NCBI GenBank assembly: GCA_964417925.1
Contig: CAYQJV010000001.1
Location: 22,192-86,191, forward strand
Reading direction: 5' to 3'
Length of the DNA stretch: 64,000 bases
From: an uncultured bacterium
GTDB lineage: Bacteria; Hydrothermota; Tepidihabitantia; B3-TA06; CAYQJV01
Each line of letters opens with the position of its first letter. Within the stretch, counting starts at the first letter, position 1. A program made the translations under genes and the position numbers. The notes beneath the pieces are model-generated. The model was given only the letters and a program-made list of their open reading frames with translations. It was not told the DNA's origin and did no database searches. Below are positions 1 to 64,000 of the stretch, one piece after another.

Positions 1-1664
1 TAGTAGAAAAAGAATATTTTGATATATTTTTAAAAGATTTGAAAAATCTCCCCTGTGAAGTAATCGATCTTTCTAAGATTCTTATTCCTATCCCAGAGCG
101 GGTAAAAGAAATTGAAGAACGATTAACGCGAATAAAAGAGCAAAGGAAAAACATAGAAACAAAAATAAAGCATTTAACTTCTTATTTTGAAAAACTTGAG
201 ATATTAATGGACTTTTATGAAAATGATTTACAATTAAAAAAAATAGAACGTTCCATCATTTCAACTAAAACCTCATATTACATAGAAGGATGGATAAAGG
301 TAAAGGATGAGAAAAAACTTCAAGATATAATTTCACGTTTCCCTTATACCACTTATACAGAGATTGCTCCAAAAGAGGATGAAAAACCTCCAGTAGCTTT
401 AGAAAACAAAAAGATATTTAAGCCTTTTGAACTCCTCCTTGAACTTTACGGTACTCCTCTCCCCAATGAATTGGATCCAACTCCCTTCCTTGCCCCCTTT
501 TTCTCTATATTCTTTGGAATATGCCTTACCGATGCAGGTTATGGAATTTTTCTTATATTTTTCATCTTACTTGCAATTTTAAAATTCAAGATAAAAAATA
601 GATTTTTAAACATCCTTTTTGCAGGAGGAATTTTTACAGTAATTGCGGGGGCCCTTACTGGTGGATGGTTTGGAGACCTGTTTGATAAAATAGGTCTTGG
701 ATTTCTTGTGGAATTTAAAAAAACCTTCATGTTGTTTGACCCTTTTAAAAATCCAATGCCGTTTCTATTGATTGCTCTTGGATTTGGTTATCTCCAGCTT
801 TTATGGGGTATCGGATTAGAAGTTTATGATTCTCTAAGACATAGAAATTATGGATGCGCATTTTTTGAAAATCTTCCCTGGATTGTATTTTTGGTTTCTA
901 TATTATCTATTTTCTTCCTTAAAGAAAAAAGCATTGCTTGGTCATTAATACTGCTTAGTTTATCTGTAATAACAGCACTTTCTTATAGACCTGAAAAGAC
1001 AAGTTTTATTGAAGGATTTGTATTTTGGTTTTTCTTTTTCTCTTTATTTTTACTGCTCGGAGTAAGATTTAAACTTGTAAAAACAGTTCCTTATTTATAC
1101 ATTAAATATATTTTCTTTCTCAGCTGGATCTTCCTTTTTGTACACTCCTTAGCCAAAACAATAAAGAATAAGTTAAAATCAGGTTATATTTGGATGGTTA
1201 TATGTACAGTTTTTGTGGCTCTTTATTGTTTAAGAATTTCCCCAAAATTCTCTTTCATTCTTGCAGTTGTCTCAGTTTTACTCTTTGGTGTCTCTACCAG
1301 TAAAGGATGGGGAGGAAGAATCGCCTGGGGACTTTACAATGTTTATGGAGCCACCGGATTTTTAGGTATAATACTTTCCTATATAAGGTTAATGGCACTG
1401 GGAATGGTAACCGGAGGAATTGCCATGGCAATAAATACAATGGCCTGGATGGTAATAAATATCCCAGTGCTGGGAATAATTCTTGCCTTGATTATCTTAA
1501 TGATAGGTCATATTTATAACATAGGAATAAATACCTTAGGTGGTGTAGTACATTCTTTAAGATTGCAATATGTTGAATTTTTCCCACGATTTTTCACGGG
1601 TGGAGGAGAAAGATTCTCTCCTTTTTCTCTTAGAACAAAAACGGTAAAGATAAAAGAAGTGTAA
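1..1664 (+). CDS. ntpI: V-type ATP synthase subunit I (V0 a-subunit), 5'-partial (frame open to window start)
   Basis: Hallmark motif FKPFELLLELYGTPLPNELDPTPFLAPFFSIFFGICLTDAGYGIF followed by multiple predicted TM helices. N-terminal coiled-coil-like region. Reading frame is open upstream of the TTG called at 39 to position 3. Confidence 0.85.
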   Translation, partial: VEKEYFDIFLKDLKNLPCEVIDLSKILIPIPERVKEIEERLTRIKEQRKNIETKIKHLTSYFEKLEILMDFYENDLQLKKIERSIISTKTSYYIEGWIKVKDEKKLQDIISRFPYTTYTEIAPKEDEKPPVALENKKIFKPFELLLELYGTPLPNELDPTPFLAPFFSIFFGICLTDAGYGIFLIFFILLAILKFKIKNRFLNILFAGGIFTVIAGALTGGWFGDLFDKIGLGFLVEFKKTFMLFDPFKNPMPFLLIALGFGYLQLLWGIGLEVYDSLRHRNYGCAFFENLPWIVFLVSILSIFFLKEKSIAWSLILLSLSVITALSYRPEKTSFIEGFVFWFFFFSLFLLLGVRFKLVKTVPYLYIKYIFFLSWIFLFVHSLAKTIKNKLKSGYIWMVICTVFVALYCLRISPKFSFILAVVSVLLFGVSTSKGWGGRIAWGLYNVYGATGFLGIILSYIRLMALGMVTGGIAMAINTMAWMVINIPVLGIILALIILMIGHIYNIGINTLGGVVHSLRLQYVEFFPRFFTGGGERFSPFSLRTKTVKIKEV

Positions 1665-1665
1665 C

Positions 1666-2904
1666 TTGTTACTTGCTTATCTATCTAAGATTCCACTCTT
1701 ATTATTGATCTTTGTAACGCTATATCTTGTATATTTTGCTCTAAAGGTAAAAATAAAAAGAGCTGTCCCAGAAATATATCCCATGGTAAGTGTATTGGTA
1801 TATGCCAAAAATGCAGGAAACACTATAAATCGAAAAATAAAAAACTTACTTGAACAAAACTATCCAAAAGAAAAATACGAAATAATTATTTATGATAACG
1901 GCTCTACAGATGAAACAAAAACCATATGTATGAAGTATGCCCAAAAAGGTAAAATAAAGTATCTAAGGGTAGCAGAAAACGAGAAAAATAAAAAACAAAA
2001 AAACATATGGATAATAAAGAAAAAACCTTACGACCGTAAAGCTCCTTTACTGGATTTTGCTATTAAGAACTTCTCCAAAGGAGAGATACTTTTAATGAAT
2101 GACCCTGATGTGATATGCGAGAAAAATTGGATTCTTGATATGGTACAGCCATTCAAGGATGAAAAAGTTGGTGGAGTTGCGGGAACTGTTCATTGTGGTA
2201 ATTACTACAAAAACTTGATGACAAGGCTAAGAGCTGTTGAAGATGAATGGAACTATGTAGTAACCAGAATGACAGAATCCTCCATTGTTGCTCTCTACGG
2301 GGCTAACTATGGATTAAGACGAAAAGCATGGGAGGAAACAGGACATGGGAATAGTTTGATAGAAGATGTAGATATTACACTTCTTCTTCTGGATAAAGGA
2401 TGGAAAATAGTAGGAATGTCAGCTTCGGGAGTAGAGGAAGAGGTAGAAAATTTAAAACAGTATTGGAGACAAAGAACAAGATGGTATAGGGCAAGATTCT
2501 GGGCTGTATTGAAAGGAAAGAATAAATTTGGGAAGATAAAAGCTTTTATACCTTATACCATCCAACCTCTTGCTCTTTTTTCAATGTATTCGGTTTTCAT
2601 CTCTGTCTTTAAATTTTGGAATCTACTGGACCTTATCCTTTCCTTGCTTCCTCTTTTACTACTCCATACTGCAATGATAATCGGTTTTATAAAAATAAAA
2701 ACAGGAAAAACATTTATCCCATACATTCCTCTTTATTTAACAGTGGATTCAATACTTTTTGCTTTCACCATTGCATATGTTCATACCTTAGGAAGATTTC
2801 AAAAAGAGTTATGGCCCTCCCTCGAAGAAAAGTATTACCATTCAGGGTCCCGCCTTAAAAAATGGTTTTTCTGGTATGAACAGAAAACAAGACGAAAAAA
2901 CTAA
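1666..2904 (+). CDS. Membrane-bound family-2 glycosyltransferase
   Basis: N-terminal TM helix then P-MVSVLVYAKNAGN...IIIYDNGSTDET (GT2 DxD-type signature) and C-terminal TM helices. Start codon uncertain (TTG). Confidence 0.6.
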   Translation: MLLAYLSKIPLLLLIFVTLYLVYFALKVKIKRAVPEIYPMVSVLVYAKNAGNTINRKIKNLLEQNYPKEKYEIIIYDNGSTDETKTICMKYAQKGKIKYLRVAENEKNKKQKNIWIIKKKPYDRKAPLLDFAIKNFSKGEILLMNDPDVICEKNWILDMVQPFKDEKVGGVAGTVHCGNYYKNLMTRLRAVEDEWNYVVTRMTESSIVALYGANYGLRRKAWEETGHGNSLIEDVDITLLLLDKGWKIVGMSASGVEEEVENLKQYWRQRTRWYRARFWAVLKGKNKFGKIKAFIPYTIQPLALFSMYSVFISVFKFWNLLDLILSLLPLLLLHTAMIIGFIKIKTGKTFIPYIPLYLTVDSILFAFTIAYVHTLGRFQKELWPSLEEKYYHSGSRLKKWFFWYEQKTRRKN

Positions 2905-3269
2905 CTTAAATTTTTTAAAAGAAGTTCCTTCGCCCTTTGAAAATGTTCGTATAGAGCTTTCTCTGGATTTTCTATATAATCTTTAAGGTCATTCATTCTT
3001 TCTATCTCTTCTTTTGTCTTCCCTTCTACCATTCTACATAAAATATCTGCAGCTACAAACATGTAAGGGTCACAATAAGCACACATAAACTTTATTTCTT
3101 TGATCCTTTTTTCTTCAATCCTTGCATAGAAAAAAACCTGATCCCGATGCGTTCCTTTTGGACATATCGTACCTTCAATACTCAAGTTGGCATTTTCCAA
3201 TCTTCCCATTTTTCCTTCTTCTTTATTAGAAAAGAGCTTTTTAAAATAATCTTGGGTAGTTTTTTCCAT
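2901..3269 (-). CDS. IscU/SufU-like Fe-S cluster scaffold protein (variant Cys motifs)
   Basis: About 120 aa with Cys-containing motifs (EGTICPKG, MCAYCDP, ILCRM) that align by pattern to Thermotoga IscU-like proteins. Lies immediately downstream of, and co-oriented with, the cysteine desulfurase gene. Confidence 0.5.
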   Translation of the reverse strand: MEKTTQDYFKKLFSNKEEGKMGRLENANLSIEGTICPKGTHRDQVFFYARIEEKRIKEIKFMCAYCDPYMFVAADILCRMVEGKTKEEIERMNDLKDYIENPEKALYEHFQRAKELLLKNLS

Positions 3270-3272
3270 ACT

Positions 3273-4595
3273 CTATCCTCCCAATGTAGGTATTTCTTTT
3301 AATTCCTCAAGAATTCTTTCCAAGGTATGAATAAAAATATCTGCCTCCTCCTTTGTATTGTAAAGATAAAGAGAAACCCTGTAGAGTGTTGGACGAAATC
3401 CAGGCCAAATGGAATCAAAATACCTCTCATGTGCATGGTACCATGAGTGTACACAAAATGTTCCCTTTCTTATCATGATATTTGAATATGCATCCAGCTT
3501 TTCATCCACATCTAAATCATCATGGGAAATTCGGGTTACAGGTTTCTTTATAAAGAAGGTAACTATGCCTGTTCTTTTTTCCTCAGATGGACCGATTATC
3601 TCCACTTCAGGAAAGTTATTTTTTATTTTTCTGGATATGTAAATCTGTAAATTCTTCTCATGTTGTTCTATCCTTTCTAATCCTACAGAAAGAAGATACT
3701 CTGCAGCAGCACCTGCACCTATTATTCCTGCATAGTTCTGTAAGCCTGCTTCGTATTTAAATGGAGGTTTAAAGTATTTTGGATGTTTAAAAAGATATGT
3801 ATCTTCAACAGTTCCTCCACCTACTATAAAGGGACGCATGATATTTTCCTCCTCCAGAATCTCCTTTCTACCATAAAGAACACCCATTCCAGTAGGCCCT
3901 CCCATTTTGTGGATTGAAAAGGCTAAAAAATCAATGCCCAGGTCTTGAACATCTACCTTCTTATGAGGAACGCTCTGCGCTCCGTCTACTAAAACAAAAG
4001 CCTGAGGATTGTTTTTTTTGATTACCTCCACTATCTCTTTTATAGTCGCATCAGAAATTTCTGCGCCATCAAGATTTGAAATCTGAGGAAAAGCAAATAA
4101 TCTTATCCTTTTGCCTTCCTCTGCTACCAGTTTTTTTAAATTTTTTATATCAAAGGTATTATCCTCAGCTGACTTCACCACAAGATGCTTTTTTATAATC
4201 CCCCTTGCCTCCAATTCCTGCCAAGGGCATAAGTTTGAATTATGTTCTTTATCAGTGGTCACTACTATATCTTCCTTATCCCATCTAATACTTTGAGCTA
4301 TAATGTTTATCGCCTCTGTAGCATTTTTAGTAAAAATTATTTCCTCGGGAAACCTTGCATTTATCAACTTTCTAATACTTTCTCTGGCCTTATTTACCTC
4401 TTCGTCAACCTTTTTTGCAAACCAGTGATGGCTTCTTTCCCCACACGCAGGATAATGATAATAGTAATCATTCATTACCTCTATCACTTGCCTTGGTTTC
4501 AAAGTCATACAAGCGTTGTCAAAATATATTGGGGGTTTACCATTTCTCTCTTGTTTCAAAGCAGGAAAATCTTCTCTACAGTCCGCTAAATCCAT
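3273..4595 (-). CDS. Cysteine desulfurase, class-V aminotransferase (SufS/Csd-like)
   Basis: PLP-lysine motif FSIHKMGGPTGMGVLYG; size and fold-type fit SufS/CsdA family. Confidence 0.8.
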   Translation of the reverse strand: MDLADCREDFPALKQERNGKPPIYFDNACMTLKPRQVIEVMNDYYYHYPACGERSHHWFAKKVDEEVNKARESIRKLINARFPEEIIFTKNATEAINIIAQSIRWDKEDIVVTTDKEHNSNLCPWQELEARGIIKKHLVVKSAEDNTFDIKNLKKLVAEEGKRIRLFAFPQISNLDGAEISDATIKEIVEVIKKNNPQAFVLVDGAQSVPHKKVDVQDLGIDFLAFSIHKMGGPTGMGVLYGRKEILEEENIMRPFIVGGGTVEDTYLFKHPKYFKPPFKYEAGLQNYAGIIGAGAAAEYLLSVGLERIEQHEKNLQIYISRKIKNNFPEVEIIGPSEEKRTGIVTFFIKKPVTRISHDDLDVDEKLDAYSNIMIRKGTFCVHSWYHAHERYFDSIWPGFRPTLYRVSLYLYNTKEEADIFIHTLERILEELKEIPTLGG

Positions 4596-4607
4596 TCTTC
4601 CTCCTTT

Positions 4608-5261
4608 TTATTCACTATATACTTTTATATCATCTATTCTATAGTAATCATCTGGACCAGATACAAAACCGATCCATCCTTCTTTCTGAATACTCAAAGG
4701 ATCCTCAGTAGATCCTATACAGGTTCCATCTAAGATAACAACAATAGAATCGGAAATAACGGTTATCCTTAAATCATGCCATTCCTTATCCGAAACAGTA
4801 AAAGGGATTTCTGCATCGAAAAGTATTGCTTCAACAGGGCCTGCATAGTTGTCTATCCTTTTTATACTCAACCTATCCGTATGCGAAATTTCTACCAAAT
4901 ATCCTTGAACTTCATTGCATCTTAATCCTATTCTTATATTGCCCTGTGTGGAAAATTCAAATCTCGCTTTTAGTACCAAGGTAAAATCCTGAAAATTTTT
5001 ATTTAAATAAAGAAGCGCAGGATACACCTCTTCACTTACTCCTGGAGGTGTAATTTCTAAAACTTTAGATTGCTCCTGTACGATGAAATCAAAGCTATCT
5101 GTATAAAGACCATTCCAACCTATCTTCCATTCTTCTGTCTGAAAGGTGAATCTTCCTTCTTTATATGTCTCAAAATCTTCTTCATACAGTAAACCGCTGG
5201 GAGGTTCTTCACATCCAACAACTATTAAAAGAAACCATAACATTATACACAACCTTTTCAT
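4608..5261 (-). CDS. Hypothetical lipoprotein (concanavalin/LamG-like fold guess)
   Basis: Signal peptide ending LIVVGC (lipobox-like). No recognised catalytic motif. Confidence 0.4.
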   Translation of the reverse strand: MKRLCIMLWFLLIVVGCEEPPSGLLYEEDFETYKEGRFTFQTEEWKIGWNGLYTDSFDFIVQEQSKVLEITPPGVSEEVYPALLYLNKNFQDFTLVLKARFEFSTQGNIRIGLRCNEVQGYLVEISHTDRLSIKRIDNYAGPVEAILFDAEIPFTVSDKEWHDLRITVISDSIVVILDGTCIGSTEDPLSIQKEGWIGFVSGPDDYYRIDDIKVYSE

Positions 5262-5353
5262 AAAAAAGTTTATTTAAATATCTCTAATTGTCAAATATTT
5301 AAAAAATTAATTGACTTTTAAGCTTTGTATGATAAAATAGAACACAAAAGGAG

Positions 5354-7360
5354 GTGTTTATGAAAAAATTGATATTACTAATTCCTTTTTTTATTTTTGC
5401 AAATTCTTTTACATTTAACCCTGAAGAACCTATCCAAGGACAAATATTCTCTGTTTCTTTTATCCCTGAATTTATAGAACCTACAGCCTTAAAAGGAATA
5501 TTTGTTGTAGAAAAAAAGGATACCACAGAAGTGAAATTATTAACACCTTTCATAAAAAATGAAAGGGTGGAGTTTAAAATAAAAATTCCCAAGGATGCAG
5601 AACTTCTTGAGTTTAAATTTGAAGATAACAATGGAAATGCTATTGACGATAGTGGTACTTACTTTGTTAAAGTAATAACAGATACTCTTTCTAAGCCAGT
5701 ATGGAATACCTATTACAGGTGGGCGAGAACCTATCTTAGATTTACAAAATACGATATTGAAAAGGTAAAAAATCTTCTAAAAGCAGAAATAAATTTTCAC
5801 CCCTCTAACTGGTTTGCAACAGATCTACTATGGCAGATTGAAATCAAACAAGACTCCACAAAACTTCCATATGTACGATACTTAGTGGATAGTTTGCTTC
5901 ATGAGGCAAAGGATTCAATAGAAATGCTTTATTTTGTGATTTTAAAAGCATCGGCAGATTATCTTAGATGGCCTGAACTTGCAGACAGCATGCTTACATT
6001 ATGTGCAGAGAAATATCCTGCAAGTAAGTATTGGCTTAACTCCTCCATTGTAAAACCTATTATTCAATATCTCCATGAAGTACCTCAAAGAGAAAAGAAG
6101 TTTGAAGAAAACATCTTTCCTATGTTAAAAGGAGATGGTAAAGAGTCTGCATACTACATTCTTTTTGTACTCTCTTTAATGAATCTTGATAAGGAAAAAG
6201 CAGAAATAATTGCCAAAACATACACAAGGGAATTCCCCAATTCAAAATATGCTCCTGCAATGCTTTTAGTATTCACAAATTATGCCTATCCTACAAGAGA
6301 TTCTTCCTGGCTTGAAGAAGTTGAAAAAATCTACACAAAGTACCCAGAAAATGAACAAGTAGTGTACAGTCTTGCAAGCTATTATAGAGAAATTAATGAA
6401 GAGAAAGCCTATAAGTTTTATAAAAAACTTCTTGAAATAAGAAGAACTCCTTATTATATCAAAGAGTTTATCCGATTTCTTGCAGATAAAAAAAGATACA
6501 GAAAAGAGTTTGAGAAATTGATAGATGAATTGGAAGATTCACTTAATATAGATTTTTACAGAAAGAAACTGTGGTGGTTGAATTTTGAAGAAAGGAAGAG
6601 AGAACAAATCAAAGATTATGCTGATATATACTGCATAAAAGCAATAGCAGAGTCTTCCAGGAAAAATTATGAAAAAGCAAAGGAACTCATTTACAAAGCA
6701 GATAGTATGTTAAAAGCCATCCATGTTTATGATAAATCGGTATTCTATTGCATGAAAAAAGTAGCAGAAAAAACCAAGGATATTGAAATGGAAAAAAGAG
6801 CCTTACTTGGAATCCTTTTTGAAGAAAGAACTAATAAAGGGATAATTACACGATTAAAAGAAATCTACAAAAAAGAGCATAACATTACAGAAGAATTTGA
6901 CAACTTCCTTGACAAAAAGATAAAGGAATTTCTCTTGGACTACAGATTACACCAACCCGCGCCTATTTTCTCTACTAAGGATATTAACGGTGAAACAATA
7001 GATCTATCCAAACTAAAGGGTAAAATAGTGGTTATAAATTTTTGGGCTACCTGGTGTGGTCCTTGCAGAAGAGAAATACCGGATCTAAACAGCCTTGTGG
7101 AAAGATTTAAAAATGACTCTGAAGTAGTTTTCCTTGCAATTAGTGGAGAAGAAAAGAATAAAATAGTTAAGTTTATAGAGAAAAATCCATTTAATTACAG
7201 ATTAATATACGATGCGGATAATATTTTAAAAATGTATTCTATACAAAGTATACCAACTCATATAATTATAGATAAAAAAGGGTACATACAGTTTAAAATT
7301 GTGGGGGCCACTCCTGGAATTGAGGAGATGCTGGAAGACTGGATAAAAGCACTAAAATAG
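5354..7360 (+). CDS. Secreted TPR-repeat protein with C-terminal TlpA/ResA-like thioredoxin domain
   Basis: N-terminal signal peptide MFMKKLILLIPFFIFANS. Long helical repeat region. C-terminal WATWCGPCRREIP (WCxxC thioredoxin motif). SD-like AAAGGAGGTG precedes the ATG. Confidence 0.65.
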   Translation: MFMKKLILLIPFFIFANSFTFNPEEPIQGQIFSVSFIPEFIEPTALKGIFVVEKKDTTEVKLLTPFIKNERVEFKIKIPKDAELLEFKFEDNNGNAIDDSGTYFVKVITDTLSKPVWNTYYRWARTYLRFTKYDIEKVKNLLKAEINFHPSNWFATDLLWQIEIKQDSTKLPYVRYLVDSLLHEAKDSIEMLYFVILKASADYLRWPELADSMLTLCAEKYPASKYWLNSSIVKPIIQYLHEVPQREKKFEENIFPMLKGDGKESAYYILFVLSLMNLDKEKAEIIAKTYTREFPNSKYAPAMLLVFTNYAYPTRDSSWLEEVEKIYTKYPENEQVVYSLASYYREINEEKAYKFYKKLLEIRRTPYYIKEFIRFLADKKRYRKEFEKLIDELEDSLNIDFYRKKLWWLNFEERKREQIKDYADIYCIKAIAESSRKNYEKAKELIYKADSMLKAIHVYDKSVFYCMKKVAEKTKDIEMEKRALLGILFEERTNKGIITRLKEIYKKEHNITEEFDNFLDKKIKEFLLDYRLHQPAPIFSTKDINGETIDLSKLKGKIVVINFWATWCGPCRREIPDLNSLVERFKNDSEVVFLAISGEEKNKIVKFIEKNPFNYRLIYDADNILKMYSIQSIPTHIIIDKKGYIQFKIVGATPGIEEMLEDWIKALK

Positions 7361-7924
7361 CTCAACCAGTCTTTTATAAGACCAAATAGCTTTATCCACA
7401 GGTCTTACTTCCACGATGAGATAGGGATCTATATCCTTGATAAACTCCCTATAAAAATTAAAGTCTATGCTTCCTTCTCCTAAGGGTAAATGTTCATCAG
7501 CATTTCCTCTGTTATCATGTACATGAACATTGATTATTCTATTTTTCATCTTCTCAAAAAAAGAAAACTCTTCTTCCTTCAATTCGGTTGGTACAGATTC
7601 TAAATGTCCTATGTCCATTGTAAATTTTATATTTTCTGTCTGCAAAAGTATAGCTCTCAAATCTCTCCTATGAAACCCTCCAGCATTTTCAATAGCAATA
7701 GGATAATCCTTTGCAATTTCATCCAAAATTTTTATCCTTTCTTCAAAGAGTTCTTCAAAAAAAGAAGAAAATATGTCGGCAGTGCATCTTTTTTCACCAC
7801 AAAAAGCAAGAGAAACTGGAAAACCTACATGCATAGTGTATGCCCTTATACCTCTGTCCTTTGAAAGCAATTCTAAAAGCCATGAGATATAACTTTTGAA
7901 AACCCCACGTTCTAAAAAAAACAA
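7352..7924 (-). CDS. Sugar-phosphate isomerase/epimerase (xylose-isomerase-like TIM barrel). The true start is probably upstream of the called TTG
   Basis: Motifs IENAGGF, INVHVHDNRGNADEHLPLGEGSIDF. The same frame stays open and protein-like (…ITTLELNLNNPYFLKAVENG…) up to about 8125 with no ATG/GTG/TTG. Confidence 0.55.
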   Translation of the reverse strand: MFFLERGVFKSYISWLLELLSKDRGIRAYTMHVGFPVSLAFCGEKRCTADIFSSFFEELFEERIKILDEIAKDYPIAIENAGGFHRRDLRAILLQTENIKFTMDIGHLESVPTELKEEEFSFFEKMKNRIINVHVHDNRGNADEHLPLGEGSIDFNFYREFIKDIDPYLIVEVRPVDKAIWSYKRLVELF

Positions 7925-8130
7925 AGAAAATCCCTCAGGTAAATGAAAAAGAAGGTTAAAATCCCTATCAGGGAGAGTATAATTACCATTTTCAACAGCC
8001 TTTAAAAAATAGGGATTATTGAGATTGAGCTCCAGTGTTGTAATTTTATTTTTAAATGCAAATTCAATTGCTTCATTTATTCTATCAAAACCTTCAAGAA
8101 TTTGTATTCCTTTCTTATTAACCTCTCTTA

Positions 8131-9456
8131 TTATCTTTCCTCCCTTATTTCATATCCATAACCAAGCCGTATTAACCTTCTTATATTTTCAAGATTCGTG
8201 ACAACCGCAAGTATTAACAAGGTAGGTATAATTAAGTTAAACAGAGCACCAAGAAATATTATAAATATCCTCATATCTCTACCGAATCTGAGGATACCCT
8301 CTCTCTCTATTATTTTATCATACCATACCGCTGTATAACTATTTAAAAAAGACCCCATCATGGTGAAAAATCCAAGTATCCATACCCATTCCTGTGCTGT
8401 ATGTAACCATGCTGCTCTGGTAAGACCAAGAATCATCAAACCATCTGCAACCCTATCAAGAACTCGGTCAAACCACTCCCCAAATTTGGAGATACTAAGT
8501 TTTAATCTCGCTATTTCTCCATCGCATCCATCTATTATAGAAGATAGTTGAGCAAGAATCCCTCCCGCGATTATCTTGATATATTCTCCAGTAAAAAAAC
8601 ACACAGATGCTATTACAGCGATTAAGAAACTTAAGAAGGTAACCTGATTGGGTGTTATCTTCGTTTTTGCAAGGAAGGTAGATATTTTTAGAGATACAGG
8701 TCTGTTGATAAAACGTGCAATAGGACCATCTGTAGGTTTAGAAAGATTCTTTACAAGAATTTTCTCTGCTTTTTCAAGAGCTACTTCATCATCTACATCT
8801 ACCCAGAAATGTCCTGTAACATCCATGGCGTCCAGTAATCCTCTTTCTGCAAGAATTTGATTTGCAGCAGAAAGTGTGTAACTTCCCCTTTTTATACTCT
8901 CCTTTAATGCATCAAATATCACAGGAGTACATAGAAAAACTCCTGTATCTATTCCATTATACTTTCTCAAATGTTTCCCTATCTTTTTTATCTTACCATC
9001 TTCTATCCATACCTTTGTAGCATCATCCAAGGTAAAATACCAACCATTTAAGTTTCTATCCACACACAGTACACAGTGATTCTCTTTAACTCCTCTTTTT
9101 ATTAACTCCTTTAAAGTTGTATGGTCAAAGAGATGGTCAGACATTAAAAGCACAAATTGCTTTTCATTTTTTAAAACTTTTTCTGCCTTTAATACAGAAA
9201 TTCCATTTTCTTTTTCCCATTCATCATTATACACATATTGAATCCTCACTCCATATTTTTTACCATCACCTAATTTTTGTTTTATTTCATCTCCTCTATA
9301 ACCAATCACTACCACAAATTCCTTTATGCCAGCTCTTTTAGCTCTATAAATTATCCTTTCAATTAAAGGAACTCCAAAAATAAGAGCGAGTGGCTTAGGA
9401 GCAAACTTTGATCTTAACCTTCTTCCCCGTCCAGCAGCAATGATTAAAGCCCTCAC
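8131..9456 (-). CDS. Bifunctional CTP:inositol-1-phosphate cytidylyltransferase / di-myo-inositol-phosphate-phosphate synthase (IPCT/DIPPS)
   Basis: N-terminal nucleotidyltransferase G-loop IIAAGRGRRL. C-terminal CDP-alcohol phosphatidyltransferase signature DGCDGEIARLKLSISKFGEWFDRVLDRVAD (DG-x2-AR-x8-G-x3-D-x3-D) followed by TM helices. Confidence 0.8.
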   Translation of the reverse strand: MRALIIAAGRGRRLRSKFAPKPLALIFGVPLIERIIYRAKRAGIKEFVVVIGYRGDEIKQKLGDGKKYGVRIQYVYNDEWEKENGISVLKAEKVLKNEKQFVLLMSDHLFDHTTLKELIKRGVKENHCVLCVDRNLNGWYFTLDDATKVWIEDGKIKKIGKHLRKYNGIDTGVFLCTPVIFDALKESIKRGSYTLSAANQILAERGLLDAMDVTGHFWVDVDDEVALEKAEKILVKNLSKPTDGPIARFINRPVSLKISTFLAKTKITPNQVTFLSFLIAVIASVCFFTGEYIKIIAGGILAQLSSIIDGCDGEIARLKLSISKFGEWFDRVLDRVADGLMILGLTRAAWLHTAQEWVWILGFFTMMGSFLNSYTAVWYDKIIEREGILRFGRDMRIFIIFLGALFNLIIPTLLILAVVTNLENIRRLIRLGYGYEIREER

Positions 9457-9575
9457 TTTATCACCTCCTTTCTGTAAAATTATACGCAGAAATCAAAAAG
9501 AATCAATTTGTCGTAAGAGGTGTTTTCTTGACTTTCACAGAAATTTTCTTAAAATGATGAAAAATAGGAGGAGAA

Positions 9576-10481
9576 ATGAAAAAAATTGTAAAAACTATCA
9601 TACTGTTCATCTCTTTATTATTCATTTTTGACTGTAAAAAAGAACTAAAACTTCCTGAAAATATTAAAGGGGAATTGGCATTTGTAAGTGATGAAGACGG
9701 CAATAGAGACATATATATAATGAAACTCCCAGAAAGAACTATAAAACAAATAACTTTTACACAAAATACACCTACAAACTCTCAAGTTGAAAACATGTTT
9801 ATCAGTTGGTCTGTTGACAACAAAATAGCCTTTACATCAACCAGGGATGGAAACAATGAAATCTATATCATAAATGCAGATGGCACTGGAGAAAAAAGAC
9901 TAACCAACAACAACTACTTTGACGGATATCCAACTTTTTCTCCGGATGGGAAAAAAATAGCCTTCTCTTCCGCTCCTGAAGGTAAAAAAGATATTTTCAT
10001 TCTTGATTTAACCACAGGCAAAGTAAAAAGACTTACAAAAACCTTAGGAGATGAAATTACTTTAAAATGGTCACCGGATGGTAAGAAAATAGCTTATGCT
10101 GCTTACGTAAAAGGTAAGGCTCAGATATTTGTATACGACTTTAAAACCAAAAAAATAACACAACTCACCCATAATGATGCAGACAATGTAAATCCCGCAT
10201 GGACTCCAGATTCAAAGAAGATTCTTTTTTCTTCAAATAGAACAGGAGACTTTGACATATATATTATGAATGCTGATGGTTCGGATCAAAAACCTCTAAT
10301 AACATCTCCTGAAAATGATGGAATGCCATCGGTATCCAGCGATGGGAAATGGATAGCTTTTCAGTCTTATAGGGACGGAAACTTTGAAATATATATTGCC
10401 TCTATGGACGGAAAGAAAATATATAGAGTGACAAATTCTAAATTTTATGAGAGAAATCCTGTATGGAAACCATTAAAATAG
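9576..10481 (+). CDS. TolB-like periplasmic beta-propeller protein (PD40 repeats)
   Basis: Signal peptide. Repeated SPDGKKIAF…G..DIY blades typical of WD40-like PD40 repeats. SD GGAGGAG 8 nt before the ATG. Confidence 0.65.
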   Translation: MKKIVKTIILFISLLFIFDCKKELKLPENIKGELAFVSDEDGNRDIYIMKLPERTIKQITFTQNTPTNSQVENMFISWSVDNKIAFTSTRDGNNEIYIINADGTGEKRLTNNNYFDGYPTFSPDGKKIAFSSAPEGKKDIFILDLTTGKVKRLTKTLGDEITLKWSPDGKKIAYAAYVKGKAQIFVYDFKTKKITQLTHNDADNVNPAWTPDSKKILFSSNRTGDFDIYIMNADGSDQKPLITSPENDGMPSVSSDGKWIAFQSYRDGNFEIYIASMDGKKIYRVTNSKFYERNPVWKPLK

Positions 10482-10494
10482 CAAAAACTCAATA

Positions 10495-11079
10495 ATGATT
10501 TTTATCATATTTACAGGATTTGTATCTTCTCTTTCTTTTTCTTCTACCTTTATAAACGGAAGTGGAATATATCTTACTCAGATAAATCATGAACCTTTTA
10601 ACTCATCTCCTTATTTTTATAGAATAAGCATTCGTACTGTTATAAAAGAAGTCCCGGTCAATTTGGGAATCTTATGTGAAAAAGAAGACAAAAGTAACAT
10701 TCCCGCTGTATTTTTATCTCTCAAAAGGTCATTTAAAGGTGTACCAGTGACTTTGGATTTAGTTCTACCTTCTGGATTTTTCACAAATAAGTTTATGGCA
10801 TCCTATTTTTTACTAGCTCATATAGCACTATGTTTACATTTGGAAAAAAATTTTTTAAAAGGATTTTCGGTTGGCATAAATACAGGAATAGGATACGCTA
10901 TGTATAAAGTTACACATGACATTGTTGAGGAGCAAAAATGGAAAAGTAATTTTGAAGGGATGGGAAGCATATATTCTACAATGAAGCTTCTCAAAATAAA
11001 AAAACGTGATGTAATATTCTATCAATCTTTTAATATTTTTACTCCATTTCTTTTCTTTTTTGGAATATGTATTCATTGA
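10495..11079 (+). CDS. Hypothetical protein (possible envelope protein)
   Basis: ORF only. Hydrophobic N-terminus. No recognisable motifs. Confidence 0.3.
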   Translation: MIFIIFTGFVSSLSFSSTFINGSGIYLTQINHEPFNSSPYFYRISIRTVIKEVPVNLGILCEKEDKSNIPAVFLSLKRSFKGVPVTLDLVLPSGFFTNKFMASYFLLAHIALCLHLEKNFLKGFSVGINTGIGYAMYKVTHDIVEEQKWKSNFEGMGSIYSTMKLLKIKKRDVIFYQSFNIFTPFLFFFGICIH

Positions 11080-12050
11080 TACTTTTTATTGTTTCTTCTT
11101 ATGAAGAAACGATAGGATTCCCTTTTTTAAAAATAGGTATAGGTGCAAGACCAGTAGCTATGGGAGAGGCATTCACTGCAGTAGCAGATGACCCTCAAGC
11201 CTTATTCTACAATCCAGGAGGATTAGGAAGTATAAAAAGATATGGTATATCTTTGACCACAATGAACGTTTTCTGGATAGGCAATTATACCTCTGCAGCT
11301 GGTATTATAGGGATAGGAAGATACATAGGCATAGGTATATTTGCAGGATTGCTTTCCGCAGAAGATATGTTAAGAAATAAAACAGGAGAAGAGTTAGGAA
11401 AGTTTTCCTATTACGACTCCTATGTGGGAGTAGGGACAGGATGTAGAATATCCAAAAAACTATCTATAGGAGGAAATGCAAGGTTTGTGTATTCAAAGAT
11501 ATATACATATTCTGCAACCTCTTTAACAATGGATTTAGGTGCTCTTTATATTTTTAATAAATTTGTGTCATTTGGAGCCTCTTTAAGGAACCTTGGGACC
11601 CCCAGAATTTTCATTAAAACCCCTGAATTTCCTCCCTTAGTCTTAACAAATGGAATTGCATTCAAATTTTCCTTAGGGAAAAATTACTTATTACTTTCTG
11701 CAGACATTGGCATAAACAACGAAGGAAAGTTAAATATAGGTACAGGATTTGAGCTGAGAATAGCTCCCTTATACCCTGATGAAACATCGCTATCTCTTAC
11801 AGAAGAAGTTTATGGTGTTCTTATAAGAGGTGGATATAAAACAGGAATAGGTGAAGGAGCAGGTGCAGGATTCAGTTTTGGAATGGGAGTGGAATATTAT
11901 ATGGAAGAAAACCTAACTCTCGTAATAGACGGGGTATCTCTGTACCATGGGGTTCTCGGAACCACTGAGAGAGTTTCCTTTTCACTACTCTATGAGCCCA
12001 CAACAAAGAAGAAAAGGCAATATCGTAGTTACCCGCCGCATTCCAAATAA
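11067..12050 (+). CDS. T9SS-associated outer-membrane beta-barrel protein (PorV/PorQ/PorP-like)
   Basis: Signal peptide then FLKIGIGARPVAMGEAFTAVADDPQALFYNPGGLG, which matches the conserved N-terminal motif of PorV/PorQ-type OM proteins. Gly/aromatic-rich beta-strand pattern. The 3' end may be overcalled. Confidence 0.45.
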   Translation: MYSLILFIVSSYEETIGFPFLKIGIGARPVAMGEAFTAVADDPQALFYNPGGLGSIKRYGISLTTMNVFWIGNYTSAAGIIGIGRYIGIGIFAGLLSAEDMLRNKTGEELGKFSYYDSYVGVGTGCRISKKLSIGGNARFVYSKIYTYSATSLTMDLGALYIFNKFVSFGASLRNLGTPRIFIKTPEFPPLVLTNGIAFKFSLGKNYLLLSADIGINNEGKLNIGTGFELRIAPLYPDETSLSLTEEVYGVLIRGGYKTGIGEGAGAGFSFGMGVEYYMEENLTLVIDGVSLYHGVLGTTERVSFSLLYEPTTKKKRQYRSYPPHSK

Positions 12051-12972
12051 AAAATCCTTTACTTCCTGCATCTAAAGCACCAAGAATCTGATAGAAAATG
12101 TAGTCTGGAGTAAAAAATGGTGTTTTATAATTAAACCCTTGAATGTATGCAACTACTTTAGCACCTGTATTTTTTAATCTTTTACGAGCGCGAATTATGC
12201 TCTCATAGTATAAAAGATAACTTCTTACAGGTTCTCCATATTCAGCAAAATCATATGGAGAAAAATGAGATGGATATAGCATTGGACACACGTAATCCAC
12301 GTATTTCCCCATATTCTCTATGTTTTGACCTTCTCCTACAAGGACCCTCCAAGTTGCATAACCAAACACATCTACTGAAAGGGGAAGTTTTGTATTTTTT
12401 CTTATATAGCGCACAAATGCGGTTATTGCTTCCTCTCGTTTACCCCATACTCCATAAAATAAACATCTTGAAATATCTCCATCCGTTGGGAATCTCACAT
12501 AGTCAAGTTGTATTTCATCAAAACCAAGCTCCTCAACTTCTTTTATTATGGAAAGTATATAATCCCATACCTTCTTATTATAAGGGTTTAACCACGAAAT
12601 CTTTTTATAATCTTCCCACAGTTCTTTTGTATACTTATCCCTTATTCCAAAATTACCCCATTGGGATGCATAATCATCTTTAAAGCATACTATTCTTGCA
12701 ATTACTTTTTTTATTCCATGAACCTTGAGTGAATCTATCAATTCTTTTACATCAAAAATCACAGAAACTGCTCCTGTGGATAATGCTATTTTATTTCGAG
12801 TATAAAATCTTATCTTCCCTCTATCGTCTTTCATATCTACTACTACTGCATTTAGCAATCCTTTTTCTCCTAATTCCTTTATTTTTTTTAAAAGAGCCTT
12901 ATTCTTTGCAGAGTAAGGTGTAAGATATATACCTCTATAGAAAAAATCATTGCATATTATAAGAACGATCAA
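11872..12972 (-). CDS. Putative glycoside-hydrolase-like TIM-barrel protein (DUF4015/GH114-like)
   Basis: Motif GFDEIQLDYVRFP typical of GHL/DUF4015 proteins. The first ~60 codons overlap the convergent OM-protein gene, so the real start may be internal. Confidence 0.4.
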   Translation of the reverse strand: MIVLIICNDFFYRGIYLTPYSAKNKALLKKIKELGEKGLLNAVVVDMKDDRGKIRFYTRNKIALSTGAVSVIFDVKELIDSLKVHGIKKVIARIVCFKDDYASQWGNFGIRDKYTKELWEDYKKISWLNPYNKKVWDYILSIIKEVEELGFDEIQLDYVRFPTDGDISRCLFYGVWGKREEAITAFVRYIRKNTKLPLSVDVFGYATWRVLVGEGQNIENMGKYVDYVCPMLYPSHFSPYDFAEYGEPVRSYLLYYESIIRARKRLKNTGAKVVAYIQGFNYKTPFFTPDYIFYQILGALDAGSKGFFIWNAAGNYDIAFSSLLWAHRVVKRKLSQWFREPHGTEIPRLLRELGFLPYNIPLPFQN

Positions 12973-12983
12973 TGAAAGAGAAA

Positions 12984-15077
12984 CTATATGCCTTTTAAAA
13001 TATGTCTATCAGTTTTTTCAAACTCTATCCTTGTACTATCTCTGTGGATATGCAGAAATCTGTGATATTCGCATTCTACTGTGGGGGCGTTATCTGCTTT
13101 AAAATACTCTTCTCTTGTAGATGGGCAATAAGGTGAAGCAAGTTGTCCGGTAAGAGTGCATATTTTTTTCATTACAATACCCTCAGGCATTGGAAAATCA
13201 GTGACAGGCCTGTTTTCAGTTGCTTTTTTCATAAACTCTGCCCATATTGGAGCAGCACAGGATCCTCCTGATGCTCCGCGATATATTGTCCTTTTTTCGT
13301 CAAAACCAACCCAAACCGCACACGTAATCTCAGGAGTAAATCCAACAAACCATGCATCGGTGTAATCATCTGTTGTACCTGTTTTACCTGCGGCAGGTCT
13401 TTTGAAACCTCTTCTTCTTATAATAGTAGCAGTAGCTCCCGGCATATCAAGGACGCTTCTCATCATACTGGTTACAAGAAACGCAGTTTGGGGGGATATT
13501 ACTTCTTCACCTTCTTCAGGTAGATTTTCTTCTATAATTCTTCCTTCTCTATCAACTATCTTTCTTATAAGAATGGGCTTTAATCTTCTTCCCATTCTTG
13601 GAAGAGTAGCAAAAGCAACTGCCATCTCAAAAGGAGTTACTTCTCCCGTACCTATTCCCACAGAAAGTACTGGAGGTAGTGGTGATTTTATACCCATCTT
13701 GTGGGCATACTCTATAACAAGCTCAGGGCCAAGATATTTGGTGAGTTTTAAAGCAATCAAGTTTCTGGATAGGGCAAGTCCTTCTCTAAGAGTCATAGGA
13801 CCCATAAACTTATGATCCCAGTTGGCAGGAGCATATCTTCTTCCAGCCACGGTTATTATCATTGGTGCATCTACCTCAACATCTGCAGGAGTGAATCCAT
13901 TGTCTATTGCTGCAGTGAATACAAAAACCTTAAACGCAGAACCAGGCTGTCTTCTTGCCTGCATTGCCCTATCAAAGGAACTATGTTTAAACTCCCTTCC
14001 ACCTACAAGGGCAAGTACATAACCTGTTCTATTATCTATTGCTACCAAGGCTGCTTGAAGATAAGGAGGAGGTTTTGTAGAGTCTGCATATTCAAGAGTA
14101 TCAAAATCACTTTTCTTAGGCTGTATATTATGTTTCTCCTCAAGAGTTCTTAGATAATTTTCCACCGCCTCATTGGCTGCTCTCTGTAAGTCTATATCTA
14201 CTGTGGTGTATACATAAACTCCTTGTTTGTAAATAAAATCGCTGCCGTATTTCTTTTCAAGATACCTCCTTACTTCCTCCACAAAATAGGCTGCATCATT
14301 TTCTTTTATTCTTCTGGGAACAATACCCAGAGGTGAAGATATGGCCTTTTTATACTCCTCTTCTGTAATTTCACCTATTTCATAAAGTTTTCTTATAAAA
14401 AGATTTCTTCTTTTCAAAGCCCTTTCTGGATGATAGTAAGGATTATAAACCTCAGGAGCCTTTGGCAAAGCAGCCAGTAAAGCACATTCTGCTATGTTTA
14501 ATTCATATACATGCTTGTTAAAATAGGTTTGGGCCGCTGCTTCAACTCCATAGGCCCCATGTCCAAAATAAACTTGGTTGAGATACATTTCTAAGATCTC
14601 TTTTTTAGAATACATTCTTTCAAGTCTCACTGCAAGTAAGGCTTCCTTAAGTTTTCTTATAAGAGTCCTTCTTTGAGTTAAAAACATATTTCTGGCAAGT
14701 TGTTGAGTAAGAGTACTTCCTCCTTGAACTATCCTTCCTGCAAGAATGTTTTTCACAAAAGCTCTTAAAAGATCGGGGAGACTAAGTCCCCAGTGTTTAT
14801 AAAACCTCTTATCTTCCACAGCAATCAATCCCTTCACCAGATACCGAGGTATACTTTCAAGTGGAACTGGTTCTCTTCTTTCCTCAAAAAATTCATAGAT
14901 GAGTCTATCTTTAATATCAAAGACCTTTGTAGTTAAAGGAGGTTTATAGTCAAGCAAAGATTCAGGTGCAGGAAGATCTTGTTCAAGGTATCTAATCACT
15001 GCCACAGAAATTCCCGCTACAAATGCATAGAAGAAAAGAGGAGAAATAATGAAGAAAAAGAGAAGTTTTTTAACCAT
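12984..15077 (-). CDS. mrcA: Class A penicillin-binding protein 1A (transglycosylase/transpeptidase)
   Basis: N-terminal TM anchor. GT51 motifs (EDKRFYKHWG, GGSTLTQQ). Transpeptidase motifs SAFK, SRN, KTGT. Confidence 0.85.
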   Translation of the reverse strand: MVKKLLFFFIISPLFFYAFVAGISVAVIRYLEQDLPAPESLLDYKPPLTTKVFDIKDRLIYEFFEERREPVPLESIPRYLVKGLIAVEDKRFYKHWGLSLPDLLRAFVKNILAGRIVQGGSTLTQQLARNMFLTQRRTLIRKLKEALLAVRLERMYSKKEILEMYLNQVYFGHGAYGVEAAAQTYFNKHVYELNIAECALLAALPKAPEVYNPYYHPERALKRRNLFIRKLYEIGEITEEEYKKAISSPLGIVPRRIKENDAAYFVEEVRRYLEKKYGSDFIYKQGVYVYTTVDIDLQRAANEAVENYLRTLEEKHNIQPKKSDFDTLEYADSTKPPPYLQAALVAIDNRTGYVLALVGGREFKHSSFDRAMQARRQPGSAFKVFVFTAAIDNGFTPADVEVDAPMIITVAGRRYAPANWDHKFMGPMTLREGLALSRNLIALKLTKYLGPELVIEYAHKMGIKSPLPPVLSVGIGTGEVTPFEMAVAFATLPRMGRRLKPILIRKIVDREGRIIEENLPEEGEEVISPQTAFLVTSMMRSVLDMPGATATIIRRRGFKRPAAGKTGTTDDYTDAWFVGFTPEITCAVWVGFDEKRTIYRGASGGSCAAPIWAEFMKKATENRPVTDFPMPEGIVMKKICTLTGQLASPYCPSTREEYFKADNAPTVECEYHRFLHIHRDSTRIEFEKTDRHILKGI

Positions 15078-15084
15078 TTAACAT

Positions 15085-15120
15085 AAAAGGGGGAGAGTAG
15101 AACTCTCCCCCCTTTTTTAA
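15085..15120. terminator. Bidirectional intrinsic terminator hairpin
   Basis: GGGGGAGAG-tagaa-CTCTCCCCCC followed by TTTTTT. Lies just past the 3' end of the minus-strand protease gene. Confidence 0.6.
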
Positions 15121-15130
15121 GTTTTTAATT

Positions 15131-18100
15131 TTACTCAACAAGAAGCACCTTGTAAGTCCTAACAGCCTTCTCTGATCTAAATCTCACAAAGTAAATTCCA
15201 GCAGGAACTTTGTAACCACTCTGAGTATAACCATTCCATTTTATCTGTATCTTACCTGATGCATAACCACTGTAAAGCTTTGTAACTTTTCTTCCCGAAG
15301 AATCAAAAATTTCAACGTCAAGGTATGTGTTCTTAGGAGTAAACACGTCGAAAACGATATATTTGATGGATGGATTTGTATATTCAACTGTGAAGGGAGC
15401 ATTCACCACTACGTCCTCTTCTATACCTGTTTCAAAATTTGTGCGATCGTAAAGTTCTTTGGCTGCTGCTGCGTTATTCTTTATATCGTTTAAATCATCT
15501 CCACCTACAAAAGCAAAGGCAACAATCACACTATCTCCAGGAGATATATCAAATGGTCCAGTAGAAACTACTACCGACCAATCAGTAGATTTTTCTGACT
15601 CAGATACCGAAATATCCCCTTTCAAGAACTTGAAAAGGGTAGTATCGTGCCATACATTATTTGTTCCTTGATATACATAAACAGGATTTTCAAGCAAAGA
15701 AAGATTTCTGTACTCTGGTGCAAGCACACAAACACCCACATAAGGAGTGTTTGTACCTGTTATGGTCATGTATGCAAGTCTTGTATCTTCATCAACTCCA
15801 CCTTCATTACTTCCAGCATCTTGCATATCGAAGTCTGCTATTATTCCTGCGTATAACCCATCTATAGTGTTGCTACCTTTATTAAAGATTTTATACCGTA
15901 AAATCACAAAATCTTCATATTCAGGAGAAGACCAAGCATATCCATACTGTTCAACCCATAATCCCTTGGGAGAAGGATGTCCTGCATCATTGAAAATAGC
16001 TTTTGAATCTTGATCCGAAATTTTACGCATGAACACCACCCTTCCATCTGGAACATCTGTAACCTCCCAATCTCTATTTCCTGCATTATTTGGAGTATTA
16101 GGATAGAATCTATCACAAACATAATCTTCTGAGTTGCCTGCTGCAAAAGACGCGTGGTACAGCCAGTTTTGACCTGTCTTTGGATACTTAAATCCCTGTC
16201 CTTTTTCGTTTATATCAAGAAATCCTATGGAGCCGTGTTGGGTTACCGTAAGTAATACATTACCTATGTTATGATCCGCATACTCCATCCTCGGTATTCC
16301 AATCATTACCTTAAACTTCATTACCGTAGAAAAGTTGGATGCTTCTATCTTCATTTCAAAATCAACCCAGGTTGCCTCAGGAGTAGACTCAGAAGCCTCA
16401 ACCACAAAACCATCTCCTACAGAGGTACCGCCTGAAGGTATATCACCATATTGTGCATCAGCATCCTCTATTAATACACAAGAAGCTGAAGATGATATCG
16501 TAGCATTTACATCTTCGAGATCCACATCACCAAGATTTTTCAATTTTACCTTTAATCTCACCTTTTCACCAGGGTCCCAGTTTCCATCAGGATTAAACTC
16601 TTCTGAATCATCAATAATTATATCTTCAATCACTACTGATTTCATTCCTTCATCCGATAGTCCTCCAGTCACTACAAGAGCAAATGGCTGAGGACCAAAA
16701 GGAACATTCTGAGCCTTCACTACTATTTTCCAAGTACCTATTTCTGGTGCACTTATAAAGACATTTTCTACAGGATTTTTTGAATCAGGTTCTCCTCCCG
16801 TGACAGATTCATTATCTTCAAACACATTTCCCAAATAAACATTATTTGATGGAGATATTACTTCAAGATCCAAATCATTCACAAGGGCAGGAGATGCATA
16901 CTCAACTGCAGGATAATCTGTCCATACCAGTGTTACTCTGAAAGGTTCAGTACCATCTACAACTTCAATCTCTGCTGAAAAAGCATATCCAGTTCTCAAA
17001 CCCTCCTTGAAATCCACTACTTTTAATTTTCTTTTATCTCCAGAGAAATAAAGTACGTTGTCCAGTTTCGGTCTTCCCCATCCTCCTTTTTCATCGGGAA
17101 TGGAGATCCCTGATACATCAAGTTCCACAGAGTTAATGAGCATTGCCTTTAAAAGAGCAGCGGACGGGATAAAAGAGTTTGAAAGGGTTTTGCTCCCTGA
17201 AGGATAGTATCCATCTGTAAAGTACTGTCTTATTAATAACGCATTACCCGCAGCCACAGGACATGCCATGGAAGTACCCTCTCCATTGGTATATCCATTA
17301 TCATTTCCTCCATAAGCTGACATTACAACTCCTGGCACCACTATATCGGGTTTTATCCTTCCATCCCAAGTAGGCCCTTTTGTAGTAAAGCTTGCCAAAG
17401 TAGTGGCAGCACTTCCATTAAGAGTAGCTCCCACTGCCACCACATTTTTTGCATTTGCCGGACTTCCTGTATATGGATTTGGAGGATTGTTCCCTGCTGC
17501 AAACATCACCAGATAATCAGGATAGTCCCACATTGTCATATCTGCTTCCATGCAGTCATGGTCATAAGCTCGTGTTGTTTGTTTTCCCCAAGAGTTTGAA
17601 ATTACTCTTGCTCCGCCTGCAGAATTACCTTTATATGCAATAGAAAGGCTATACTCAAGACTTACAGCATGAATTATCCCACCTGGATGACTTGCAGAAC
17701 CTCCATCAAGAAAATAGAGCTTAGCTTCAGGAGCCATTCCATCATAAACACTACTACCTCCTACTGGGTCATCACAACCAAGTACAGTGCAGGAAGTGTG
17801 GGTACCATGATAGAACCCATAGTACGGTTCATCACCAAATGTAATTATCCCTTCAGGATCATAAGCAGGTTTTTGATATGCAATTATTTTTCTATGATTG
17901 GGATAATCACCGAAATCATCTATAGGTACTGAAGGATCTCTAAACATATCATGAGAGGTTCTCACCCCAGAATCCAACACTGCACCTATCTGACCTTCTC
18001 CTTTTATTCCCATATCCCATACCTTTCTGTTATTTTCCTCCCAAGTTTGCACTACCCATTGCGCTTGGTTATTAAACAATCTGGGCATATGAAACTCTTC

Positions 18101-18724
18101 AACCCATCTTACTGCCTTTTCTTTTACTATTTCTCTAATTGCATTAGCAGGTAATTCAACTTTCAAAAGGTGATTCCATTTAGAATGGAATTTTTCTTTT
18201 ATTACACCTCCATACTGCTTTACCTTTTCAATCACAGGTTCTATATCCATATCAGGATATCCCACAATGATGAATGTATCCATAGAGGAGGAAGTTACAT
18301 TCAATGCATGGGGAAACTTATAATAAGGATGGTATACTCCCACCCAGTTAACAAATGGCTGTGTTTTTATTTTTACAATATCAGTCTTTTTAGCATGCAC
18401 CAGATATGCATAGTTAGGAATATAAAAATATATCTTAACTCCCATAGATTCAAGAAAAGAAGCATACTCACTGTAGATTGGCCCCTTAAACTGTACTATG
18501 TATACTCCATCTTTTCCCTCATAATCATCAACTCTTAAATCTTCAGGTATGTTAGGTTCACCATACCTGGTATCAAACTGTATTCCGCATCCAAGACTTA
18601 TGTATGTGGCATTATTGTAAACACGTGGAACAAACTGTCCAATCTCACCTTTTATGAAGTGTTGATTATACCCAAAAACGAATGTTATTATTCCTATGAT
18701 ACAAATGAACATCTTTTTCCACAT
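15131..18724 (-). CDS. Large S8 subtilisin-like serine protease with T9SS C-terminal sorting domain
   Basis: Catalytic triad motifs GAVLDSGV, HGTHTSCTVLG, GTSMACPVAAG. C-terminus IFDSSGRKVTKL…KVPAGIYFVRF…KVLLVE matches the Por_Secre_tail pattern. N-terminal signal peptide. Confidence 0.8.
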   Translation of the reverse strand: MWKKMFICIIGIITFVFGYNQHFIKGEIGQFVPRVYNNATYISLGCGIQFDTRYGEPNIPEDLRVDDYEGKDGVYIVQFKGPIYSEYASFLESMGVKIYFYIPNYAYLVHAKKTDIVKIKTQPFVNWVGVYHPYYKFPHALNVTSSSMDTFIIVGYPDMDIEPVIEKVKQYGGVIKEKFHSKWNHLLKVELPANAIREIVKEKAVRWVEEFHMPRLFNNQAQWVVQTWEENNRKVWDMGIKGEGQIGAVLDSGVRTSHDMFRDPSVPIDDFGDYPNHRKIIAYQKPAYDPEGIITFGDEPYYGFYHGTHTSCTVLGCDDPVGGSSVYDGMAPEAKLYFLDGGSASHPGGIIHAVSLEYSLSIAYKGNSAGGARVISNSWGKQTTRAYDHDCMEADMTMWDYPDYLVMFAAGNNPPNPYTGSPANAKNVVAVGATLNGSAATTLASFTTKGPTWDGRIKPDIVVPGVVMSAYGGNDNGYTNGEGTSMACPVAAGNALLIRQYFTDGYYPSGSKTLSNSFIPSAALLKAMLINSVELDVSGISIPDEKGGWGRPKLDNVLYFSGDKRKLKVVDFKEGLRTGYAFSAEIEVVDGTEPFRVTLVWTDYPAVEYASPALVNDLDLEVISPSNNVYLGNVFEDNESVTGGEPDSKNPVENVFISAPEIGTWKIVVKAQNVPFGPQPFALVVTGGLSDEGMKSVVIEDIIIDDSEEFNPDGNWDPGEKVRLKVKLKNLGDVDLEDVNATISSSASCVLIEDADAQYGDIPSGGTSVGDGFVVEASESTPEATWVDFEMKIEASNFSTVMKFKVMIGIPRMEYADHNIGNVLLTVTQHGSIGFLDINEKGQGFKYPKTGQNWLYHASFAAGNSEDYVCDRFYPNTPNNAGNRDWEVTDVPDGRVVFMRKISDQDSKAIFNDAGHPSPKGLWVEQYGYAWSSPEYEDFVILRYKIFNKGSNTIDGLYAGIIADFDMQDAGSNEGGVDEDTRLAYMTITGTNTPYVGVCVLAPEYRNLSLLENPVYVYQGTNNVWHDTTLFKFLKGDISVSESEKSTDWSVVVSTGPFDISPGDSVIVAFAFVGGDDLNDIKNNAAAAKELYDRTNFETGIEEDVVVNAPFTVEYTNPSIKYIVFDVFTPKNTYLDVEIFDSSGRKVTKLYSGYASGKIQIKWNGYTQSGYKVPAGIYFVRFRSEKAVRTYKVLLVE

Positions 18725-18773
18725 GTTACCTCCTTTTCTACTGGATTTTTACACAACAGTTTTTTATAACTTT

Positions 18774-21308
18774 TCACCTCCTTTCATATATGTTTACAAA
18801 TTTAACAAGCCTTCTTTCCTCTCCTTTCTCCATTTGAATGAAATATACTCCTGCGGCAAGGAAAATTGATTTTACATCTTCCCTATTTTTCAGTTTTCTC
18901 ACAATTCTTCCATTTGACGTATATATCTTAACACAATCATAATATTCCATAGCCTTCCGCAGAACATCATTTATCTTGCCCACGGAACTAAATATTATGC
19001 CTTTCTCTTCATATTGGTATGCAACCTCCTTTATTCCTGTAGAAATGGGTAACCCAAACTTAATTGTTATCAAATATTCTCCATACTCATAAAGGTCTAC
19101 AGAAAACTCTACCCTCTCTCCTTTAGCCAGTGAGCTTTTTGCCTTTACCAAGAATCCCTCAATGGCTTTACCTTCAGAAAAGGGAGGCACATTCTCAAAA
19201 TAAGAGATTGAATCTTTTACAATAACCTTTCCATCCTCACTTTTCAATACACCTAATAATGCATATACCTTATCAGGTGCAGAGTTTTTAATCAATAGAT
19301 TGAGTATCGCTGTTTCCCCGGGATCAAGCAATCCATTTTGATTTCCTCCTTCTAAGGTATCTGCTATTTCATAAGAATAATAGGTTATCTCTCCTTTTAA
19401 AGGAAATTTTATATCTCCGGTCACCACCACAGCATATGGTTGAGGACCAAAAGGAATGTTTTTACCTACTATCTTTACTATCCATGCACCTTCCTCAGGA
19501 ATCTCTATCCATACCAATTCCTCCACGTTGATCTCATCCCTTACCCCACCCTCAACAGAATATCCATTTTCAAAGTTATTACCGTAATAGACCTTTCCCG
19601 AAGGAGAGATAACTTCAAGGTCTAAGTCATTAACGAGCTGTTTTGAGGAAGAAAGTTCTGCGGGATAATCAGTCCAAACAAGTACTATTTTTAAAGGTAA
19701 ACCAGAAGATACTTCCACTGTAAAACTTTTTTCTTCATCGGTCTCTATACCTATGGTATCGTCTATTAAATAAAGTTTCCGCATATCCTCTGGGAAATAG
19801 AGCACGCTGTCAAGACATACCCTACCCCATCCACCTTTATTTGATGGCATAGAATACGAAGATGAAAGATGAACTGTAGAAGCCATTACCATTGCTTTCA
19901 ATAAAGCAGCAGAAGGAATAATCCGTTCTTCCTCATCGGGTACTCCACCTGGATAGTACCCATCTTTTAGATATTGATAAATCAATGCCGTAGCTCCTGC
20001 AACAGCAGGACATGACATACTGGTGCCAGACATTGAGTAATAATTCTCAGGACCTCCACCATAGGCTGAGATCAATACACCAGGAGCAACAACTGTGGGT
20101 TTTATTCTACCGTCATTGGTAGGACCAGGATCTGAAAACCCAGTAACCCTATCCGCACCACCACCATTAAAAGTAGCTCCCACTGTAATAATATCTTTAG
20201 CGGTTCCAGGAGGAGTAACCCTATAATCATCATTTCCTGCAGAAAAAAGAATAAGAAAATCTTTATGATTCCACATAAATTGATCGGTCTGATAACACTC
20301 AATATTGTATCCCCCTTCATATGCATTCCATCCCCAACTGTTGGAACTTAAAATTGCCCTTCCTGCTTCATTTCCTTCATAAGGCATTATATACATGTCA
20401 TTAAGATCATCCGGAGGATAAACACTATAACCTCCTGCACCTATGTCAACAAAATATATTTTTGCATCTTTTGCCATTCCATCATATGGAGCACTACCAT
20501 CTACATATTCATCATTGCCTGCTACAGTACACGCAGTATGCGTTCCATGATAATAGGCACTTGATGCATCTCCAAAGGATGCTAAGGAAGATCCAGGTTT
20601 ATATGCAATTATTTTTCTATGTTCAGGATAATCCCCCCAGTTCTCTATAGGATGTTCAGGATCTCTAAACATATTGTGATCTGTGTATATACCTGAATCA
20701 GAGGTACTTACGATAACCCCTTTACCTGTTATGCCTTTCTCCCATATTCTTCGGTTATCTTCTTCCCAGGTCTGCACCACCCATTGACATCGATTGTTAA
20801 ATAACACATGCTCTCTACATGGTTCAATCCATCTTATCCATTTAATCCTCGCTATCTTGTGTATATCTTCTCCATCTCCCTTAATTACAATAATCTTGTT
20901 CCATTGATTTATCGAAACCCTTAAAATTTCAAAACCTTTCTCTTGAAGAAAAGGAAGCACTTCATCTACCACTGCCTCTTCAAAAAGAAGAACCTTGAAA
21001 CTATCCACTACCGGTTTTATAATCTCGTGGTTATACTTCATTCTGCCTTCATAGGGAACGACCCCTGAAATATCCATATCCTTTAGAATCTCAGAAGTAA
21101 TCTTTCCATATACCAAGAAAGCGTTGTCTGGTATGTATCCTTTTACCTTTAATCCCTTGCTCTCCATTAGATTACGTGTATTTTTAAAAACTCCTTTCAC
21201 CTCAACAATGTAGTAATTTTCTTCATAAGTTATTTCAAATCTTCCAGTTATGGAAAGGTCTCCATTAAGGAGATGGAGAATAGAAAATAAAAAAAAGATG
21301 TTATTCAT
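18774..21308 (-). CDS. S8 subtilisin-like serine protease with T9SS-type C-terminal domain (paralog of the previous gene)
   Basis: Triad motifs VSTSDSGI, HGTHTACTVAG, GTSMSCPAVAG. C-terminus KIYTSNGRIVRKL…AAGVYFIQME…LVKFVNI is CTD-like. Signal peptide. Confidence 0.75.
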   Translation of the reverse strand: MNNIFFLFSILHLLNGDLSITGRFEITYEENYYIVEVKGVFKNTRNLMESKGLKVKGYIPDNAFLVYGKITSEILKDMDISGVVPYEGRMKYNHEIIKPVVDSFKVLLFEEAVVDEVLPFLQEKGFEILRVSINQWNKIIVIKGDGEDIHKIARIKWIRWIEPCREHVLFNNRCQWVVQTWEEDNRRIWEKGITGKGVIVSTSDSGIYTDHNMFRDPEHPIENWGDYPEHRKIIAYKPGSSLASFGDASSAYYHGTHTACTVAGNDEYVDGSAPYDGMAKDAKIYFVDIGAGGYSVYPPDDLNDMYIMPYEGNEAGRAILSSNSWGWNAYEGGYNIECYQTDQFMWNHKDFLILFSAGNDDYRVTPPGTAKDIITVGATFNGGGADRVTGFSDPGPTNDGRIKPTVVAPGVLISAYGGGPENYYSMSGTSMSCPAVAGATALIYQYLKDGYYPGGVPDEEERIIPSAALLKAMVMASTVHLSSSYSMPSNKGGWGRVCLDSVLYFPEDMRKLYLIDDTIGIETDEEKSFTVEVSSGLPLKIVLVWTDYPAELSSSKQLVNDLDLEVISPSGKVYYGNNFENGYSVEGGVRDEINVEELVWIEIPEEGAWIVKIVGKNIPFGPQPYAVVVTGDIKFPLKGEITYYSYEIADTLEGGNQNGLLDPGETAILNLLIKNSAPDKVYALLGVLKSEDGKVIVKDSISYFENVPPFSEGKAIEGFLVKAKSSLAKGERVEFSVDLYEYGEYLITIKFGLPISTGIKEVAYQYEEKGIIFSSVGKINDVLRKAMEYYDCVKIYTSNGRIVRKLKNREDVKSIFLAAGVYFIQMEKGEERRLVKFVNIYERR

Positions 21309-21324
21309 TTATACTCCTTTGTTT

Positions 21325-23157
21325 TTATTTTGGATAAAGCTTCATTGCTTCAAACCACCGCTGGAGTAACTCTTTTCTTTTTTTACTATCTTCTGGAAGG
21401 TTTAAAGGCCTTCCTCTTGCATCAATAATTATCCCCACCACACCTCCTTCCACTTCTGTTTCTAATTTTTTTCCATTTCCTGCTCCAACATCAAATCCTT
21501 TTTCAGGGATAATGAGTGCTTTTGCCTTTTTACCTACCTCCAATGGAATAACCTCTATATCTCCGAACCTAACCTCCTTTTCAATTTTTTTACCATCCAC
21601 GAAAATTTCAACCTTCACACATTTTGCCCCCTCCTTCGCAATCCCCTTTGGAGAAATACTTGTACCAAGGTGTATCAAGCAATCTTTTTCAAAAACCTCC
21701 ATTGCAGCCTTTTCGTGAACCGTAGAAAGAACACCAAGATGTGGCATCATAAATATACTATCCACTGCAAGTCTTGTAACTCCTTCAGGCTGAAAGGCAT
21801 CAAGCATCATCATTGCAGCTTGGGCTCTGCGTGGTGCATGAGAAAGTATACCTCCTGAGCCTACTATAAGAGAAAGAGACATCATATTAACAAGAGTTTC
21901 TCCTGTCATGGTTTGAGCAAAGGCTTCTGAAATTGTTCTTTCTACTTGAACTCCTTTTAACCCCACAGCCATTGTTTTATGCTGTTCAAGTGCAAGTCTT
22001 AAAGCCTCCCTTGCCACTGCATGCTCTATTTTCAAATCCTCAATGGTTGCAGGAATGGTAGTGGGTCTTATCATTTTGTTTCTTATCCTATTTCTTAAAA
22101 CTTTTTCATCAATGTCAAAAGGAAGCCACCGTATTATATTTTCGGTACCCGCTTCTACCAACACATTTGATATACTATAGGACATCCCAAGATTTGCACT
22201 TACAGTTCTGTTAAACACTCTATCCCCTTCATACTCAAAAACAGAAAATACATCAGTAGTTGCCCCTCCTATATCAACTCCTATTACATCTATCTCCTGT
22301 TTCTTCCCTATTCTTTCTATTAACAATCCTACAGCACCAGGGGTAGGCATTATAGGAACATCTGTCCAAGACATTAATTTTTTGTACCCAGGAGCATGCG
22401 CCATTACATGCTCCATAAAAAGTTCGTGTATCTTATCCCTTGCAGGTTTTAAATTTTCTCTTTCCAAAACAGGTCTTATGTTATCAACTATGGAAAGCGC
22501 TGTAACATCTCCTAAAATTCTCCTTATATGCTCTCTTGCATCTTTATTACCTGCATATATTACAGGTAATCTATACCCTACTCCAAATCTTGGCCTGGGA
22601 TCTGCTGCTCTTATAAGTTCAGCAAGTTCCACTACATGGGATATGGTACCACCGTCCACTCCTCCTGAAAGAAGAATCATATCAGGCCTGAGATGCCTTA
22701 TTCTTTCTATTTTTTGGTGAGGCAACCTCCCGTCGTTGGAAGCAATAACATCCATCACTATGGCTCCTGCTCCAAGAGCTGCTCTTGCTGCACTTTCTGC
22801 TGTCATGGTCATTACAACTCCTGCTACCATCATTTGCAGTCCACCGCCTGCAGAGGAAGTTGATATGTATATATCCACCCCTTTCTTTGAAGACTTCCTT
22901 GGTTTTATTATTTTTTCTCCATCCAAAATTTCTTTACCTGTAAGTTCCTCTACCTCTCTTATAGCATTTAAAACTCCTCTGGTAACATCCTCAAAAGGAG
23001 CCTCCACAGTGGTAGGGGCTTCCCCTCTTACAACCAATCTATACTCATCTCCCTTTTTTTCTATAAGAATTGCTTTTGTAGTAGTACTTCCACAGTCCGT
23101 TGCAAGAATTGTATTAATTTCTTCCTTTTTTCTCATTCTTTTCCCTCCTGTCTTCAA
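21325..23157 (-). CDS. ASKHA-fold ATPase, glutamate mutase MutL/GlmL-like
   Basis: N-terminus ILATDCGSTTTKAILI…TTVEAP…GVLNAIREVEE resembles the GlmL/MutL N-terminal actin-like ATPase motif. A second actin-like fold motif DIGGATTD appears later. Confidence 0.4.
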   Translation of the reverse strand: MKTGGKRMRKKEEINTILATDCGSTTTKAILIEKKGDEYRLVVRGEAPTTVEAPFEDVTRGVLNAIREVEELTGKEILDGEKIIKPRKSSKKGVDIYISTSSAGGGLQMMVAGVVMTMTAESAARAALGAGAIVMDVIASNDGRLPHQKIERIRHLRPDMILLSGGVDGGTISHVVELAELIRAADPRPRFGVGYRLPVIYAGNKDAREHIRRILGDVTALSIVDNIRPVLERENLKPARDKIHELFMEHVMAHAPGYKKLMSWTDVPIMPTPGAVGLLIERIGKKQEIDVIGVDIGGATTDVFSVFEYEGDRVFNRTVSANLGMSYSISNVLVEAGTENIIRWLPFDIDEKVLRNRIRNKMIRPTTIPATIEDLKIEHAVAREALRLALEQHKTMAVGLKGVQVERTISEAFAQTMTGETLVNMMSLSLIVGSGGILSHAPRRAQAAMMMLDAFQPEGVTRLAVDSIFMMPHLGVLSTVHEKAAMEVFEKDCLIHLGTSISPKGIAKEGAKCVKVEIFVDGKKIEKEVRFGDIEVIPLEVGKKAKALIIPEKGFDVGAGNGKKLETEVEGGVVGIIIDARGRPLNLPEDSKKRKELLQRWFEAMKLYPK

Positions 23158-23425
23158 ATTCTTCTATTTTTTGTATCAAAAGTTCAATATTTTCTCTATC
23201 TTCAAAAAATGCAGTAAGCCTATCATAAAAATTCGTTGAAGGTAAAAATGCTCCTACTATTGGTTGGAAAAAAACCATTAATTGACTTCCTACATAGGAT
23301 AATGGTTTGGAAGATTCTAAAAAAACAATCGCTATTGTAGAAAGCCTCATCTCCACAACCCTTTTTGCAATTTTCTCTGCCAGTTCCTCTCTCTCCTTCT
23401 TACTCAGGTCTTGTGCAAACATCAA
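23114..23425 (-). CDS. Hypothetical small protein (start uncertain)
   Basis: ORF only. Overlaps neighbours at both ends. Confidence 0.2.
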
Positions 23426-24845
23426 GCTCCTTTACCGCTTTTACTTCATCAAGCCTCTTTACAGGTGTTGTAAAAGGAGCATTCTTCAAAACCTCAGGAT
23501 TTTCTTTTGCTTCTTCTGCTATTTTTAAAAGCACCTCTGCAAACCTTTCAAGAGTCTCCTTAGACTCAGTTTCAGTAGGTTCTATCATAAGGGCCTCAGA
23601 AACAATTAATGGAAAATAAACTGTGGGGGCATGAAATCCATAATCAAGTAATCTCTTGGCTACATCAAGAGTTCTCACTCCATATTTTTTTAAAAAAATT
23701 CCAGAGGCAACGAATTCATGCATACAATAGTTCTTATAAGGGACTGGATATATTTTTTCTATTAACTTTTTTAAATAATTTGCATTAATGATTGCATGCT
23801 CTGCAACCTTTCTTAATCCTTGAGCTCCCATCATTCTTATGTAAACATAAGCCTTAACCATCACGAGAAAGTTACCATAAAATCCTTGGACCTTTCCTAT
23901 AGAATAAGGTCTATTAAAATCAAAATAATACTTCTCTCCATCATATTTTACCACTGGATAAGGGAGAAACTTTTCAAGATGTTTCTTAACCCCCACAGGA
24001 CCTGCTCCAGGCCCTCCTCCACCATGGGGAGTTGAAAATGTCTTGTGCAAATTAAAATGTACAATATCTACTCCTGCATCTCCTGGTCTTGTTATACCAA
24101 GTAAAGCATTCAGATTAGCCCCATCTAAATAGAGCTGAGCATCTATTCGGTGTAGAGCATCCGCTATTTCCTTTATATTTTTTTCAAAAAGTCCAAGAGT
24201 ATTGGGATTTGTAATCATCATTCCCGCAACATCTGGAGAAAGCTTAGAGTAAAAATCCTCCATATCCACAAGTCCGTCATCTGCTGATTTCACGGTAACC
24301 GAAGTATACCCTGAAAGAGCAACACTTGCAGGATTGGTTCCATGTGCAGAGTCAGGTACCAGTATTTTACTTTTTTTATTTTTCTTGTAATCATGATATG
24401 CCCTTATAAGCATTATTCCAGTGAGTTCACCATGCGCTCCTGCAGCAGGTTGAAGAGTTACTGCATCCATCCCACCTATTTCAGCAAGATATTCACCAAG
24501 TTCATACATCAACTGTAAAGCTCCCTGAACAAGAGGCTCTGGCTCAAGAGGATGCAAAGAAATAAAACCTTCGTAACTTGCAACTTCTTCATTTATTTTA
24601 GGATTGTACTTCATTGTACACGAACCTAAAGGATAGAATCCCTTATCTACATGATAATTTAAAACCGAAAGATTGACAAAATGCCTTACCAGTTCTGGCT
24701 CTGAAACCTCAGGAAGTTTAGCTTCTTTTTTTCTTAAATATCTCTCAGGGATAAGCTTATCAAGGGGCTTCTCTGTAATATCAAGTTCTGGAAGGGTATA
24801 AGCTTTCTTGCCTTTTTTTGAAATTTCAAAAATCAATTTTTCCAT
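23400..24845 (-). CDS. gcvPB: Glycine dehydrogenase (decarboxylating) subunit 2
   Basis: PLP motif [22 protein letters not shown]. Size and overall pattern of the P-protein C-terminal subunit. Confidence 0.85.
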
Positions 24846-24886
24846 ATCTTAAATTTTAAACTGAATCTCATTATTGTCAATAATTT

Positions 24887-26692
24887 CTACCTCTTGAAAA
24901 ACTCATCTACCACTATCTCTGTCATCACTACAGGATGAGTAAGTCCAAAGTTTTCAAGTACCTCAGGATGCACTTCACCTATTGTTCCCAAATATCTTCC
25001 ATTAAGGATAATCTGTGCTGTTCTTCCAGGAATAAACACAGGATGTTCTGTTTCCTGATAAACCGGGCTTTCCTCTATAATTTCCCTTAGTAAGGCATCG
25101 GTATAACTCCTTATCTCTGCATAACCTGTTTTGGGTCCCATTATTCCCATACATAACCTTGTTTCTTCTTCACTTCCTGTTTCCTTATCCAAGGAGAGAA
25201 AAACCACATCCCCTATCTCAAAAAATCTTTGAGGCATATCCTTTGTCTTGTTAACTGCAAAGGTTTCAAGCATTCCTGAAAAAAGATGCACCCTTACGAT
25301 CTTCTGGTACTGGCTTGCAGGATTTTTAATCTCTATGTAGTTGTTTTTATCCTTCATTCTTAATTTCTCAAAATGGTCTTTTGGATTTGTAAGCATGAGA
25401 GTCATTATCTCTTGAAAGCCAAGACCGGTCATTACCCTTCTTATGATATCACACAATCTCTCCATTCTCCTCTCATCACCTATGGTCATTGTTCGGGGAA
25501 GTTTTGTTTTTATTCTATTGTATCCATAAAAAATGGCAATATCTTCCACAATATCTATATCATGCATTATATCTGCTCTAAAGAAAGGAATTTCAACCTC
25601 TATTTTAGCATTCTTTTTCTTTACTCCAAAACGAGCACGCTCAAGAGAATCTATTATTTCCTCTTCTGTAATTTCTATGCCAAGTATTTTACTTACATAA
25701 TTTTTATCAACATTTCTTTTTTCAGTTACTGCTTGGGGAGAAAAAATTATCCTATTATCAGGATAAAAAATTTCTGTCTCTTCAACTCTACCACCAAGAT
25801 CTGCAATGGATGCAACAATTATATTCAAAGCCTTTTTCACATCCTCAAAAGATAAACCAGTAACATCTATAAAAAGAGATTCTGTTTTTTCTGTAACCTT
25901 TGTATCTTCACTATTAATAATAGGTGGCATTGAAAGGACTCTTCCTTTAGAATCAACAAGTAAAGGATACTTCTTCTTTAAAAGATGAGCAAATTCAATT
26001 CCTTTGGGATGCTTTTTCAAAATCTCAACCGGAGTCATTTCTTCATCTGTACCCAATGGAATAAATTTTATCTCCTCTTCCTCCACCACTCTATAATAGA
26101 TAGGAGGAGTTATTTTATTCAAATCATAGACTCCAATGGATGCTCTTTTTCTATTCCTTCCTACTGCCCAGTGGAGATTTTCCTGTAGTTTCATTATTGA
26201 TTTTAACCTCCAAGAGTCCATATGGATATTTTTAACCACTGCAGTAACTATCCAAGGTCTAATGTTCTTAACACTTTCATCAACGTACACCTTTATATCT
26301 CCTTTCTCAAAGGTATATTGAGGAAGCCCACGTTCAATCCCCAGATATCCCTTTATTATTCTGGAGAGACCTACTGCATCAAACATATCAGGTCTTGATG
26401 GAACAAGTTCTATCCTCACCACCTCATCCTTTCCTATCTCAGGAAACGAAATCTCACTCTCATAACCACACAAACAACATTTCTTAAGCGGTTCTTCATG
26501 AGAAACTCTTTCATTCAATCCGCCACATTCAGGACATTGGTGTATTACTATTTCAGAATATCCTTCAACATCCCCTCCAATATCTTCTATTATTCTTAAA
26601 AGTTCATCTCTTAAAAAATTCCTTCCAACAAGTTCTTCAAGTTTTTCTCTGGATATACTTACTACCGGCATAATGGACTCCTCCTGAGCCAA
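24887..26692 (-). CDS. pheT: Phenylalanine--tRNA ligase beta subunit, archaeal/eukaryal-type (about 600 aa)
   Basis: Length and domain order (Zn-ribbon-like CPECG…CCLCG, B3/4 and B5 regions) are typical of archaeal-type PheT. Overlaps pheS by 31 nt. Confidence 0.8.
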   Translation of the reverse strand: MAQEESIMPVVSISREKLEELVGRNFLRDELLRIIEDIGGDVEGYSEIVIHQCPECGGLNERVSHEEPLKKCCLCGYESEISFPEIGKDEVVRIELVPSRPDMFDAVGLSRIIKGYLGIERGLPQYTFEKGDIKVYVDESVKNIRPWIVTAVVKNIHMDSWRLKSIMKLQENLHWAVGRNRKRASIGVYDLNKITPPIYYRVVEEEEIKFIPLGTDEEMTPVEILKKHPKGIEFAHLLKKKYPLLVDSKGRVLSMPPIINSEDTKVTEKTESLFIDVTGLSFEDVKKALNIIVASIADLGGRVEETEIFYPDNRIIFSPQAVTEKRNVDKNYVSKILGIEITEEEIIDSLERARFGVKKKNAKIEVEIPFFRADIMHDIDIVEDIAIFYGYNRIKTKLPRTMTIGDERRMERLCDIIRRVMTGLGFQEIMTLMLTNPKDHFEKLRMKDKNNYIEIKNPASQYQKIVRVHLFSGMLETFAVNKTKDMPQRFFEIGDVVFLSLDKETGSEEETRLCMGIMGPKTGYAEIRSYTDALLREIIEESPVYQETEHPVFIPGRTAQIILNGRYLGTIGEVHPEVLENFGLTHPVVMTEIVVDEFFKR

Positions 26693-28161
26693 TCAAAATC
26701 AGCCCAATAAAGTTTTCTTATATCATCGATACCAAATCTAAGCATCGCAAGTCTCTCAAGCCCCAATCCCCAAGCAAGCACAGGAACTTTACAGCCGAAC
26801 GGAAGCGTAACCTCAGGTCTGAATATCCCTGCTCCACCAAGTTCTATCCACTCCTCGCCTTTAAACTTTACATAAACTTCAAGAGAAGGTTCAGTATAGG
26901 GGAAAAAGGAAGGCCTAAACCTTATCTCTTCAAAACCCATCTTTCTGTAAAATTCCTTTAACACTCCAAGAAGTGATGCAAAATCAGCCTCTTCATCAAT
27001 AACAATTCCATCCACTTGATGAAATTCAGGAAGATGCTTATATGTAATCTTTTCTCTTCTAAAAACTTTTCCTACAGTAAATACCTTTTGAGGAGGAGCT
27101 GGATGCTGTGCAAGATATCTTATGGTTGTTGCAGTAGTATGGGTTCTTAAAATGATTTTTCTGGCTTCCTTTTCACTCCAGTTATACTTCCACCCTTTTG
27201 AACCTGTTTTCCATCCATTTTCATGAGTTTCTTTGACATGTAAGACCCATTCATTATCTGGAATCTTTCCATATTCAGGCCTTTTTACATAAAAGGTATC
27301 CTGCATTTCCCTTGCAGGATGGTCCTGGGGTTGAAAAAGGGCATCAAAATCCCAAAAACCTGTCTCTACATATCCTGAATGTATCTCTTTAAATCCCATT
27401 TCAAGGAATATCTTCCTTGTTTCATCTATTATTTTCCTTAATGGATGAACTTTTCCAGGGAAAACCTCTTCCCCAGGAATTTTTACATCGTATTTTTTAA
27501 ATACAACATCTCTCCACTTGCCAGTGGAAATCAACTCAGGAGTAAGCCGAGTAACTTCCCTTGTTGGTTTTACCCGATAACCACTTTTTAATCCCAACTT
27601 ATCAATTATGGATAAATATCTTTTCACCCTTTCCTTCACATCTACTACATTCCTGGTTTTTAAAAACTTAATTCCTTTCTCATAATCAAATCCCTTCAAC
27701 TCTTCAACAGGAACTTCCTTTTTCTTCTTTAAAATTTCTATTATTCTCTCATCCTCCATTCTTTCTTTTCTATATTTTTCCCCTTCCTGGGTAAGTTTTA
27801 AGATCTCTTCTTCCTTTTTCCACAGTCCTTTCTTAAACCCCCATCTTAAACCTTCCTGAAAAATCTCTTTATTGAATTTTTTTCTCAATCCTTCAAAGGA
27901 CTCTTCATTTTTCTCAAACGCATTAAGAAGTAATCTCTCAGGAAATGATTTATTAATAAACTCTTCTGCCCTTTGTTTCAAAACAACTGCCTTTATTTTT
28001 TCTTCCTCTATCTTTAATATCCCCTTTTTCTCCAGCTCTTTTGCCACAGCATATACAAGAGATTGATTATAACCCGTTGTCTTTTCTATCTCTTCAAAGG
28101 AAGTCCTCTCTTTGCCCTGGCAAGCATTTAAAATATCGTATTCTCTTTTTGTTAATTCCAT
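26662..28161 (-). CDS. pheS: Phenylalanine--tRNA ligase alpha subunit, archaeal-type with N-terminal winged-helix extensions
   Basis: Class II motifs FRREKITYKHLPEFHQVDGIV and GAGIFRPEV. Long N-terminal DNA-binding-fold repeats as in archaeal/spirochaete PheS. Confidence 0.85.
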   Translation of the reverse strand: MELTKREYDILNACQGKERTSFEEIEKTTGYNQSLVYAVAKELEKKGILKIEEEKIKAVVLKQRAEEFINKSFPERLLLNAFEKNEESFEGLRKKFNKEIFQEGLRWGFKKGLWKKEEEILKLTQEGEKYRKERMEDERIIEILKKKKEVPVEELKGFDYEKGIKFLKTRNVVDVKERVKRYLSIIDKLGLKSGYRVKPTREVTRLTPELISTGKWRDVVFKKYDVKIPGEEVFPGKVHPLRKIIDETRKIFLEMGFKEIHSGYVETGFWDFDALFQPQDHPAREMQDTFYVKRPEYGKIPDNEWVLHVKETHENGWKTGSKGWKYNWSEKEARKIILRTHTTATTIRYLAQHPAPPQKVFTVGKVFRREKITYKHLPEFHQVDGIVIDEEADFASLLGVLKEFYRKMGFEEIRFRPSFFPYTEPSLEVYVKFKGEEWIELGGAGIFRPEVTLPFGCKVPVLAWGLGLERLAMLRFGIDDIRKLYWADFDWLRRSPLCR

Positions 28162-28170
28162 GATTTTTAA

Positions 28171-28198
28171 ATTATACTTTCAAAGTGTAAAAAATCAA
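28171..28198 (-). promoter_or_regulatory. Sigma-70-type promoter for pheST (TTGATT-N16-TATAAT) ending 9 nt from the ATG, giving a leaderless or near-leaderless mRNA
   Basis: On the minus strand, TTGATT…16 nt…TATAAT then ttaaaaatc then ATG. No SD. Confidence 0.45.
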
Positions 28199-28739
28199 GA
28201 TTAAAAAGAGAGTGTTCGAAAAATCCTTATTGCTGGTATTTTCTATCGTGAAAAAATCACCCATGCCCCTCAATGCAAACAAAAAAGGAGGCCCTAAAGC
28301 GCTATCCCCTCATCTATCTCATAACACTTGTCCGCCACCAAAACACCACCCATATCAACCTTATTTATAAATTTTAAGGCATCACTAACAACTTTACTTC
28401 ACTTGCATACGGACCTCCAGAAGAAGCAACAACAATAACTCTTCTACCATCCAAAGTAAGAATTATAACAACAACCTTCCCCTGAGATTTTATGTTTCTT
28501 ATCACCATATCCCTGGACCATCCACTATCCAAACCCTTAAATTAAAAGATAACTTTCTGCAAAAGTTTCTTAGGAAGTCTTTTAATTCGGGAAATGATAT
28601 GTTGAGAGGGATGGGGAGATGAAAATACCCATGAGGCTTTTCTAAAACTTCCCGATAGGACAATCCCTTAAGACTTTAAAAATATACAAAAATTCCCCAA
28701 ATGCAACCCTTATTTTTCGAACGGCCTTTATCATTGTAC

Positions 28740-28767
28740 TTGACTTTCAGTAAAAATTTATTATAAT
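28740..28767 (+). promoter_or_regulatory. Sigma-70-type promoter for the peroxiredoxin gene (TTGACT-N16-TATAAT)
   Basis: TTGACT at 28740-45 and TATAAT at 28762-67. Strong SD AAGGAGGT at 28799-806, ATG at 28810. Confidence 0.55.
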
Positions 28768-28809
28768 ATTACAATAATTTCAAGGTTGAAATAAAAACAA
28801 GGAGGTAGA

Positions 28810-29454
28810 ATGGAAGGAAAAATACCGTTGTTGGGGGATAAATTCCCTGAAATGGAGGTAAAAACCACTCATGGTAAGATTAAACTTCCAGAGCATTTTA
28901 AGGATAAATGGTTTATACTTTTCAGTCATCCCGCAGACTTCACTCCAGTGTGTACCACTGAATTTGTGGCTTTTCAAAAGAGATATGAAGAGTTTAAAAA
29001 ATTCAACTGTGAGCTCATTGGACTTTCTATTGACCAGGTATTTTCTCATATCAAATGGATAGAATGGATAAAGGAGAGTCTAAAAATAGAAATAGAATTC
29101 CCTGTTATTGCAGATGATACTGGAGAAATATCTAAGAAACTTGGTCTCATTCATCCTGGAAAAGGGACAAATACTGTGAGAGCGGTATTTATAGTGGATC
29201 CAAAGGGAACTGTAAGGGCTATTCTTTATTATCCCCAAGAATTGGGAAGAAATGTGGATGAAATTTTAAGAATGATAAAAGGATTTGAAATATCAGATAA
29301 ATACAATGTTGCCATCCCTGCAAACTGGCCTGATAATGAACTGGTAAAAGATGAAGTAATAATACCTCCTGCTGATAATGAAAAGGATGCAAAAGAAAGA
29401 CCTAAAAAATACAAGTGCTTTGACTGGTGGTTCTGTCATAAAAAGATAAAATAA
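28810..29454 (+). CDS. 1-Cys peroxiredoxin (Prx6/archaeal type) with Cys-rich C-terminal tail
   Basis: Peroxidatic Cys motif FTPVCTTE. C-terminal [10 protein letters not shown]. Confidence 0.85.
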
Positions 29455-29460
29455 GTTTTT

Positions 29461-29480
29461 CGGGAGGTGCTACCTCCCGG
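29461..29480 (+). terminator. Intrinsic terminator-like hairpin downstream of the peroxiredoxin gene
   Basis: CGGGAGGT-gct-ACCTCCCG flanked by TTTTT (5') and a U-rich tail. Sits between convergent genes. Confidence 0.45.
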
Positions 29481-29489
29481 AAGATTTAT

Positions 29490-32400
29490 TTATATTTCAC
29501 CAAGTACTTTTACCCATTCAACTCCTGGGAATTCTCGCAATTGCGAGATTAAACCAGGTGATGGATTAACCTTCAGTGTTTTACTTCTAATTTTTAATTT
29601 TTCTTTTATTGTAGTTCCTATACCATTGTAAATATGGATATGTAGTTCTGCTTTTCCAGGATGTTTCTTTACAAGTTCTAAAAGGTTGTATATCTCCTCA
29701 TCCCCTATTCCTACTGGATTGAATCCAAAGGAGAGAATGGAAATAGAAGAAATTGCCTTTTCAAAAGGTAGTATAAGAGAACTTCTTATTTTTGGACGTG
29801 TAGAATCCTCTTTAACTTCACATACTCCTTTCACAATTATAAGACTGTCATTTTTTAATATATCCTTTGTATCTTCATACTGCTTTGAAAAAACAATAAC
29901 ATCTATCTCGCCCTCAAAATCTCTAATAGAAACTGTAGCATATGGATTTCCATTCTTGTCCCTCTTGGTCCTTTTTGAAACCACTGCTCCTCCCACTGCT
30001 ATTACCTTTCCATCCAAATTTTCATCTATCTGGGAAGAAGGAATAAGTTTGAATCCATCATAAAACACACGATATTTATCCATGGGATGTCCGGATAAGT
30101 AAAAGCCAAAGGCCTCCTTTTCATAGGGTAAAAATTCATCCTTCTTTATCTTTCTTCTTTCTTTTGCCTTAGGTTTTACCTCCTTTTTCCCCAAATCAAA
30201 TATAGAAAGTTGCATTTTCATATAATAGACCCTTTCCTGATTAACTTTTTTTATCTCATCATCCAAGATTTCAAGTAAATATTTTCTGTCTGGTTCCAAA
30301 GAATCAAAACAACCTGCCTTAATCAGAAATTCAACACACTTTTTATTCACAAATTTTTTAGTCCTCAAAAGAAAATCTTCAAAATCTTTATACTTTCCCT
30401 TCTTTTCTCTTTCCTGAGTTATCGCTTTTGCTGCATTTTCTCCTACATTTTTTATACCTCCTAATCCAAATCTTATATTTTCTCCCTCAATTCTAAACTC
30501 ATAGTAACTTTTGTTTATGTCAGGGGGGAGAATCTTTATTCCAAGTCTTTTAGTTTCATTAAGAAACAAAAACAATCTATCTTCTGATTTGCCCATTTCT
30601 GAAGTCAAAAGTGCACTCATAAATTCAAGTGGATAGTTTGCTTTAAGATATGCAGTAGTATAAGAAAGATGAGCATATCCTGCAGAATGGGATTTATTGA
30701 ATCCATAGCCAGCAAACGGAGCAATGAGATTAAAAATCTGTATTGCTATTTTCTCTGAAATCCCCCTTTTTACTGCCCTCTTTATGAATTCTTCTTTCAT
30801 CTGATCCATCAACTCTGGGATCTTTTTACCCATCGCCCTTCTCAGAGTATCTGCCTCTGCAAGAGAAAAACCCGCTATTTGCTGGGCTATCTGCATTACC
30901 TGTTCCTGATAGAGAATAATTCCATAAGTTTCTTTAAGAATATCTTCAAGCTCTGGATGTAAATACTCTATATTTTTTCTACCATGTTTTCTATGGAAAA
31001 ACTCCTCCAGATTTATATTTCCTAAGGGACCAGGGCGATAAAGAGATATCACAGCGATTAAATCATTCATATCCTTTGGCTCCATCTTTTTTAAGATCTC
31101 CCTCATCCCTCCGCTTTCAAGTTGGAATATACCTATTGTATTTCCTTTTTTTAAAAGGCTAAAAGTTTTCTCATCATTTAAAGGAATATTTTTGACATCT
31201 ATCTCAATTCCCTTATTCCTTAAAAGTTGTTCTGTATTTCTTATTACTGTGAGTGTCCTAAGACCAAGAATATCCATCTTTAAAAGCCCTATGTCTTCAA
31301 CGGATTTCATATCGTACTGAGTACACACATCCTCCCCTGCTCTATAAAGAGGAAGAAACTCTGTAAGAGGCTCAGGAGTTATAACAACTCCTGAAGCATG
31401 GATAGAGGCATGTCTTGCAACTCCCTCAAGTTTAAGGGCTATTTTAAACATCTTTTCATATCTCTCATCTGACTTTATCATCTTTTCAAGCTCCTTATGC
31501 ACCGCAATTGCATCTTTTAAAGAAAGATTGGAAGGAATCATCTTTGCAATTCTGTCCACCTCTCCATAAGGTATATCAAGAACCCTTCCTACATCTCTTA
31601 TTGCAGCCCTTGCCTTCATTGTATCAAAAGTAATTATCCTTGCAACATTATCTTCGCCATACCGTTTCCTTATGTACTCTATTACATCATCCCTTCTGTC
31701 ATCTGCAAAATCTATATCAATATCTGGAAGTGTTACTCTTTCAGGATTCAAAAATCTTTCAAATATGAGATTGTATTTTAGAGGATCTATTTCTGTTATA
31801 TCAAGACAATAAAGTACCAAACTACCAACTGCAGAACCCCTTCCAGGTCCTACAGGAATATCATTACTTTTTGCAAAAGAAACAATATCCTTCACTATCA
31901 AAAAATATCCAGCAAATCCCATTTTCTCAATTATTGAGAGTTCATGTTCAAGTCTTCTTTTATAATTCTCCGGAGGTTGTGCTGGATAAAACTTTCTCTT
32001 TAACCCCTCTTCTGCAAGGTATTTTAAGTACTCAAAATCATTTTTATACTGCTCAGGAATGGGATATCTTGGAAGATGAAATTTCTTTTCGGAAAGAGAA
32101 AGGGAAACACTACATCTATCAGCTATTTTCACCGTATTTTCTAAAGCCATAGGAAGTTCTTTAAATATTTCATACATTTCTTCTGGAGATTTAAAGTAAA
32201 GCTCTTTTGTTTCAAATTTTAACCTTGCTTTCTCCGTAATTTTCTTTCCTGTTTGAATTGCAAGTAAAGCATCGTGAGCTTCATAGTCATCAGGAGAAAT
32301 ATAATGACAGTCATTTGTCGCCACTACCTCTACATTCTCTTTCTTGGCAAGTTCAACAAGTCCTTTTAAAATCTTTTCATTCTCTTGAATCCCAAGATAC

Positions 32401-32936
32401 TGAAGTTCTATAAAAAAGTTGTCTCTACCAAAAATATCAAGATACTGATAAAGAGCCTTTCTTGCCCTCTCGTAATCTCCCCTGCCAATCCAGAAAGGAA
32501 GTTCCCCTTTTAAACAACCAGAAAGAGCAATTATTCCATCTTTATACTTTGCAAGGACTTCTTTATCAATACGAGGCTTGTAGTAAAATCCTTCAAGATA
32601 AGCTATGGAGGAAAGCTTAAGTAGATTTTTGTATCCCTTGTTGTTTTCTGCAAGAAGAGTTATATGGTAATTGGATTCAGGAACCTGTGGATCTATCTTT
32701 TTTTCTGTTCTTTTACCTACTGCAACATAGGTTTCTATACCTATTATAGGTTTTATTCCTCTTTCTGAAATTTTTTTGTAAAAATTTACAACCCCAAACA
32801 TATTTCCATGATCTGTTATAGCAACAGCAGGCATTTTGTATTTTTCTGCCTGCTCTGCAACTCTCTCTATCCTTGCAAATCCATCAAGTAAACTGTAATC
32901 GGTATGAAGATGTAAATGAACAAATTTTTTACTCAT
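29490..32936 (-). CDS. dnaE: DNA polymerase III alpha subunit
   Basis: N-terminal PHP domain HLHLHTDYSLLDG. Polymerase core motifs. 1148 aa. Confidence 0.9.
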   Translation of the reverse strand: MSKKFVHLHLHTDYSLLDGFARIERVAEQAEKYKMPAVAITDHGNMFGVVNFYKKISERGIKPIIGIETYVAVGKRTEKKIDPQVPESNYHITLLAENNKGYKNLLKLSSIAYLEGFYYKPRIDKEVLAKYKDGIIALSGCLKGELPFWIGRGDYERARKALYQYLDIFGRDNFFIELQYLGIQENEKILKGLVELAKKENVEVVATNDCHYISPDDYEAHDALLAIQTGKKITEKARLKFETKELYFKSPEEMYEIFKELPMALENTVKIADRCSVSLSLSEKKFHLPRYPIPEQYKNDFEYLKYLAEEGLKRKFYPAQPPENYKRRLEHELSIIEKMGFAGYFLIVKDIVSFAKSNDIPVGPGRGSAVGSLVLYCLDITEIDPLKYNLIFERFLNPERVTLPDIDIDFADDRRDDVIEYIRKRYGEDNVARIITFDTMKARAAIRDVGRVLDIPYGEVDRIAKMIPSNLSLKDAIAVHKELEKMIKSDERYEKMFKIALKLEGVARHASIHASGVVITPEPLTEFLPLYRAGEDVCTQYDMKSVEDIGLLKMDILGLRTLTVIRNTEQLLRNKGIEIDVKNIPLNDEKTFSLLKKGNTIGIFQLESGGMREILKKMEPKDMNDLIAVISLYRPGPLGNINLEEFFHRKHGRKNIEYLHPELEDILKETYGIILYQEQVMQIAQQIAGFSLAEADTLRRAMGKKIPELMDQMKEEFIKRAVKRGISEKIAIQIFNLIAPFAGYGFNKSHSAGYAHLSYTTAYLKANYPLEFMSALLTSEMGKSEDRLFLFLNETKRLGIKILPPDINKSYYEFRIEGENIRFGLGGIKNVGENAAKAITQEREKKGKYKDFEDFLLRTKKFVNKKCVEFLIKAGCFDSLEPDRKYLLEILDDEIKKVNQERVYYMKMQLSIFDLGKKEVKPKAKERRKIKKDEFLPYEKEAFGFYLSGHPMDKYRVFYDGFKLIPSSQIDENLDGKVIAVGGAVVSKRTKRDKNGNPYATVSIRDFEGEIDVIVFSKQYEDTKDILKNDSLIIVKGVCEVKEDSTRPKIRSSLILPFEKAISSISILSFGFNPVGIGDEEIYNLLELVKKHPGKAELHIHIYNGIGTTIKEKLKIRSKTLKVNPSPGLISQLREFPGVEWVKVLGEI

Positions 32937-33001
32937 TTATTCAATATAACCTAAAACTTCTATTCAGTCAAGCGAACTCATAGGTGCAGTTTTTTTAAAT
33001 C

Positions 33002-33913
33002 TTACATTACTTTGTTTTTACCAAAAAATTTCTTTTTAAAATAATAAAACCTTGAAGTAACATATCTTATTTTATCAATCTTTTTTAAAACAGCCTCTTT
33101 TCCCCTTTGAATACAGAAATCCAGTTCAGAAAAGTTAGTCCAATGAAGTTCCTTTACATCTATCTCTACCACTACATCAGCTCTATCAAGAAGAAGTCTA
33201 AAAAGTTTAAACTTTGCGAGTTCATCACTTCTCAATATTACTTCAATTGCGGTATTGTAATCCCCAGGAGGAGAAGGTTGTTTTCCAAAAATAACAGCTA
33301 TCACTACATCCACTCCCAGTTCAAAAAGAGCATTTATAGGAACATTTGCAGTAACTCCTCCATCTACAAGCATCATTCCATCTTTTTTTACCACAGGAAA
33401 AATCCCAGGAATTGCAGCAGAAGCTTGAACTGCTTGCCATAGATATCCCTCCTTCATTATAACATCTTCACCAGAAATTAAATCAAGAGCCACTGTAGCA
33501 AAAGGAATTTTTGTCTCAGAAAACTTCCTATCCTCAAAAATATCTTTAAATACTTTCTCAGTTTTGTCCAAAGGGATTAAGGATGATTTAAAGAAACTCT
33601 CTGCTATGGCTATGCTATCTTTTAGCCTATTCTTTAACGTAGCAAGCCACCCTCCCCTTTCTTTACTGAATTTATCAAGCCCAAGCTCTTTAAATGCATC
33701 AGAAGAAACAAGCTCTTCTGCTTTCTTTTTTAAAAACTCTATATCAGGATTGAGTGCATACACTGCTCCTACTACTGCACCTATACTGGTTCCTGCCACA
33801 GCATCTATCTTGATACCTTCCTTCACAAGCATCTCCAATGCACCAATGTGGGCAAGTCCTTTTGCTCCTCCTCCGGAAAGGGCAACACCTACTTTGGGTT
33901 TAGAAAATATCAT
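33002..33913 (-). CDS. Patatin-like phospholipase
   Basis: Oxyanion GGGAKG, nucleophile GTSIGA (GxSxG), catalytic DGG (LVDGGV). Confidence 0.75.
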   Translation of the reverse strand: MIFSKPKVGVALSGGGAKGLAHIGALEMLVKEGIKIDAVAGTSIGAVVGAVYALNPDIEFLKKKAEELVSSDAFKELGLDKFSKERGGWLATLKNRLKDSIAIAESFFKSSLIPLDKTEKVFKDIFEDRKFSETKIPFATVALDLISGEDVIMKEGYLWQAVQASAAIPGIFPVVKKDGMMLVDGGVTANVPINALFELGVDVVIAVIFGKQPSPPGDYNTAIEVILRSDELAKFKLFRLLLDRADVVVEIDVKELHWTNFSELDFCIQRGKEAVLKKIDKIRYVTSRFYYFKKKFFGKNKVM

Positions 33914-35247
33914 ATTACCAAAATTGAACTTTTAACATAGGGTAGATAACCTTTACCAGTGATGATTCTCTCTTGGGATATTTCTTTTATATTTTTTAAA
34001 ATCTCAAATACATTTCCTTTAACCCCCCATGCCCCTGGTTCCACAATTCCTTTGATACTACCTTTTGAAATCACATAGCCTGAAAATACTGTGTTGGAAA
34101 AATCACCCGTAACCTTGTTTGCGGTGTGAAAACCAAGTAAAGACTTTAAAAGCAGACCATTTTCGGTGTTTTTTACCATTTTACTGAAAGAGACTTTCCC
34201 AGAATCCATTGACACAGCTCTCACAGTAGGCCTTATAGGAGCTTCTATCATATGTTCTGCTAAGATGGGCCTTCTCATTCCATTCCCAGTTGAAATGGTC
34301 TTGTGTTTTTCTGCTGTTTCTCTATCAAAGAGATAAGTCTTTACCACCCCTTTCTCCACCACAGTATTTACTTGTGAAGAAGTACCCTCATCATCGCATG
34401 GAGATGTAGCAGGAATATCAAAAGATACACCATCGTCATAAATAGTAACAAATTCTGGGGCACATCTCATACCTCTCTTTAATCGTGAATAGCCTTCATC
34501 CACTGATGTAATGTATAAATGTTCAAAAAAGACATTTCTCAGCATTCCTTCAAGCATAGAAGGATGTATTATCACCTCTATCTCTCTACCCTTGGCATTT
34601 ATCTCTTCTGGCTTCACTGTCCTTTTATCATAACTCTTTATAAAGTGCTCCATTTTTTTAAGAAATTTTTCCCAATCCTTTATCTCCCTTCCTGTCTCAA
34701 ACTCAAAGTCCCTTGAATCCAGGAAAACAGATCCTCCTGCTCCCGTCTCTTCCCAGAATATTAAAGCATCTGAAGAAAGAGTGTACACAAAGGCTTGTTC
34801 CTTTATTATTGAAATAGCTATGTTGTAATTATCCACATGTTTTTGCCCTCTGGCAATTTCATCCAGTACCTTAACGTACTCTTGCACAATCTTTGGTTTA
34901 TCAAACAGTTTAAGTGTACTTTCTTTTTTATATTCCGAATATTCAGCATCTTTTATTTCAGCAAAATTATTAAGATAGGTTTTTTCCATTTTTTCTTCTG
35001 CTTTGGACAGGGCAAGTTGAATTGAAGTCTTAGAAATCTCGGTTACACCTGCATAGCCTATTTTTCTATCTTTAAGAACCCTTAATCCAATACAGGGAAT
35101 TTCCAAAGAGGTAGATACCTTTATTTCACCATTTTCTGATATTACAGAAAAACCTGAACTCTTTTTAAACCATATCTCTACATCTTTAAAAGCCTTTTTT
35201 ACTGCTTCTTTTTTAACAATGTTAATTATTTTTTTTACTTCCTCCAT
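33910..35247 (-). CDS. TldD/PmbA-family metallopeptidase (PmbA/TldE-like partner)
   Basis: Length and C-terminal conserved region of the PmbA_TldD family. 4-nt overlaps with both neighbours. Confidence 0.65.
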   Translation of the reverse strand: MEEVKKIINIVKKEAVKKAFKDVEIWFKKSSGFSVISENGEIKVSTSLEIPCIGLRVLKDRKIGYAGVTEISKTSIQLALSKAEEKMEKTYLNNFAEIKDAEYSEYKKESTLKLFDKPKIVQEYVKVLDEIARGQKHVDNYNIAISIIKEQAFVYTLSSDALIFWEETGAGGSVFLDSRDFEFETGREIKDWEKFLKKMEHFIKSYDKRTVKPEEINAKGREIEVIIHPSMLEGMLRNVFFEHLYITSVDEGYSRLKRGMRCAPEFVTIYDDGVSFDIPATSPCDDEGTSSQVNTVVEKGVVKTYLFDRETAEKHKTISTGNGMRRPILAEHMIEAPIRPTVRAVSMDSGKVSFSKMVKNTENGLLLKSLLGFHTANKVTGDFSNTVFSGYVISKGSIKGIVEPGAWGVKGNVFEILKNIKEISQERIITGKGYLPYVKSSILVI

Positions 35248-35250
35248 CTC

Positions 35251-36723
35251 TCACCCCTGCACAACTAACTGAACATATGGATTGTTTTTTATTCTTGTCC
35301 ATTTAGGACCGCCATCTCCAACAGGTTTTGTTTGACCTGCTTTACCACAGAATCCTACATCTGAAATATCCAAAGGCCCTGCAAAAGCATCCACATACTT
35401 AAGAGCATGCAGAGTTTTTGCAGTAAAGTTTGACGGTTTTATCATCTTTGTTATCTTTCCATCTTCGATCAAGTATCCCATTTGAATGCTTGAAGACATT
35501 CCTTCCTTGCTCACCGCTCCTCCCAAGGTTCCTTTGAGAATCACCCCATATCTTATATCTTTAATAATATCTTCAAGTCTCTTTTTCCACACTTCTTTAT
35601 CTGCCGGATATATATACGTATTTGACATTCTACATACTCTTTCATCTCCAAGTTCAGAAAATCCTCCGCCGTTTGGTTCTCTTTTAAAGAAATCTGCTGT
35701 CTCCCTATTCAGAATAAAATCTTTCACCTCACCCCTTTCTGCAAGAAGTTTAACCTTTACCTCAACTCCTTCATCATCTATCATTTCAGTACCAAAACCA
35801 TCAGTATATACAGGTTTACCATCCTCATCCACAGGAGGACCATCAATAATGTTTACAACCTCAGATGCTATTTTCCCTCTCGGCATTCCAGATGCATCCA
35901 CTATTCCAGAACTTCCGTTTTTTATAATATCTGCCTCAAAATTATGCCCCAAAGCCTCATGGACAAACACTCCTATTGCATTAAAATCAAGAACAAAGTA
36001 TTCTATTCTTTTTATCTCTTCTGGACTCATCGTTTCTGCATTCAAAAGAGCAACAGTATATTCCATCCATTTTCTTATCTCCTCCTTTATCTCCTTTTTT
36101 AACCTCAAATTCTTGCCTTTTTCAAAAAGCAGTTCCAATCCTTTTATATTACCTATTCTCAATCTTGTCATTGCCCTTTCTCTATCTTTCACTGCCCTTG
36201 TAATTACCTGTAAGAAGGTTCTTGGTATTTTTTGAGTTCTATACAGACCATGAGTATCTGCAACAATCTTCTCATGATTCTCAGAATAGAACCACACTTC
36301 ATTTGTGATCTTTACTCCATGTTTTTCCTCCGCATTTTTTCTCTCTTTTTCAATACCTCTAAAAATGGTAGTAACAATATCCTCTATTTTCTCATCAACA
36401 AAGGAAATATCCGGAACTATCACATATCTTGTTTTACCTTCAGAAACAGAGGAAAGTGCATAATTTCTGGAAGGAATGATTTTTACAATACTTTCAGCCT
36501 TTTCCAAAGCATTCTTTAAACCTTCTGGTGAAGTCTTTATGGAGAAAATCTTCTTCTTTTTTACGAAACGAACCTGAACAGCAGACTTTACACTAAGAGG
36601 GACAATCGTTTTTTTCCCTCCTGTCTCTTTTATCTCTGTTTTTTCTACTTTTTCATACAGAACATCTACATAATCAAACTTTTGTTTTGCTTCTCTTAAA
36701 AAATCCTCTATTAATTTTTTCAT
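35251..36723 (-). CDS. tldD: TldD-like metallopeptidase
   Basis: HEALGHNFE (HExxxH) plus GxC metal-ligand region typical of TldD. Confidence 0.7.
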   Translation of the reverse strand: MKKLIEDFLREAKQKFDYVDVLYEKVEKTEIKETGGKKTIVPLSVKSAVQVRFVKKKKIFSIKTSPEGLKNALEKAESIVKIIPSRNYALSSVSEGKTRYVIVPDISFVDEKIEDIVTTIFRGIEKERKNAEEKHGVKITNEVWFYSENHEKIVADTHGLYRTQKIPRTFLQVITRAVKDRERAMTRLRIGNIKGLELLFEKGKNLRLKKEIKEEIRKWMEYTVALLNAETMSPEEIKRIEYFVLDFNAIGVFVHEALGHNFEADIIKNGSSGIVDASGMPRGKIASEVVNIIDGPPVDEDGKPVYTDGFGTEMIDDEGVEVKVKLLAERGEVKDFILNRETADFFKREPNGGGFSELGDERVCRMSNTYIYPADKEVWKKRLEDIIKDIRYGVILKGTLGGAVSKEGMSSSIQMGYLIEDGKITKMIKPSNFTAKTLHALKYVDAFAGPLDISDVGFCGKAGQTKPVGDGGPKWTRIKNNPYVQLVVQG

Positions 36724-36762
36724 TTAATTATGATATTCCTTTTTACTCTTATGTCAAAAAAG

Positions 36763-37920
36763 TTATTTTAAGTGAGAAGCCTCTCTTATAAGATGGGAAG
36801 CTATCACAAGCCTTTGTATTTCGTTAGTTCCTTCATAAATCTGGGTTATTTTTGCGTCTCTAAACATCTTTTCCACAGGGTATTCCTTCATATATCCATA
36901 TCCTCCAAATATCTGTATTGCCTCTGTAGTTACCCACATTGCAACATCCGATGCAAAAAGCTTTGCCATTGCAGAATCTTTTGATACATTTTTTGCTCCT
37001 GAATCAATGGTCTTTGCAGCTTGATAAACAAGAGCTCTTGCTGCTTCTATCCTTGTTGCCATCTCTGCAAGTTTAAATTGAATCCCTTCAAAGGAGGATA
37101 TAGGCTTTCCAAATTGAACTCTCTGAGTAGAGTATTTTAATGCCTCTTCAAAAGCTCCTTGAGCAATTCCTACTGCCTGAGCACCTATTCCCGGTCTTGT
37201 CATATCAAAAGTTCTCATTGCAATTATAAATCCTTGCCCCTTTTTACCCAATAGATTCTCCTTAGGGATTTTACAGTCTTGAAAAATCAACTCTCTTGTT
37301 GCAGATGCTCTTATTCCTAACTTATTCTCTTCCTTGCCAAAATCAAATCCTGGAATTCCCTTTTCTACAATGAAGGCAGAAAGTCCTCTTGCTCCTTTTT
37401 CTCTATCAGTGGATGCTATCACTACATATATTGATGCGACTCCACCATTTGTAATGAACTGTTTGGTTCCATTAAGAATAAAAGAGTCCCCTTCTTCCTT
37501 TGCGGTGGTTTCAATATTTGATGCATCAGAACCAGCATTTGCTTCAGTCAAAGCAAACGCTGCATATGCTTCTCCCGATGCAATTTTGGGAAGGTACTTC
37601 TTCTTCTGTTCTTCTGTTCCAAACAGAATTATTGGATATGCTGCCAGACCATTTGCTGCATAGCAAACTGCCACGCCTCCACATACCCTTGAAAGTTCCT
37701 CCACCACAAGAACCATCTCAAAGACTCCTCCTCCAAGTCCATCGTATTCCTCAGGGATGAAAACCCTCATCAGGTCGGCTTTCGCCAACTCTTCCATTAT
37801 TTCGTAAGGGAACTCTGCTTTTTCATCAAGTTCTTGCCTTACAGGTTTTATTTTTTCCTCTGCAATTTTTCTCGCCAGTTCTTTTATCATCTTCTGCTCA
37901 TCAGTAAGAAAATATTCCAT
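36763..37920 (-). CDS. Acyl-CoA dehydrogenase (short/branched-chain type)
   Basis: ACAD family motifs (YAAFALTEANAGSD, catalytic-base region YEGTNEIQRLVIA). About 385 aa. Confidence 0.85.
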   Translation of the reverse strand: MEYFLTDEQKMIKELARKIAEEKIKPVRQELDEKAEFPYEIMEELAKADLMRVFIPEEYDGLGGGVFEMVLVVEELSRVCGGVAVCYAANGLAAYPIILFGTEEQKKKYLPKIASGEAYAAFALTEANAGSDASNIETTAKEEGDSFILNGTKQFITNGGVASIYVVIASTDREKGARGLSAFIVEKGIPGFDFGKEENKLGIRASATRELIFQDCKIPKENLLGKKGQGFIIAMRTFDMTRPGIGAQAVGIAQGAFEEALKYSTQRVQFGKPISSFEGIQFKLAEMATRIEAARALVYQAAKTIDSGAKNVSKDSAMAKLFASDVAMWVTTEAIQIFGGYGYMKEYPVEKMFRDAKITQIYEGTNEIQRLVIASHLIREASHLK

Positions 37921-38023
37921 CTCTCCTCCTGTTTTGACTTTCTTTAATATTTTAAGTAAAAATTACTACAAAGTCAAACTTAATTTATCCCATAACCATA
38001 ATTTCAATCTCTTTGGTTTTTTC

Positions 38024-38053
38024 TTGACTTTTGAAAATATATGCTCATAATAT
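38024..38053 (+). promoter_or_regulatory. Sigma-70-type promoter abutting the secA ATG (TTGACT…CATAAT/TAATAT), suggesting a leaderless secA mRNA
   Basis: TTGACT at 38024-29, -10 at 38046-53, ATG at 38058. No SD. Confidence 0.4.
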
Positions 38054-38057
38054 CTCT

Positions 38058-41000
38058 ATGTTGAACATTTTAAAGAAGATTTTTGGTACAAAGCAGGAAA
38101 GAGAAATAAAAAGACTTAAACCAATAGTAGAAGAAATCAATAAAGTTTATGATAAGTTACATGGATTAAAGGATGAAGATTTAATAAAGAAAACCGAAGA
38201 CTTTGTTCAAAGACTCTATCAAGGTGAAGATGAAAAATCTGTAATGATTGAAGCATTTGCAGTTGTTAAAGAAGCATGTAGAAGACTCGTGGGTAAAAAA
38301 TGGCTTGTAAGAGGAATAGAAACTGAATGGAACATGATTCCATTTGATGTTCAATTAATGGGAGCAATAGTGTTACACGAGGGAAAAATTGCAGAGATGA
38401 AAACAGGCGAAGGTAAAACACTTGTCGCAACGATGCCTCTGTATCTCAATGCACTTATAGGAAGAGCAAGAGGACTAAAAAAAGAAAAAGATTTTTTGGT
38501 TAATGGAACCCCAAAAGGAGTATGCCATCTTGTAACTGTGAATGACTACCTTGCAGCAAGAGATAGGGAATGGATGGGACCAGTGTATGAATCCCTTGGA
38601 TTAACTGTTGGGGTGATACAGCAGGGAATGAGACCTGAAGAGAGAAAACCAGAATATAATGCAGATATTACTTATGGGACAAATAATGAATTTGGTTTTG
38701 ATTATCTGAGGGACAATATGGTTTTACGCTGGGAAGACAAAGTACAGAGGGGACATCACTATGCTATTATTGATGAAATTGATAGTATCTTAATAGATGA
38801 AGCAAGAACGCCTCTTATAATTTCAGGTCCTACAGAACCCAGGGATATGGAGTATAAAAAATGGAAACCAGCGGTTGAAAGACTCTATCATTCACAGATA
38901 GTACTTGTGAATAGATTGGTTGCAGAAGCAGAAAAACTATTAAAAGAAGGAAAAGAATTTGAAGCAGGTAAAAAACTATTGCAGGCAAAAAGAGGAGTCC
39001 CAAAACACAAGAAATTAATGAGGCTTGAAGAGGAACCCGGGGTAAAAAGATTGATAGAAGATGTTGAATTAAGGTTTATAAGAGAAAAGAAGTTACACGA
39101 ACTTGATGAAGAACTTTACTTTGTTGTAGATGAAAAACAGCATGTAGTGGATTTAACGGAAAAAGGAAGACAATTACTTTCTCCTAATAATCCTGAACTG
39201 TTTGTTCTACCTGATCTTGCAACAAAAACAGCAGAAATAGATAAGAATGAAAAATTAACTCCAAAAGAAAAAGCATACGAAAAGGAAAAGTTGTTTGAAG
39301 AGTATGCGAAGAAAAATGAAATTCTACACAACATTCATGCCCTTATAAAGGCATATACCCTTTTTGAGAGGGATGTAGACTACATTGTCCAAGACGGAAG
39401 AGTAATAATAGTTGATGAATTCACAGGAAGGTTAATGCCTGGAAGAAGATACTCTGACGGCTTACATGAAGCACTTGAAGCAAAGGAAGGGGTTAGAATT
39501 CAACAAGAAACTCAAACACTTGCAACAATCACCTTGCAGAACTATTTCAGAATGTATGAAAAACTTGCAGGAATGACAGGAACTGCTGCAACCGAGGCAG
39601 ATGAATTCTGGCATATTTATAAACTTGAGGTAGTTGTTATACCAACAAACAAACCCGTGAGAAGAATTGACTATCCAGATGTAATATTTAAAACAAAAAG
39701 AGAAAAGTATAATGCAATTATTGAAGAAATTGTAAAATGGCACAAAAAAGGAAGACCAATCCTCGTAGGAACCACCTCTGTTGAGGTATCAGAACTCTTA
39801 TCAAGAATGCTCAGAAGAAGAGGAATAAATCACAATGTGTTAAATGCAAAGCACCATCAGAAAGAAGCTGAAATAGTTGCAAAGGCAGGGCAACCTGGGG
39901 CAGTTACAATTGCAACCAACATGGCAGGAAGGGGAACTGATATAAAACTCGGTCCAGGAGTGAAAAAATGTAAGGAATGCTGTATCTTCAATCCTGAAGC
40001 AGAAAAGGATCCAGAAAAGGCAAAACTTGCAAAAGAATGTATGAAGGAAGTCCCATGCGGTCTCTACATTATAGGCACAGAGAGACACGAATCAAGAAGA
40101 ATTGACAATCAGTTAAGAGGAAGGGCAGGAAGACAAGGTGATCCTGGTTCTTCAAGATTCTTTTTATCCCTTGAAGATGACTTATTGAGATTATTTGGTA
40201 CCGATAGAATGTCTGGCTTAATGGAAAGGTTTGGCCCAAAAGAAGGTGAACCAATTCGTTCTCCCCTTGCAACGAAGGCTATTGAAAATGCTCAAAAAAG
40301 AGTTGAAAAAAGAAACTTTGAAATAAGAAAAAGGTTACTGGAGTTTGACGATGTAATGAACAGACAAAGAGAGGTTGTGTACTCTTTAAGAGACGAAATC
40401 CTTAAAGGAGAAAATCTTGACGATATTTTTTTGCAGTTGTTTGAGGAAGTAAATGAAAAAATAGTAGAAACTCATGCAATATCAAGATATCCTGAGGAAT
40501 GGAACTGGGAGGCGATTGAACAGGAGTTTGTGTCTTTATATCTCACAGATATCGTAAGACCTTCAAACTTTACAAAATATACAAAAGAAGATTTAATAGC
40601 TGAAATGAATGAAAAATCAAAAAAGGCCTTTGAAGCAAAAAAACAACAACTCGGTGAACAATTCCCTGAACTTGAAAAACTCGTCCTTCTCTCTACTCTT
40701 GACCATAAATGGAAAGACCATCTCTATCAACTTGATATTATAAAAGAGGGAATATCTCTGCGTGCCTATGGACAGAAGGATCCTTTGATTGAATACCAGC
40801 AAGAATCCTTTGCTTTATTTGAACAGATGATGGAGGAATTCAGAAAGGACTGTATAAGGCTTCTATTCAGAGCTCAACTTAGGCCTCAAACTGTAAAAAG
40901 AGAAACCCCTATGCCTGTACATGCCCAAAAACCTGCAATGGTGGGGGCTGGAGCAAAGGGAACTCAGCCTGATCCTAACTTTAATATCCATGAATATATA

Positions 41001-41087
41001 AGAAAATATGGAAAACCGGGAAGAAATGACCCATGTCCTTGTGGTTCAGGGAAAAAATTCAAAAAATGTCACGGAAGATTCTTATAA
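38058..41087 (+). CDS. secA: Preprotein translocase ATPase SecA
   Basis: Canonical N-terminus MLNILKKIFG…, DEAD-like motor motifs, C-terminal Zn-finger CPCGSGKKFKKCHG. The ORF track's TTG at 38031 adds 9 non-conserved residues. Confidence 0.9.
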   Translation: MLNILKKIFGTKQEREIKRLKPIVEEINKVYDKLHGLKDEDLIKKTEDFVQRLYQGEDEKSVMIEAFAVVKEACRRLVGKKWLVRGIETEWNMIPFDVQLMGAIVLHEGKIAEMKTGEGKTLVATMPLYLNALIGRARGLKKEKDFLVNGTPKGVCHLVTVNDYLAARDREWMGPVYESLGLTVGVIQQGMRPEERKPEYNADITYGTNNEFGFDYLRDNMVLRWEDKVQRGHHYAIIDEIDSILIDEARTPLIISGPTEPRDMEYKKWKPAVERLYHSQIVLVNRLVAEAEKLLKEGKEFEAGKKLLQAKRGVPKHKKLMRLEEEPGVKRLIEDVELRFIREKKLHELDEELYFVVDEKQHVVDLTEKGRQLLSPNNPELFVLPDLATKTAEIDKNEKLTPKEKAYEKEKLFEEYAKKNEILHNIHALIKAYTLFERDVDYIVQDGRVIIVDEFTGRLMPGRRYSDGLHEALEAKEGVRIQQETQTLATITLQNYFRMYEKLAGMTGTAATEADEFWHIYKLEVVVIPTNKPVRRIDYPDVIFKTKREKYNAIIEEIVKWHKKGRPILVGTTSVEVSELLSRMLRRRGINHNVLNAKHHQKEAEIVAKAGQPGAVTIATNMAGRGTDIKLGPGVKKCKECCIFNPEAEKDPEKAKLAKECMKEVPCGLYIIGTERHESRRIDNQLRGRAGRQGDPGSSRFFLSLEDDLLRLFGTDRMSGLMERFGPKEGEPIRSPLATKAIENAQKRVEKRNFEIRKRLLEFDDVMNRQREVVYSLRDEILKGENLDDIFLQLFEEVNEKIVETHAISRYPEEWNWEAIEQEFVSLYLTDIVRPSNFTKYTKEDLIAEMNEKSKKAFEAKKQQLGEQFPELEKLVLLSTLDHKWKDHLYQLDIIKEGISLRAYGQKDPLIEYQQESFALFEQMMEEFRKDCIRLLFRAQLRPQTVKRETPMPVHAQKPAMVGAGAKGTQPDPNFNIHEYIRKYGKPGRNDPCPCGSGKKFKKCHGRFL

Positions 41088-42019
41088 AAGAAGAGGAGTT
41101 AAAAAAGAAAAAAATATGCGTAATAATGGGAGGATGGTCTTCAGAAAGGGAAATTTCACTTCTCTCAGGTAGAAACATACTTGAATCCTTAAAAAGACAA
41201 GGGTTTGATGTTTATGGACTTGATTTAAAATCTCCAGAAGATTTAAAAAAGATAGACAAAAAAAATATGGATGTGGCATTTATAATCCTCCATGGCAAAC
41301 CAGGAGAAGATGGAACAATTCAAGGTTATCTTGAACTTTTAGGAATTCCATATACAGGTTCTGGAGTTGAAGCATCTGCAATAGGAATGGACAAGATAAT
41401 GACTAAAAAAATTTTTGTTTATGAAAAAATACCCACACCTCCATGGGTAGAGGTGAATCCTGAAGATATAAAAGGAAGTATTGAAATGGCAGTTGAAACA
41501 CTTGGAATACCTTTGGTATTAAAGCCAAGAAGAGAAGGTTCAAGTGTCGGGGTTGAAATAATAAAAAACACTAAACAAATTGAAGAAAAAACTAAAAAGG
41601 CTCTTTCCTTGTTTAAAGAGGTATTTTTTGAAAAATACATTCCAGGAGTTATAGCTACCGTAGGAATTCTTGATGATATGGTACTGCCAATCCTTGAACT
41701 AAGACCTAAAACAAGAGAGTTTTATGATTATGAAGCAAAGTATACAAAAGGGGAAACAGAGTTTATAATACCAGCACAACTTCCCCCAGAGGTTACAGAG
41801 AAGATAAAAGAGTATGCATGGAGAGGTTTTTCTGCAATAGGATGTAAGGGATTTGCAAGACTTGACCTTGTCGTGGAAGAGAGAAAATATCCTTATTTTT
41901 TAGAGATAAACACACTTCCCGGTATGACCGATCTCTCAGATTTACCTGCAGAAGCCTCTGCAATAGGAATATCCTATGATGAAGTTGTAAAAAGGATTTT
42001 AAAAAGCGCATTTTGTTAA
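41033..42019 (+). CDS. ddl: D-alanine--D-alanine ligase
   Basis: N-terminus KICVIMGGWSSEREISLLSG, ATP-grasp motifs, C-terminal RLDLVV…EINTLPGMT. Start may be the internal Met at 41066. Overlaps the secA 3' end. Confidence 0.8.
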   Translation: MSLWFREKIQKMSRKILIKEEELKKKKICVIMGGWSSEREISLLSGRNILESLKRQGFDVYGLDLKSPEDLKKIDKKNMDVAFIILHGKPGEDGTIQGYLELLGIPYTGSGVEASAIGMDKIMTKKIFVYEKIPTPPWVEVNPEDIKGSIEMAVETLGIPLVLKPRREGSSVGVEIIKNTKQIEEKTKKALSLFKEVFFEKYIPGVIATVGILDDMVLPILELRPKTREFYDYEAKYTKGETEFIIPAQLPPEVTEKIKEYAWRGFSAIGCKGFARLDLVVEERKYPYFLEINTLPGMTDLSDLPAEASAIGISYDEVVKRILKSAFC

Positions 42020-43209
42020 CTCTTACTTTATTTGCAAAAATACTTTTCTTAGAAAACACCTGTTTTTTTATCAAAGATGGAATTCTCTTTATGGTAACAG
42101 AAACCGAAAAAAGAAAACTCCCTATAATGGGAGAGGCTTTATCACTGGACAAATCCCAGAATAAAGTATACATATTAACCACTAAAGGAATAATTGCCTT
42201 TGATACCAAAGGAGAGGTTAAAAGTTCTTCTGCTGTATTCTCCTACAGTGAAAAGATCTTTGTGTACGACAACTCTCATATTTTTATCCCTTCTTCAGAT
42301 TTTTTAAACGCCTACAGAGATTACGGAGAAAAAATAAAACTCCTTTACTCTGTGGGAATACCCCCTTTTTATACCCACGTATTGAAAACCAAAAGAGGAG
42401 TGATGTTTCTATACAGAGATGGAAAAATTGAAATATTCCACCCTTATAAAAAAAAGTTTAAAAAGTTTAATCTGAAAACATCCTTTAAAAAACCAGTGGT
42501 AGTAGAAAATTTTTTATACTGGATCCATGAAAATGCCCTCTATGGGGCAGGACTATGGAGCATGAAAAAGAAAAAAATAACAAAGGTTGAAGAAGTTAAA
42601 GCTCTTACACAATGGAGAAATCTCCTACTCGTTGAAGAAAGTAAAAAACTCTCTCTATTTCACAAGTTTACTAAAATAACGGAAATAGAAATTGATTATG
42701 ACTCTCTTGTGTTTCATGATGGAAGTTCTGTATTGATAGCACTTAAAAGGGATTCTTTCTACGCTTTTTATCTACCAACTCTTAAGTTTATTAAAAAAGG
42801 AAAAAAAAGAAAAGAACAACTTATAATGCCTTTTGGAGAAAGAATTTTAGTATCAGAAATAAAAATTGTTAAAGAGAAACAACCCATTTCAGAAAAATTA
42901 TTTTTTGCATTACAGATAGGAGCCTTTAAAGACTCCTTAAATGCAGTAAAATATGTAGATAGTCTAAGCTTTTTACAACTTCCTTTATATGTAAAAAAAG
43001 AAAACGACCTCTATAAAGTAAGAATAGGCTATTTTTCAAAAAGAGAAGATGCAAAATATTTTAAAAGATTTTTAAAAAATCTTCCCTGCTGGATTGTGAA
43101 AGAAAAACAAATAGAGTTTAAAAAAGAAAATTATGAATTTGAAATACCAGGAGAAAAAAGGATAAAATTTATTTATAAAGATGGAATTATAAAATTCCTC
43201 TCTCCATAA
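42013..43209 (+). CDS. SPOR-domain (peptidoglycan-binding) protein
   Basis: C-terminal FALQIGAFKDSLNAVKYV…LYKVRIGYFSKREDAKYF matches the SPOR repeat pattern. Start uncertain. Confidence 0.5.
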   Translation: MLTLTLFAKILFLENTCFFIKDGILFMVTETEKRKLPIMGEALSLDKSQNKVYILTTKGIIAFDTKGEVKSSSAVFSYSEKIFVYDNSHIFIPSSDFLNAYRDYGEKIKLLYSVGIPPFYTHVLKTKRGVMFLYRDGKIEIFHPYKKKFKKFNLKTSFKKPVVVENFLYWIHENALYGAGLWSMKKKKITKVEEVKALTQWRNLLLVEESKKLSLFHKFTKITEIEIDYDSLVFHDGSSVLIALKRDSFYAFYLPTLKFIKKGKKRKEQLIMPFGERILVSEIKIVKEKQPISEKLFFALQIGAFKDSLNAVKYVDSLSFLQLPLYVKKENDLYKVRIGYFSKREDAKYFKRFLKNLPCWIVKEKQIEFKKENYEFEIPGEKRIKFIYKDGIIKFLSP

Positions 43210-44167
43210 ACCAGGATAGGGTATCTTTTACACTTTCCATAATAGGTCTCGGAGAATAACCAAATTCTCTTTTCACTCTTTCTTTACTAAAGATTGAATT
43301 ACTGAAGAGCAATGAAATAACATCTAAGCTAAATTTTTGTTCTGCCCCTGTTATTTCTCCATAAAGAGGGGCAACAAATAAAGAACCCATTTTTGCAATG
43401 CTTACAGGAATCTTGAACTTTAAAATCTTATTTCCTGTTACCTTTTCAACAAGTTCAATCAGGTGTTTCATCTTTAGTCTTTCTCCAGAAACTATATAAT
43501 TACTTCTTCTCTTTCCTTTTTCTGCAGATGCAATAATTATCTCCACCACATCTCTTACATCCACAAAATCATAGGCTCCGTCTACATAAAAACAATATTT
43601 TTTCTTTACAGTTTCTACAATAAATCTACCCATATGAGATGGCTTGAAATCAAAAGGACCTATCACACCTGTAGGGCTTACAATTACAGCATCCAATCCT
43701 CTTTTAACTCCCTCTAATACCTCCATGGCTCCCATTGCTTTTGACCTTCCGTACGTTGATACTGTATTTTCAGGATCAAAGGGAACTGTTTCATCAATTA
43801 TTCCTTTGCTAACCTTTTTTAGAGCATCTACAGAGGCGGTATACACAAGTTTTTCTACCCCACATTTTAAACACGCTTCAACAACATTTCTCGTACCCAC
43901 AACGTTTGTTTCAAACAATAGTCTTTTATTATCTCGCCCCAAACTAATTAACCCTGCAAGATGATAAACTACTTTTGCTCTGCGAAAACCCCTAAGAAGA
44001 GATGAAACATCTCTTACATCTCCTGTAATAACTTCTACATCCAATTCCTTAATAGATGAGAGATCAGAAGTAGGACGTACAAAAACCCTGACCTTCTCCC
44101 CTTTTTCTAAAAGTCTCCTTACAAGATTATTCCCTATATGCCCTGTTGCACCCGTAACAACAATCAC
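43187..44167 (-). CDS. NAD-dependent epimerase/dehydratase (extended SDR)
   Basis: Rossmann motif VTGATGHIGNNL. YxxxK region. Confidence 0.7.
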   Translation of the reverse strand: MIVVTGATGHIGNNLVRRLLEKGEKVRVFVRPTSDLSSIKELDVEVITGDVRDVSSLLRGFRRAKVVYHLAGLISLGRDNKRLLFETNVVGTRNVVEACLKCGVEKLVYTASVDALKKVSKGIIDETVPFDPENTVSTYGRSKAMGAMEVLEGVKRGLDAVIVSPTGVIGPFDFKPSHMGRFIVETVKKKYCFYVDGAYDFVDVRDVVEIIIASAEKGKRRSNYIVSGERLKMKHLIELVEKVTGNKILKFKIPVSIAKMGSLFVAPLYGEITGAEQKFSLDVISLLFSNSIFSKERVKREFGYSPRPIMESVKDTLSWFMERGIL

Positions 44168-44185
44168 CGTTTAAATATTAAGCGG

Positions 44186-44839
44186 TTAACTATCCTCTGG
44201 TTTATATCCTATTTTATGAAAAGGATTCACAACGCTTGAAGCAACATTTTTTAAATGAGCACTTACCCTTTTTAAATACCTTGAAAGGAGAGCAGCTATT
44301 ATTCCCTCTTTTGCAGAAATTTTTCTATCCTCTATTAATCTATCTATTATAAAATCGCATTCTTTTGCTATTTTTGCGTGTTCCTCCATCACACTCTTTG
44401 CTTTTTCTTTATCACCGTTTTTAAAACTTTCTATCACTTGAGGAAACATCTCTCTCACCTTGTTTTCAACTTTCCTTATCTTTTTAAAATACCTACCTTC
44501 CAATGGCTCTGGATAATGAACTGCAAGCTCCACCAAATTTTTTGAATAATCACCTATTCTTTCTATATCAACGATTATAGTAACAAGCACAAGAGAGGCA
44601 GGGACATCAACCGCAGGATTAATAACAAGATGTTCCAGTATTTTTTTCCTCACATCTATTTGATACTCGTTCAACTTCCTATCAATTGCATACAGGTCTT
44701 CTATCTCTCCTACCTCTATCATCATCTTCAATGCACTATTAAACATATCTTTGGCTATTTCAAGCATTTCAAAAGTTTTTTCAAAAGCTATCTTTAAAAG
44801 TCCAGACCTCTTCCATGCTTTTAAAACTTCTTCAAACAT
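44186..44839 (-). CDS. phoU: Phosphate-uptake regulator PhoU
   Basis: Two PhoU repeats with conserved D/E-x3-D motifs (e.g. ERIGDYSKN). Adjacent to the Pi transporter. Confidence 0.75.
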   Translation of the reverse strand: MFEEVLKAWKRSGLLKIAFEKTFEMLEIAKDMFNSALKMMIEVGEIEDLYAIDRKLNEYQIDVRKKILEHLVINPAVDVPASLVLVTIIVDIERIGDYSKNLVELAVHYPEPLEGRYFKKIRKVENKVREMFPQVIESFKNGDKEKAKSVMEEHAKIAKECDFIIDRLIEDRKISAKEGIIAALLSRYLKRVSAHLKNVASSVVNPFHKIGYKPEDS

Positions 44840-44843
44840 ATTA

Positions 44844-45917
44844 TCACCTCCTAAATATCAACATAAATATTAAAGGTAAAATAATAAAAATTAATAAAGG
44901 ATACAAAATTGCTACATACCTCTTTTTTGACATTGTTCTACCTATAACTTTTGCCAAAAAAATGGGGAATCTTCTTCCTGGATACCATATTACTATTCCA
45001 AAAATATTGAACATTAAATGAGAAAAGGCTGCCTGTACTGCATGAGGATTTTGAGTAACAAGTGAAGCGAGAATAGCCGTAACTGTGGTTCCAATGTTTG
45101 CTCCTAAGGTATAAGGGTATATCTTCTCCACACTTAAAAGCCCTGCAGCAGCTAAAGGGACAGCGAGGGATGTAGTAACAGAACTGGATTGAATAATTGA
45201 GGTAAAAATAACGCCCAAAAGAAGTGCTTTTAAGGGATTCCCAAAAAGATATCTATCCAACATCACTTCAAACCGTGCACTTACGAGTTTTTTAGTACTA
45301 TCAACAATCACCTTTAATCCCACATAAAGAGATATAACAGCCAGTGGAATGGTAATCCACACCTTACCAGCGCATACTACTATAATGAATTTTACTATAG
45401 GTTTGAATATTAGTTTTAAGGGACTTACAATATGCAAGCCTCCTACCGAAGAAAAAACCTTTGTTAAAAAACCAGATGTTTTCTGTATAGGATGGAATAT
45501 AATCTCCAGAGGAAAAAGAACAAGCACTGAAAGTAGATTAAAAAAGTCATGAACAATTGCAGCAGGCATTGCATTCTCAAATTCACTTTTTCGTGTAATA
45601 TGAAACAAGGCTACCAACGTATTTGTCACTGTGGTACCTATGTTTGCTCCCATTATAACAGGAATTGCATGAGAGAGAGGAATACTTCCAGAAGCAACAA
45701 GACCAACTGTAAGTGAAGTAGTTAAAGAAGAGCTCTGCACTATAGTTGTAGTGATTATTCCTATAAAAAGCCCTACAAAAGAATTGGTAGTAATTGCAAT
45801 CAACCTTTCTGCAAATCCTTTTCCCATAAGTTTCATTGAACCACTCAAAAGTTCTATACTTGTAAAAAAGAGGAACAAACCAACCAAAGGTAAAACAAGT
45901 TTAAGTATTTTTCTCAT
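44844..45917 (-). CDS. Na+/phosphate cotransporter (NptA/PNaS family, transporter core only)
   Basis: Duplicated QSSS motifs (IVQSSSLTTS, IIQSSSVTTS) in polytopic membrane repeats. Confidence 0.7.
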   Translation of the reverse strand: MRKILKLVLPLVGLFLFFTSIELLSGSMKLMGKGFAERLIAITTNSFVGLFIGIITTTIVQSSSLTTSLTVGLVASGSIPLSHAIPVIMGANIGTTVTNTLVALFHITRKSEFENAMPAAIVHDFFNLLSVLVLFPLEIIFHPIQKTSGFLTKVFSSVGGLHIVSPLKLIFKPIVKFIIVVCAGKVWITIPLAVISLYVGLKVIVDSTKKLVSARFEVMLDRYLFGNPLKALLLGVIFTSIIQSSSVTTSLAVPLAAAGLLSVEKIYPYTLGANIGTTVTAILASLVTQNPHAVQAAFSHLMFNIFGIVIWYPGRRFPIFLAKVIGRTMSKKRYVAILYPLLIFIILPLIFMLIFRR

Positions 45918-45929
45918 CCCATTACCCCT

Positions 45930-46475
45930 TTATTTAAGATAAAACTCTGCAAGAGAAAAATATTTGGGCCCCTGTGAAGAAAGTTCACTTCTATACAGAA
46001 TAAATTTATCTACCAGAAAAATCCTGCTTCTGTAAGGTATTTTAAGAGAAACACCAGTAGGTATTCTTAACCTTCCTATTGTGAGATGAGGGGTAAATCT
46101 ATGATGTTCGTTTTTAAATCCAAGGGGGGTTGTAGCTTTTTCTATCATTTTATTCAAACTTTTAAAATCATCTTCGCCTTCTTTAATTCCTATCCATATT
46201 ACCCTTGCCCTTGAAAGGGATGGAAAAGCTCCTATTCCTTCAAGACCTGCTTTAAATTTTGATACTTTTTTCACTATCCCCTCCATTATGTTTTTAACTT
46301 CCTTTACTTTCTTATCGTCAATGTTTCCAAGAAACTTTAAAGTAATGTGAAGATTCTTCTCTTCAACCCATTTCACATTTTTAATCTCTTTTTTCAAAGG
46401 TTCTATAACAATTTTTGTAACCTCTCTTCTAATATCAGAAGGAATAGGAATCCCTAAAAAGGCTCTTATCTCCAT
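45930..46475 (-). CDS. thpR: RNA 2',3'-cyclic phosphodiesterase (2H family, LigT/ThpR)
   Basis: Two H-x-T-x motifs: HITLKFLG and HLTIGRL. Confidence 0.7.
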   Translation of the reverse strand: MEIRAFLGIPIPSDIRREVTKIVIEPLKKEIKNVKWVEEKNLHITLKFLGNIDDKKVKEVKNIMEGIVKKVSKFKAGLEGIGAFPSLSRARVIWIGIKEGEDDFKSLNKMIEKATTPLGFKNEHHRFTPHLTIGRLRIPTGVSLKIPYRSRIFLVDKFILYRSELSSQGPKYFSLAEFYLK

Positions 46476-46483
46476 TTACTAAA

Positions 46484-47716
46484 TTAAATTAACTGCAAAA
46501 TAAATCTTCTTAGCAAGTCAAGCGTTGCAACAGCAGCTTGCTCTTTAATCATTCTTCTTGTTCCTTTAAATATCTTTTTTTCCACCACCGTATCCTCTTT
46601 GTCTGCAACTCCCATATATACAAGTCCAACCGGCTTTTCCTTAGTACCTCCTGAAGGACCAGCAATACCTGTTATAGATATGCCAACGTCTGTACTATAT
46701 CTCTCTCTCACTCCTACAGCAAGTTCTTTTGCCACCTCTTCACTTACTGCTCCGTACTTTTTTATCGTTTCTTCCTTTACCCCACATAATCTAATCTTAA
46801 GTTCATTGCTGTATGCAACTATACCTCCTTTAAAATATTCAGAACTTCCTGGAACATTGGTAATTCTATCCTGTACAAGTCCCCCGGTACATGATTCTGC
46901 TACAGAAAGACTCATTCCTTTTTTCTTTAAAATCTCTCCTATTACCTCTTCTATTTCCTTCTCATCTGTAGCATATACGTTTGGAGCAAGATAAGATTCC
47001 ACTTCCTTTACGACCTTTTTTAATCCTCTTTTACCCTCAAGATGCAACCTTATATCCACTCCTGTAATTGTTGGATGGAAAGAAAAACTCACATTTCTTG
47101 CCTTTTTCATTACCTTAGAAAGTCTATCTTGAATTTCTGTTTCTAAAAGATTTGTAGTCCTAATAACAGCTCTCTGAATTGGAGGAAGAGAATACTTCCC
47201 TTCAATATAGGGGATTACACTATCTTCAAACATTCTTTTTAACTCCTCTGGAACTGCAGGAAGCATTATTATAGATTTTTTATTCACAGAAATAATTATA
47301 CCAGGCGCCATTCCCACAGGATTTTCTATAATGGTAGCTCCTTTAGGGACAAGAGCCTGCTTGGTAGCCAACCCTGGCATTGCAACGCCTTGGTCTTCAA
47401 ATCTCTTTTTTAACTTAAGAAGTATTGAATCATCTATCACAAGCCTTTTTTTTAAAATATCCGCTACTGCTTCTTTTGTGTGGTCATCTAAGGTTGGTCC
47501 AAGACCACCTGTGGAGATTATAATGTCATTTTTTTCCATTGCTCTTCTAAAAGCCTCTTGTATCTCGTCTCTTACATCACCCACAGTTGTAATTCTTGTT
47601 ACCTCTATCCCTATATCTTGAAATCTCTTTGCAATAAAATTTGAATTGGTATCCACCACCTCCCCTGTAACAATTTCATCACCTACTACTATAATCTCTG
47701 CCTTTATGTGTGCCAT
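46484..47716 (-). CDS. cinA: CinA (MoCF-binding N-domain + nicotinamide-nucleotide amidohydrolase C-domain)
   Basis: N-terminus EIIVVGDEI…DTNS…STGGLGPT. C-terminal SVAESCTGGL…GISITGIAGPSGG. Confidence 0.8.
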   Translation of the reverse strand: MAHIKAEIIVVGDEIVTGEVVDTNSNFIAKRFQDIGIEVTRITTVGDVRDEIQEAFRRAMEKNDIIISTGGLGPTLDDHTKEAVADILKKRLVIDDSILLKLKKRFEDQGVAMPGLATKQALVPKGATIIENPVGMAPGIIISVNKKSIIMLPAVPEELKRMFEDSVIPYIEGKYSLPPIQRAVIRTTNLLETEIQDRLSKVMKKARNVSFSFHPTITGVDIRLHLEGKRGLKKVVKEVESYLAPNVYATDEKEIEEVIGEILKKKGMSLSVAESCTGGLVQDRITNVPGSSEYFKGGIVAYSNELKIRLCGVKEETIKKYGAVSEEVAKELAVGVRERYSTDVGISITGIAGPSGGTKEKPVGLVYMGVADKEDTVVEKKIFKGTRRMIKEQAAVATLDLLRRFILQLI

Positions 47717-48186
47717 TTTACCACCTCCATTAACAATCTGGTAACTATGTTCGCCATACCCCCTGCTACAATATCATCTACCACTACCCCACTCTTTTTA
47801 AAACTTTCTGCATAGTTAACAGGGGGTAGTTTAAAAATATCAAAAACTCTAAAAAAAATAAAACCCGAAATAACAGAAAATAAAGATAGAGGTAAAAAAA
47901 GGTAACTCACAAGCATTCCTACAAACTCATCAAGATTTATTCTCCCATCGTCCTTTCCCAGGACTTTTTCTGCCTTTGTAGTCAATGGAAAGGAGATGCC
48001 CGTGATTAAAAGGGTAAAAATAAAAAAGTAAAAAGGATATTTACCTATCAAAGCATAAAAAGGAATAGCAATAACTGCCCCTATGGTTCCAGGAGCAAAA
48101 GGACTATATCCTGAGAAAAAACATGTGGATAAAAAAACTGATAAATCTATCTTCTTTTTTTCTTCTTTGGAAAGACTCTTTCCCAT
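47704..48186 (-). CDS. pgpA: Phosphatidylglycerophosphatase A
   Basis: PgpA family pattern SGYSPFAPGTIG and membrane helices. Overlaps cinA and secF. Confidence 0.6.
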   Translation of the reverse strand: MGKSLSKEEKKKIDLSVFLSTCFFSGYSPFAPGTIGAVIAIPFYALIGKYPFYFFIFTLLITGISFPLTTKAEKVLGKDDGRINLDEFVGMLVSYLFLPLSLFSVISGFIFFRVFDIFKLPPVNYAESFKKSGVVVDDIVAGGMANIVTRLLMEVVKWHT

Positions 48187-49064
48187 TCTACAACTAAGTT
48201 AGAAAGAATAAATATGGAAGAGTAGGTTCCGATAAGTATACCTACAACAAAAGTAAAACCAAAGTCTTTAATTGTGGGAGCCCCAAAGATCCAAATTGAT
48301 ACTGCTACAAAAAGTGTTGTTAAACTTGTGATAACAGTTCTTGCCAAAGTTGCATTTATTCCAGCATTTACAACCTCTTCAATTGGCCTTCCTTTTAAAA
48401 GTTTCATCATTTCTTGAACCCTTACGGATACAACAATAGAATCATTAACCGAATATCCTATTATGGTCAAAAGCGCAGCAACTATTGCTATGGTTATTTC
48501 CTTACCAAGTAAAGTAAGGATACCAAGGGTAATAAATGCATCATGAAAAAGTGCCAAAACTGCTCCTACTCCAAATCTAAAGTCAAGTCTAAGCCCCACA
48601 TAAATAAGTATTCCCAACATTCCTAAAAGGAGTGCATAGATCGCTTTTAACTGTAATTCCTTACCTATTCTCGGACCCACCGTTTCTTCCCTTCTTAAAT
48701 CAACATCCAGGTTCTTTATCCGTTTTTTAAGTTTTGCTATTAGAATATCAGAAAAACTTCTCCCCTGTTCAAGTTTTTCCTTTGGGGGAACCTTTATGAT
48801 GTATTCATAACCTCCTCCTATCCTCTGTATTTCTGCCCGAGGCTCCCCAAGTTCAGAAAGCACAGCTCGTATTTCTTCTGTTTTTACTTCTTTTGAAAAC
48901 TTCAGTTCAATCAAAGTACCACCTGTAAAGTCAATTCCATATACAGGTCCACCTCTTACGATAAGAGCAATCACCGAAAGCAAAAATAAACATCCTGATA
49001 TAATATATCCTATCTTCCTTTTCCCAACAAAATCTATCTTTGTCTCTTTAAAAAAAGATATCAT
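48147..49064 (-). CDS. secF: Protein-export membrane protein SecF
   Basis: SecD/F family TM topology and conserved INDSIVV motif. Confidence 0.85.
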   Translation of the reverse strand: MISFFKETKIDFVGKRKIGYIISGCLFLLSVIALIVRGGPVYGIDFTGGTLIELKFSKEVKTEEIRAVLSELGEPRAEIQRIGGGYEYIIKVPPKEKLEQGRSFSDILIAKLKKRIKNLDVDLRREETVGPRIGKELQLKAIYALLLGMLGILIYVGLRLDFRFGVGAVLALFHDAFITLGILTLLGKEITIAIVAALLTIIGYSVNDSIVVSVRVQEMMKLLKGRPIEEVVNAGINATLARTVITSLTTLFVAVSIWIFGAPTIKDFGFTFVVGILIGTYSSIFILSNLVVEWERVFPKKKKRR

Positions 49065-49074
49065 TCTCTCCTCC

Positions 49075-50592
49075 TTATATCCACAGTTTTGTCACAGGTT
49101 TTCTTAACCACCATTCAAAAACTCCTCTGGTAAAGTAAACTGCTGTAAGAAGATTTATAATTAATCCAACCATAAGCGTAAGAGCAAATCCACGTATAGG
49201 GCCTGTTCCAAGCCAGTATAGAATTATCGCTGTAATTATTGTTGTAATATTGGCATCTACAATGGTTCTTATAACTTTAGAATATCCTGCATCTACTGCA
49301 GACCTCGGCGTTTTTCCGGTTCTGAGTTCCTCTCTTATTCTCTCAAATATCAAAACATTTGCATCAACAGCCATTCCTATGGTAAGGGCAATACCTGCTA
49401 TACCAGGTAAGGTAAGAGTAGCTCTAAAACCCGATAAAACAGCCAAAAGAAAGAATATGTTAAGCAACAGTGCAAAAACTGCTATAAAACCAGACAAACT
49501 ATAATAAATCACCATAAACACCACCACTGCAATAGCTCCAATTAATGCAGCAAGAATTCCAAGTCTAATGGAGTCAAGTCCAAGGGTGGGTCCGACACTT
49601 CTTTCCTCTGCAATTTTTACAGGAGCAGGAAGTGCACCTGAACGTAGAACAATTGCTATCTCCTTTGCCTTGTCCGCATCTATTCCTCCTCCTGAAATTC
49701 TCGCTCTACCATAAGGTATTCTTTCTTCTATTGTAGGCGCACTTCTCACCACACCATCCAGAATTATAGCAAGTCTTCTACCTATATTTTCTCCTGTTAC
49801 TCTATCAAAAATCCTTGCCCCTCTACTATTTAATCGGAGTTGAATTTCCCAACTTCCCTGAAGATTTGGATCAGTACCTTGATAAGGAGAATGCCTGGCA
49901 TCTGCAACATAGGCTCCTGTTAACTGAACTTTTTTCTCTACAAGGTACACCCTTCTTATACTCCTACCCTGATATTCCTCTTCAGGACCAAACATAAACT
50001 CAACATCAGAAGGAATTAGATGAGATGCCTCCTTTATCATCTTCTTCACCTCTGGTAAGTTCTCCTCATCCACCGCAACATCAGTTCCAACTGTTATAAG
50101 ATACTTAAAAAAGGGATTCTCCTTTGAAAGTGTATCCTTTTTAAAATAGTTGTTGATATCTGTATAAATGGCTTGAGCCCTCTCTGGATCTACAAGAAAT
50201 CTGAATTCAAGCTGCGCAGTCTGTCCTATAAGACTTTTAGCCCTTTCCCTCTGCACTCCTGGTAACTGAACAAGTATTCTATCTTTACCGATTTTCTGAA
50301 TAACAGGTTCATAAACACCGAACTGGTCTATTCTGTTTCTTATCACTTCAAGTGCCCTATCCGTAGCATCCTTTGCCTCTTCAGGGCTCAATTTACTCTT
50401 ATCCACTTCAAGCACAAGGTGCATTCCTCCTACAAGATCAAGCCCTAAATGTAATGACCTTTTCTGCAACTTTATTTTCTCCTCTTCAGATAAATCCTTA
50501 GAGGTATAGAGTACAATGGTAGGATATAAAAAATATATGCCTACTATAACAAGGGCTATAAAGATGATGAACTTCCATTTAAGGGTTTTCAT
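49075..50592 (-). CDS. secD: Protein-export membrane protein SecD
   Basis: Large periplasmic domain plus 6-TM core. LGLDLVGG motif. Upstream of secF. Confidence 0.85.
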   Translation of the reverse strand: MKTLKWKFIIFIALVIVGIYFLYPTIVLYTSKDLSEEEKIKLQKRSLHLGLDLVGGMHLVLEVDKSKLSPEEAKDATDRALEVIRNRIDQFGVYEPVIQKIGKDRILVQLPGVQRERAKSLIGQTAQLEFRFLVDPERAQAIYTDINNYFKKDTLSKENPFFKYLITVGTDVAVDEENLPEVKKMIKEASHLIPSDVEFMFGPEEEYQGRSIRRVYLVEKKVQLTGAYVADARHSPYQGTDPNLQGSWEIQLRLNSRGARIFDRVTGENIGRRLAIILDGVVRSAPTIEERIPYGRARISGGGIDADKAKEIAIVLRSGALPAPVKIAEERSVGPTLGLDSIRLGILAALIGAIAVVVFMVIYYSLSGFIAVFALLLNIFFLLAVLSGFRATLTLPGIAGIALTIGMAVDANVLIFERIREELRTGKTPRSAVDAGYSKVIRTIVDANITTIITAIILYWLGTGPIRGFALTLMVGLIINLLTAVYFTRGVFEWWLRKPVTKLWI

Positions 50593-51339
50593 CTATTCCT
50601 CCTTTGAATATTCCTTTATGATCTCTACCATTTCCCTTACCGCTCTTTCAAATCCTACAAAAACTGCTCTTGCAACAATTGCAAAGCCAATACTAAATCC
50701 TTCTATTTCAGGAATTTTTAAAAGAGGTATTATATTTTCATAGTTTATACCATGCCCTGCATGCACTGAAAGACCGAGTTTTTTCCCATATTTTGCTGCA
50801 TCCTTTAAGATTTTAAGATGTTTCTCTCTATTCTCTACCTCTTTTGAATACAAATCTGTATTCAACTCTATTCTATCTGCTCCTACTTTTTTCGCTATTC
50901 TTATAACCTCTTTGTAAGGCTCTATAAAAATGGAAACTCTTATTCCTGCTTCTTTAAGTCTCTTTATCACAGGTATTATATCTTTCTCCACTTTCTTAAG
51001 ATTCAACCCTCCCTCTGTAGTTACCTCCTCAGGCCTTTCAGGAACAAGAGTAACCTGATGAGGTTTTATTCTCAACGCAATATCCACCATCTCCTCTGTT
51101 GCAGCCATCTCAAGATTAATCTCCCCCTTAACAACCCTTTTTAAATTCTCTACATCCTCCTCCTTAATGTGTCTTCTATCCTGTCTGAGATGACAGGTAA
51201 TTCCACATGCACCTGCAAGTTCTGCTAACACTGCTGCATGAATAGGCGACGGAAAATTTTCTTTTCTTGCCTCTCTTAAAGTGGCAACATGATCCACATT
51301 CACAGAAAGCTCTTTCATGGATTGTTTATTATACCCCAA
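50593..51339 (-). CDS. pdxJ: Pyridoxine 5'-phosphate synthase
   Basis: LSVNVDHVATLREAR N-terminal signature. About 248 aa TIM barrel. Confidence 0.85.
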   Translation of the reverse strand: MGYNKQSMKELSVNVDHVATLREARKENFPSPIHAAVLAELAGACGITCHLRQDRRHIKEEDVENLKRVVKGEINLEMAATEEMVDIALRIKPHQVTLVPERPEEVTTEGGLNLKKVEKDIIPVIKRLKEAGIRVSIFIEPYKEVIRIAKKVGADRIELNTDLYSKEVENREKHLKILKDAAKYGKKLGLSVHAGHGINYENIIPLLKIPEIEGFSIGFAIVARAVFVGFERAVREMVEIIKEYSKEE

Positions 51340-51413
51340 AAAATATATTAGTCAAATATCCATTAACACCACTCCATGCCTTAACCATTCCACTCTCTCA
51401 AACCCTCAAAAAG

Positions 51414-51431
51414 TGTAACATTTATGTTACA
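51414..51431. promoter_or_regulatory. UAS-1: perfect 18-bp palindrome TGTAACATTTATGTTACA (predicted enhancer-binding-protein site)
   Basis: Inverted repeat TGTAACA-N4-TGTTACA with C-rich 5' flank ccctcaaaaag. Confidence 0.6.
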
Positions 51432-51486
51432 TTTAAATACAGTCTAAGCCTCATAATTACAGATACATACAAAAACCCTTCAAAAG

Positions 51487-51504
51487 TGTAACATTTGTGT
51501 TACA
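51487..51504. promoter_or_regulatory. UAS-2: palindrome TGTAACATTTGTGTTACA (one central substitution)
   Basis: Same half-sites. Centre is 73 bp from UAS-1. Confidence 0.6.
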
Positions 51505-51558
51505 TTCAAAGGCAATTTAAGTAATGTAGTTACAAAGCATACAAATACATTTAAAAAC

Positions 51559-51576
51559 TGTAACATTTATGTTACA
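51559..51576. promoter_or_regulatory. UAS-3: palindrome TGTAACATTTATGTTACA
   Basis: Centre is 72 bp from UAS-2 and about 80 bp upstream of the -24 element. Confidence 0.6.
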
Positions 51577-51646
51577 TTTTTGTTATATTCTGAAAAGCTT
51601 TCAATTTTTAAGTATAGGTATTTCATAACTTAATTTTTAGAATCTT

Positions 51647-51662
51647 TGGCATGTTTTTCGCT
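51647..51662 (+). promoter_or_regulatory. Predicted sigma-54 promoter (TGGCAT-N5-TCGC; -24 GG / -12 GC)
   Basis: GG and GC are at consensus spacing. The 29-bp block aatctttggcatgtttttcgctatataat is identical to the block at 63289-63317. Confidence 0.6.
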
Positions 51663-51711
51663 ATATAATATTGGGTGTAGAGAAAGGGGGTGAGATGATA
51701 AGAAAAAAACC

Positions 51712-51739
51712 TTGACAAAAGAATAAAAAAATATAAAAT
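51712..51739 (+). promoter_or_regulatory. Sigma-70-like promoter (TTGACA-N16-TAAAAT) inside the sigma-54 5'UTR, upstream of A1
   Basis: TTGACA at 51712-17, TATAAAAT at 51732-39. SD AGGAAG. The same element recurs at 54809-36 before A2. Confidence 0.45.
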
Positions 51740-51752
51740 TAGGAAGTGTAAA

Positions 51753-52163
51753 ATGAGAGGAGTAATAAAAATATTGGTTTTAGGTATGGTGGTGATGGTT
51801 ATAGCCCAGCCTTCCTATGATGAGAGGTGGGAAGGAGAGGCAGAAGGCACAGTAGTGGTGGATGGAGATACAATTGAGCCATGGGCTCACTGGACTGCCT
51901 GGGTTGAATATGATTATGTGCCTGGTAAGGATACTATTTGGGGAGTATGGCAGGATACGGAGACAGATGCATATGGAAATATATATGGTCATAGAAATGA
52001 GTCTGATGGTTCCGTTTCTGGAACATGGGATTGTGCTAATTATAATGTCTCTGGAGGATGGTCCGGAACCGCCACTGGTGGCGTAGGTAGTAAAGGCTCA
52101 GGAAAGTGGTGGATAAATGGGGAAGATAGTACAGGATGGTGGGAAGGTGAAAGAAAGGAGTAA
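51753..52163 (+). CDS. Small secreted Trp/Asp/Gly-rich protein A1 (136 aa, unknown family)
   Basis: Signal peptide MRGVIKILVLGMVVMVIAQP. Mature part is rich in W, D, G, E (WEGEAEG, GTWDC, WWINGEDSTGWWEGE). First 64 residues are identical to A2. Confidence 0.7.
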   Translation: MRGVIKILVLGMVVMVIAQPSYDERWEGEAEGTVVVDGDTIEPWAHWTAWVEYDYVPGKDTIWGVWQDTETDAYGNIYGHRNESDGSVSGTWDCANYNVSGGWSGTATGGVGSKGSGKWWINGEDSTGWWEGERKE

Positions 52164-52168
52164 AAATA

Positions 52169-52206
52169 AAGAGGGGGAGAGTTAAAAGGCTCTCTCCCTC
52201 TTTTTA
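52169..52206 (+). terminator. Intrinsic terminator/attenuator between A1 and B1
   Basis: AAGAGGGGGAGAG-ttaaaagg-CTCTCTCCCTCTT (12-13 bp stem, one G·U) followed by TTTTT. Confidence 0.6.
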
Positions 52207-52242
52207 AGGAGGGAATATGATGATGTTTTTACTTTTTTTTCA

Positions 52243-54795
52243 ATGATTATAAAAGATGATTTCCTTATATCTAAGGATAATCCAGTGCCATCTTCAAAAT
52301 CAAAGGTCTATGGGAAAGGTAGCAAAAAGGGAATCACAATTGTATGGCAAGATGAAAGGCTTGGAGGTGCATTTATAAAAGGAGATTATGCAGAAATTTT
52401 TTTCCAGAGTTTTGATTCCTTGAGGATGAAAATAGGAGGTAATAGAAGACTCGACATTACCCCTGAATGGAGGGTAAGAGTAGTGGGTGGTATAGGATAC
52501 TTTGATAAGGATGTTTCATTTCTCTGGAATACGGGAGATGGATTGTATTTTTGTAAGTATTCTAATAAAGGGGAACTTAAAATAAAAAGAAAAAGGATAA
52601 TCAGTGATGAAGAGTTTTATGGAAACTTGCGTCCTGATAAACCTGTTGGTTATTCAACTAATGAGATAAATAAAGGATTGGTATGCTTTACTGTGAGTTG
52701 TAAAAATGAAGGAGATAGAGTTTATGCTCTCTGTATCAATTCATGTGGTGAAGTTGTTCTTCCCATATTTACTGTAGATAGTATGCTTCCCGGAACCCCT
52801 TATTTCTGGAATGCAAAAGGTGCTATTTCAGATAGGGCATTTGGAGTTATTTATTGGGAAGGTGGGGTTGAGTATCGGATTAAGATATATACTCTTGATG
52901 GAAAATTTATTGATAAAATAATTTTGGGAAAGGGAGAGGGAACTCCCTATATTGAGATGGTAATGGATACCATTTATGTTGTGTGGTGTGAGTATCCTGA
53001 GATGAGCGTGTGGCTTGAGAAGTATGTTTTGAGAGAAGGTGGGGTTTCAAGGGAGTTTAAGGAGATGTTAAGCAAGGATGCATTGTGGTCTTCAAACATG
53101 CAGGTTGCTTTTGAATGGTGGGATAGGGATGAAGGACCTGTGGAAATTCCTTCTCTGGTTGTGATGACCGCATGGCATGACTGGGATGAAAAGAAGATAA
53201 AGTGCAGGGTATATTCAGGAGCAACTGGTGGTGAAATTGCAGGTGGTTCTTTTTCTCCCTCCGTTTCTGATACTGCAACTCCTGACTTTTCCCTTTTCTA
53301 TGGTGCAGGTAGGTTTCACATAGCATATGTTGACGACAGTAACCGGGTGATTGATGTTGCAACATATCTTACTCCTGATACCGAGCTTGTGTTTGCAGGT
53401 CCTCAGGTTGTAAGTGATGACAGCTGTGGTGAAGGATGGAGTGATGCAAGGCTTGCGGTTAACAGTAATGGAGATTTTGCAATTCTTTACTGGTCACCGG
53501 AAGGAAAGGCATTTGTAAAGTTTTTTGACAGAGATGGAAATCAGATATCCAAAGAGATAGATATTTCTACTCTCTTCACAACAAGATGTCCTTCAATGAT
53601 AGCTCCAATGATAGCAATGGATAATGAAAGAAATTTAATGGTAATAGCTTTGGAGGATTGGCTGGAGACTCTTCCGCCTATAAGGATAGAGTTTTATGGA
53701 TTGATTGTTAAGCCTTCAGGAGAAATAAAGAGGTTCAATATAGGGAGGTATCCTGAGGAGCTATACATAGGCGATAGTTATCTCACCTGTAATTCAAAAG
53801 GGGATTTCCTTTTCCTGTGGGATGAATTTCCATTTGGTTCTGAGGAAGAGAGAAATGTTATAAAGGGCAGGTTTTTTGATGCAAATGGAAGGCCAAAGAC
53901 AGATGTTTTTACTCTCAAGTTTCCTCTTGGCCCTATACACCCCACTGGAGCTGATGTTTTTGAGAATGGAGGGGCGGTTGTGGCGGCTGCAATGTCAAAT
54001 GCTGCACGCTCATGGGCAGTTGTGATAGACAGCACCGGTAATCCTTTGACAGAGTTAATAGAGTTTATACGCACCTATCCCGTTATTGCCTGTGATGGGA
54101 GGAATAGATGGGTGATGGCGGGATTAAATGTAAAGCCAAACTACATGGTTTTTGATAGAAAGGGCAATGTGATAAAGGATTTGCAGGTGATAGATGCATA
54201 TACATTTCCTTGGCCTTCTTTCTTTGGTCCTCGCCAGTTGTGGTGTGATATGGATACATCAGGGAGGTTTATAATCTACTGGACAGATTTTACTGAGGAT
54301 GCAAATCCTGATGTAAGGGCACAGATATTTTCAAGGGATGGTGACCCGGTATCAGAGATATTTGAGGTTCATAATCCTGATGCATTTCCTTATGAGTATC
54401 AGCTTTCTACCTGGCAGGGACTTGGAGTGACATCGGATAGGATTTATTTTATGTGGCTTGACAATCGCAGGATAAAGGGTTGGGACATATATGCAAAGGT
54501 AACGGACTGGGAGTATCCAACAGGAATTAAAGAAAAGAGAGAAAGTAAAAACTTAGATATAGAGTATTTGGGACCCCATATTTTAATAAGGTTTTCCCTT
54601 TCTTTTCCTCAGAATTTATCTATCAAACTCTACGATGTTTCAGGAAGAGTGGTAAAAAGCATCTTTTTAAAGGCAAAGAAAGGAGAAAATACAATTGAGA
54701 TAGAAAAAAATTTCCCTCCTGGAGTGTATTTTTTGAGAATAGAAGGGAAGGAAAAAGAATATAGCACTAAGATTCTCATTGTAAAAGGGAAATGA
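52243..54795 (+). CDS. Large beta-propeller-repeat protein B1 with T9SS C-terminal sorting domain. The 5' end is frame-disrupted relative to its SD-positioned ATG at 52217
   Basis: C-terminus LSIKLYDVSGRVVKSIFL…PGVYFLRIEG…KILIVKGK matches the Por_Secre_tail pattern. Internal repeats GDF-hhh-W…(I/V)xGRFFDxNGxP. SD AAGGAGGG at 52207-14 serves the ATG at 52217, whose frame stops at 52244 unless the T8 run (52233-40) gains one T. Confidence 0.7.
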   Translation: MIIKDDFLISKDNPVPSSKSKVYGKGSKKGITIVWQDERLGGAFIKGDYAEIFFQSFDSLRMKIGGNRRLDITPEWRVRVVGGIGYFDKDVSFLWNTGDGLYFCKYSNKGELKIKRKRIISDEEFYGNLRPDKPVGYSTNEINKGLVCFTVSCKNEGDRVYALCINSCGEVVLPIFTVDSMLPGTPYFWNAKGAISDRAFGVIYWEGGVEYRIKIYTLDGKFIDKIILGKGEGTPYIEMVMDTIYVVWCEYPEMSVWLEKYVLREGGVSREFKEMLSKDALWSSNMQVAFEWWDRDEGPVEIPSLVVMTAWHDWDEKKIKCRVYSGATGGEIAGGSFSPSVSDTATPDFSLFYGAGRFHIAYVDDSNRVIDVATYLTPDTELVFAGPQVVSDDSCGEGWSDARLAVNSNGDFAILYWSPEGKAFVKFFDRDGNQISKEIDISTLFTTRCPSMIAPMIAMDNERNLMVIALEDWLETLPPIRIEFYGLIVKPSGEIKRFNIGRYPEELYIGDSYLTCNSKGDFLFLWDEFPFGSEEERNVIKGRFFDANGRPKTDVFTLKFPLGPIHPTGADVFENGGAVVAAAMSNAARSWAVVIDSTGNPLTELIEFIRTYPVIACDGRNRWVMAGLNVKPNYMVFDRKGNVIKDLQVIDAYTFPWPSFFGPRQLWCDMDTSGRFIIYWTDFTEDANPDVRAQIFSRDGDPVSEIFEVHNPDAFPYEYQLSTWQGLGVTSDRIYFMWLDNRRIKGWDIYAKVTDWEYPTGIKEKRESKNLDIEYLGPHILIRFSLSFPQNLSIKLYDVSGRVVKSIFLKAKKGENTIEIEKNFPPGVYFLRIEGKEKEYSTKILIVKGK

Positions 54796-54808
54796 AAAGG
54801 AAGAAAAA

Positions 54809-54836
54809 TTGACAAAAAATAAAAAAAATATAAAAT
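54809..54836 (+). promoter_or_regulatory. Sigma-70-like promoter (TTGACA-N16-TAAAAT) for A2-B2. No UAS or sigma-54 element in this copy
   Basis: TTGACA at 54809-14, TATAAAAT at 54829-36. Duplicate of the 51712-39 element. Confidence 0.45.
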
Positions 54837-54840
54837 AGGG

Positions 54841-55254
54841 GTGGTGAGAAGAGTAATAAAAATATTGGTTTTAGGTATGGTGGTAATGGTTATAGCCCAG
54901 CCTTCCTATGATGAGAGGTGGGAAGGAGAGGCAGAAGGCACAGTAGTGGTGGATGGAGATACAATTGAGCCATGGGCTCACTGGACTGCCTGGGTTGAAT
55001 ATGATTATGTGCCTGGTAAGGATACTATCTGGGGTATATGGTGGGATGATGAGGGAGATACAGGGAGGATATATGGACACCGAGATGAAGCAAACGACTC
55101 TGTTTTTGGAACATGGGATTGTATCAACTGTGATGTATCTGGGGAATGGGAGGGAAAGGCAAATTATCCTACGACAGATAATGCACAAGGAGAGTGGTGG
55201 GTAACAAGTGGTGGAACTGGGGATGGCACATGGAGTGGGCATAGAGAAGAATAA
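54841..55254 (+). CDS. Small secreted Trp-rich protein A2 (paralog of A1; GTG start, or GTG at 54844)
   Basis: Identical signal peptide and N-terminal half to A1. C-terminal half diverged (IWWDDEGDTGRIYGHRDE…GEWWVTSGGTGDGTWSGH). Confidence 0.7.
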   Translation: MVRRVIKILVLGMVVMVIAQPSYDERWEGEAEGTVVVDGDTIEPWAHWTAWVEYDYVPGKDTIWGIWWDDEGDTGRIYGHRDEANDSVFGTWDCINCDVSGEWEGKANYPTTDNAQGEWWVTSGGTGDGTWSGHREE

Positions 55255-55260
55255 AAACAT

Positions 55261-55282
55261 GGGAGCCGGAAATCCGGCTCCC
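55261..55282 (+). other. GC-rich hairpin without U-tract between A2 and B2 (stability/processing element rather than terminator)
   Basis: GGGAGCCGG-aaat-CCGGCTCCC followed by ATAAAAAGGAGG (SD of B2). Confidence 0.45.
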
Positions 55283-55300
55283 ATAAAAAGGAGGTAAAAA

Positions 55301-57898
55301 ATGATATTTTTATTGTTTTTAATAGTTATAAAAGATGATTTCCTGGTATCTAAGGATAATCCATGCCATTCTTTTAAGTGTCAGGTTTTTGGAAAAGGAG
55401 AGGTGGATGGTTATACCATTGTATGGAGAGATGGGAGAACCGGAACAATTAATTTACCGAGTTTTTATGAGGAAATTTTCTTTCAGTGTTTTGATTCAAA
55501 TAGAGTTAAAATTGGGGATAACACAAGACTTGGGACATCTTCTGAGTGGAAGACAAGATATCTCGGGGGCATAGGATACTTCAAAGATGCAGTATCATTT
55601 ATATGGAATGAAGGATCCGGGATGGGGCAGGCAGATATTCAGGATACCATGGGAACCATTTACTTCTGTAAGTATGATAACAATAGGAATATGGTGATAA
55701 AACCTAAAAAACTCATTGATCATAATGATATTCGTATTTATCCATTTTATCCAGTACATTATTCTACCAATGGATGTAACAGAGGACTGGTATGTTTTGG
55801 GGAGATTGGAGAAAAGAAAACAAACTTTTATGCCTTGGTTATTGATTCTTGTGGAGAAATTCTTCTTCCTTTATTTGTTGTGGATACGGTTTCTGGGTCC
55901 CATCCAATTGTGAGGGGAGCAATATCAGACAGGTATTTTGCAATATTTTATTCCACCACTTTCAATCCTGCTATTTCCAGGATGAAGGTCTATTCAATTG
56001 ATGGAAAGGAAATTGATAGGATAGTTTTTGGAGAAAGCTTCAAGGCTTCTGCTATTAAAGTATTTCTTGACACAATTTATGTTGTTTGGAGTCCGTATTT
56101 TTATGATAGGGGTGAAGAGCTATGGTTGGAGAAGTATGTGGTTAAGGATGATGGTGTTGAGAGGGTATTTCAGGAGATTTTGATGAATAGATATCCAGCA
56201 AATATGCAGGTTGCTTTTGGATGGTGGGATAGGGATGAAGGACCTGTGGAGGTTCCTTCTCTGGTTGTGATGATCGCGTGGCATGACTGGGATGAGAAGA
56301 AGATAAAGTGCAGGGTGTATTCAGGAGCAACTGGTGGTGAAATTGCAGGTGGTTCTTTTTCTCCCTCTGTTTCTGATACTGCAACTCCTGATTTTTCTCT
56401 TTTCTATGGTGCAGGAAGGTTTCACATAGCATATGTTGATGACAGTAACCGGGTGATTGATGTTGCAACATATCTTACTCCTGATACCGAGCTTGTGTTT
56501 GCAGGTCCTCAGGTTGTAAGTGATGATACCTGTGGCAGGGGATGGAGTGATGCAAGGCTTGCAGTAAACAGCAATGGAGACTTTGCAATTTTTTACTGGT
56601 GCTATTATTATGACAGTCTGCGTGCCTTTGTGAAATTTTTTGATCAAAATGGAGATGAACTTTCAAAAGAGATTGAGGTTCCTCTTCGTTTCACAAGGTT
56701 TACCAATGTAACGACGGCTATGGATGATAGGAGAAATTTGATGATAATACATGCTCCTGAGGTTCTGGAAAAAAATGAGAATGGTCGTCCCACAAGGATA
56801 AGGTTTTATGGGGTTATTGTTAATCCCTCTGGAGAGGTCAAAAAGTTTACCATAGGGGAGTATCCACCTGATGAGTTTTACATGTCCTGGCATAGTTATG
56901 TTGCATGTAATTCTAAAGGGGATTTTCTTATACTCTGGTGTCATTTTCCTGGAGGGGATGGTCCTGAAAATGTTATAAGGGGCAGGTTTTTTGATGCAAA
57001 TGGAAGACCGAAAACAGATGTTTTTACTCTCAAGTTTCCCATAGGTCCCATAATGCCCACTGGGGCTGTTGTTTTTGAGGATGGAGGGGCGGTTGTAGGA
57101 GCTGCACTGTCAAATGCTGCACGCTCATGGGCGGTTGTGATAGACAGCATCGGTAATCCTTTAACAGAATTAATAGAGTTTATACGCACTTATCCTGTTA
57201 TTGCCTGTGATGGGAGGGATAGATGGGTGATGGCAGGATTAGATGTAAAGCCAAACTGCATGGTTTTTGATAGAAAAGGAAATGTGATAAGGGATTTGCA
57301 GGTGATAGATGCATATACATTTGCCTGGCCATCCCCAATTTTCCCTCAGCAGTTATGGTGTGATATGGATACATCAGGGAGGTTTATAATTTACTGGACA
57401 GATTTTACCGAGGATGCAAATCCGGATGTCAGGGCACAGATATTTTCAAGGGATGGTGACCCGGTATCAGAGATATTTGAGGTTCATAATCCTGATGCAT
57501 TTCCTTATGAGTATCAGCTTTCTACCTGGCAGGGACTTGGAGTGACATCGGATAGGATTTATTTTATGTGGCTTGACAATCGCAGGATAAAGGGCTGGGA
57601 CATATATGCAAAGGTAACGGACTGGGAGTATCCAACAGGAATTAAAGAAAAGAGAGAAAGTAAAAACTTAGATATAGAGTATTTGGGACCCCATATTTTA
57701 ATAAGGTTTTCCCTTTCTTTTCCTCAGAATTTATCTATCAAACTCTACGATGTTTCAGGAAGAGTGGTAAAAAGCATCTTTTTAAAGGCAAGGGAAGGAG
57801 AAAACAGGGTTGAAATAAAAAAGGATTTTCCCCAGGGAGTGTATTTTTTGAGGATAGAAAAAGGGAAAGTTTTACACAAAAAAATAATAATATTGTAA
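55301..57898 (+). CDS. Large beta-propeller-repeat protein B2 with T9SS C-terminal sorting domain (paralog of B1)
   Basis: SD AAGGAGGT 6 nt before the ATG. Short hydrophobic N-terminus MIFLLFLIVI. C-terminal 310 aa are almost identical to B1, including the CTD. Confidence 0.75.
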   Translation: MIFLLFLIVIKDDFLVSKDNPCHSFKCQVFGKGEVDGYTIVWRDGRTGTINLPSFYEEIFFQCFDSNRVKIGDNTRLGTSSEWKTRYLGGIGYFKDAVSFIWNEGSGMGQADIQDTMGTIYFCKYDNNRNMVIKPKKLIDHNDIRIYPFYPVHYSTNGCNRGLVCFGEIGEKKTNFYALVIDSCGEILLPLFVVDTVSGSHPIVRGAISDRYFAIFYSTTFNPAISRMKVYSIDGKEIDRIVFGESFKASAIKVFLDTIYVVWSPYFYDRGEELWLEKYVVKDDGVERVFQEILMNRYPANMQVAFGWWDRDEGPVEVPSLVVMIAWHDWDEKKIKCRVYSGATGGEIAGGSFSPSVSDTATPDFSLFYGAGRFHIAYVDDSNRVIDVATYLTPDTELVFAGPQVVSDDTCGRGWSDARLAVNSNGDFAIFYWCYYYDSLRAFVKFFDQNGDELSKEIEVPLRFTRFTNVTTAMDDRRNLMIIHAPEVLEKNENGRPTRIRFYGVIVNPSGEVKKFTIGEYPPDEFYMSWHSYVACNSKGDFLILWCHFPGGDGPENVIRGRFFDANGRPKTDVFTLKFPIGPIMPTGAVVFEDGGAVVGAALSNAARSWAVVIDSIGNPLTELIEFIRTYPVIACDGRDRWVMAGLDVKPNCMVFDRKGNVIRDLQVIDAYTFAWPSPIFPQQLWCDMDTSGRFIIYWTDFTEDANPDVRAQIFSRDGDPVSEIFEVHNPDAFPYEYQLSTWQGLGVTSDRIYFMWLDNRRIKGWDIYAKVTDWEYPTGIKEKRESKNLDIEYLGPHILIRFSLSFPQNLSIKLYDVSGRVVKSIFLKAREGENRVEIKKDFPQGVYFLRIEKGKVLHKKIIIL

Positions 57899-57968
57899 GT
57901 GAAATGTTGAAAAAGATATAAATATACAGTGACATAGTAAGAAAGTTCAAAAATTCTTCACACTCAAT

Positions 57969-57996
57969 TTGCATTTTTAGAAAAAATATGTATACT
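57969..57996 (+). promoter_or_regulatory. Sigma-70-type promoter (TTGCAT-N16-TATACT) for the small-ORF + kinase-EBP operon
   Basis: TTGCAT at 57969-74, TATACT at 57991-96. SD AAGGAGG at 58003-09, ATG at 58015. Confidence 0.45.
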
Positions 57997-58014
57997 TTCA
58001 AAAAGGAGGCTGTA

Positions 58015-58332
58015 ATGGTTTCATTACCGAAAAGTACTGTATACGGGGATGGTGTTAAAATCAACTCTTTACATGCAATACAGCTTCTTGACATGGAAAT
58101 TACATCTGTTAAAAGAAAAAGACGTGTAAAAAGTTCTTTGAGCACAATGTTCTTTATCAACCTCCTCTACAAAAAAGAATGCAATAAAATTACTGTCCAG
58201 ATGGATCCTGTAATAACTCACAAGAGTTATGACTACATAAATCATTGCTATAGAAACAGCAATAATAAAAAAGATAGTTTCCAAAAATTAAAGAAAATTT
58301 ACAACGAAGTAATAAACTTAACTAACAGGTGA
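58015..58332 (+). CDS. Small hypothetical protein (105 aa) translationally coupled to the kinase-EBP gene
   Basis: Strong SD then ATG at 58015 (the ORF track's 57988 start lacks an SD). Stop TGA overlaps the downstream GTG start (GTGA at 58329-32). No recognisable motif. Confidence 0.45.
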   Translation: MVSLPKSTVYGDGVKINSLHAIQLLDMEITSVKRKRRVKSSLSTMFFINLLYKKECNKITVQMDPVITHKSYDYINHCYRNSNNKKDSFQKLKKIYNEVINLTNR

Positions 58333-61300
58333 GCAGGTATAAAATAGTAGAAAAGATAGGGGAGGGAAATTACACCGTAGTATATAGAGCATATGACATC
58401 CTTTCTCAGAAGGAAGTGGCATTAAAAACTCTAAAGAACAAAGGAATTGATCCCGTGATTCTTAAAAGAGAGTATGTATTTTTAAAAAAATGCTCCCATC
58501 CTTATATAGTAAAGGTATATGAAGCAGGGTACTTAAAAGACACTCCTTATTTTACAATGGAGTACATAAAAGGAGAGGATATAAAGCAGTATCTAAAAAA
58601 GAAACGAAACGAGCAAAATTTCTGGACAATTTTTTCCACGCTCTTTTTAAAAATAGTTGCAGGAGTATCCCACTTTCACTTTAAAGGAATAATACATGGC
58701 GATCTCAAACCAAACAATATTCTTGTAGATGAACAGGACAATGTGAAAATAATAGATTTTGGTTTTGCCTTATTAAAAGGAGAAAAACCAGAGGGAACTA
58801 CAGTAGTATACACTGCTCCTGAAATCCTTAAAGGAAACCTTGATTATAGAGCAGACATTTATGCTATAGGGATGATAATGTACGAAATTATAGAAGGTAA
58901 AGATTTATTTACTCAACTCACCCCTGTAAATATTGTAAAAGAAAAGTTAAAATTTATTCCTTCTTTTTCAAAACCTATACCTTCTGAACTTAAAAATCTT
59001 GTGAAAAATATGCTTTCTCCAGAACCTTTCTTCAGACCGGATGCAAAAGAAATATACAGCACACTTTCAAAACTATCTGCAGAAAAAATAGAGATACAAT
59101 CCCAAGAGGAAATGACCACAATGCCAGTGGTAGGAAGAGAAGAACTAATAGATACTGCTTTAAAAGAGGGTAACAAAATAATATTCTATGGAGACCATGG
59201 TTATGGAAAATCAACTTTATTAAAAGAAATATCTTTTAGGGCTTGGCTTAAGAAAAAAAGGGTATTTGAAATCAATAAAGATAAAGAATACCTGCTTCTT
59301 GAATATTTAAAAACTCACTATAAAGTTAAAGCAACATCCAGGGAACATCTGTTTGCAGATATTGTATCCTCCCTTGAGAAAGAGTACGACATCTTCATAT
59401 TTGATGACCTACATCTATACTCTGAAGATGATATTGAGTTTGCAAGGTATCTTTATCTTTCCACAAAGAAGAATGTAATATTCTCAGCATTACCTTTAGA
59501 GTCCTTAAAAAAGAAGTTTGAAGAACCAGGCAGAATAGCGATAAAAAATATTCCTTCATTATCACCTAAAGAAATAAAAACTCTTGTATATATTCTTTTC
59601 CCAACCCTATCTCAGAAAGAGGAACTTACAGAAGAGCTCTATAGAATAACAAAAGGAATACCTCTGCTTTTAAAAAGCATTATTGAGATATTTTTAAAAG
59701 AAAAAATCCTTAAAAAAGAAGAGGATAAATTTATTTTTAATAGAGAGAAAATCAAAGGGTTAGAACTACCGAAAACTGTAAAAGAATTTGTAAAGAATTC
59801 ATTCAAAGAATTAAATGAAGATGAAAAAAACTTCTTACTTGCTGTCCACCTATTAAAAGACTTTGCATCCTTATCCAACATCTATCAAATGGTACAACTA
59901 AAAGAGGATAAGATATATTCCATAGCAGAAAGTTTAAAAATAAAAGAACTTATAAAAATAATCCAAAAAAACAACACAATTATCTACACACTTTCAACTG
60001 GAATTTATATCCCCTTTATAAAAAAACTAAAAAGTTATAAAGACCTTTTGGAAAAAAGTATAAAAATAATTGAAAAGGAAAACAGCACCAAAAAAATATA
60101 TCTTCTTGCAGAATACAACCATATTCTCGGTAAAAAAGAAAAGGCAGTTGATTATCTCTACACTGCAGTAAATACGGCAAGAAAAACCTCCCTCCTTTGT
60201 GAAGCAAAGAAATTTATAGAAATACTCATCCAGAACTATCCTATAGAAGACATACCAAACCCTTGCAAATTTTGTATTGTAGCCGGAGACATCTATCTAC
60301 TGCTTCATGAATTAAAAAAGGCTCAGACATTTTTCTCAATATCATTTTCCTTCTGCCCTCAAGAAAGAAAAAGTGATATTCATCACAGGATTGCTCAAAC
60401 AATGTTTTATCAGGGAAATATCAAAGATGCAAAACTGGAAACAATAAAGGGATTAAAATATGCAAAAGATAAACATGAATTATTGAATTTTCTATCATGG
60501 CTTTACATCTTTGATGGTGAAAAGCAAAGAGCAGAAAGAATCTTAAACCATGTAATAGCACATACAAATAACAAAGAGATACTTTCAAATGCATACTATA
60601 ACCTTGCAATACTTTACAAAAAATATAACCAATTTATTAAATGTGCTACGGTGCTTGGGAAAAGCATAAAATATCTAAAGGAAAAAGACATCTATGGTTA
60701 TGCGTTAAGACTTGAAATTGCTTGTGAAATGCTACTTCAGAAGGGATTTTTTAGAAATGCAGAAAGAATACTTTTAAAAATAAAAAATATTTGGGGAAAA
60801 ATTAAAAACTTAAATAAATATACATCAACTTTAATAAACATGGGAAGAATAAAAAGATTTGAAAATCCCAAAAAAGCACTTGAATACTTCCATCAAGCAG
60901 AAATCATGAGTCTCAAAATAAAAGATTATGAACTTTTTGCAAGTGCCCTTCTTAACTCTGCATTCTTATTTGAAACATACGGAAGAACTGAACAGGCTCT
61001 TGAAAGCATAGGTAAACTTCTTACATACGAACAAAAAATTTCAGAAGAGAGATTTTGTAAAGGAGTTTTTTATTATACAAAGTATCTACTTTTAACGAAT
61101 CAGATAGAAAAAGCAGAAGAATTTCTTAAAACCATCAAAAGGAAAGACTCTTCTTGGTGCCTTTTATCACAGACATTGGTTCTTTTTGAAAAAAATGATG
61201 ATAAAAGATTCAGAAAGGAGATGGTAGAAATACTATTAAGGGAAAATACCGAAGAAGAAGTCTCTGAAGCTCTTAATATTCTTTTTGAATATCATTACAA

Positions 61301-63149
61301 TAAAAATGATTTGGAAAGATGTAAAACCATCCTTGAAAGGATTAAAAAGATATCATATGCGAAAAAAAATCCTTTTAAAGAAGTTGAGATAATGTTAAAA
61401 ACAGCAATCCTTTTAAAAGATAAAAAACTACTTGAAGAAACAATAAAAAGAGCAGAAAGAATTCACTATTTCAATGCAAAACCCCTTGCCCTATCTATAC
61501 TTGGAAAGATATATTATGAGAAAGGAGATTACTTGAAGGCATATAAACATCTAAAAGAAGCAAGGGAAAATTTTGAGAGAATAGGAATGATAAATACCGC
61601 AGAAAAGATAAAAAAATATGAAGAAAAAGCAAAGGAAAAAAGTATAGAAATCCAAGTACCGGAAAGGAAATACTTAGATACACTTGAAAGAATAAGCGCT
61701 GTGGTAAAGGACTATTTTGGAAAAGATGAGTTTTTCCTTGAACTTTTAAACATTCTGATAGAAGCAACCTCTGCAGAAAGAGGAATGGTCATGATAGGGG
61801 AGAACCAAGAAAATCTATACTGCGTGGGAACTACAAATATAGATGAAGTTACTTATGTCGATGCAACCGCATTTTCAAAGACTGTATTAAAACATGTAAG
61901 AGAAGGTAAAAGAGGGATATATACAGAAGATGCAACAAAAGATCCCAGGTTTAAAGATGCAGAAAGTGTCAAACTAAAAGAGATAAAGTCAATTCTATGC
62001 GTTCCATTAATGGCAAAAGATGAAGTTATAGGAGTTCTCTATCTTGATAGTTCACTCAAAAAAGGACTCTTTACAGAAGAAACTCTAAAATTCATGGAGT
62101 CTGTATCAAATATAATAGGCACATTTGTGTATACCTCTTATACCGCAGAGAAAAAGTTTAAAGAACTTGAAAGGATAAAACTAAAAACTCAAGAAATAGT
62201 AATAGGAAGATCAAGAAAAATAAAAAGGATATTCAAGGAAATCCAACAAATTGCTCAAACAGATTCAAACATCCTCCTTATAGGAGAAACAGGAACAGGT
62301 AAAGGGGTAATTGCACGGTTAATTCATGAAAAGAGCAGGCGGAGCGAATATCTCTTTCAGTATATAAACTGTGGAGCAATTCCCTATGAACTATTTGAAG
62401 CAGAACTATTTGGATACAAAAAAGGAGCCTTCACAGGTGCAAGAGAAACAAGAAAGGGCTTACTTGAAGAGGCTCATAAAGGAACCGTTTTTTTGGATGA
62501 AATAGCAAATATTCCAATATCTGTCCAGGCAAAGTTGCTGGATGTAATAGAGCGAAAAAAAATAAGAAGGCTTGGAGAAAATATAGAAAGGGATATTGAT
62601 GTAAGGTTTATATTTGCAACAAACAGAGATTTAGAACAAGAAATAGAAAAGGAAAAGTTCAGAAATGACCTGTATTACCGAATTTCAACAACTGTTATTG
62701 AAATTCCACCACTAAGAGAAAGAAAAGAAGATATTCCTATATTTGTAGATTTCTTCATAGATAAATTTTCAAAAGAACTTAACAAAAATATAAAGGGAGT
62801 TTCACAAGAAGCCATGGAAATACTATTAAAATACCACTGGCCAGGAAATATAAGAGAGCTTTCCAATGTAATTGAACGGGCTGTAATTATGGCAGATAAA
62901 GAAACCATAGGCAAAAATCACATAGATAGAGGAATAATTGAATCAGTAATACCACCAGCCCCTCTAAAAATTGAAACAGAAAAAGTAAAGAAAGAGATGA
63001 TAATAAAGGCACTTCAACTCCACAAAGGTAACATCAAAAAAACAGCCCAATACCTGCACATAACCCGTCAACACCTCTCCAGGCTTTTAAAAAGATACAA
63101 CATTGACCCAGCCCAGTATAAACACCCCCAAAACCCCCAAAAAGTGTAA
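58329..63149 (+). CDS. Multidomain one-component regulator: Ser/Thr protein kinase + P-loop NTPase + TPR array + GAF + sigma-54 activator AAA+ + Fis-type HTH (1606 aa)
   Basis: Kinase motifs VALKTL, HGDLKPNN (58695-718), DFG, APE. P-loop GDHGYGKST (59190-216). Long TPR-like helical repeats. GAF-like block LLNILIEATSAERGMVMIG…VLYLDS. Sigma-54 AAA+ Walker A GETGTGKG (62283-306), GAFTGA (62424-41), Walker B VFLDEI, WPGNIRELSNVIERA. C-terminal HTH KTAQYLHITRQHLSRLLKRY. Confidence 0.8.
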   Translation: MSRYKIVEKIGEGNYTVVYRAYDILSQKEVALKTLKNKGIDPVILKREYVFLKKCSHPYIVKVYEAGYLKDTPYFTMEYIKGEDIKQYLKKKRNEQNFWTIFSTLFLKIVAGVSHFHFKGIIHGDLKPNNILVDEQDNVKIIDFGFALLKGEKPEGTTVVYTAPEILKGNLDYRADIYAIGMIMYEIIEGKDLFTQLTPVNIVKEKLKFIPSFSKPIPSELKNLVKNMLSPEPFFRPDAKEIYSTLSKLSAEKIEIQSQEEMTTMPVVGREELIDTALKEGNKIIFYGDHGYGKSTLLKEISFRAWLKKKRVFEINKDKEYLLLEYLKTHYKVKATSREHLFADIVSSLEKEYDIFIFDDLHLYSEDDIEFARYLYLSTKKNVIFSALPLESLKKKFEEPGRIAIKNIPSLSPKEIKTLVYILFPTLSQKEELTEELYRITKGIPLLLKSIIEIFLKEKILKKEEDKFIFNREKIKGLELPKTVKEFVKNSFKELNEDEKNFLLAVHLLKDFASLSNIYQMVQLKEDKIYSIAESLKIKELIKIIQKNNTIIYTLSTGIYIPFIKKLKSYKDLLEKSIKIIEKENSTKKIYLLAEYNHILGKKEKAVDYLYTAVNTARKTSLLCEAKKFIEILIQNYPIEDIPNPCKFCIVAGDIYLLLHELKKAQTFFSISFSFCPQERKSDIHHRIAQTMFYQGNIKDAKLETIKGLKYAKDKHELLNFLSWLYIFDGEKQRAERILNHVIAHTNNKEILSNAYYNLAILYKKYNQFIKCATVLGKSIKYLKEKDIYGYALRLEIACEMLLQKGFFRNAERILLKIKNIWGKIKNLNKYTSTLINMGRIKRFENPKKALEYFHQAEIMSLKIKDYELFASALLNSAFLFETYGRTEQALESIGKLLTYEQKISEERFCKGVFYYTKYLLLTNQIEKAEEFLKTIKRKDSSWCLLSQTLVLFEKNDDKRFRKEMVEILLRENTEEEVSEALNILFEYHYNKNDLERCKTILERIKKISYAKKNPFKEVEIMLKTAILLKDKKLLEETIKRAERIHYFNAKPLALSILGKIYYEKGDYLKAYKHLKEARENFERIGMINTAEKIKKYEEKAKEKSIEIQVPERKYLDTLERISAVVKDYFGKDEFFLELLNILIEATSAERGMVMIGENQENLYCVGTTNIDEVTYVDATAFSKTVLKHVREGKRGIYTEDATKDPRFKDAESVKLKEIKSILCVPLMAKDEVIGVLYLDSSLKKGLFTEETLKFMESVSNIIGTFVYTSYTAEKKFKELERIKLKTQEIVIGRSRKIKRIFKEIQQIAQTDSNILLIGETGTGKGVIARLIHEKSRRSEYLFQYINCGAIPYELFEAELFGYKKGAFTGARETRKGLLEEAHKGTVFLDEIANIPISVQAKLLDVIERKKIRRLGENIERDIDVRFIFATNRDLEQEIEKEKFRNDLYYRISTTVIEIPPLRERKEDIPIFVDFFIDKFSKELNKNIKGVSQEAMEILLKYHWPGNIRELSNVIERAVIMADKETIGKNHIDRGIIESVIPPAPLKIETEKVKKEMIIKALQLHKGNIKKTAQYLHITRQHLSRLLKRYNIDPAQYKHPQNPQKV

Positions 63150-63162
63150 CATTTATGTTACA
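63145..63162. promoter_or_regulatory. UAS-4: palindrome TGTAACATTTATGTTACA overlapping the regulator's stop codon
   Basis: TAA stop (63147-49) is inside the left half-site. C-rich flank cccccaaaaag. Confidence 0.6.
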
Positions 63163-63217
63163 TTTTGAGGCGGTCTAAGTTACGTAATTAAGTATATATA
63201 CAAATACCCCCAAAAAG

Positions 63218-63235
63218 TGTAACATTTATGTTACA
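63218..63235. promoter_or_regulatory. UAS-5: palindrome TGTAACATTTATGTTACA
   Basis: Centre is 73 bp from UAS-4 and about 70 bp upstream of the -24 element. Confidence 0.6.
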
Positions 63236-63294
63236 TTTTGAAAAAACCCCAATTTTTAAGTTACGGTGTTTTTTGACTTAATTTTTAAAATCTT

Positions 63295-63310
63295 TGGCAT
63301 GTTTTTCGCT
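63295..63310 (+). promoter_or_regulatory. Predicted sigma-54 promoter (TGGCAT-N5-TCGC), second copy
   Basis: 29-bp block identical to 51641-51669. SD AAGGAGGT and ATG at 63371 lie downstream. Confidence 0.6.
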
Positions 63311-63370
63311 ATATAATTATTAGTGTATGAAAAGGGAAATAAAAAACAAAAAAATAAAAAGGAGGTAAAC

Positions 63371-63532
63371 ATGAAAAAGTTGTTAGCATTGCTTGTTTTT
63401 GTTGGTGGTTTGCTTTTTGCTGATCCGCCTTCCCCTTGTGGTGGACCTGGAGATGATCCTCCTGATCCTACACCACCACCTCCTATTCCTATAGACGTAG
63501 AAAATATTGTTGAGGTGATACCGGGGGAGTAA
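63371..63532 (+). CDS. Small secreted Pro/Asp-rich peptide (53 aa precursor)
   Basis: Strong SD. Signal peptide MKKLLALLVFVGGLLFA. Mature DPPSPCGGPGDDPPDPTPPPPIPIDVENIVEVIPGE. The ORF track's 63323 start lacks an SD and sits at the predicted TSS. Confidence 0.55.
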   Translation: MKKLLALLVFVGGLLFADPPSPCGGPGDDPPDPTPPPPIPIDVENIVEVIPGE

Positions 63533-63735
63533 TGCTTAGAACTGAGGGGGCAATAAGGCTGAAGGCGAGAAAGGGATTAAAGGGATTAGAGATAAAGAAT
63601 GGGGACTATGTACGCATATTCACCACTACCCTGGATGATGAGTTTCTTGCAGAAATCCTTCGTTCTGTACCCAGATGTTATGAAGTACGGATAAAGCATG
63701 AAAGATTTGATGTTGAACTTTCCCTTACGCATTAG
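63532..63735 (+). CDS. Hypothetical 67-aa protein, start overlapping the upstream stop (TAATG)
   Basis: ORF with 1-nt start/stop overlap to the peptide gene. No recognisable motif. Confidence 0.35.
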   Translation: MLRTEGAIRLKARKGLKGLEIKNGDYVRIFTTTLDDEFLAEILRSVPRCYEVRIKHERFDVELSLTH

Positions 63736-63779
63736 CATGGGGAGGGGGTGTTGTCTATGGAGCATAGGAAAGGAGTAAA

Positions 63780-64000
63780 GAATGTTAAGGATGAGTAGGA
63801 GAATAGTTGCCACTATAAGAGAGCCTGATAAGGATAGAAGAGGAAGGGTAGTTGCTGTAATAATAGAACCTTATGAAATAGTATCTTTTAAAGAAATTTT
63901 GAAACTTGCATGCAATGGAACGGTATTTTATGTCAAAAATGGACATTACTTAGAAAGTGTACTGCCTTTTGATAGGGATGGAGATGGAAAGCCTGATTCC
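63780..64000 (+). CDS. Hypothetical protein, 3'-partial (runs off window)
   Basis: SD AGGAG 6-7 nt before the ATG at 63780. Open frame to window end. Not in the ORF track because it has no stop. Confidence 0.3.

Follow-up and report, generated by a model that had tools for sequence, protein, structure and literature searches.

The locus examined here raises the question of how a protein that ends in a type IX secretion system (T9SS) sorting domain is exported when it begins with only a short run of hydrophobic residues. The T9SS has been described for the FCB superphylum, where cargo is delivered by Sec and carries a cleavable N-terminal Sec signal peptide (PMC9127263; PMC12618676). B1 and B2 are tandem genes of an uncultured vent bacterium that is placed in WOR-3 by its SecA. 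Unlike described T9SS cargo, B2 starts with a 9-residue hydrophobic stub only. The coordinates of the features discussed are collected in Table 1, in which "the window" is the whole 64-kb stretch of DNA that was analysed.

Table 1. Features of the B locus and its surroundings, numbered from the first nucleotide of the window
Feature	Position	Strand	Remarks
PorV/PorQ-family outer-membrane protein, T9SS-associated	11067-12050	+	NF033709, 110.6 bits against a cut-off of 90
Palindrome TGTAACATTT(A/G)TGTTACA, 3 copies 72-73 bp apart	51414-51576	+	0 chance matches expected
Sigma-54-type promoter TGGCATGTTTTTCGCT (GG-N10-GC), upstream of A1	51647-51662	+	identical 16-mer at 63295
Sigma-70-like TTGACA-N16-TAAAAT, just upstream of A1	51712-51739	+	11/12 matches; kept ahead of A2 and at loci L001 and L002
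A1, small Trp-rich secreted protein, 136 aa	51753-52163	+	classic signal peptide MRGVIKILVLGMVVMVIA followed by QPS
16-bp hairpin and U-run, A1/B1 gap	52168-52203	+	stretch -30.2 kcal/mol, z -4.97; terminator- or attenuator-like
B1 out-of-frame leader MMMFLLFFQ-stop	52217-52246	+	starts 5 nt after AAGGAGGG; includes T8 run 52233-52240
B1, 850 aa	52243-54795	+	propeller protein, type A T9SS CTD; no in-frame leader
B1 CTD, residues ~780-846	54580-54780	+	
Sigma-70-like TTGACA-N16-TAAAAT, upstream of A2	54809-54836	+	
A2, A1 paralogue, 137 aa	54841-55254	+	71% identity to A1
11-bp GC-rich hairpin, A2/B2 gap	55259-55284	+	-22.9 kcal/mol, z -6.41; no U-run on the + strand
B2, 865 aa	55301-57898	+	tandem beta-propeller protein, type A T9SS CTD
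B2 leader MIFLLFLIV, 9 residues	55301-55327	+	no K/R, no small residues at -1/-3; adjoins N-cap IKDDFLV
B2 CTD, residues ~799-864	57695-57892	+	
Ser/Thr kinase - NTPase - TPR - GAF - sigma-54 activator - HTH_8, 1606 aa	58329-63149	+	

The B proteins and their family

The C-terminal domains (CTDs) of B1 and B2 are genuine type A T9SS domains. Both proteins score above the gathering threshold of the Pfam model PF18962 (Por_Secre_tail), with an E value of 2.8e-10 over residues 784-846 of B1 and 8.4e-9 over residues 803-864 of B2, and both exceed the 23-bit cut-off of the NCBIfam type A sorting domain model, TIGR04183 (E 3.5e-13 and 1.3e-10, respectively). Among the matches listed at E <= 0.1, the type B model TIGR04131 had none in either protein. 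As in T9SS type A cargo, the domain occupies about 70 residues at the extreme end of the chain and matches solved CTDs; the B family profile matches 8glj_D with an E value of 1e-9. The host likewise resembles T9SS hosts, in that it is a member of the FCB superphylum and a PorV/PorQ-family gene lies nearby. The 64 kb encode at least one CTD protein besides B1 and B2, and a second subtilase lies just below the CTD cut-off; of the T9SS core, none of PorK/L/M/N, Sov/SprA or PorU was seen within the 64-kb window, and Rfam and tRNA scans of the same window returned no match in either. A literature search found no work joining WOR-3 and type IX secretion, and the broader T9SS literature held nothing on WOR-3 or on signal-less T9SS cargo among the matches listed.

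The motif GDF/GRF...W...FFD.NG occurs in four copies in each protein. The AlphaFold2 model of B2 is all-beta (pLDDT 80.1, pTM 0.78), and its best PDB matches are tandem beta-propellers. An earlier note on this DNA had claimed both T9SS CTDs and propeller-like repeats for B1 and B2; the curated cut-offs bear out the first claim and the structure prediction of B2 the second.

An exhaustive HMMER search found 431 distant B homologues at E <= 0.001, in FCB-superphylum MAGs that include WOR-3, Latescibacterota and Ignavibacteria. Those among the matches listed are mostly about 850-950 aa long with many matched repeats, and Por_Secre_tail was found in the homologues examined. A word-index search for close relatives gave only three proteins, a profile-based word-index search returned mostly unrelated CTD proteins, and a scan of GTDB genomes with B2 alone gave no match; the GTDB scan that did give homologues used an 8-sequence alignment as its query. 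There is no Pfam or NCBIfam model for the propeller body of the family, and regular members have only sub-threshold matches to BNR_4, DUF5122 and DUF7055.

The family plan consists of a Sec leader, an N-cap (V/I)IKDDFLVNDD, 14 blades of about 54 residues, the motif NRRxKGWDIYAKVTDW and a type A T9SS CTD, with the blades most simply seen as two predicted seven-bladed beta-propellers. B has full-length homology to this family (E 3.9e-42 with P0010; L007 aligned over residues 2-865), together with the N-cap, about 14 beta blades, NRRxKGWDIYAKVTDW and the CTD. It agrees with the 14-blade IKDDFLVNDD members (P0010, P0013, P0032, P0159 and others) in N-cap, in length and in the C-terminal NRRHKGWDIYAKVTDW with the CTD, and one of these, L005, also shares the A-B gene pairing and the sigma-54 promoter of the B locus. 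However, the blades of B are far more degenerate, its N-cap reads FLVSKDN where the 14-blade family has FLVNDDT, and its leader has 9 residues as against 15-27. A repeat HMM of a 54-residue unit, trained on regular members of the family, recovers 14 units from the closest homologues; in B just one is strong (689-730) and several more are weak. B is therefore a strongly diverged 14-blade protein.

The leaders of B2 and B1

B2 begins with MIFLLFLIVIKDDF, and its ATG (55301) lies 7 nt 3' of a GGAGG ribosome-binding site. A TAA stop at 55295-55297, 4 nt upstream, makes an upstream start impossible, and any alternative start is ruled out by this stop together with the position of the ribosome-binding site; the absence of a hidden in-frame start, as given in the earlier note, is thus confirmed. 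So is its statement that a canonical tripartite Sec signal peptide is missing. A canonical signal peptide has three regions, two of which the B2 leader lacks (PMC9360617). The positively charged n-region is absent, with no Lys or Arg before the core in B2, L001, L002, P0002 or frame-corrected B1, and the polar c-region is absent in B2, where the junction LIV/IKDD has no small residue at -1 or -3. The h-region, IFLLFLIVI, is present; the leader has a mean Kyte-Doolittle value of 3.57, and its best 9-residue stretch, at 3.86, matches the highest-scoring transmembrane segment of the window. B2 has just one formal SPase I site, FLVS/K (Ser17), which falls inside the conserved, structured N-cap strand, so that a cut there would remove this strand.

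Other roles for the leader were considered. In B2 no Cys occurs before residue 22 (NPC), which lacks an L-x-x-C context, and B1 has no Cys there, so a lipobox is absent; the Tat motif (S/T)RRxFLK is absent as well, the B leaders having no Arg. Lipoprotein, Tat and prepilin-type signals are ruled out by the absence of their motifs. The B2 model shows no structure over residues 1-8 (pLDDT < 50), its first strand being KDDFL (residues 11-15); this rules out the leader as a part of the otherwise confidently modelled fold, for example as a propeller-closing strand.

The family places this short leader in context. Of the 144 Met-starting sequences in the family sample, 71 carry the motif [IV][IV]KDDF[LV]V somewhere in their first 200 residues, and in many of them it directly follows a signal peptide of 15-27 residues, as at the junctions MKRGVSFLTFSIALACGAVVVPVEAG/VIKDDC (P0010), MSTFFLALTILVCGG/VIKDDF (P0032) and MWLLLLVTIMSGWSG/IIKDDF (P0013). 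In B2 the same motif begins at residue 10, and the B leader is thus positionally homologous to the ordinary signal peptides of the family. Several B relatives have uncharged signal peptides of 15 residues, and the 9-residue leader of B2 falls below all signal peptides placed ahead of the motif in the sampled members, the shortest of which have 15-16 residues. The stub recurs in other assemblies, as MIFLLFLTV (L002), MLIFLVSMI (P0002) and MLIFLISVV (L001), with substitutions that are all hydrophobic or Ser/Thr, and GGAGG precedes it wherever DNA is available (B2, L001 and L002, P0002 being protein only). Synonymous divergence (pS) over the first 150 codons reaches 0.54-0.67 in every pairing but that of B2 with L002, which are nearly identical (0.045).

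These comparisons bear on the reading that the start or frame of B was mis-assembled or mis-called and that a normal signal peptide is in fact present, which we regard as exceedingly improbable. The sequence is MAG-derived, B1 has a homopolymer frameshift and the A gene of L002 has a 1-nt deletion, all of which speak for such an error. However, the stop codon and the ideally spaced GGAGG of B2, and the same architecture in three other independent assemblies, speak against it, and for B2 this reading is largely refuted.

As the earlier note had seen, the hydrophobic segment of B1 is out of frame; the cause is a T8 run. At 52217, downstream of the ribosome-binding site AAGGAGGG, lies ATGATGATG, read in the other frame as MMMFLLFFQ and a TGA that overlaps the B1 ATG (ATGA); one additional T in the run restores the leader as MMMFLLFFSMIIKDDF. 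B2 is probably the working copy. B1, having lost its leader by this 1-nt frameshift, is probably switched off or damaged at present; it may be off, may be made leaderless via re-initiation at the ATGA overlap, or may be revertible by slippage. Phase-variable surface proteins, such as those encoded by Neisseria opa genes, have a repeat tract within the leader-coding region. The frame of B1 is likewise set by a homopolymer inside the leader-coding sequence, but unlike the tracts of such contingency loci this one is short, and it is missing from B2, L001 and L002. A one-off mutation is at least as likely as phase variation.

The loss of the B1 leader would also be an outcome of relaxed selection, and it is conceivable, though we think it unlikely, that the B signal as a whole has eroded past function, leaving paralogues with poor or no export that are en route to pseudogenes. 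Such decay would agree with the frameshift already present in B1, with a leader that lacks a cleavage site and falls 6-7 residues below the shortest homologous signal peptides, and with repeats of which only one of 14 is strong. The dN/dS of the B bodies, about 0.35, can be taken in two ways: it indicates only moderate constraint, but it stays well below 1 along the entire gene, and the B genes are therefore under selection. Decay also fits poorly with two intact ORFs of 850 and 865 codons, with the retention, in four independent relatives of high synonymous divergence, of an unbroken hydrophobic stub after a strong ribosome-binding site, and with a well-conserved CTD, which would be pointless in a cytoplasmic protein.

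The A genes and the sigma-54 promoter

An A-like gene precedes the B-like gene in L001, L002, L005 and L006, and the gene pair is kept down to 31% B identity. The A model is a small beta-barrel, predicted to be of a ligand-binding kind. A2 (54841-55254) sits inside the stretch 52243-57898 and was absent from the earlier note.

Given this pairing, it could be imagined that the B leader is an uncleaved N-terminal peptide with a role of its own, serving first in Sec targeting and then as a loose membrane tether or in docking to a partner such as A. The conservation of the pair, the predicted ligand-binding nature of A and the lack of a -1/-3 site at the B2 junction would suit this arrangement, which we nevertheless consider improbable: nine or ten residues cannot span a bilayer, and the signal peptides of the A-paired L005 and L006 are of the ordinary kind, end in AG and look cleavable. 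The A-B pairing is therefore independent of a retained leader.

Export of B without Sec, with folded B hitch-hiking on A through Tat or taking some other route, is very unlikely. It would explain why B has no canonical signal although its partner has one, and A2 does carry a twin arginine, (M)VRRVIK. However, A1 and all other A homologues have a single Arg (MRGVIK, MREVIK), RRVIK does not match RRxFLK, and the A core is very hydrophobic and of the Sec type; moreover, a hitch-hiker would have no need of the conserved, hydrophobic stub of B, and members of the family bear signal peptides of their own. Tat hitch-hiking in particular is ruled out by the restriction of RR to A2 and by the Sec-like core of A.

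The earlier note had further described B1 and B2 as the predicted output of a sigma-54 circuit, which is supported in part. A link is plausible, given the three palindromes, the TGGCATGTTTTTCGCT element and the sigma-54 promoters at the position equivalent to that of A1 in L001 (TGGCACGATTTTTGCT) and L005 (TGGCACGGGAATTGCT). The palindromes are presumed to be candidate binding sites of the sigma-54 activator; they are repeated at 63145 and 63218, and with the TGGCATGTTTTTCGCT element they thus occur a second time after the activator gene, whose 1606-aa kinase/activator product is the presumed regulator of the flanking sigma-54 promoters. Strictly, however, the promoter is that of A1. A strong hairpin with a U-run stands between A1 and B1, and A1 and A2 each have a sigma-70-like promoter in front of them.

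Export of the B proteins

We think it probable that the B leader is a shrunken but still homologous signal, reduced to a minimal hydrophobic region, through which B is handed to Sec or SRP and then exported by the T9SS. Of the alternatives originally offered for the N-terminus, an atypical signal peptide is favored because the stretch is positionally homologous to the signal peptides of the family, a true signal anchor is unlikely since a stretch of 9-10 hydrophobic residues falls short of a membrane span, and a different export route is unsupported. In this WOR-3 lineage, little of the leader would remain beyond its hydrophobic core, 8-10 residues from Met1, with neither a basic n-region nor a small-residue c-region. 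This stub may act as a minimal, very hydrophobic targeting signal to SecYEG, probably via SRP or SecA, with either no cleavage or cleavage at a non-standard site; taken on by the CTD, the folded propeller would then pass through the T9SS and reach the cell surface. An uncleaved leader could, however, hold B at the inner membrane and block its transit through the T9SS. The export competence of B, leader cleavage and a complete T9SS in the host are what we infer from these data.

Some precedent may exist in E. coli. Hikita and Mizushima (J Biol Chem, 1992) reportedly tested engineered signal peptides experimentally and found the N-terminal positive charge dispensable when the Leu-rich core was long; the constructs are said to have retained the c-region and cleavage site. 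B2 resembles these constructs in having no Lys or Arg before an extremely hydrophobic core of about nine Leu, Ile and Phe residues. Unlike them, it is natural and lacks a c-region.

Other leaders in the window are also unusual. The PorV/PorQ-family protein has an uncharged leader of 11 residues, MYSLILFIVSS, the NF033709 profile starting at residue 17, and export via Sec is to be expected of it as an outer-membrane protein. Neither the adjoining ORF (MIFIIFTGFVSSLSFS) nor a subtilase (MNNIFFLFSILHLLNG; 22.4 bits with TIGR04183, just below the cut-off of 23) has a basic n-region. Because the PorV/PorQ-family protein has such a leader, we tentatively propose, as a possibility to which we give somewhat less than even weight, that MIFLLFLIV is a fully functional natural Sec/SRP signal on T9SS cargo and belongs to a lineage-wide relaxation of signal-peptide rules in WOR-3, an argument whose base is only four or five proteins.

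The odd N-terminus of B is most likely no evidence of a new export route. The accepted order, with Sec first and the T9SS second, is not overturned, and the apparent paradox of this locus is mostly removed. What is new is the definition of a large family of T9SS propeller proteins, so far unannotated and recognisable by its N-cap motif; in one branch, pairing with a small secreted beta-barrel partner under a sigma-54 promoter is conserved. If the stub works, it would be among the shortest natural bacterial export signals, and the known lower limit would be pushed down. T9SS and other exported proteins would then be under-counted when secretomes are predicted for WOR-3 and for related, uncultured lineages of the FCB group, and if the relaxation does extend across the lineage, the secretome of the WOR-3 phylum would be systematically missed by standard predictors.

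Tandem A-B modules and their control

The region is spanned by a tandem duplication of a ~3.1 kb module of two genes, one for a small secreted protein (A1, A2) and one for a large propeller protein with a T9SS C-terminal domain, or CTD (B1, B2). The modules are followed by a gene whose 1606-aa product combines Ser/Thr kinase, NTPase, TPR, GAF, sigma-54 activator and HTH_8 parts. By its SecA the organism belongs to candidate division WOR-3: among named matches, WOR-3 MAGs come closest, at 60-66% identity. L001, a related contig, is of hydrothermal-vent metagenome origin. SecA itself is long, with a DEAD-domain match covering residues 14-527 against a 290-position profile; WOR-3 homologues are likewise long, at about 985-1010 aa. 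Identity between B1 and B2 is a mosaic that includes the C-terminal third, with 96% nucleotide identity over 300 nt (53093-53392 versus 56199-56498) and a pS of 0.16 in codons 600-750 versus 0.67 in codons 1-150. This pattern points to recombination or gene conversion having acted on the tandem pair; the related metagenome contig L002 has a different mosaic.

Features of the window and of related contigs (L prefix)
Feature	Position	Strand	Description
TolB-like PD40 propeller protein	9576-10481		apparent operon with PorV/PorQ-family gene
194-aa protein	10495-11079		same apparent operon; no known family; uncharged leader
PorV/PorQ-family protein	11067-12050		outer-membrane protein
Subtilisin-family protease	15131-18724	-	1197 aa; type A T9SS CTD, TIGR04183 35.3 bits
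Subtilisin-family protease	18774-21308	-	844 aa; adjoins the former; TIGR04183 22.4 bits versus 23-bit cut-off; uncharged leader
SecA	38031-41087		1018 aa
A1	51753-52163	+	136 aa; Trp-rich; textbook signal peptide MRGVIKILVLGMVVMVIA/QPS
A1-B1 hairpin	52168-52203		U-run, on this hairpin only
T8 run	52233-52240		before B1
B1	52243-54795	+	850 aa
A2	54841-55254	+	137 aa; Trp-rich; textbook signal peptide
A2-B2 hairpin	55259-55284
B2	55301-57898	+	865 aa
Palindromes, promoter and 53-aa peptide gene	63145-63533		just 3' of the activator gene
53-aa peptide gene	63372-63533		Pro-rich, secreted (MKKLLALLVFVGGLLFADPPSPCGGPGDDPPDPTPPPP...)
L001 A/B hairpin	L001 963-986
L002 A2-like gene	L002 524-560		1-nt deletion, signal-peptide region
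L005 palindromes	L005 70-110
L005 A/B hairpin	L005 744-774

Upstream of A1 are three palindromes TGTAACATTTNTGTTACA (0 expected by chance) and a sigma-54-type promoter TGGCATGTTTTTCGCT. A perfect TGGCACGATTTTTGCT is found upstream of the A gene in L001, and the distant L005 module, whose B protein is 31% identical, has TGGCACGGGAATTGCT with two GGACA-N4-TGTCC palindromes ahead. Since a sigma-54-type promoter recurs in all three loci, sigma-54 control of the A-B module appears to be conserved. The L005 palindromes (GGACATAAATGTCC and GGACAAAGATGTCC) lie about 100-130 bp upstream of the promoter; that module probably shares its architecture with the window and differs in activator specificity. 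Two further palindromes TGTAACATTTATGTTACA and an identical promoter TGGCATGTTTTTCGCT follow the activator gene, and the same regulator probably also drives the 53-aa peptide gene behind them.

The earlier note had described B1 and B2 as the predicted output of the sigma-54 circuit, which the conserved elements upstream of A support with two caveats. A sigma-70-like TTGACA-N16-TAAAAT precedes both A1 and A2, and a strong GC-rich hairpin, conserved in position with differing sequences, lies between A and B in every A-B locus. Because these hairpins separate A from B, B is probably made at a lower level than A; the hairpin may tune the expression of A relative to B or make the A transcript more stable. 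Conserved, secreted and rich in Trp and Gly, the A proteins make up a small family without a Pfam match, and an A-like gene still stands beside the B-like gene where B identity is down to 31%. A small beta-barrel is predicted for A (pLDDT 76.6), with a weak likeness to the NHBA C-domain, TbpB-type and lipocalin-like barrels (Foldseek E 5e-3, TM 0.55).

The propeller family and its C-terminal domain

Beyond B1 and B2, a word-index search matched a single relative, 84% identical; an exhaustive HMMER search detected 431 homologues at E <= 0.001. Most of the HMMER matches listed are about 850-950 aa, with numerous matched repeats, and genomic members occur in WOR-3, Latescibacterota and Ignavibacteria MAGs. 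On inspection of the sequences, the family plan opens with a signal peptide and (V/I)IKDDFLVNDDTxGG, continues with fourteen ~54-residue units (consensus VAVDSSGNFVVVWEDERNGNSDIYAQRYSSDGTPLGSNFKVNDDEGNASQSYPS), and ends with NQPDxFxYNHQ...W.DNRRHKGWDIYAKVTDW, a linker and the T9SS CTD. No Pfam or NCBIfam model was found for the propeller body, and regular members match BNR_4, DUF5122 and DUF7055 there, all sub-threshold. With just one blade left that gives a good score for the family repeat, B is a strongly diverged member.

The AlphaFold2 model of B2, built from a 26-sequence alignment, is all-beta (pLDDT 80.1, pTM 0.78). Its best PDB matches are the double or tandem propellers DDB1 and SF3B3 (TM about 0.4), followed by IFT-A, LRP6, NHL domains and sialidases. 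The C-termini of B1 and B2 match PF18962 (E 2.8e-10 and 8.4e-9, respectively) and TIGR04183 (E 3.5e-13 and 1.3e-10) above curated cut-offs, no type B CTD model is among the Pfam/NCBIfam matches listed for them, and the B-family profile matches solved T9SS CTDs (8glj_D, E 1e-9). The earlier note's description thus holds in three respects: the repeat motif occurs four times in each protein, the beta-propeller label is right, and both carry a genuine T9SS CTD, of type A. B is a diverged member of an already known class of type A CTD cargo, and an adhesin- or lectin-like binding role for the propeller is a reasonable guess. Two adjoining subtilisin-family proteases elsewhere in the window score on either side of the TIGR04183 cut-off (see table).

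The leaders of B2 and B1

The B2 ATG lies 7 nt after a GGAGG, with a TAA 4 nt upstream, and from these two features MIFLLFLIVIKDDF... is the real N-terminus; as had been suspected, there is no upstream in-frame start. A mis-called or mis-assembled start or frame is therefore excluded for B2, and such an artefact is scarcely credible as a general explanation for B.

The IKDDF motif comes right behind the signal peptide in many members, at a distance of 16-27 residues from the N-terminus; MKRGVSFLTFSIALACGAVVVPVEAG/VIKDDC and MLKFKLLSLLLLPFLLFPQ/ILRDDF (the slash marks the junction) are examples of classical leaders. A ~855-aa subgroup, including one WOR-3 genome, has 15-residue leaders without basic residues (MSTFFLALTILVCGG/VIKDDF, MWLLLLVTIMSGWSG/IIKDDF and MSFLVLTLTVLLTGG/VVKDDF), and very short leaders are read from protein sequence alone in the homologues P0045 (MNIFLILLLC/RFENTEFLVNDD) and P0144. 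In B2 the motif starts at residue 10. Because the same motif directly follows both, the hydrophobic stretch of B2 is the positional homologue of the family signal peptide, and by this comparison it appears to be that peptide cut to its hydrophobic core, with the xGG/xSG cleavage region lost. The stub is predicted to lie outside the fold: residues 1-8 have pLDDT < 50 in the model, and the first strand, KDDFL, comprises residues 11-15.

Independent assemblies supply four intact relatives that keep a hydrophobic stub: MIFLLFLIV (B2), MIFLLFLTV (L002), MLIFLVSMI (P0002) and MLIFLISVV (L001), with a GGAGG site before it in B2, L001 and L002. Synonymous divergence over the first 150 codons reaches a pS of 0.54-0.67 for most stub-bearing pairs, and the dN/dS of the B bodies is ~0.35, so the genes are not dead. 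A decaying signal, or pseudogenisation of B, would fit the degenerate blades and B1, but given the conserved stub, intact ORFs and conserved CTD it is unlikely.

In B1 the leader segment is indeed out of frame, as the earlier note had stated. Behind a ribosome-binding site stands ATGATGATG at 52217, read as MMMFLLFFQ and a stop in another frame; one additional T in the T8 run would give MMMFLLFFSMIIKDDF, and the mini-ORF ends in a stop that shares ATGA with the in-frame B1 ATG. In L001 and P0002 the leader is intact on the gene corresponding to B1. The leaderless B1 could reflect a slip that inactivated it recently, a T8/T9 switch that can revert, or a variant of the assembly or the population. 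Separately, the deletion in the A2-like gene of L002 (MRGVIKILFWIRW followed by a stop) may be an error of assembly; otherwise it is a second case in which the frame changes within leader-coding sequence.

Proposed export of B2

A canonical Sec signal has a basic n-region, a hydrophobic h-region and a c-region with small residues at -1 and -3 (PMC9360617), whereas the B2 leader has the h-region alone. That core is extremely hydrophobic (best 9-residue window 3.86). In engineered E. coli signals, N-terminal charge is reportedly dispensable with a long, Leu-rich core (Hikita and Mizushima, 1992). The homologous leader/N-cap junction of B2 lacks a -1/-3 site, and the sole formal cleavage site, F-L-V-S17/K, is conserved in the B lineage; a cut there would remove the structured N-cap strand, and the leader may therefore stay on B2. 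Were the N-terminal peptide retained for a role of its own, in tethering or in docking to a partner, this would account for the missing site and for the conserved A-B pairing, but A-paired homologues in L005 and L006 carry ordinary signals, which makes such a role improbable.

Another exported protein of the window acts as an internal control for such a leader. The PorV/PorQ-family protein (NF033709, 110.6 bits versus a cut-off of 90, profile from residue 17) is an outer-membrane barrel expected to be exported via Sec, and its longest possible N-terminus, MYSLILFIVSS/YEE, provides eleven residues without charge. A basic n-region is also lacking in the ORF adjoining that gene (MIFIIFTGFVSSLSFS) and in the sub-cut-off subtilase (MNNIFFLFSILHLLNG), while other exported proteins (among them MWKKMF..., MKKIVK... 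and the A proteins) are classical. In this small sample, short uncharged leaders look like a habit of the lineage.

Atypical signal peptides, the first alternative in the earlier note, are best supported, given the positional homology of the stub with family signal peptides. The stub is probably a minimal signal that would target B2 to Sec or SRP; B2 would then enter the periplasm and fold there, and its CTD would take it through a T9SS to the cell surface, the general CTD-dependent route of such cargo (PMC9127263, PMC12618676). Sec-independent export, for example by B hitch-hiking on A via Tat, is very improbable, as an RR is found in A2 only and the A core is Sec-like.

With the family context seen, the apparent paradox of T9SS cargo without a canonical signal largely dissolves. 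The conjunction of a functional nine-residue signal with lineage-wide relaxed signal-peptide rules in WOR-3 is a tentative proposal, somewhat doubtful as it stands. This leaves a curiosity of modest weight: a natural leader that is unusually short and has no cleavage site, on T9SS cargo of an unstudied phylum.

Follow-up and report, generated by a model that had tools for sequence, protein, structure and literature searches.

Bacterial enhancer-binding proteins (EBPs) are a classic example of an AAA+ motor under modular control, and their characterised inputs are receiver, GAF, PAS, V4R and FHA domains. EBPs of the NifA/NorR/FhlA type share the order GAF, AAA+ (with a GAFTGA loop) and HTH_8 with the C-terminal roughly 490 residues of the regulator described here, but this regulator has an additional 1130-aa N-terminal module of kinase, STAND and TPR regions, and we know of no characterised EBP that carries one. 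The MalT-clade STAND proteins (MalT, PH0952 and the AfsR/PknK type) resemble this N-terminal module in the Walker A and B motifs of their nucleotide-binding oligomerisation module (NOD), a GxP-type helical domain, a winged helix and a TPR sensor, and in M. tuberculosis PknK a Hanks kinase stands N-terminally, ahead of the AAA_16/MalT-like region. Proteins of the MalT/AfsR/PknK type have a LuxR- or SARP-type DNA-binding end, or none, and act with the sigma-70 holoenzyme, whereas the output of our regulator is a second ATPase, a sigma-54 AAA+ ring. The cyanobacterial HstK-like 'trifunctional' kinase/ATP-binding/sensor histidine kinase family is built on the same Pkinase-AAA_16-(TPR)-GAF chassis, but these proteins and their siblings end in HisKA/HATPase_c, GGDEF, a class III cyclase, PP2C or AraC where the regulator has Sigma54_activat and HTH_8. 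FHA-domain EBPs of Myxococcus xanthus are under the control of Ser/Thr kinases acting in trans (Jelsbak et al., 2005, as cited in PMC12288465). They also tie Hanks-type kinase signalling to sigma-54 activators, with the difference that kinase and EBP are distinct proteins and the latter has an FHA phospho-Thr reader, whereas in our regulator the kinase is covalently attached and Pfam detects no FHA domain.

The stretch of DNA analysed here (the window, 64 kb) contains one intact gene for such a regulator, in which Pkinase, (AAA_16), TPR, GAF, Sigma54_activat and HTH_8 regions follow each other collinearly in one chain (alignment A1, with homologue P0349; Table 1). We propose that it is probably a one-component activator of sigma-54-dependent transcription, gated by its STAND and kinase modules, that serves adjacent operons for secreted proteins; the gating is what we infer. 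Pfam searches agreed with the domain composition and order given in a first-pass annotation, detecting both the Pkinase and the Sigma54_activat domain, and all the motifs quoted there could be located in the translated protein: VALKTL (whose Lys is K33), HGDLKPNN (residues 123-130, DNA position 58695), DFG (143-145), APE (163-165), the P-loop GDHGYGKST (288-296), the Walker A motif GETGTGKG (1319-1326, DNA position 62283) and a canonical GAFTGA loop (1366-1371, DNA position 62424).

Table 1. Features of the regulator locus, in window coordinates.
Feature	Position	Strand	Details
Upstream enhancer array, 3 perfect palindromes TGTAACA-N4-TGTTACA	51414..51576	.	starts 51414, 51487, 51559
Upstream sigma-54-type -24/-12 element TGGCATGTTTTTCGCT	51647..51662	+	starts 88 bp after proximal palindrome start
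Presumed target genes, tandemly duplicated cassette	51753..57898	+	preceded by upstream palindromes and -24/-12 element
114-aa ORF	57988..58332	+	strong Shine-Dalgarno, translationally coupled to regulator
Kinase-STAND-TPR-GAF-EBP-HTH regulator gene	58329..63149	+	1606 aa, GTG start
Hanks-type Ser/Thr kinase domain	58338..59057	+	residues 4-243; Pfam Pkinase E 1.4e-48, alignment A1
STAND-type nucleotide-binding oligomerisation module (NOD)	59136..60008	+	residues about 270-560; AAA_22, collinearity with AAA_16 of homologues
TPR-like helical-repeat solenoid, presumed sensor arm	60036..61715	+	residues about 570-1129
GAF domain	61728..62120	+	residues 1134-1264; GAF E 1.2e-11, GAF_2 E 2.6e-10, both above cut-off
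Sigma-54 AAA+ domain and lid	62199..62939	+	residues 1291-1537; Sigma54_activat, AAA_lid_14
Fis-type HTH_8 DNA-binding domain	62982..63098	+	residues 1552-1590; Pfam E 8.9e-8
Downstream enhancer array, 2 perfect palindromes	63145..63235	.	starts 63145, 63218; spacing 73 bp
Downstream -24/-12 element, identical TGGCATGTTTTTCGCT	63295..63310	+	starts 77 bp after proximal palindrome start
Presumed second target operon	63371..64000	+	downstream of second -24/-12 element

The view that this design is very unusual, also taken in the first-pass annotation, did not survive an exhaustive HMMER search of 1.84 billion (1.84e9) cluster representatives with a profile (A4) of exact sequences whose match states were the kinase and EBP columns only. 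Among the best 150 matches, 130 were kinase...GAF-EBP proteins of 1144-2180 aa that share the order from Pkinase to HTH, giving a family of at least 130 clusters at 50% identity. The named members come from metagenome-assembled genomes (MAGs) of WOR-3, Zixibacteria, Calditrichaeota and Ca. Hatepunaea, and members are already in NCBI under the automatic annotation 'sigma 54-interacting transcriptional regulator' (e.g. MCK4353321.1 and MDP8237871.1). Word-indexed searches with the full protein and with a nine-member profile had returned only nine kinase+EBP proteins, an apparent rarity overturned by the exhaustive search; 8000 plain EBPs drowned the result of a word-indexed search with kinase and EBP concatenated in one profile (A2). 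The next-best matches after the EBP-bearing members were the HstK-like family and its GGDEF, cyclase, PP2C and AraC siblings, and one relative on this chassis (P0178) carries the NCBI name PknK. The regulator is one output variant of the common kinase-AAA_16-GAF chassis. It is not itself an HstK-like sensor histidine kinase, since Pfam finds neither HisKA nor HATPase_c in it and only the N-terminal chassis is shared. Full-text literature searches turned up no description of a kinase-EBP fusion. Such architectures may, reportedly, be listed for myxobacteria by Perez et al. in 2008; the two myxobacterial loci that came out of a genome scan encode plain GAF-EBPs of about 489 aa. The regulator is no one-off but one member of a large family that public databases already contain and that has escaped study because it has so far been confined to MAGs of little-studied phyla.

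We showed that the C-terminal third of the regulator is a complete NifA-type activator, comprising GAF, AAA+ with GAFTGA, and a Fis-type HTH, as originally annotated. Sigma54_activat covers residues 1291-1457 (E 2e-66, profile positions 1-167 of 168) and AAA_lid_14 residues 1463-1537 (E 7.8e-28), while HTH_8 reaches 32.2 bits, above its cut-off of 22. In addition to Walker A and GAFTGA, the AAA+ domain has a Walker B motif (D1390-E1391), the arginines of FRxDLYYR and the sensor II motif GNIRE; GETGTGKG, D1390-E1391, R1445/R1451 and R1509 are invariant columns of alignment A1. Among the 130 family members in the best 150 matches, the EBP Walker B is found in 129, and the sigma-54 contact loop is canonical GAFTGA in 64 and GAFTHA or GSFTHA in 38. 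The regulator profile aligns to the NifA structure 9qq6_C from the GAF domain through the HTH, and the best NCBIfam match is nifA (TIGR01817). A NifA orthologue was nevertheless rejected, as the score of 359 bits lies below the equivalog cut-off of 528.85 and there are no nif genes among the neighbours. An RpoN box search found no rpoN within the window.

NifA recognises upstream activating sequences (UAS) of TGT-N10-ACA logic, and the palindromes beside the regulator gene resemble them. Five perfect 18-bp palindromes flank the gene, upstream with spacings of 73 and 72 bp; both arrays are helically phased (72-73 bp, about 7 helical turns). With up to 3 mismatches allowed, 12 sites were found compared to 3.4 expected, and none of the shuffles reached 12. 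Start to start, the arrays, predicted UAS, precede the GG-N10-GC elements by 77 and 88 bp, and the initial proposal that the gene is bracketed by its own predicted sites and promoters is borne out by these five palindromes and two identical -24/-12-like 16-mers. The upstream and downstream modules are paralogous and differ by an 11-nt indel, and the distance from palindrome to promoter is 11 bp, or one helical turn, shorter in the downstream module; the palindromes and the -24/-12 block are their best conserved parts. The TGGCATGTTTTTCGCT element has two mismatches to TGGCAC-N5-TTGCW, and matches of this quality are not enriched across the window (25 found vs 19.5 expected). The -24/-12 element overlaps a TATAAT-like hexamer, and sigma-70-like promoters (TTGACA-16-TAAAAT) are also found upstream of both small cassette genes. 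The TAA stop codon of the regulator sits inside the first downstream palindrome. At the WOR-3 locus of P0349, the stop codon is likewise inside the first of three GTGTAAY-N5-GTTACAC sites, which are followed by a homologous promoter block, with GT in place of the -24 GG, and a Por_Secre_tail gene. A perfect TGTAAACA-N4-TGTTTACA palindrome occurs 9 nt past the stop codon at the P0009 locus, together with a small signal-peptide ORF. In three homologue loci (L002, L003, L004), matches to the sigma-54 consensus with up to 2 mismatches allowed did not exceed chance, and the weaker sigma-54-type elements at homologue loci were seen only by eye.

The presumed target genes encode secreted proteins, some of them with the T9SS sorting tail. 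The first cassette copy consists of a 136-aa signal-peptide protein and an 850-aa protein with a Por_Secre_tail (T9SS sorting) domain, and the second of 137-aa and 865-aa versions. The second operon opens with a 53-aa Pro-rich ORF with a signal peptide; next come a 67-aa ORF and the beginning of a 99-aa ORF, which is cut by the window edge and continues in contig L017. A PDB sequence search with the 850-aa protein gave no match, and no homologues of the target proteins lie beside the other family members examined. Por_Secre_tail genes adjoin the regulator or its homologues in four of the eight contexts examined. These genes are numerous in such lineages, and their adjacency may partly be chance.

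The STAND- and MalT-like reading of the P-loop and TPR region, another point of the original annotation, was borne out by motifs and fold. The NOD has its Walker A at G288-T296, its Walker B at D359-D360 within IFIFDD (355-360), and a GxP-like motif (TKGIPLL); after these come a helical domain and winged-helix hairpins. It is weak in Pfam, which places only AAA_22 on this P-loop (residues 284-386, 35.9 bits vs a cut-off of 27) and puts the AAA_16 match of the regulator on the EBP P-loop; homologues aligned to the NOD match AAA_16 at 2e-19 to 3e-25. A PDB sequence search with the NOD-TPR region gave no match. In the AlphaFold (AF2) model, where pLDDT is mostly 80-95 across the NOD, the NOD-TPR fold has structural matches to PH0952, MalT and Apaf-1, so that NOD, helical domain, winged helix and C-terminal repeat sensor together resemble solved STAND proteins. 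The TPR solenoid (about 560 aa) is matched by TPR_12.

These features suggest a cytoplasmic one-component signal integrator whose output would be sigma-54-dependent transcription. Judging from sequence, the HTH would bind TGTAAC-N6-GTTACA palindromes located about 80-230 bp ahead of the two identical -24/-12 promoters, and the AAA+ ring would remodel the sigma-54 holoenzyme to switch on the two adjacent operons, i.e. the duplicated cassette with its T9SS-tailed 850-aa proteins and the set of small signal-peptide ORFs. The N-terminal two thirds would, from its domain families, be the input module. Binding of a ligand or partner to the TPR arm could provoke ADP-to-ATP exchange in the NOD and oligomerisation, as in MalT and other STAND proteins. 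In such an oligomer the non-RD Hanks kinase domains would come close enough for trans-phosphorylation, and AAA+ domains would be locally concentrated, which would favour hexamer assembly. The GAF domain may provide a second brake, small-molecule or intramolecular, on the pattern of NifA, NorR and FhlA. Phosphorylation by the kinase may target the regulator itself or a separate substrate, and the sequence fits either. A specific form of this model, in which the kinase autophosphorylates the GAF-AAA+ linker or the AAA+ domain after STAND oligomerisation and so licenses hexamer assembly, is tentative and in our view rather unlikely.

We give about the same low weight to a scheme in which one STAND sensor independently switches two outputs, kinase and EBP, with the AAA+ ring free of phospho-control. 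Effectors are typically N-terminal in STAND proteins, and the kinase-AAA_16-GAF chassis bears many C-terminal outputs (HisKA, GGDEF, cyclase, PP2C, AraC), which suggests that the kinase does its work whatever kind of module stands at the C-terminus. This scheme would also fit the predominance of non-RD kinases, the catalytic motif being HGD in 62 and HRD in 33 of the 130 family members among the best 150 matches, and the product of the coupled 114-aa ORF is a possible substrate or partner. This ORF, however, matches no family and is not kept beside other members; no FHA or other phospho-reader gene lies near the regulator, and the lasting covalent linkage of kinase and EBP in at least 130 clusters suggests functional coupling. 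Kinase substrates, in such a scheme, might be the co-translated 114-aa product or secretion components.

It is considerably less probable that the kinase domain is a pseudokinase-like scaffold or nucleotide sensor, leaving control of the EBP to STAND and GAF alone. The Gly-rich loop (GEGNYT) misses its third glycine, the HGD motif makes the kinase non-RD, homologue P0007 has lost the K, the N and the DFG Asp (alignment A1), and 11 of the 130 family members in the best 150 matches are short of at least one catalytic residue. Non-RD status is a subclass feature that leaves membership of the Hanks superfamily unaffected. Against a scaffold, the regulator has the whole set of K33, E48, D125, N130 and D143, as well as the APE Glu (E165) and R236, and all five catalytic residues (K/E/D/N/D) are kept in 119 of the same 130 relatives, the pattern expected of an active enzyme, which argues for a working kinase.

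It is very improbable that the protein serves in anti-phage defence, as an Avs-like STAND or a kinase-based system, and not in housekeeping regulation, and this identity was rejected. STAND NTPases and kinases are known in defence systems, and there are domain-level PADLOC/NCBIfam matches to mad6/MADS6, PD-T4-6 and RtcR-type models, but these are confined to generic kinase and EBP domains and far under the cut-offs (MADS6, 152 vs 460 bits). Neither the NOD nor the neighbouring genes match a defence model, the context is chromosomal housekeeping (DnaE, SecA, PheST, SecD, PdxJ), and the output is a transcription activator with cognate predicted enhancers. Lastly, a chimeric assembly or two to three genes fused by sequencing error, which the MAG source and a GTG start lacking a strong Shine-Dalgarno sequence (it overlaps the stop codon of the 114-aa ORF by 4 nt, GTGA) might suggest, is already effectively refuted by a frame check that found one open frame of 1606 codons with no interruption, by the identical protein (P0001) on a 110.7-kb NCBI contig and on a separate Logan contig (L001), by end-to-end alignment with P0349 (29% identity over 1715 columns), by a Calditrichaeota homologue collinear over query residues 2-1593, and by the 130 representatives among the best 150 matches that run from kinase to HTH in a single chain. 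The single-polypeptide fusion first annotated is not an assembly artefact: the same ORF in the Logan assembly and many collinear full-length homologues make it genuine.

The design of the regulator reflects domain shuffling on a known chassis and not a new principle. With a Hanks kinase and a STAND ATPase as input, the control of EBPs would nonetheless gain a second nucleotide switch as well as a step of Ser/Thr phosphorylation, and the window offers an unusually complete test bed, with an intact member, likely DNA sites, two likely promoters and likely target genes. If the kinase does autophosphorylate the GAF-AAA+ linker or the AAA+ domain after STAND oligomerisation, the protein would contain a self-contained phospho-switch in place of the receiver Asp phosphate or ligand release, and would represent a new regulatory class of EBPs, spread widely across uncultured FCB-related phyla and devoted to T9SS-sorted secreted proteins.

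Our analysis placed the regulator, the 1606-aa protein of the window, in a sizeable family, built from known modules and so far uncharacterised, of which it is a divergent representative. It is encoded by a single open frame that begins with a 4-nt overlap of the stop codon ending a 114-aa upstream ORF. Pfam placed kinase, P-loop, TPR, GAF, Sigma54_activat and HTH_8 along it in that order (see table), which is the anatomy that the first-pass annotation had read from motifs, all of them present in the sequence. The C-terminal third is closest to NifA, PrdR and NorR in NCBIfam and falls under every equivalog cut-off (359 bits against 528.85 for NifA); the likeness to NifA extends to the solved chain 9qq6_C, with which the family profile aligns from GAF through HTH. 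This small ORF is equipped with a strong Shine-Dalgarno sequence (AAAAGGAGG), and its end shares the bases GTGA with the start of the regulator gene. Its Lys-rich product had no family match and no counterpart beside other family members, and is a candidate partner or substrate for the regulator.

Features of the regulator, its flanking modules and the surrounding genes (window coordinates unless another contig is named)
Feature	Position	Detail
114-aa ORF	57988-58332	Lys-rich product
Regulator ORF	58329-63149 (+)	1606 codons, GTG start
Pkinase	residues 4-243	Pfam E 1.4e-48
AAA_22 P-loop match	residues 284-386	Pfam
TPR_12	between AAA_22 and GAF	Pfam
GAF	residues 1134-1264	Pfam E 1.2e-11
Sigma54_activat	residues 1291-1457	Pfam E 2e-66
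AAA_lid_14	residues 1463-1537	Pfam
HTH_8	residues 1552-1590	Pfam
Perfect 18-bp palindromes TGTAACA-N4-TGTTACA (n=5)	51414, 51487, 51559, 63145, 63218	
-24/-12-type 16-mer TGGCATGTTTTTCGCT	51647 and 63295	identical, one after each palindrome array
Two-gene cassette copies	51753-54795 and 54841-57898	136/137-aa signal-peptide protein + 850/865-aa protein
Sigma-70-type promoters TTGACA-16-TAAAAT	51712-51739, 54809-54836	11/12 matches
G+C-rich hairpin, then T run	52170-52205	between 136-aa and 850-aa genes
hypA, Mrp/NUBPL-type ParA ATPase	L017 911-2007, past window 3' end	E 2.3e-25 and E 2.9e-50
Two adjoining large subtilase (Peptidase_S8) genes	15131-21308 (-)	1196 and 843 aa

A Logan contig assembled separately (L001, SRR21418557) encodes the identical 1606-aa protein, as does the 110.7 kb NCBI contig, and parts of the locus were found in two further sequencing runs. 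Over its whole length the regulator also aligns with a WOR-3 homologue (P0349/MCK4353321.1; 29% identity over 1715 columns), and a 1785-aa protein from Calditrichaeota (in QQUF01000016.1) is collinear with it, shows its Pfam domains in the same order and has both AAA_16 and TPR_MalT clearly. Since the same ORF recurs in a separate assembly and the homologues are full-length, a chimeric assembly or hidden frameshift is ruled out for practical purposes, and the proposed fusion in one uninterrupted polypeptide stands.

The supposed rarity of joining a kinase to an EBP (the sigma-54-activating enhancer-binding protein module), on the other hand, did not survive. Because word-indexed searches yielded only nine proteins with Pkinase and Sigma54_activat together and a further one was overwhelmed by plain EBPs, we built a profile with match states over the kinase and EBP only and ran it exhaustively with HMMER against 1.84 billion representatives of 50% identity clusters. 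Of the 150 best matches, 130 are kinase...EBP proteins of 1144-2180 aa (median 1675), in which local domain HMMs found a kinase, usually a NOD (the STAND nucleotide-binding oligomerisation module), then GAF, EBP and HTH, in this sequence; tandem-EBP proteins make up the remaining 20. For six of the 130 members the architecture was confirmed with Pfam, two of them being short and devoid of a NOD. As the 150 best matches reach down only to 538 bits, the family comprises at least 130 representatives and is larger than that. Every named member, whether from WOR-3, Zixibacteria, Ca. Hatepunaea, Calditrichaeota or unclassified MAGs, is annotated 'sigma 54-interacting transcriptional regulator'. The next-closest relatives have the kinase-AAA_16-GAF chassis in common, but carry a histidine-kinase, GGDEF, cyclase, PP2C or AraC module at their C-terminus. 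Given this shared domain order and the other outputs carried on the same chassis, the kinase-STAND-GAF-EBP design counts as one recurring variant in the output of a common chassis and no singular oddity. Full-text searching of the literature found no paper on this fusion design; kinase-EBP fusions may be mentioned in myxobacterial genome papers.

The regulator's kinase, of the non-RD type (HGD), retains K33, E48, D125, N130, D143, E165 and R236. All five core catalytic residues are kept in 119 of the 130 relatives; of the 130, 62 have HGD as their catalytic motif and 33 have HRD. This conservation, here and across the family, speaks for an enzyme that is active and under selection rather than for a decayed scaffold. 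The EBP, with canonical Walker A and B motifs, GAFTGA, arginine fingers and sensor II, is complete and apparently active. Among the 130 relatives (family representatives P0316-P0464) the sigma-54 contact loop is canonical in 64, reads GAFTHA or GSFTHA in 38 and is not recognisable in ten.

Residues 255-1130 had no match in a sequence search of the PDB. An AlphaFold2 model of this middle region, made from an alignment of 25 rows, reached a mean pLDDT of 78.9 (80-96 in most 10-residue blocks across approximately the first 510 residues). It predicts an alpha/beta P-loop domain, after which come a helical domain, two beta-hairpin elements resembling winged helices and some 560 residues of helices in pairs. 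Its best Foldseek match in the PDB is PH0952 (6mfv_A, E 1.7e-13), a STAND ATPase with a TPR sensor, whose fold it resembles, and the next is Apaf-1 (2e-7). These matches, together with a Walker A (GDHGYGKST), a Walker B (IFIFDD) and a GxP-type motif (TKGIPLL) that aligns with GGNP(L/F) of relatives, support the earlier comparison with STAND, MalT and PknK proteins.

The regulator gene had been described as bracketed by its own predicted sites and promoters, and the five perfect palindromes and two identical -24/-12-type 16-mers bear this out. At up to three mismatches the window holds 12 palindrome matches against 3.4 expected, a number that shuffled sequences never reached, and within each array the palindromes are spaced by 72-73 bp, or about seven helical turns. 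In the 16-mer the GG (51648-51649 in the upstream copy) and GC (51659-51660) typical of a -24/-12 promoter are retained and correctly spaced; it has two mismatches to the consensus and is overlapped by a TATAAT. The upstream and downstream modules are 82% identical across about 230 nt, with conservation highest in the palindromes and in 41 nt surrounding the -24/-12 element; they differ by an 11-nt indel between proximal palindrome and promoter, which would keep helical phase. The 64-kb window contains no rpoN.

The upstream module stands before a tandemly duplicated two-gene cassette, the larger proteins of which end in a Por_Secre_tail (T9SS sorting) domain; these proteins matched no further family and nothing in the PDB, and at their called starts an N-terminal signal peptide is not evident. 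The copies share about 70% protein identity, while some 300-nt DNA stretches are 90-96% identical (53093-53392 versus 56199-56498), which suggests recent gene conversion. Since a near-consensus sigma-70-type promoter lies just 5' of the small gene in either cassette, the first has tandem sigma-54-type and sigma-70-type promoters and the second a sigma-70-type one only. The hairpin within the first cassette (GAGGGGGAGAG...CTCTCTCCCTC), absent from the consensus scan output, may act as a terminator or attenuator inside it. The downstream module begins on the regulator's own stop codon and is followed by a 53-aa Pro-rich signal-peptide ORF, 67- and 99-aa ORFs and, beyond a sigma-70-like promoter (TTGACT-17-TATCAT, in L017, the contig continuing past the window), hypA and an Mrp/NUBPL-type ATPase gene. 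We take this pair to recall the archaeal Mrp/MinD-type HypB for nickel insertion into [NiFe]-hydrogenase. An FTCD gene comes next, and FTCD adjoins the WOR-3 homologue too. Elsewhere in the window, the subtilase pair lies among genes for PBP1, a MutL-family protein, PheST, DnaE, SecA, SecD and PdxJ, housekeeping functions that confirm a chromosomal context.

A similar layout recurs in homologues. The WOR-3 contig (L014) has three GTGTAAY-N5-GTTACAC sites, the sole ones in 21 kb (0.06 expected), followed by TGTCAT-N5-TTGCTATATACT and a Por_Secre_tail gene; this promoter block is clearly homologous to that of the window, with the -24 GG replaced by GT. In the window, GTG TAA, the regulator's last sense codon and stop (63143-63149), doubles as the leading half-site of the first palindrome downstream, as does the GTG TAA gene end in L014 (12984-12989); coding end and predicted enhancer are conserved together. 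The contig of another homologue, P0009, has a perfect TGTAAACA-N4-TGTTTACA palindrome 9 nt past the stop codon and a weaker -24/-12-like element before a small signal-peptide ORF. Por_Secre_tail genes flank the regulator in four of the eight contexts examined and are absent from the other four, and between family members the target proteins are not conserved. Downstream of the Ca. Hatepunaea homologue (L003, 8880-9150) are two long perfect inverted repeats with arms of about 25 and 30 nt, which could be terminators or a repeat element, and a TGGTAT-N5-TTGCC lies about 50 nt ahead of the next small ORF.

Sequence and fold make evident a STAND-type NOD with a TPR arm, and phased palindromes adjoining sigma-54-type promoters. 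We propose that the HTH binds the TGTAACA-N4-TGTTACA palindromes and that the AAA+ ring would switch on both -24/-12-type promoters. Ring assembly may be gated by the N-terminal module, which would exchange nucleotide and oligomerise in response to a ligand in the manner of MalT; the GAF domain may act as an additional brake, as it does in NifA and NorR. The kinase might autophosphorylate the regulator or target other substrates. The regulator probably takes its input through the kinase and STAND modules and activates the flanking operons for secreted proteins by way of sigma-54. That self-phosphorylation serves as the licensing step seems rather improbable, and no support was found for a defence-system reading. 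With the regulator, its predicted sites, the promoters and the presumed targets all inside one 12-kb stretch, the locus offers a well-defined experimental entry point.

Follow-up and report, generated by a model that had tools for sequence, protein, structure and literature searches.

In the window (the whole stretch of DNA that was analysed, 64 kb in length) the gene for a 1606-residue regulator runs into a segment with two copies of a palindrome and a predicted sigma-54 promoter, followed by small open reading frames. We refer to this segment as module 2; a similar segment, module 1, lies 11.6 kb away. The features of the two modules and of the adjoining genes are the following.

51414..51576, no strand: module 1, three copies of the palindrome (51414-31, 51487-504 with 1 mismatch, and 51559-76), spaced by 73 and 72 bp, with centres at about -250, -177 and -105
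51647..51662, + strand: predicted sigma-54 core of module 1, identical to that of module 2
58329..63149, + strand: gene for the 1606-aa regulator (open reading frame and translation), TAA stop at 63147-63149
63145..63162, no strand: distal putative UAS, TGTAACAT-TT-ATGTTACA, centre at about -167 from the predicted start
63218..63235, no strand: proximal putative UAS, the same 18-mer, centre at about -94, separated from the distal one by 73 bp or about 7 helical turns
63256..63281, no strand: inverted repeat TTAAGT-N14-ACTTAA, downstream of the proximal UAS and ahead of the -24 element
63289..63317, + strand: 29-bp block AATCTTTGGCATGTTTTTCGCTATATAAT, identical to 51641-51669, which holds the promoter core
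63295..63310, + strand: predicted sigma-54 core TGGCATGTTTTTCGCT, with GG at 63296-97 (-24) and GC at 63308-09 (-12)
63360..63365, + strand: AGGAGG ribosome-binding site, 5 nt ahead of the ATG at 63371
63371..63532, + strand: gene for a 53-aa product, the first after the promoter, its N-terminus resembling a signal peptide and its tail acidic and rich in proline
63532..63735, + strand: 67-aa open reading frame, an orphan, whose start overlaps the preceding stop codon
63782..64000, + strand: start of a 99-aa orphan open reading frame that continues past the window end

The regulator combines, in this order, a Ser/Thr protein kinase, a P-loop/STAND-like ATPase, TPR, a GAF domain, a sigma-54 AAA+ domain with GAFTGA, an AAA lid and a Fis-type HTH at about residues 1540-1606. 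The Pfam matches are Sigma54_activat (2e-66), Pkinase (1.4e-48), AAA_lid_14 (7.8e-28), GAF (1.2e-11) and HTH_8 (8.9e-8), and GAFTGA, GETGTGKG and FLDEI can be read directly in the translation. With an AAA+ domain containing GAFTGA and both Walker A and Walker B motifs, and with a C-terminal Fis-type HTH, the protein has the defining features of bacterial enhancer-binding proteins of the NtrC/NifA superfamily. Its nearest solved structures are those of ZraR, NtrC1/4 and NifA (E-values 1e-70 to 1e-72). For the GAF-AAA+-HTH part the top NCBIfam models were NifA, PrdR, NorR and FhlA, from all of which the regulator differs in scoring under the equivalog cut-offs. We rejected its identification as NifA itself (TIGR01817 equivalog, 359 bits against a cut-off of 528.85), and the resemblance to NifA is confined to that part of the protein.

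A search of 5.8 billion proteins gave no close orthologue of the regulator; besides the protein itself there were relatives at 38% identity or less, none of them an orthologue above 34%. The full kinase...GAF-AAA+ architecture is shared by about 8 database proteins of 1300-1800 aa at 31-38% identity, which come from Calditrichaeota, Ca. Electryoneota and metagenome contigs. In the genome collection there are 8 distant regulator loci, the best in a Calditrichaeota MAG (32% identity), and neither a strong sigma-54 site nor repeated palindromes were found near the gene at any of the eight, including L002 and L007, which have the same architecture and no comparable module. The host is an undersampled hydrothermal bacterium; at 90% identity even its housekeeping proteins are singletons. 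In the literature searched we met no description of a kinase-fused sigma-54 activator, nor of TGTAACA as an enhancer motif. Among the approximately 45 open reading frames scanned the regulator is the sole activator in the window, and its gene, with the HTH_8 at the C-terminal end of the product, lies immediately upstream of module 2. No rpoN was found among the open reading frames of the window, and it is the intact activator that points to sigma-54 in this genome.

The 18-mer TGTAACATTTATGTTACA recurs in module 2 with a start-to-start distance of 73 bp, and each copy is made of two perfect 8-bp arms, TGTAACAT and ATGTTACA, around a non-symmetric TT. An earlier reading made from the sequence only had described two perfect palindromes with this phasing, the first of them containing the TAA stop of the regulator gene. 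Positions, phasing and stop codon were all confirmed, "perfect" being slightly loose in view of the TT centre; the distal copy also covers the last sense codon. When up to one mismatch was allowed, TGTAACATTTATGTTACA was found at five sites in the whole window (63145, 63218, 51414, 51487 with 1 mismatch, and 51559), against 0.00 expected from shuffles, and palindromes with 7-bp arms are repeated nowhere else in the window. The sites have the form TGT-N12-ACA, and the two clusters are located 94-250 bp upstream of their two promoters, as is typical of UAS, which are dyad-symmetric, usually several in number and about 80-250 bp upstream of a sigma-54 promoter. For 15 groups of Fis-HTH activators the sites are TGT/ACA inverted repeats whose halves are 10-12 bp apart, like those of NifA and FhlA; most groups have multiple UAS, and UAS are located 100-250 bp upstream (PMC6615313); copy number and distance in both modules agree with these ranges. 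Judged in this way, the palindromes are putative enhancer sites of the NifA/FhlA/PrdR class. The classical spacing of UAS, as for NtrC and NorR, is about 20-35 bp, and the 73 bp seen here is wider; it may reflect tandem duplication of a 73-bp unit, since the spacers are homologous to one another.

The block AATCTTTGGCATGTTTTTCGCTATATAAT is present exactly twice in the window, where shuffles lead one to expect 0 copies, and there are no further copies with up to 3 mismatches; the sequence-only reading had drawn attention to its identity at the two modules. The core within it reads TGGCATG-N4-TCGCT, with exact GG-N10-GC geometry and a close fit to the extended consensus. In a weighted consensus scan it matched TGGCAC-N5-TTGCW with a score of 13.5 out of 15.5, and the only hits at this level on both strands of the 64 kb are 63295 and its twin at 51647. 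At -14 it has C in place of the consensus T, and it is one base off the Clostridiales consensus TTGGCAT-N5-TTGCT (PMC6615313). Transcription is predicted to start at about 63321, with a leader of about 50 nt and the AGGAGG site following, and both the orientation of the promoter and its distance fit the downstream gene. The start predicted for module 1 is at about 51673.

To examine conservation of the promoter we compared the upstream regions of five homologues of the 136-aa module-1 gene (L016, L017, L018, L019 and L021) from Guaymas and other metagenomes; the homologues have from 64% to 90% or more amino acid identity, and the five regions represent three distinct promoter sequences. All five carry TGGCAC-N5-TTGCT at the same position. 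When six promoters (L016, L017, L019, L021 and both modules of the window) were aligned, TTTGGCA and TTT.GCT proved constant and the bases between and around them variable. The two elements of the core, -24 and -12, are thus kept while their surroundings change, a result that applies to the promoter type and was obtained at homologues of the module-1 gene; module 2 has no orthologous locus because its genes are orphans. Together with the exact geometry and the presence of just two strong matches in 64 kb, retention of the core in these cassettes gives good support to the earlier proposal that the block is a sigma-54 promoter. At the equivalent position, about -100, the related cassettes have not the palindrome but AAAAAGTGTAAACTGTAAACA, which shares its left half; L016, L017 and L021 show this TGTAAAC-type motif. 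Related cassettes occur in the metagenome samples ERZ940666 and JGI 3300003332, and the strain of the window occurs in the runs SRR21418557 and SRR15988951/2. A further homologue, P0026, is 66% identical and is found on a 24-kb contig.

Downstream of the module 1 core lie the gene for the 136-aa secreted protein and T9SS-cargo genes. The genes after module 2 have few relatives. For the 53-aa product there was no family match, and the peptide is not on record in the databases searched. The 67-aa protein, compared with 1.84 billion representative proteins, matched itself and, marginally and in part, one other (E 1e-4, 35% over about 28 residues of a 1205-aa protein), and no homologues of the 99-aa protein were found. 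On the identical contig L014 the genes that come after the 99-aa open reading frame, on the same strand, are those for HypA and an Mrp/ApbC-type ATPase.

Similarity between the two modules extends over about 215 bp (approximately 51470-51690 and 63125-63335) and is broken by a single 11-bp indel, located between the proximal UAS and the promoter; 11 bp is one helical turn, and therefore the same face of the helix is kept. Identity is 94-100% in the palindromes, 100% in the promoter block and 92% in the -40 element, against 64-71% in the spacers, and it falls to 50% beyond about +15. From this comparison of sequences, the modules are evidently paralogous, each being a copy of the same regulatory segment, about 215 bp long. 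The sequence-only reading had argued that the 29-bp identity in two locations speaks for selection. As independent evidence this does not stand, because paralogous segments are not two independent occurrences; the argument for selection is now the uneven conservation of palindromes and promoter relative to spacers.

Our preferred reading, which we consider probable, is that 63125-63321 is a classical enhancer-type sigma-54 control region, that the adjoining 1606-aa protein is the likeliest activator and drives both modules, and that module 2 arose by duplication. The steps of the mechanism are taken from established knowledge of such activators. RNA polymerase with sigma-54 would occupy the core as a closed complex, unable to initiate unaided. 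The pair of TGT-N12-ACA palindromes, centred at about -94 and -167 on one face of the helix, would be occupied by dimers of the enhancer-binding protein. These would form a ring that hydrolyses ATP and touch sigma-54 by looping of the DNA, whereupon the promoter would open. Transcription would start near 63321 and proceed into an operon that begins with the 53-aa secreted peptide, continues with the two orphans of 67 and 99 aa and probably takes in HypA and the Mrp-like ATPase. The activator would most likely be the kinase/STAND/TPR/GAF/AAA+/HTH protein whose gene ends in the distal palindrome, and module 1 (51414-51662) would be under its control too, so that two operons would make up the regulon. 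Module 2 would be a duplicate of the regulatory segment alone, from about -195 to +15, in which selection has since maintained palindromes and promoter. Autoregulation of the regulator from module 1 is doubtful, because the first gene after module 1 is followed by a -25.5 kcal/mol hairpin with a T-run and the regulator gene has its own 430-bp upstream region.

The assignment of the activator is where an alternative fares best. The promoter could be genuine and the palindromes bound by some other protein, either an EBP encoded elsewhere or a repressor or anti-activator, while the kinase-EBP has other targets. It is proximity and motif class that tie the kinase-EBP to the site, and 64 kb of the genome is visible. 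Moreover, when metagenomes were scanned for the palindrome pair, the hits were four unrelated loci in other contexts (L010-L013), in which paired TGTAACAT-NN-ATGTTACA occurs without a sigma-54 promoter, L011 and L013 resembling tandem iterons; other DNA-binding proteins can therefore use the sequence. However, a sigma-54 promoter requires an activator and the window has just this one, the sites have the form expected for Fis-type HTH domains like those of NifA and PrdR, and both clusters flank the block that contains the regulator gene. Regulators of this kind, moreover, usually have genes that adjoin their targets (PMC6615313). On balance we consider another binding protein unlikely. The same survey qualifies the earlier suggestion that encoding the activator directly beside one of its predicted targets amounts to cis-proximal regulation: the gene does adjoin the module and encodes the sole activator of the window, but this is the usual arrangement (PMC6615313) and no special feature.

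In a more elaborate version of the preferred reading, the giant protein, with its eukaryote-like Ser/Thr kinase, STAND-type switch and GAF-controlled sigma-54 ATPase, would have a regulon of its own with two promoters, serving T9SS cargo and orphan secreted proteins, and would act through unusually widely spaced enhancers kept 7 turns apart; the enhancer at the stop codon would both activate the operon and serve as a protein roadblock that ends the regulator transcript in place of the missing terminator. We offer this as speculation with little likelihood of being right.

Could module 2 instead be a passive by-product of segmental duplication or gene conversion from module 1, its identity reflecting recent copying? 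The homology over about 215 bp is what such an event would leave, there are other duplications in the region (for example, a tandem two-gene cassette that is 90-96% identical in parts), and the repeat unit takes in the last ~7 codons of the regulator, which looks like insertion of the segment into the gene's 3' end. The distribution of the differences is unlike that of a recent neutral copy, as spacers at 64-71% stand beside functional elements at 94-100%, and by our own calculation a perfect 29-bp run against a background of about 68% would have a chance of about 0.003 over the segment. What is more, the copy stops at about +15, correctly placed before a gene with a strong ribosome-binding site and without any other recognisable promoter, and the 11-bp indel maintains helical phase. 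Passive copying is in our view improbable.

As the regulator gene ends exactly where the first palindrome lies, one may ask whether the palindromes act in RNA, as a terminator or 3' stabiliser of the regulator mRNA. The first palindrome region folds with -14.9 kcal/mol (z = -4.8) and the second with -9.7, and no other terminator lies between the regulator gene and the next gene. Yet the stems are A/U-rich and weak for an apparently thermophilic organism, and the T-run pairs with an upstream A-run inside the stem, so that there is no free U-tail. In addition, the three copies of module 1 lie in a divergent intergenic region and downstream of no gene (pdxJ is read in the opposite direction), where a terminator would be pointless. 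A role in RNA is thus very improbable. An intrinsic terminator, which needs a G+C-rich hairpin and a free U-run, was rejected for these hairpins; a terminator scan of 62900-64000 gave no terminator-like site, and no Rfam families were found in the window.

A sigma-70 promoter, with the likeness to sigma-54 sites coincidental, was considered because a perfect TATAAT (63312-63317) closes the block and in all homologues the GC is followed by A/T-rich hexamers that resemble a -10 element. There is no acceptable -35 element at 16-18 bp, TTGGCA being just 12 bp off and the hexamers at the right distance reading ATCTTT or CCTTTT; a sigma-70 scan made no call at the site; and the columns without variation in the six-sequence alignment coincide exactly with the -24 and -12 elements. 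The genuine sigma-70-like promoters of this host look different (TTGACA-16-TAAAAT at 51712 and 54809). We reject the sigma-70 reading of TATAAT, to which we give even less credence than to the RNA hairpins. Least credible of all, and practically excluded, is a small CRISPR-like array or mobile repeat (MITE/REP) made of the 73-bp units, which is suggested by an approximately 42-nt repeat with a palindromic core every 72-73 bp (family D4) and by the breaking of short-read assemblies at the repeat, since the units number only 2-3, their "spacers" are mutually homologous rather than unrelated, the two loci in 64 kb are both fused to the same promoter instead of being dispersed in many copies, the window has no cas genes, and viral contigs gave no match to the promoter block or the palindrome and hence no sign of a mobile element.

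With enhancer-type sigma-54 control as the preferred reading, the locus can be compared with known systems. It shares with NifA/FhlA/PrdR-type sites the TGT...ACA dyad, present several times at about 100-250 bp ahead of a -24/-12 promoter (PMC6615313), as well as an activator with GAF, AAA+ and Fis-type HTH domains whose gene adjoins the target. It differs from them in that the sites are 73 bp apart and not closely paired, the regulator has approximately 1100 extra N-terminal residues (Ser/Thr kinase, STAND-like ATPase and TPR), and the genes controlled would encode T9SS cargo and orphan secreted proteins instead of functions in nitrogen fixation, formate or proline reduction. In NorR-norVW and other GAF-type activators the GAF domain controls the AAA+ domain and several enhancer sites are mandatory. 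Common to NorR-norVW and the present locus are several identical inverted-repeat sites upstream of one sigma-54 promoter beside the regulator gene; the NorR sites, however, cluster in no more than about 100 bp of divergent intergenic DNA, whereas here one site overlaps the regulator's stop and the module is duplicated 11.6 kb away. Regulators with Ser/Thr kinase, STAND/AAA and TPR domains have the PknK/MalT-like "LAL" architecture. The N-terminal 1100 residues of the regulator show the same order of kinase, P-loop and TPR, but are here fused to a sigma-54 activator.

The module is real and well formed, but it is an ordinary kind of regulatory arrangement, and the general picture of sigma-54 control is unchanged by it. 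It does provide a testable regulon prediction for the uncharacterised, very large kinase-fused sigma-54 activators, namely one motif, two promoters and two operons, and the pair of modules illustrates how a regulon may grow by copying just the regulatory segment ahead of new genes.

The inverted repeat TTAAGT-N14-ACTTAA is conserved, being found also in module 1 and in the Guaymas locus L017, and in degenerate form in L016. In the alignments the CTTA.A.TTT.A columns of the repeat are invariant, and it could be the site of a bending protein or another auxiliary site.

The features of module 2 (about 63125-63335), which lies 3' of the gene for a 1606-aa regulator, are real and far above chance. 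The best supported reading of the sequence is that they comprise two enhancer sites and a sigma-54 promoter:

58329-63149, forward strand: regulator gene, with its TAA stop codon at 63147-63149
63145-63162 and 63218-63235: two copies of the 18-bp palindrome TGTAACATTTATGTTACA
63289: start of the 29-bp block AATCTTTGGCATGTTTTTCGCTATATAAT
about 63321: predicted transcription start, giving a leader of about 50 nt
63360-65: AGGAGG
63371: ATG

The palindrome pair and the regulator stop codon within its first member are as the sequence-only reading had described them, as is the block in exactly two copies, the other starting at 51641 in the paralogous module 1, which precedes the gene for a 136-aa secreted protein. 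No third copy of the block occurs in the window with up to 3 mismatches allowed.

Each palindrome consists of two perfect 8-bp arms flanking a non-symmetric TT, in the form TGT-N12-ACA. With at most one mismatch, the motif is found at five places in the 64-kb window (63145, 63218, 51414, 51487 and 51559), whereas the count expected from shuffles is 0.00, and repeated palindromes with 7-bp arms occur in the window only at these sites. Measured from the predicted start, the module 2 palindromes have their centres near -94 and -167, and those of module 1 near -105, -177 and -250. TGT/ACA inverted repeats, 10-12 bp apart, serve 15 groups of activators with a Fis-type HTH, as they do NifA and FhlA; in most groups a promoter has more than one site, the majority of sites lie 100-250 bp upstream, regulator genes mostly adjoin their targets, and one third of the regulators govern 2-6 operons (PMC6615313). 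The arrangement in the window agrees with every one of these traits. The module belongs to a well-known kind of control region, and both the adjacency of regulator and target and the site on the stop codon are normal for compact genomes and such regulons. The unusual parts fall outside the stretch first described (63140-63320): a giant activator with a fused kinase, sites set a wide 7 turns apart, and orphan secreted targets.

We infer that the adjacent regulator is the protein that binds the palindromes. No other enhancer-binding protein is encoded by the ~45 ORFs of the window, which do not include rpoN. The regulator's domains are, in order, Pkinase (1.4e-48), P-loop/AAA_22, TPR, GAF (1.2e-11), Sigma54_activat (2e-66), AAA_lid_14 and HTH_8, with intact GAFTGA, Walker A and B, and kinase HGDLKPNN and DFG motifs. 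For the GAF-AAA+-HTH part the top NCBIfam models are NifA, PrdR, NorR and FhlA, each under its cut-off, and among solved structures ZraR, Aquifex NtrC-family proteins and NifA come closest. No close relative was found; the best, from Calditrichaeota, Ca. Electryoneota and metagenome contigs, are 31-38% identical with the same architecture, and no comparable palindrome/promoter module was seen at their loci. A protein other than the regulator may bind the palindromes instead, since the same paired sequence occurs on unrelated metagenome contigs that have no sigma-54 promoters. Paired or triple TGTAACAT-NN-ATGTTACA sites were seen on four such contigs, as three perfect, iteron-like 37-bp tandem repeats in L011 (927-1016) and L013 (684-773), and as two sites each in a promoter-like region beside a divergent gene in L010 (87-180) and L012 (3516-3609). 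To judge from these sequences, the palindrome evidently also serves other DNA-binding proteins.

Upstream of the regulator, an orphan ORF (57988-58332; 105-114 aa, likely start ATG 58016 after AAGGAGG) is without family match and is also called as a gene in the independent assembly L001. Its stop overlaps the GTG start of the regulator (GTGA), which suggests that the two are translationally coupled.

A sigma-54 promoter in the 29-bp block is strongly supported. The core, TGGCATGTTTTTCGCT, has a GG to GC gap of exactly 10 nt, and when both strands of the window were scanned with a weighted consensus, only the two module copies reached its score of 13.5 of 15.5. It differs by one base from the Clostridiales consensus TTGGCAT-N5-TTGCT (PMC6615313). 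The strongest support for the predicted promoter is comparative conservation. Short contigs with homologues of the 136-aa gene come from Guaymas Basin sediment, a hydrothermal-vent metagenome and another two metagenome assemblies. The proteins at the five loci with a recovered upstream region (L016, L017, L018, L019 and L021) have 64% to 90% or more identity, and each of the five regions contains TGGCAC-N5-TTGCT in the equivalent position. Across the six aligned sequences TTTGGCA, TTT.GCT and, upstream of them, CTTA.A.TTT.A do not vary, and the intervening and flanking bases do. In the Guaymas cassettes, AAAAAGTGTAAACTGTAAACA stands about 100 bp before the predicted start; its left half is common with the window site but the palindrome is different. 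A sigma-70 promoter using the terminal TATAAT was rejected: there is no -35 at usable spacing, the scan makes no call there, and this organism has sigma-70-like promoters of a different appearance. Between the proximal palindrome and the -24 element (63256-63281) is an inverted repeat, TTAAGT-N14-ACTTAA, which is kept in module 1 (51608-51633) and in the Guaymas homologue L017 (~113-138). It occupies the usual IHF position and does not match the IHF consensus.

The identity of the 29-bp block had been taken as evidence for selection. As independent recurrence this argument fails, because the modules are homologous over ~215 bp, from ~20 bp before a palindrome to ~15 bp after the predicted start, with a single 11-bp indel; selection is supported instead by uneven conservation. 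The palindromes are 94% and 100% identical, the block 100% and the 12 bp preceding it 92%, whereas the spacers are 64% and 71% identical, falling to 50% past ~+15. At a background identity of ~68%, the estimated chance of a perfect 29-bp run over the segment is ~0.003. Module 2 could be a neutral duplicate, but elements at 94-100% against spacers at 64-71% make this unlikely. The indel changes the distance from the proximal site to the -24 GG from 7.67 to 6.62 helical turns, one full turn, so that the helix face is preserved.

The inter-palindrome spacers are mutually homologous, with ..T.TAAG.. and ATACAAA.AC.. in common, and the 72-73-bp period appears to be due to tandem copies of one unit. 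The last ~7 regulator codons (…HPQNPQKV; 63125-63149) lie inside the 5' flank of this unit, CCCCCAAAA(A)G, which also precedes the other palindromes except the proximal one of module 1. This suggests that the regulator's current C-terminus and stop codon came from the duplicated regulatory segment. Independent short-read assemblies of this strain, made from three sequencing runs, break off exactly at the palindromes (end of L001, start of L014; window ~63162 and ~63212), a sign that the repeat unit is longer than the assembler k-mer. L001 and L014 match the window at 100% and add no variation.

The palindromes are unlikely to act as an RNA hairpin or terminator: their stems are rich in A/U, a free U-tail is absent, the terminator scan is empty, and module 1 is placed where no transcript has to end. 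A CRISPR or mobile repeat was rejected because of spacer homology, copy number and the lack of copies in viral contigs.

The genes downstream of the modules are as follows, those beyond the window end being read from identical contigs of other sequencing runs (L014):

Module 2, in order: 53-aa signal-peptide/proline-rich product; 67-aa ORF; 99-aa ORF; HypA; Mrp/ApbC-type P-loop ATPase
Module 1: tandemly duplicated pair, one gene for a secreted protein of 136/137 aa and one for a T9SS sorting-domain protein of 850/865 aa

The five genes after module 2 share one strand and are followed by a convergent gene; the start of the 67-aa ORF overlaps the stop of the 53-aa gene. No real homologues of the 67-aa and 99-aa ORFs were found, the former matching only itself and one marginal, partial sequence among 1.84 billion representative proteins. 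HypA, a hydrogenase/urease nickel chaperone, overlaps the ATPase gene 3' of the three orphan ORFs (L014, 911-2007), a pair reminiscent of the Mrp/MinD-type HypB of some archaea.

The two-gene cassette copies (51753-54795 and 54841-57898) are 90-96% identical in parts at the DNA level. The 136/137-aa protein is tryptophan-rich, and the sorting domain of the large protein is the only family match in the cassette. Near-consensus sigma-70-type promoters, TTGACA-16-TAAAAT (11/12), lie directly before the 136- and 137-aa genes (51712-51739 and 54809-54836) and are kept in the Guaymas loci as well. In the first cassette, sigma-54 and sigma-70 promoters thus seem to stand in tandem; a sigma-70 start there would land in or right after the ribosome-binding site. 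Strong hairpins at 52168-52206 (-25.5 kcal/mol, z = -4.7) and 55258-55285 (-22.9, z = -6.3) sit between the small gene and the large T9SS-cargo gene. The former, with a T-run after it, looks like a terminator or attenuator, in which case the small protein would be made at high and the large one at low levels, and read-through from module 1 into the regulator would be unlikely.

Among 15 billion sequences, PheS, DnaE, a class-V aminotransferase and an acyl-CoA dehydrogenase each stand as singletons at 90% identity. Taken with the T9SS sorting domains and the hydrothermal origin of the samples, these singleton housekeeping proteins suggest that the host belongs to a sparsely sampled lineage that is FCB-group-like and probably thermophilic.
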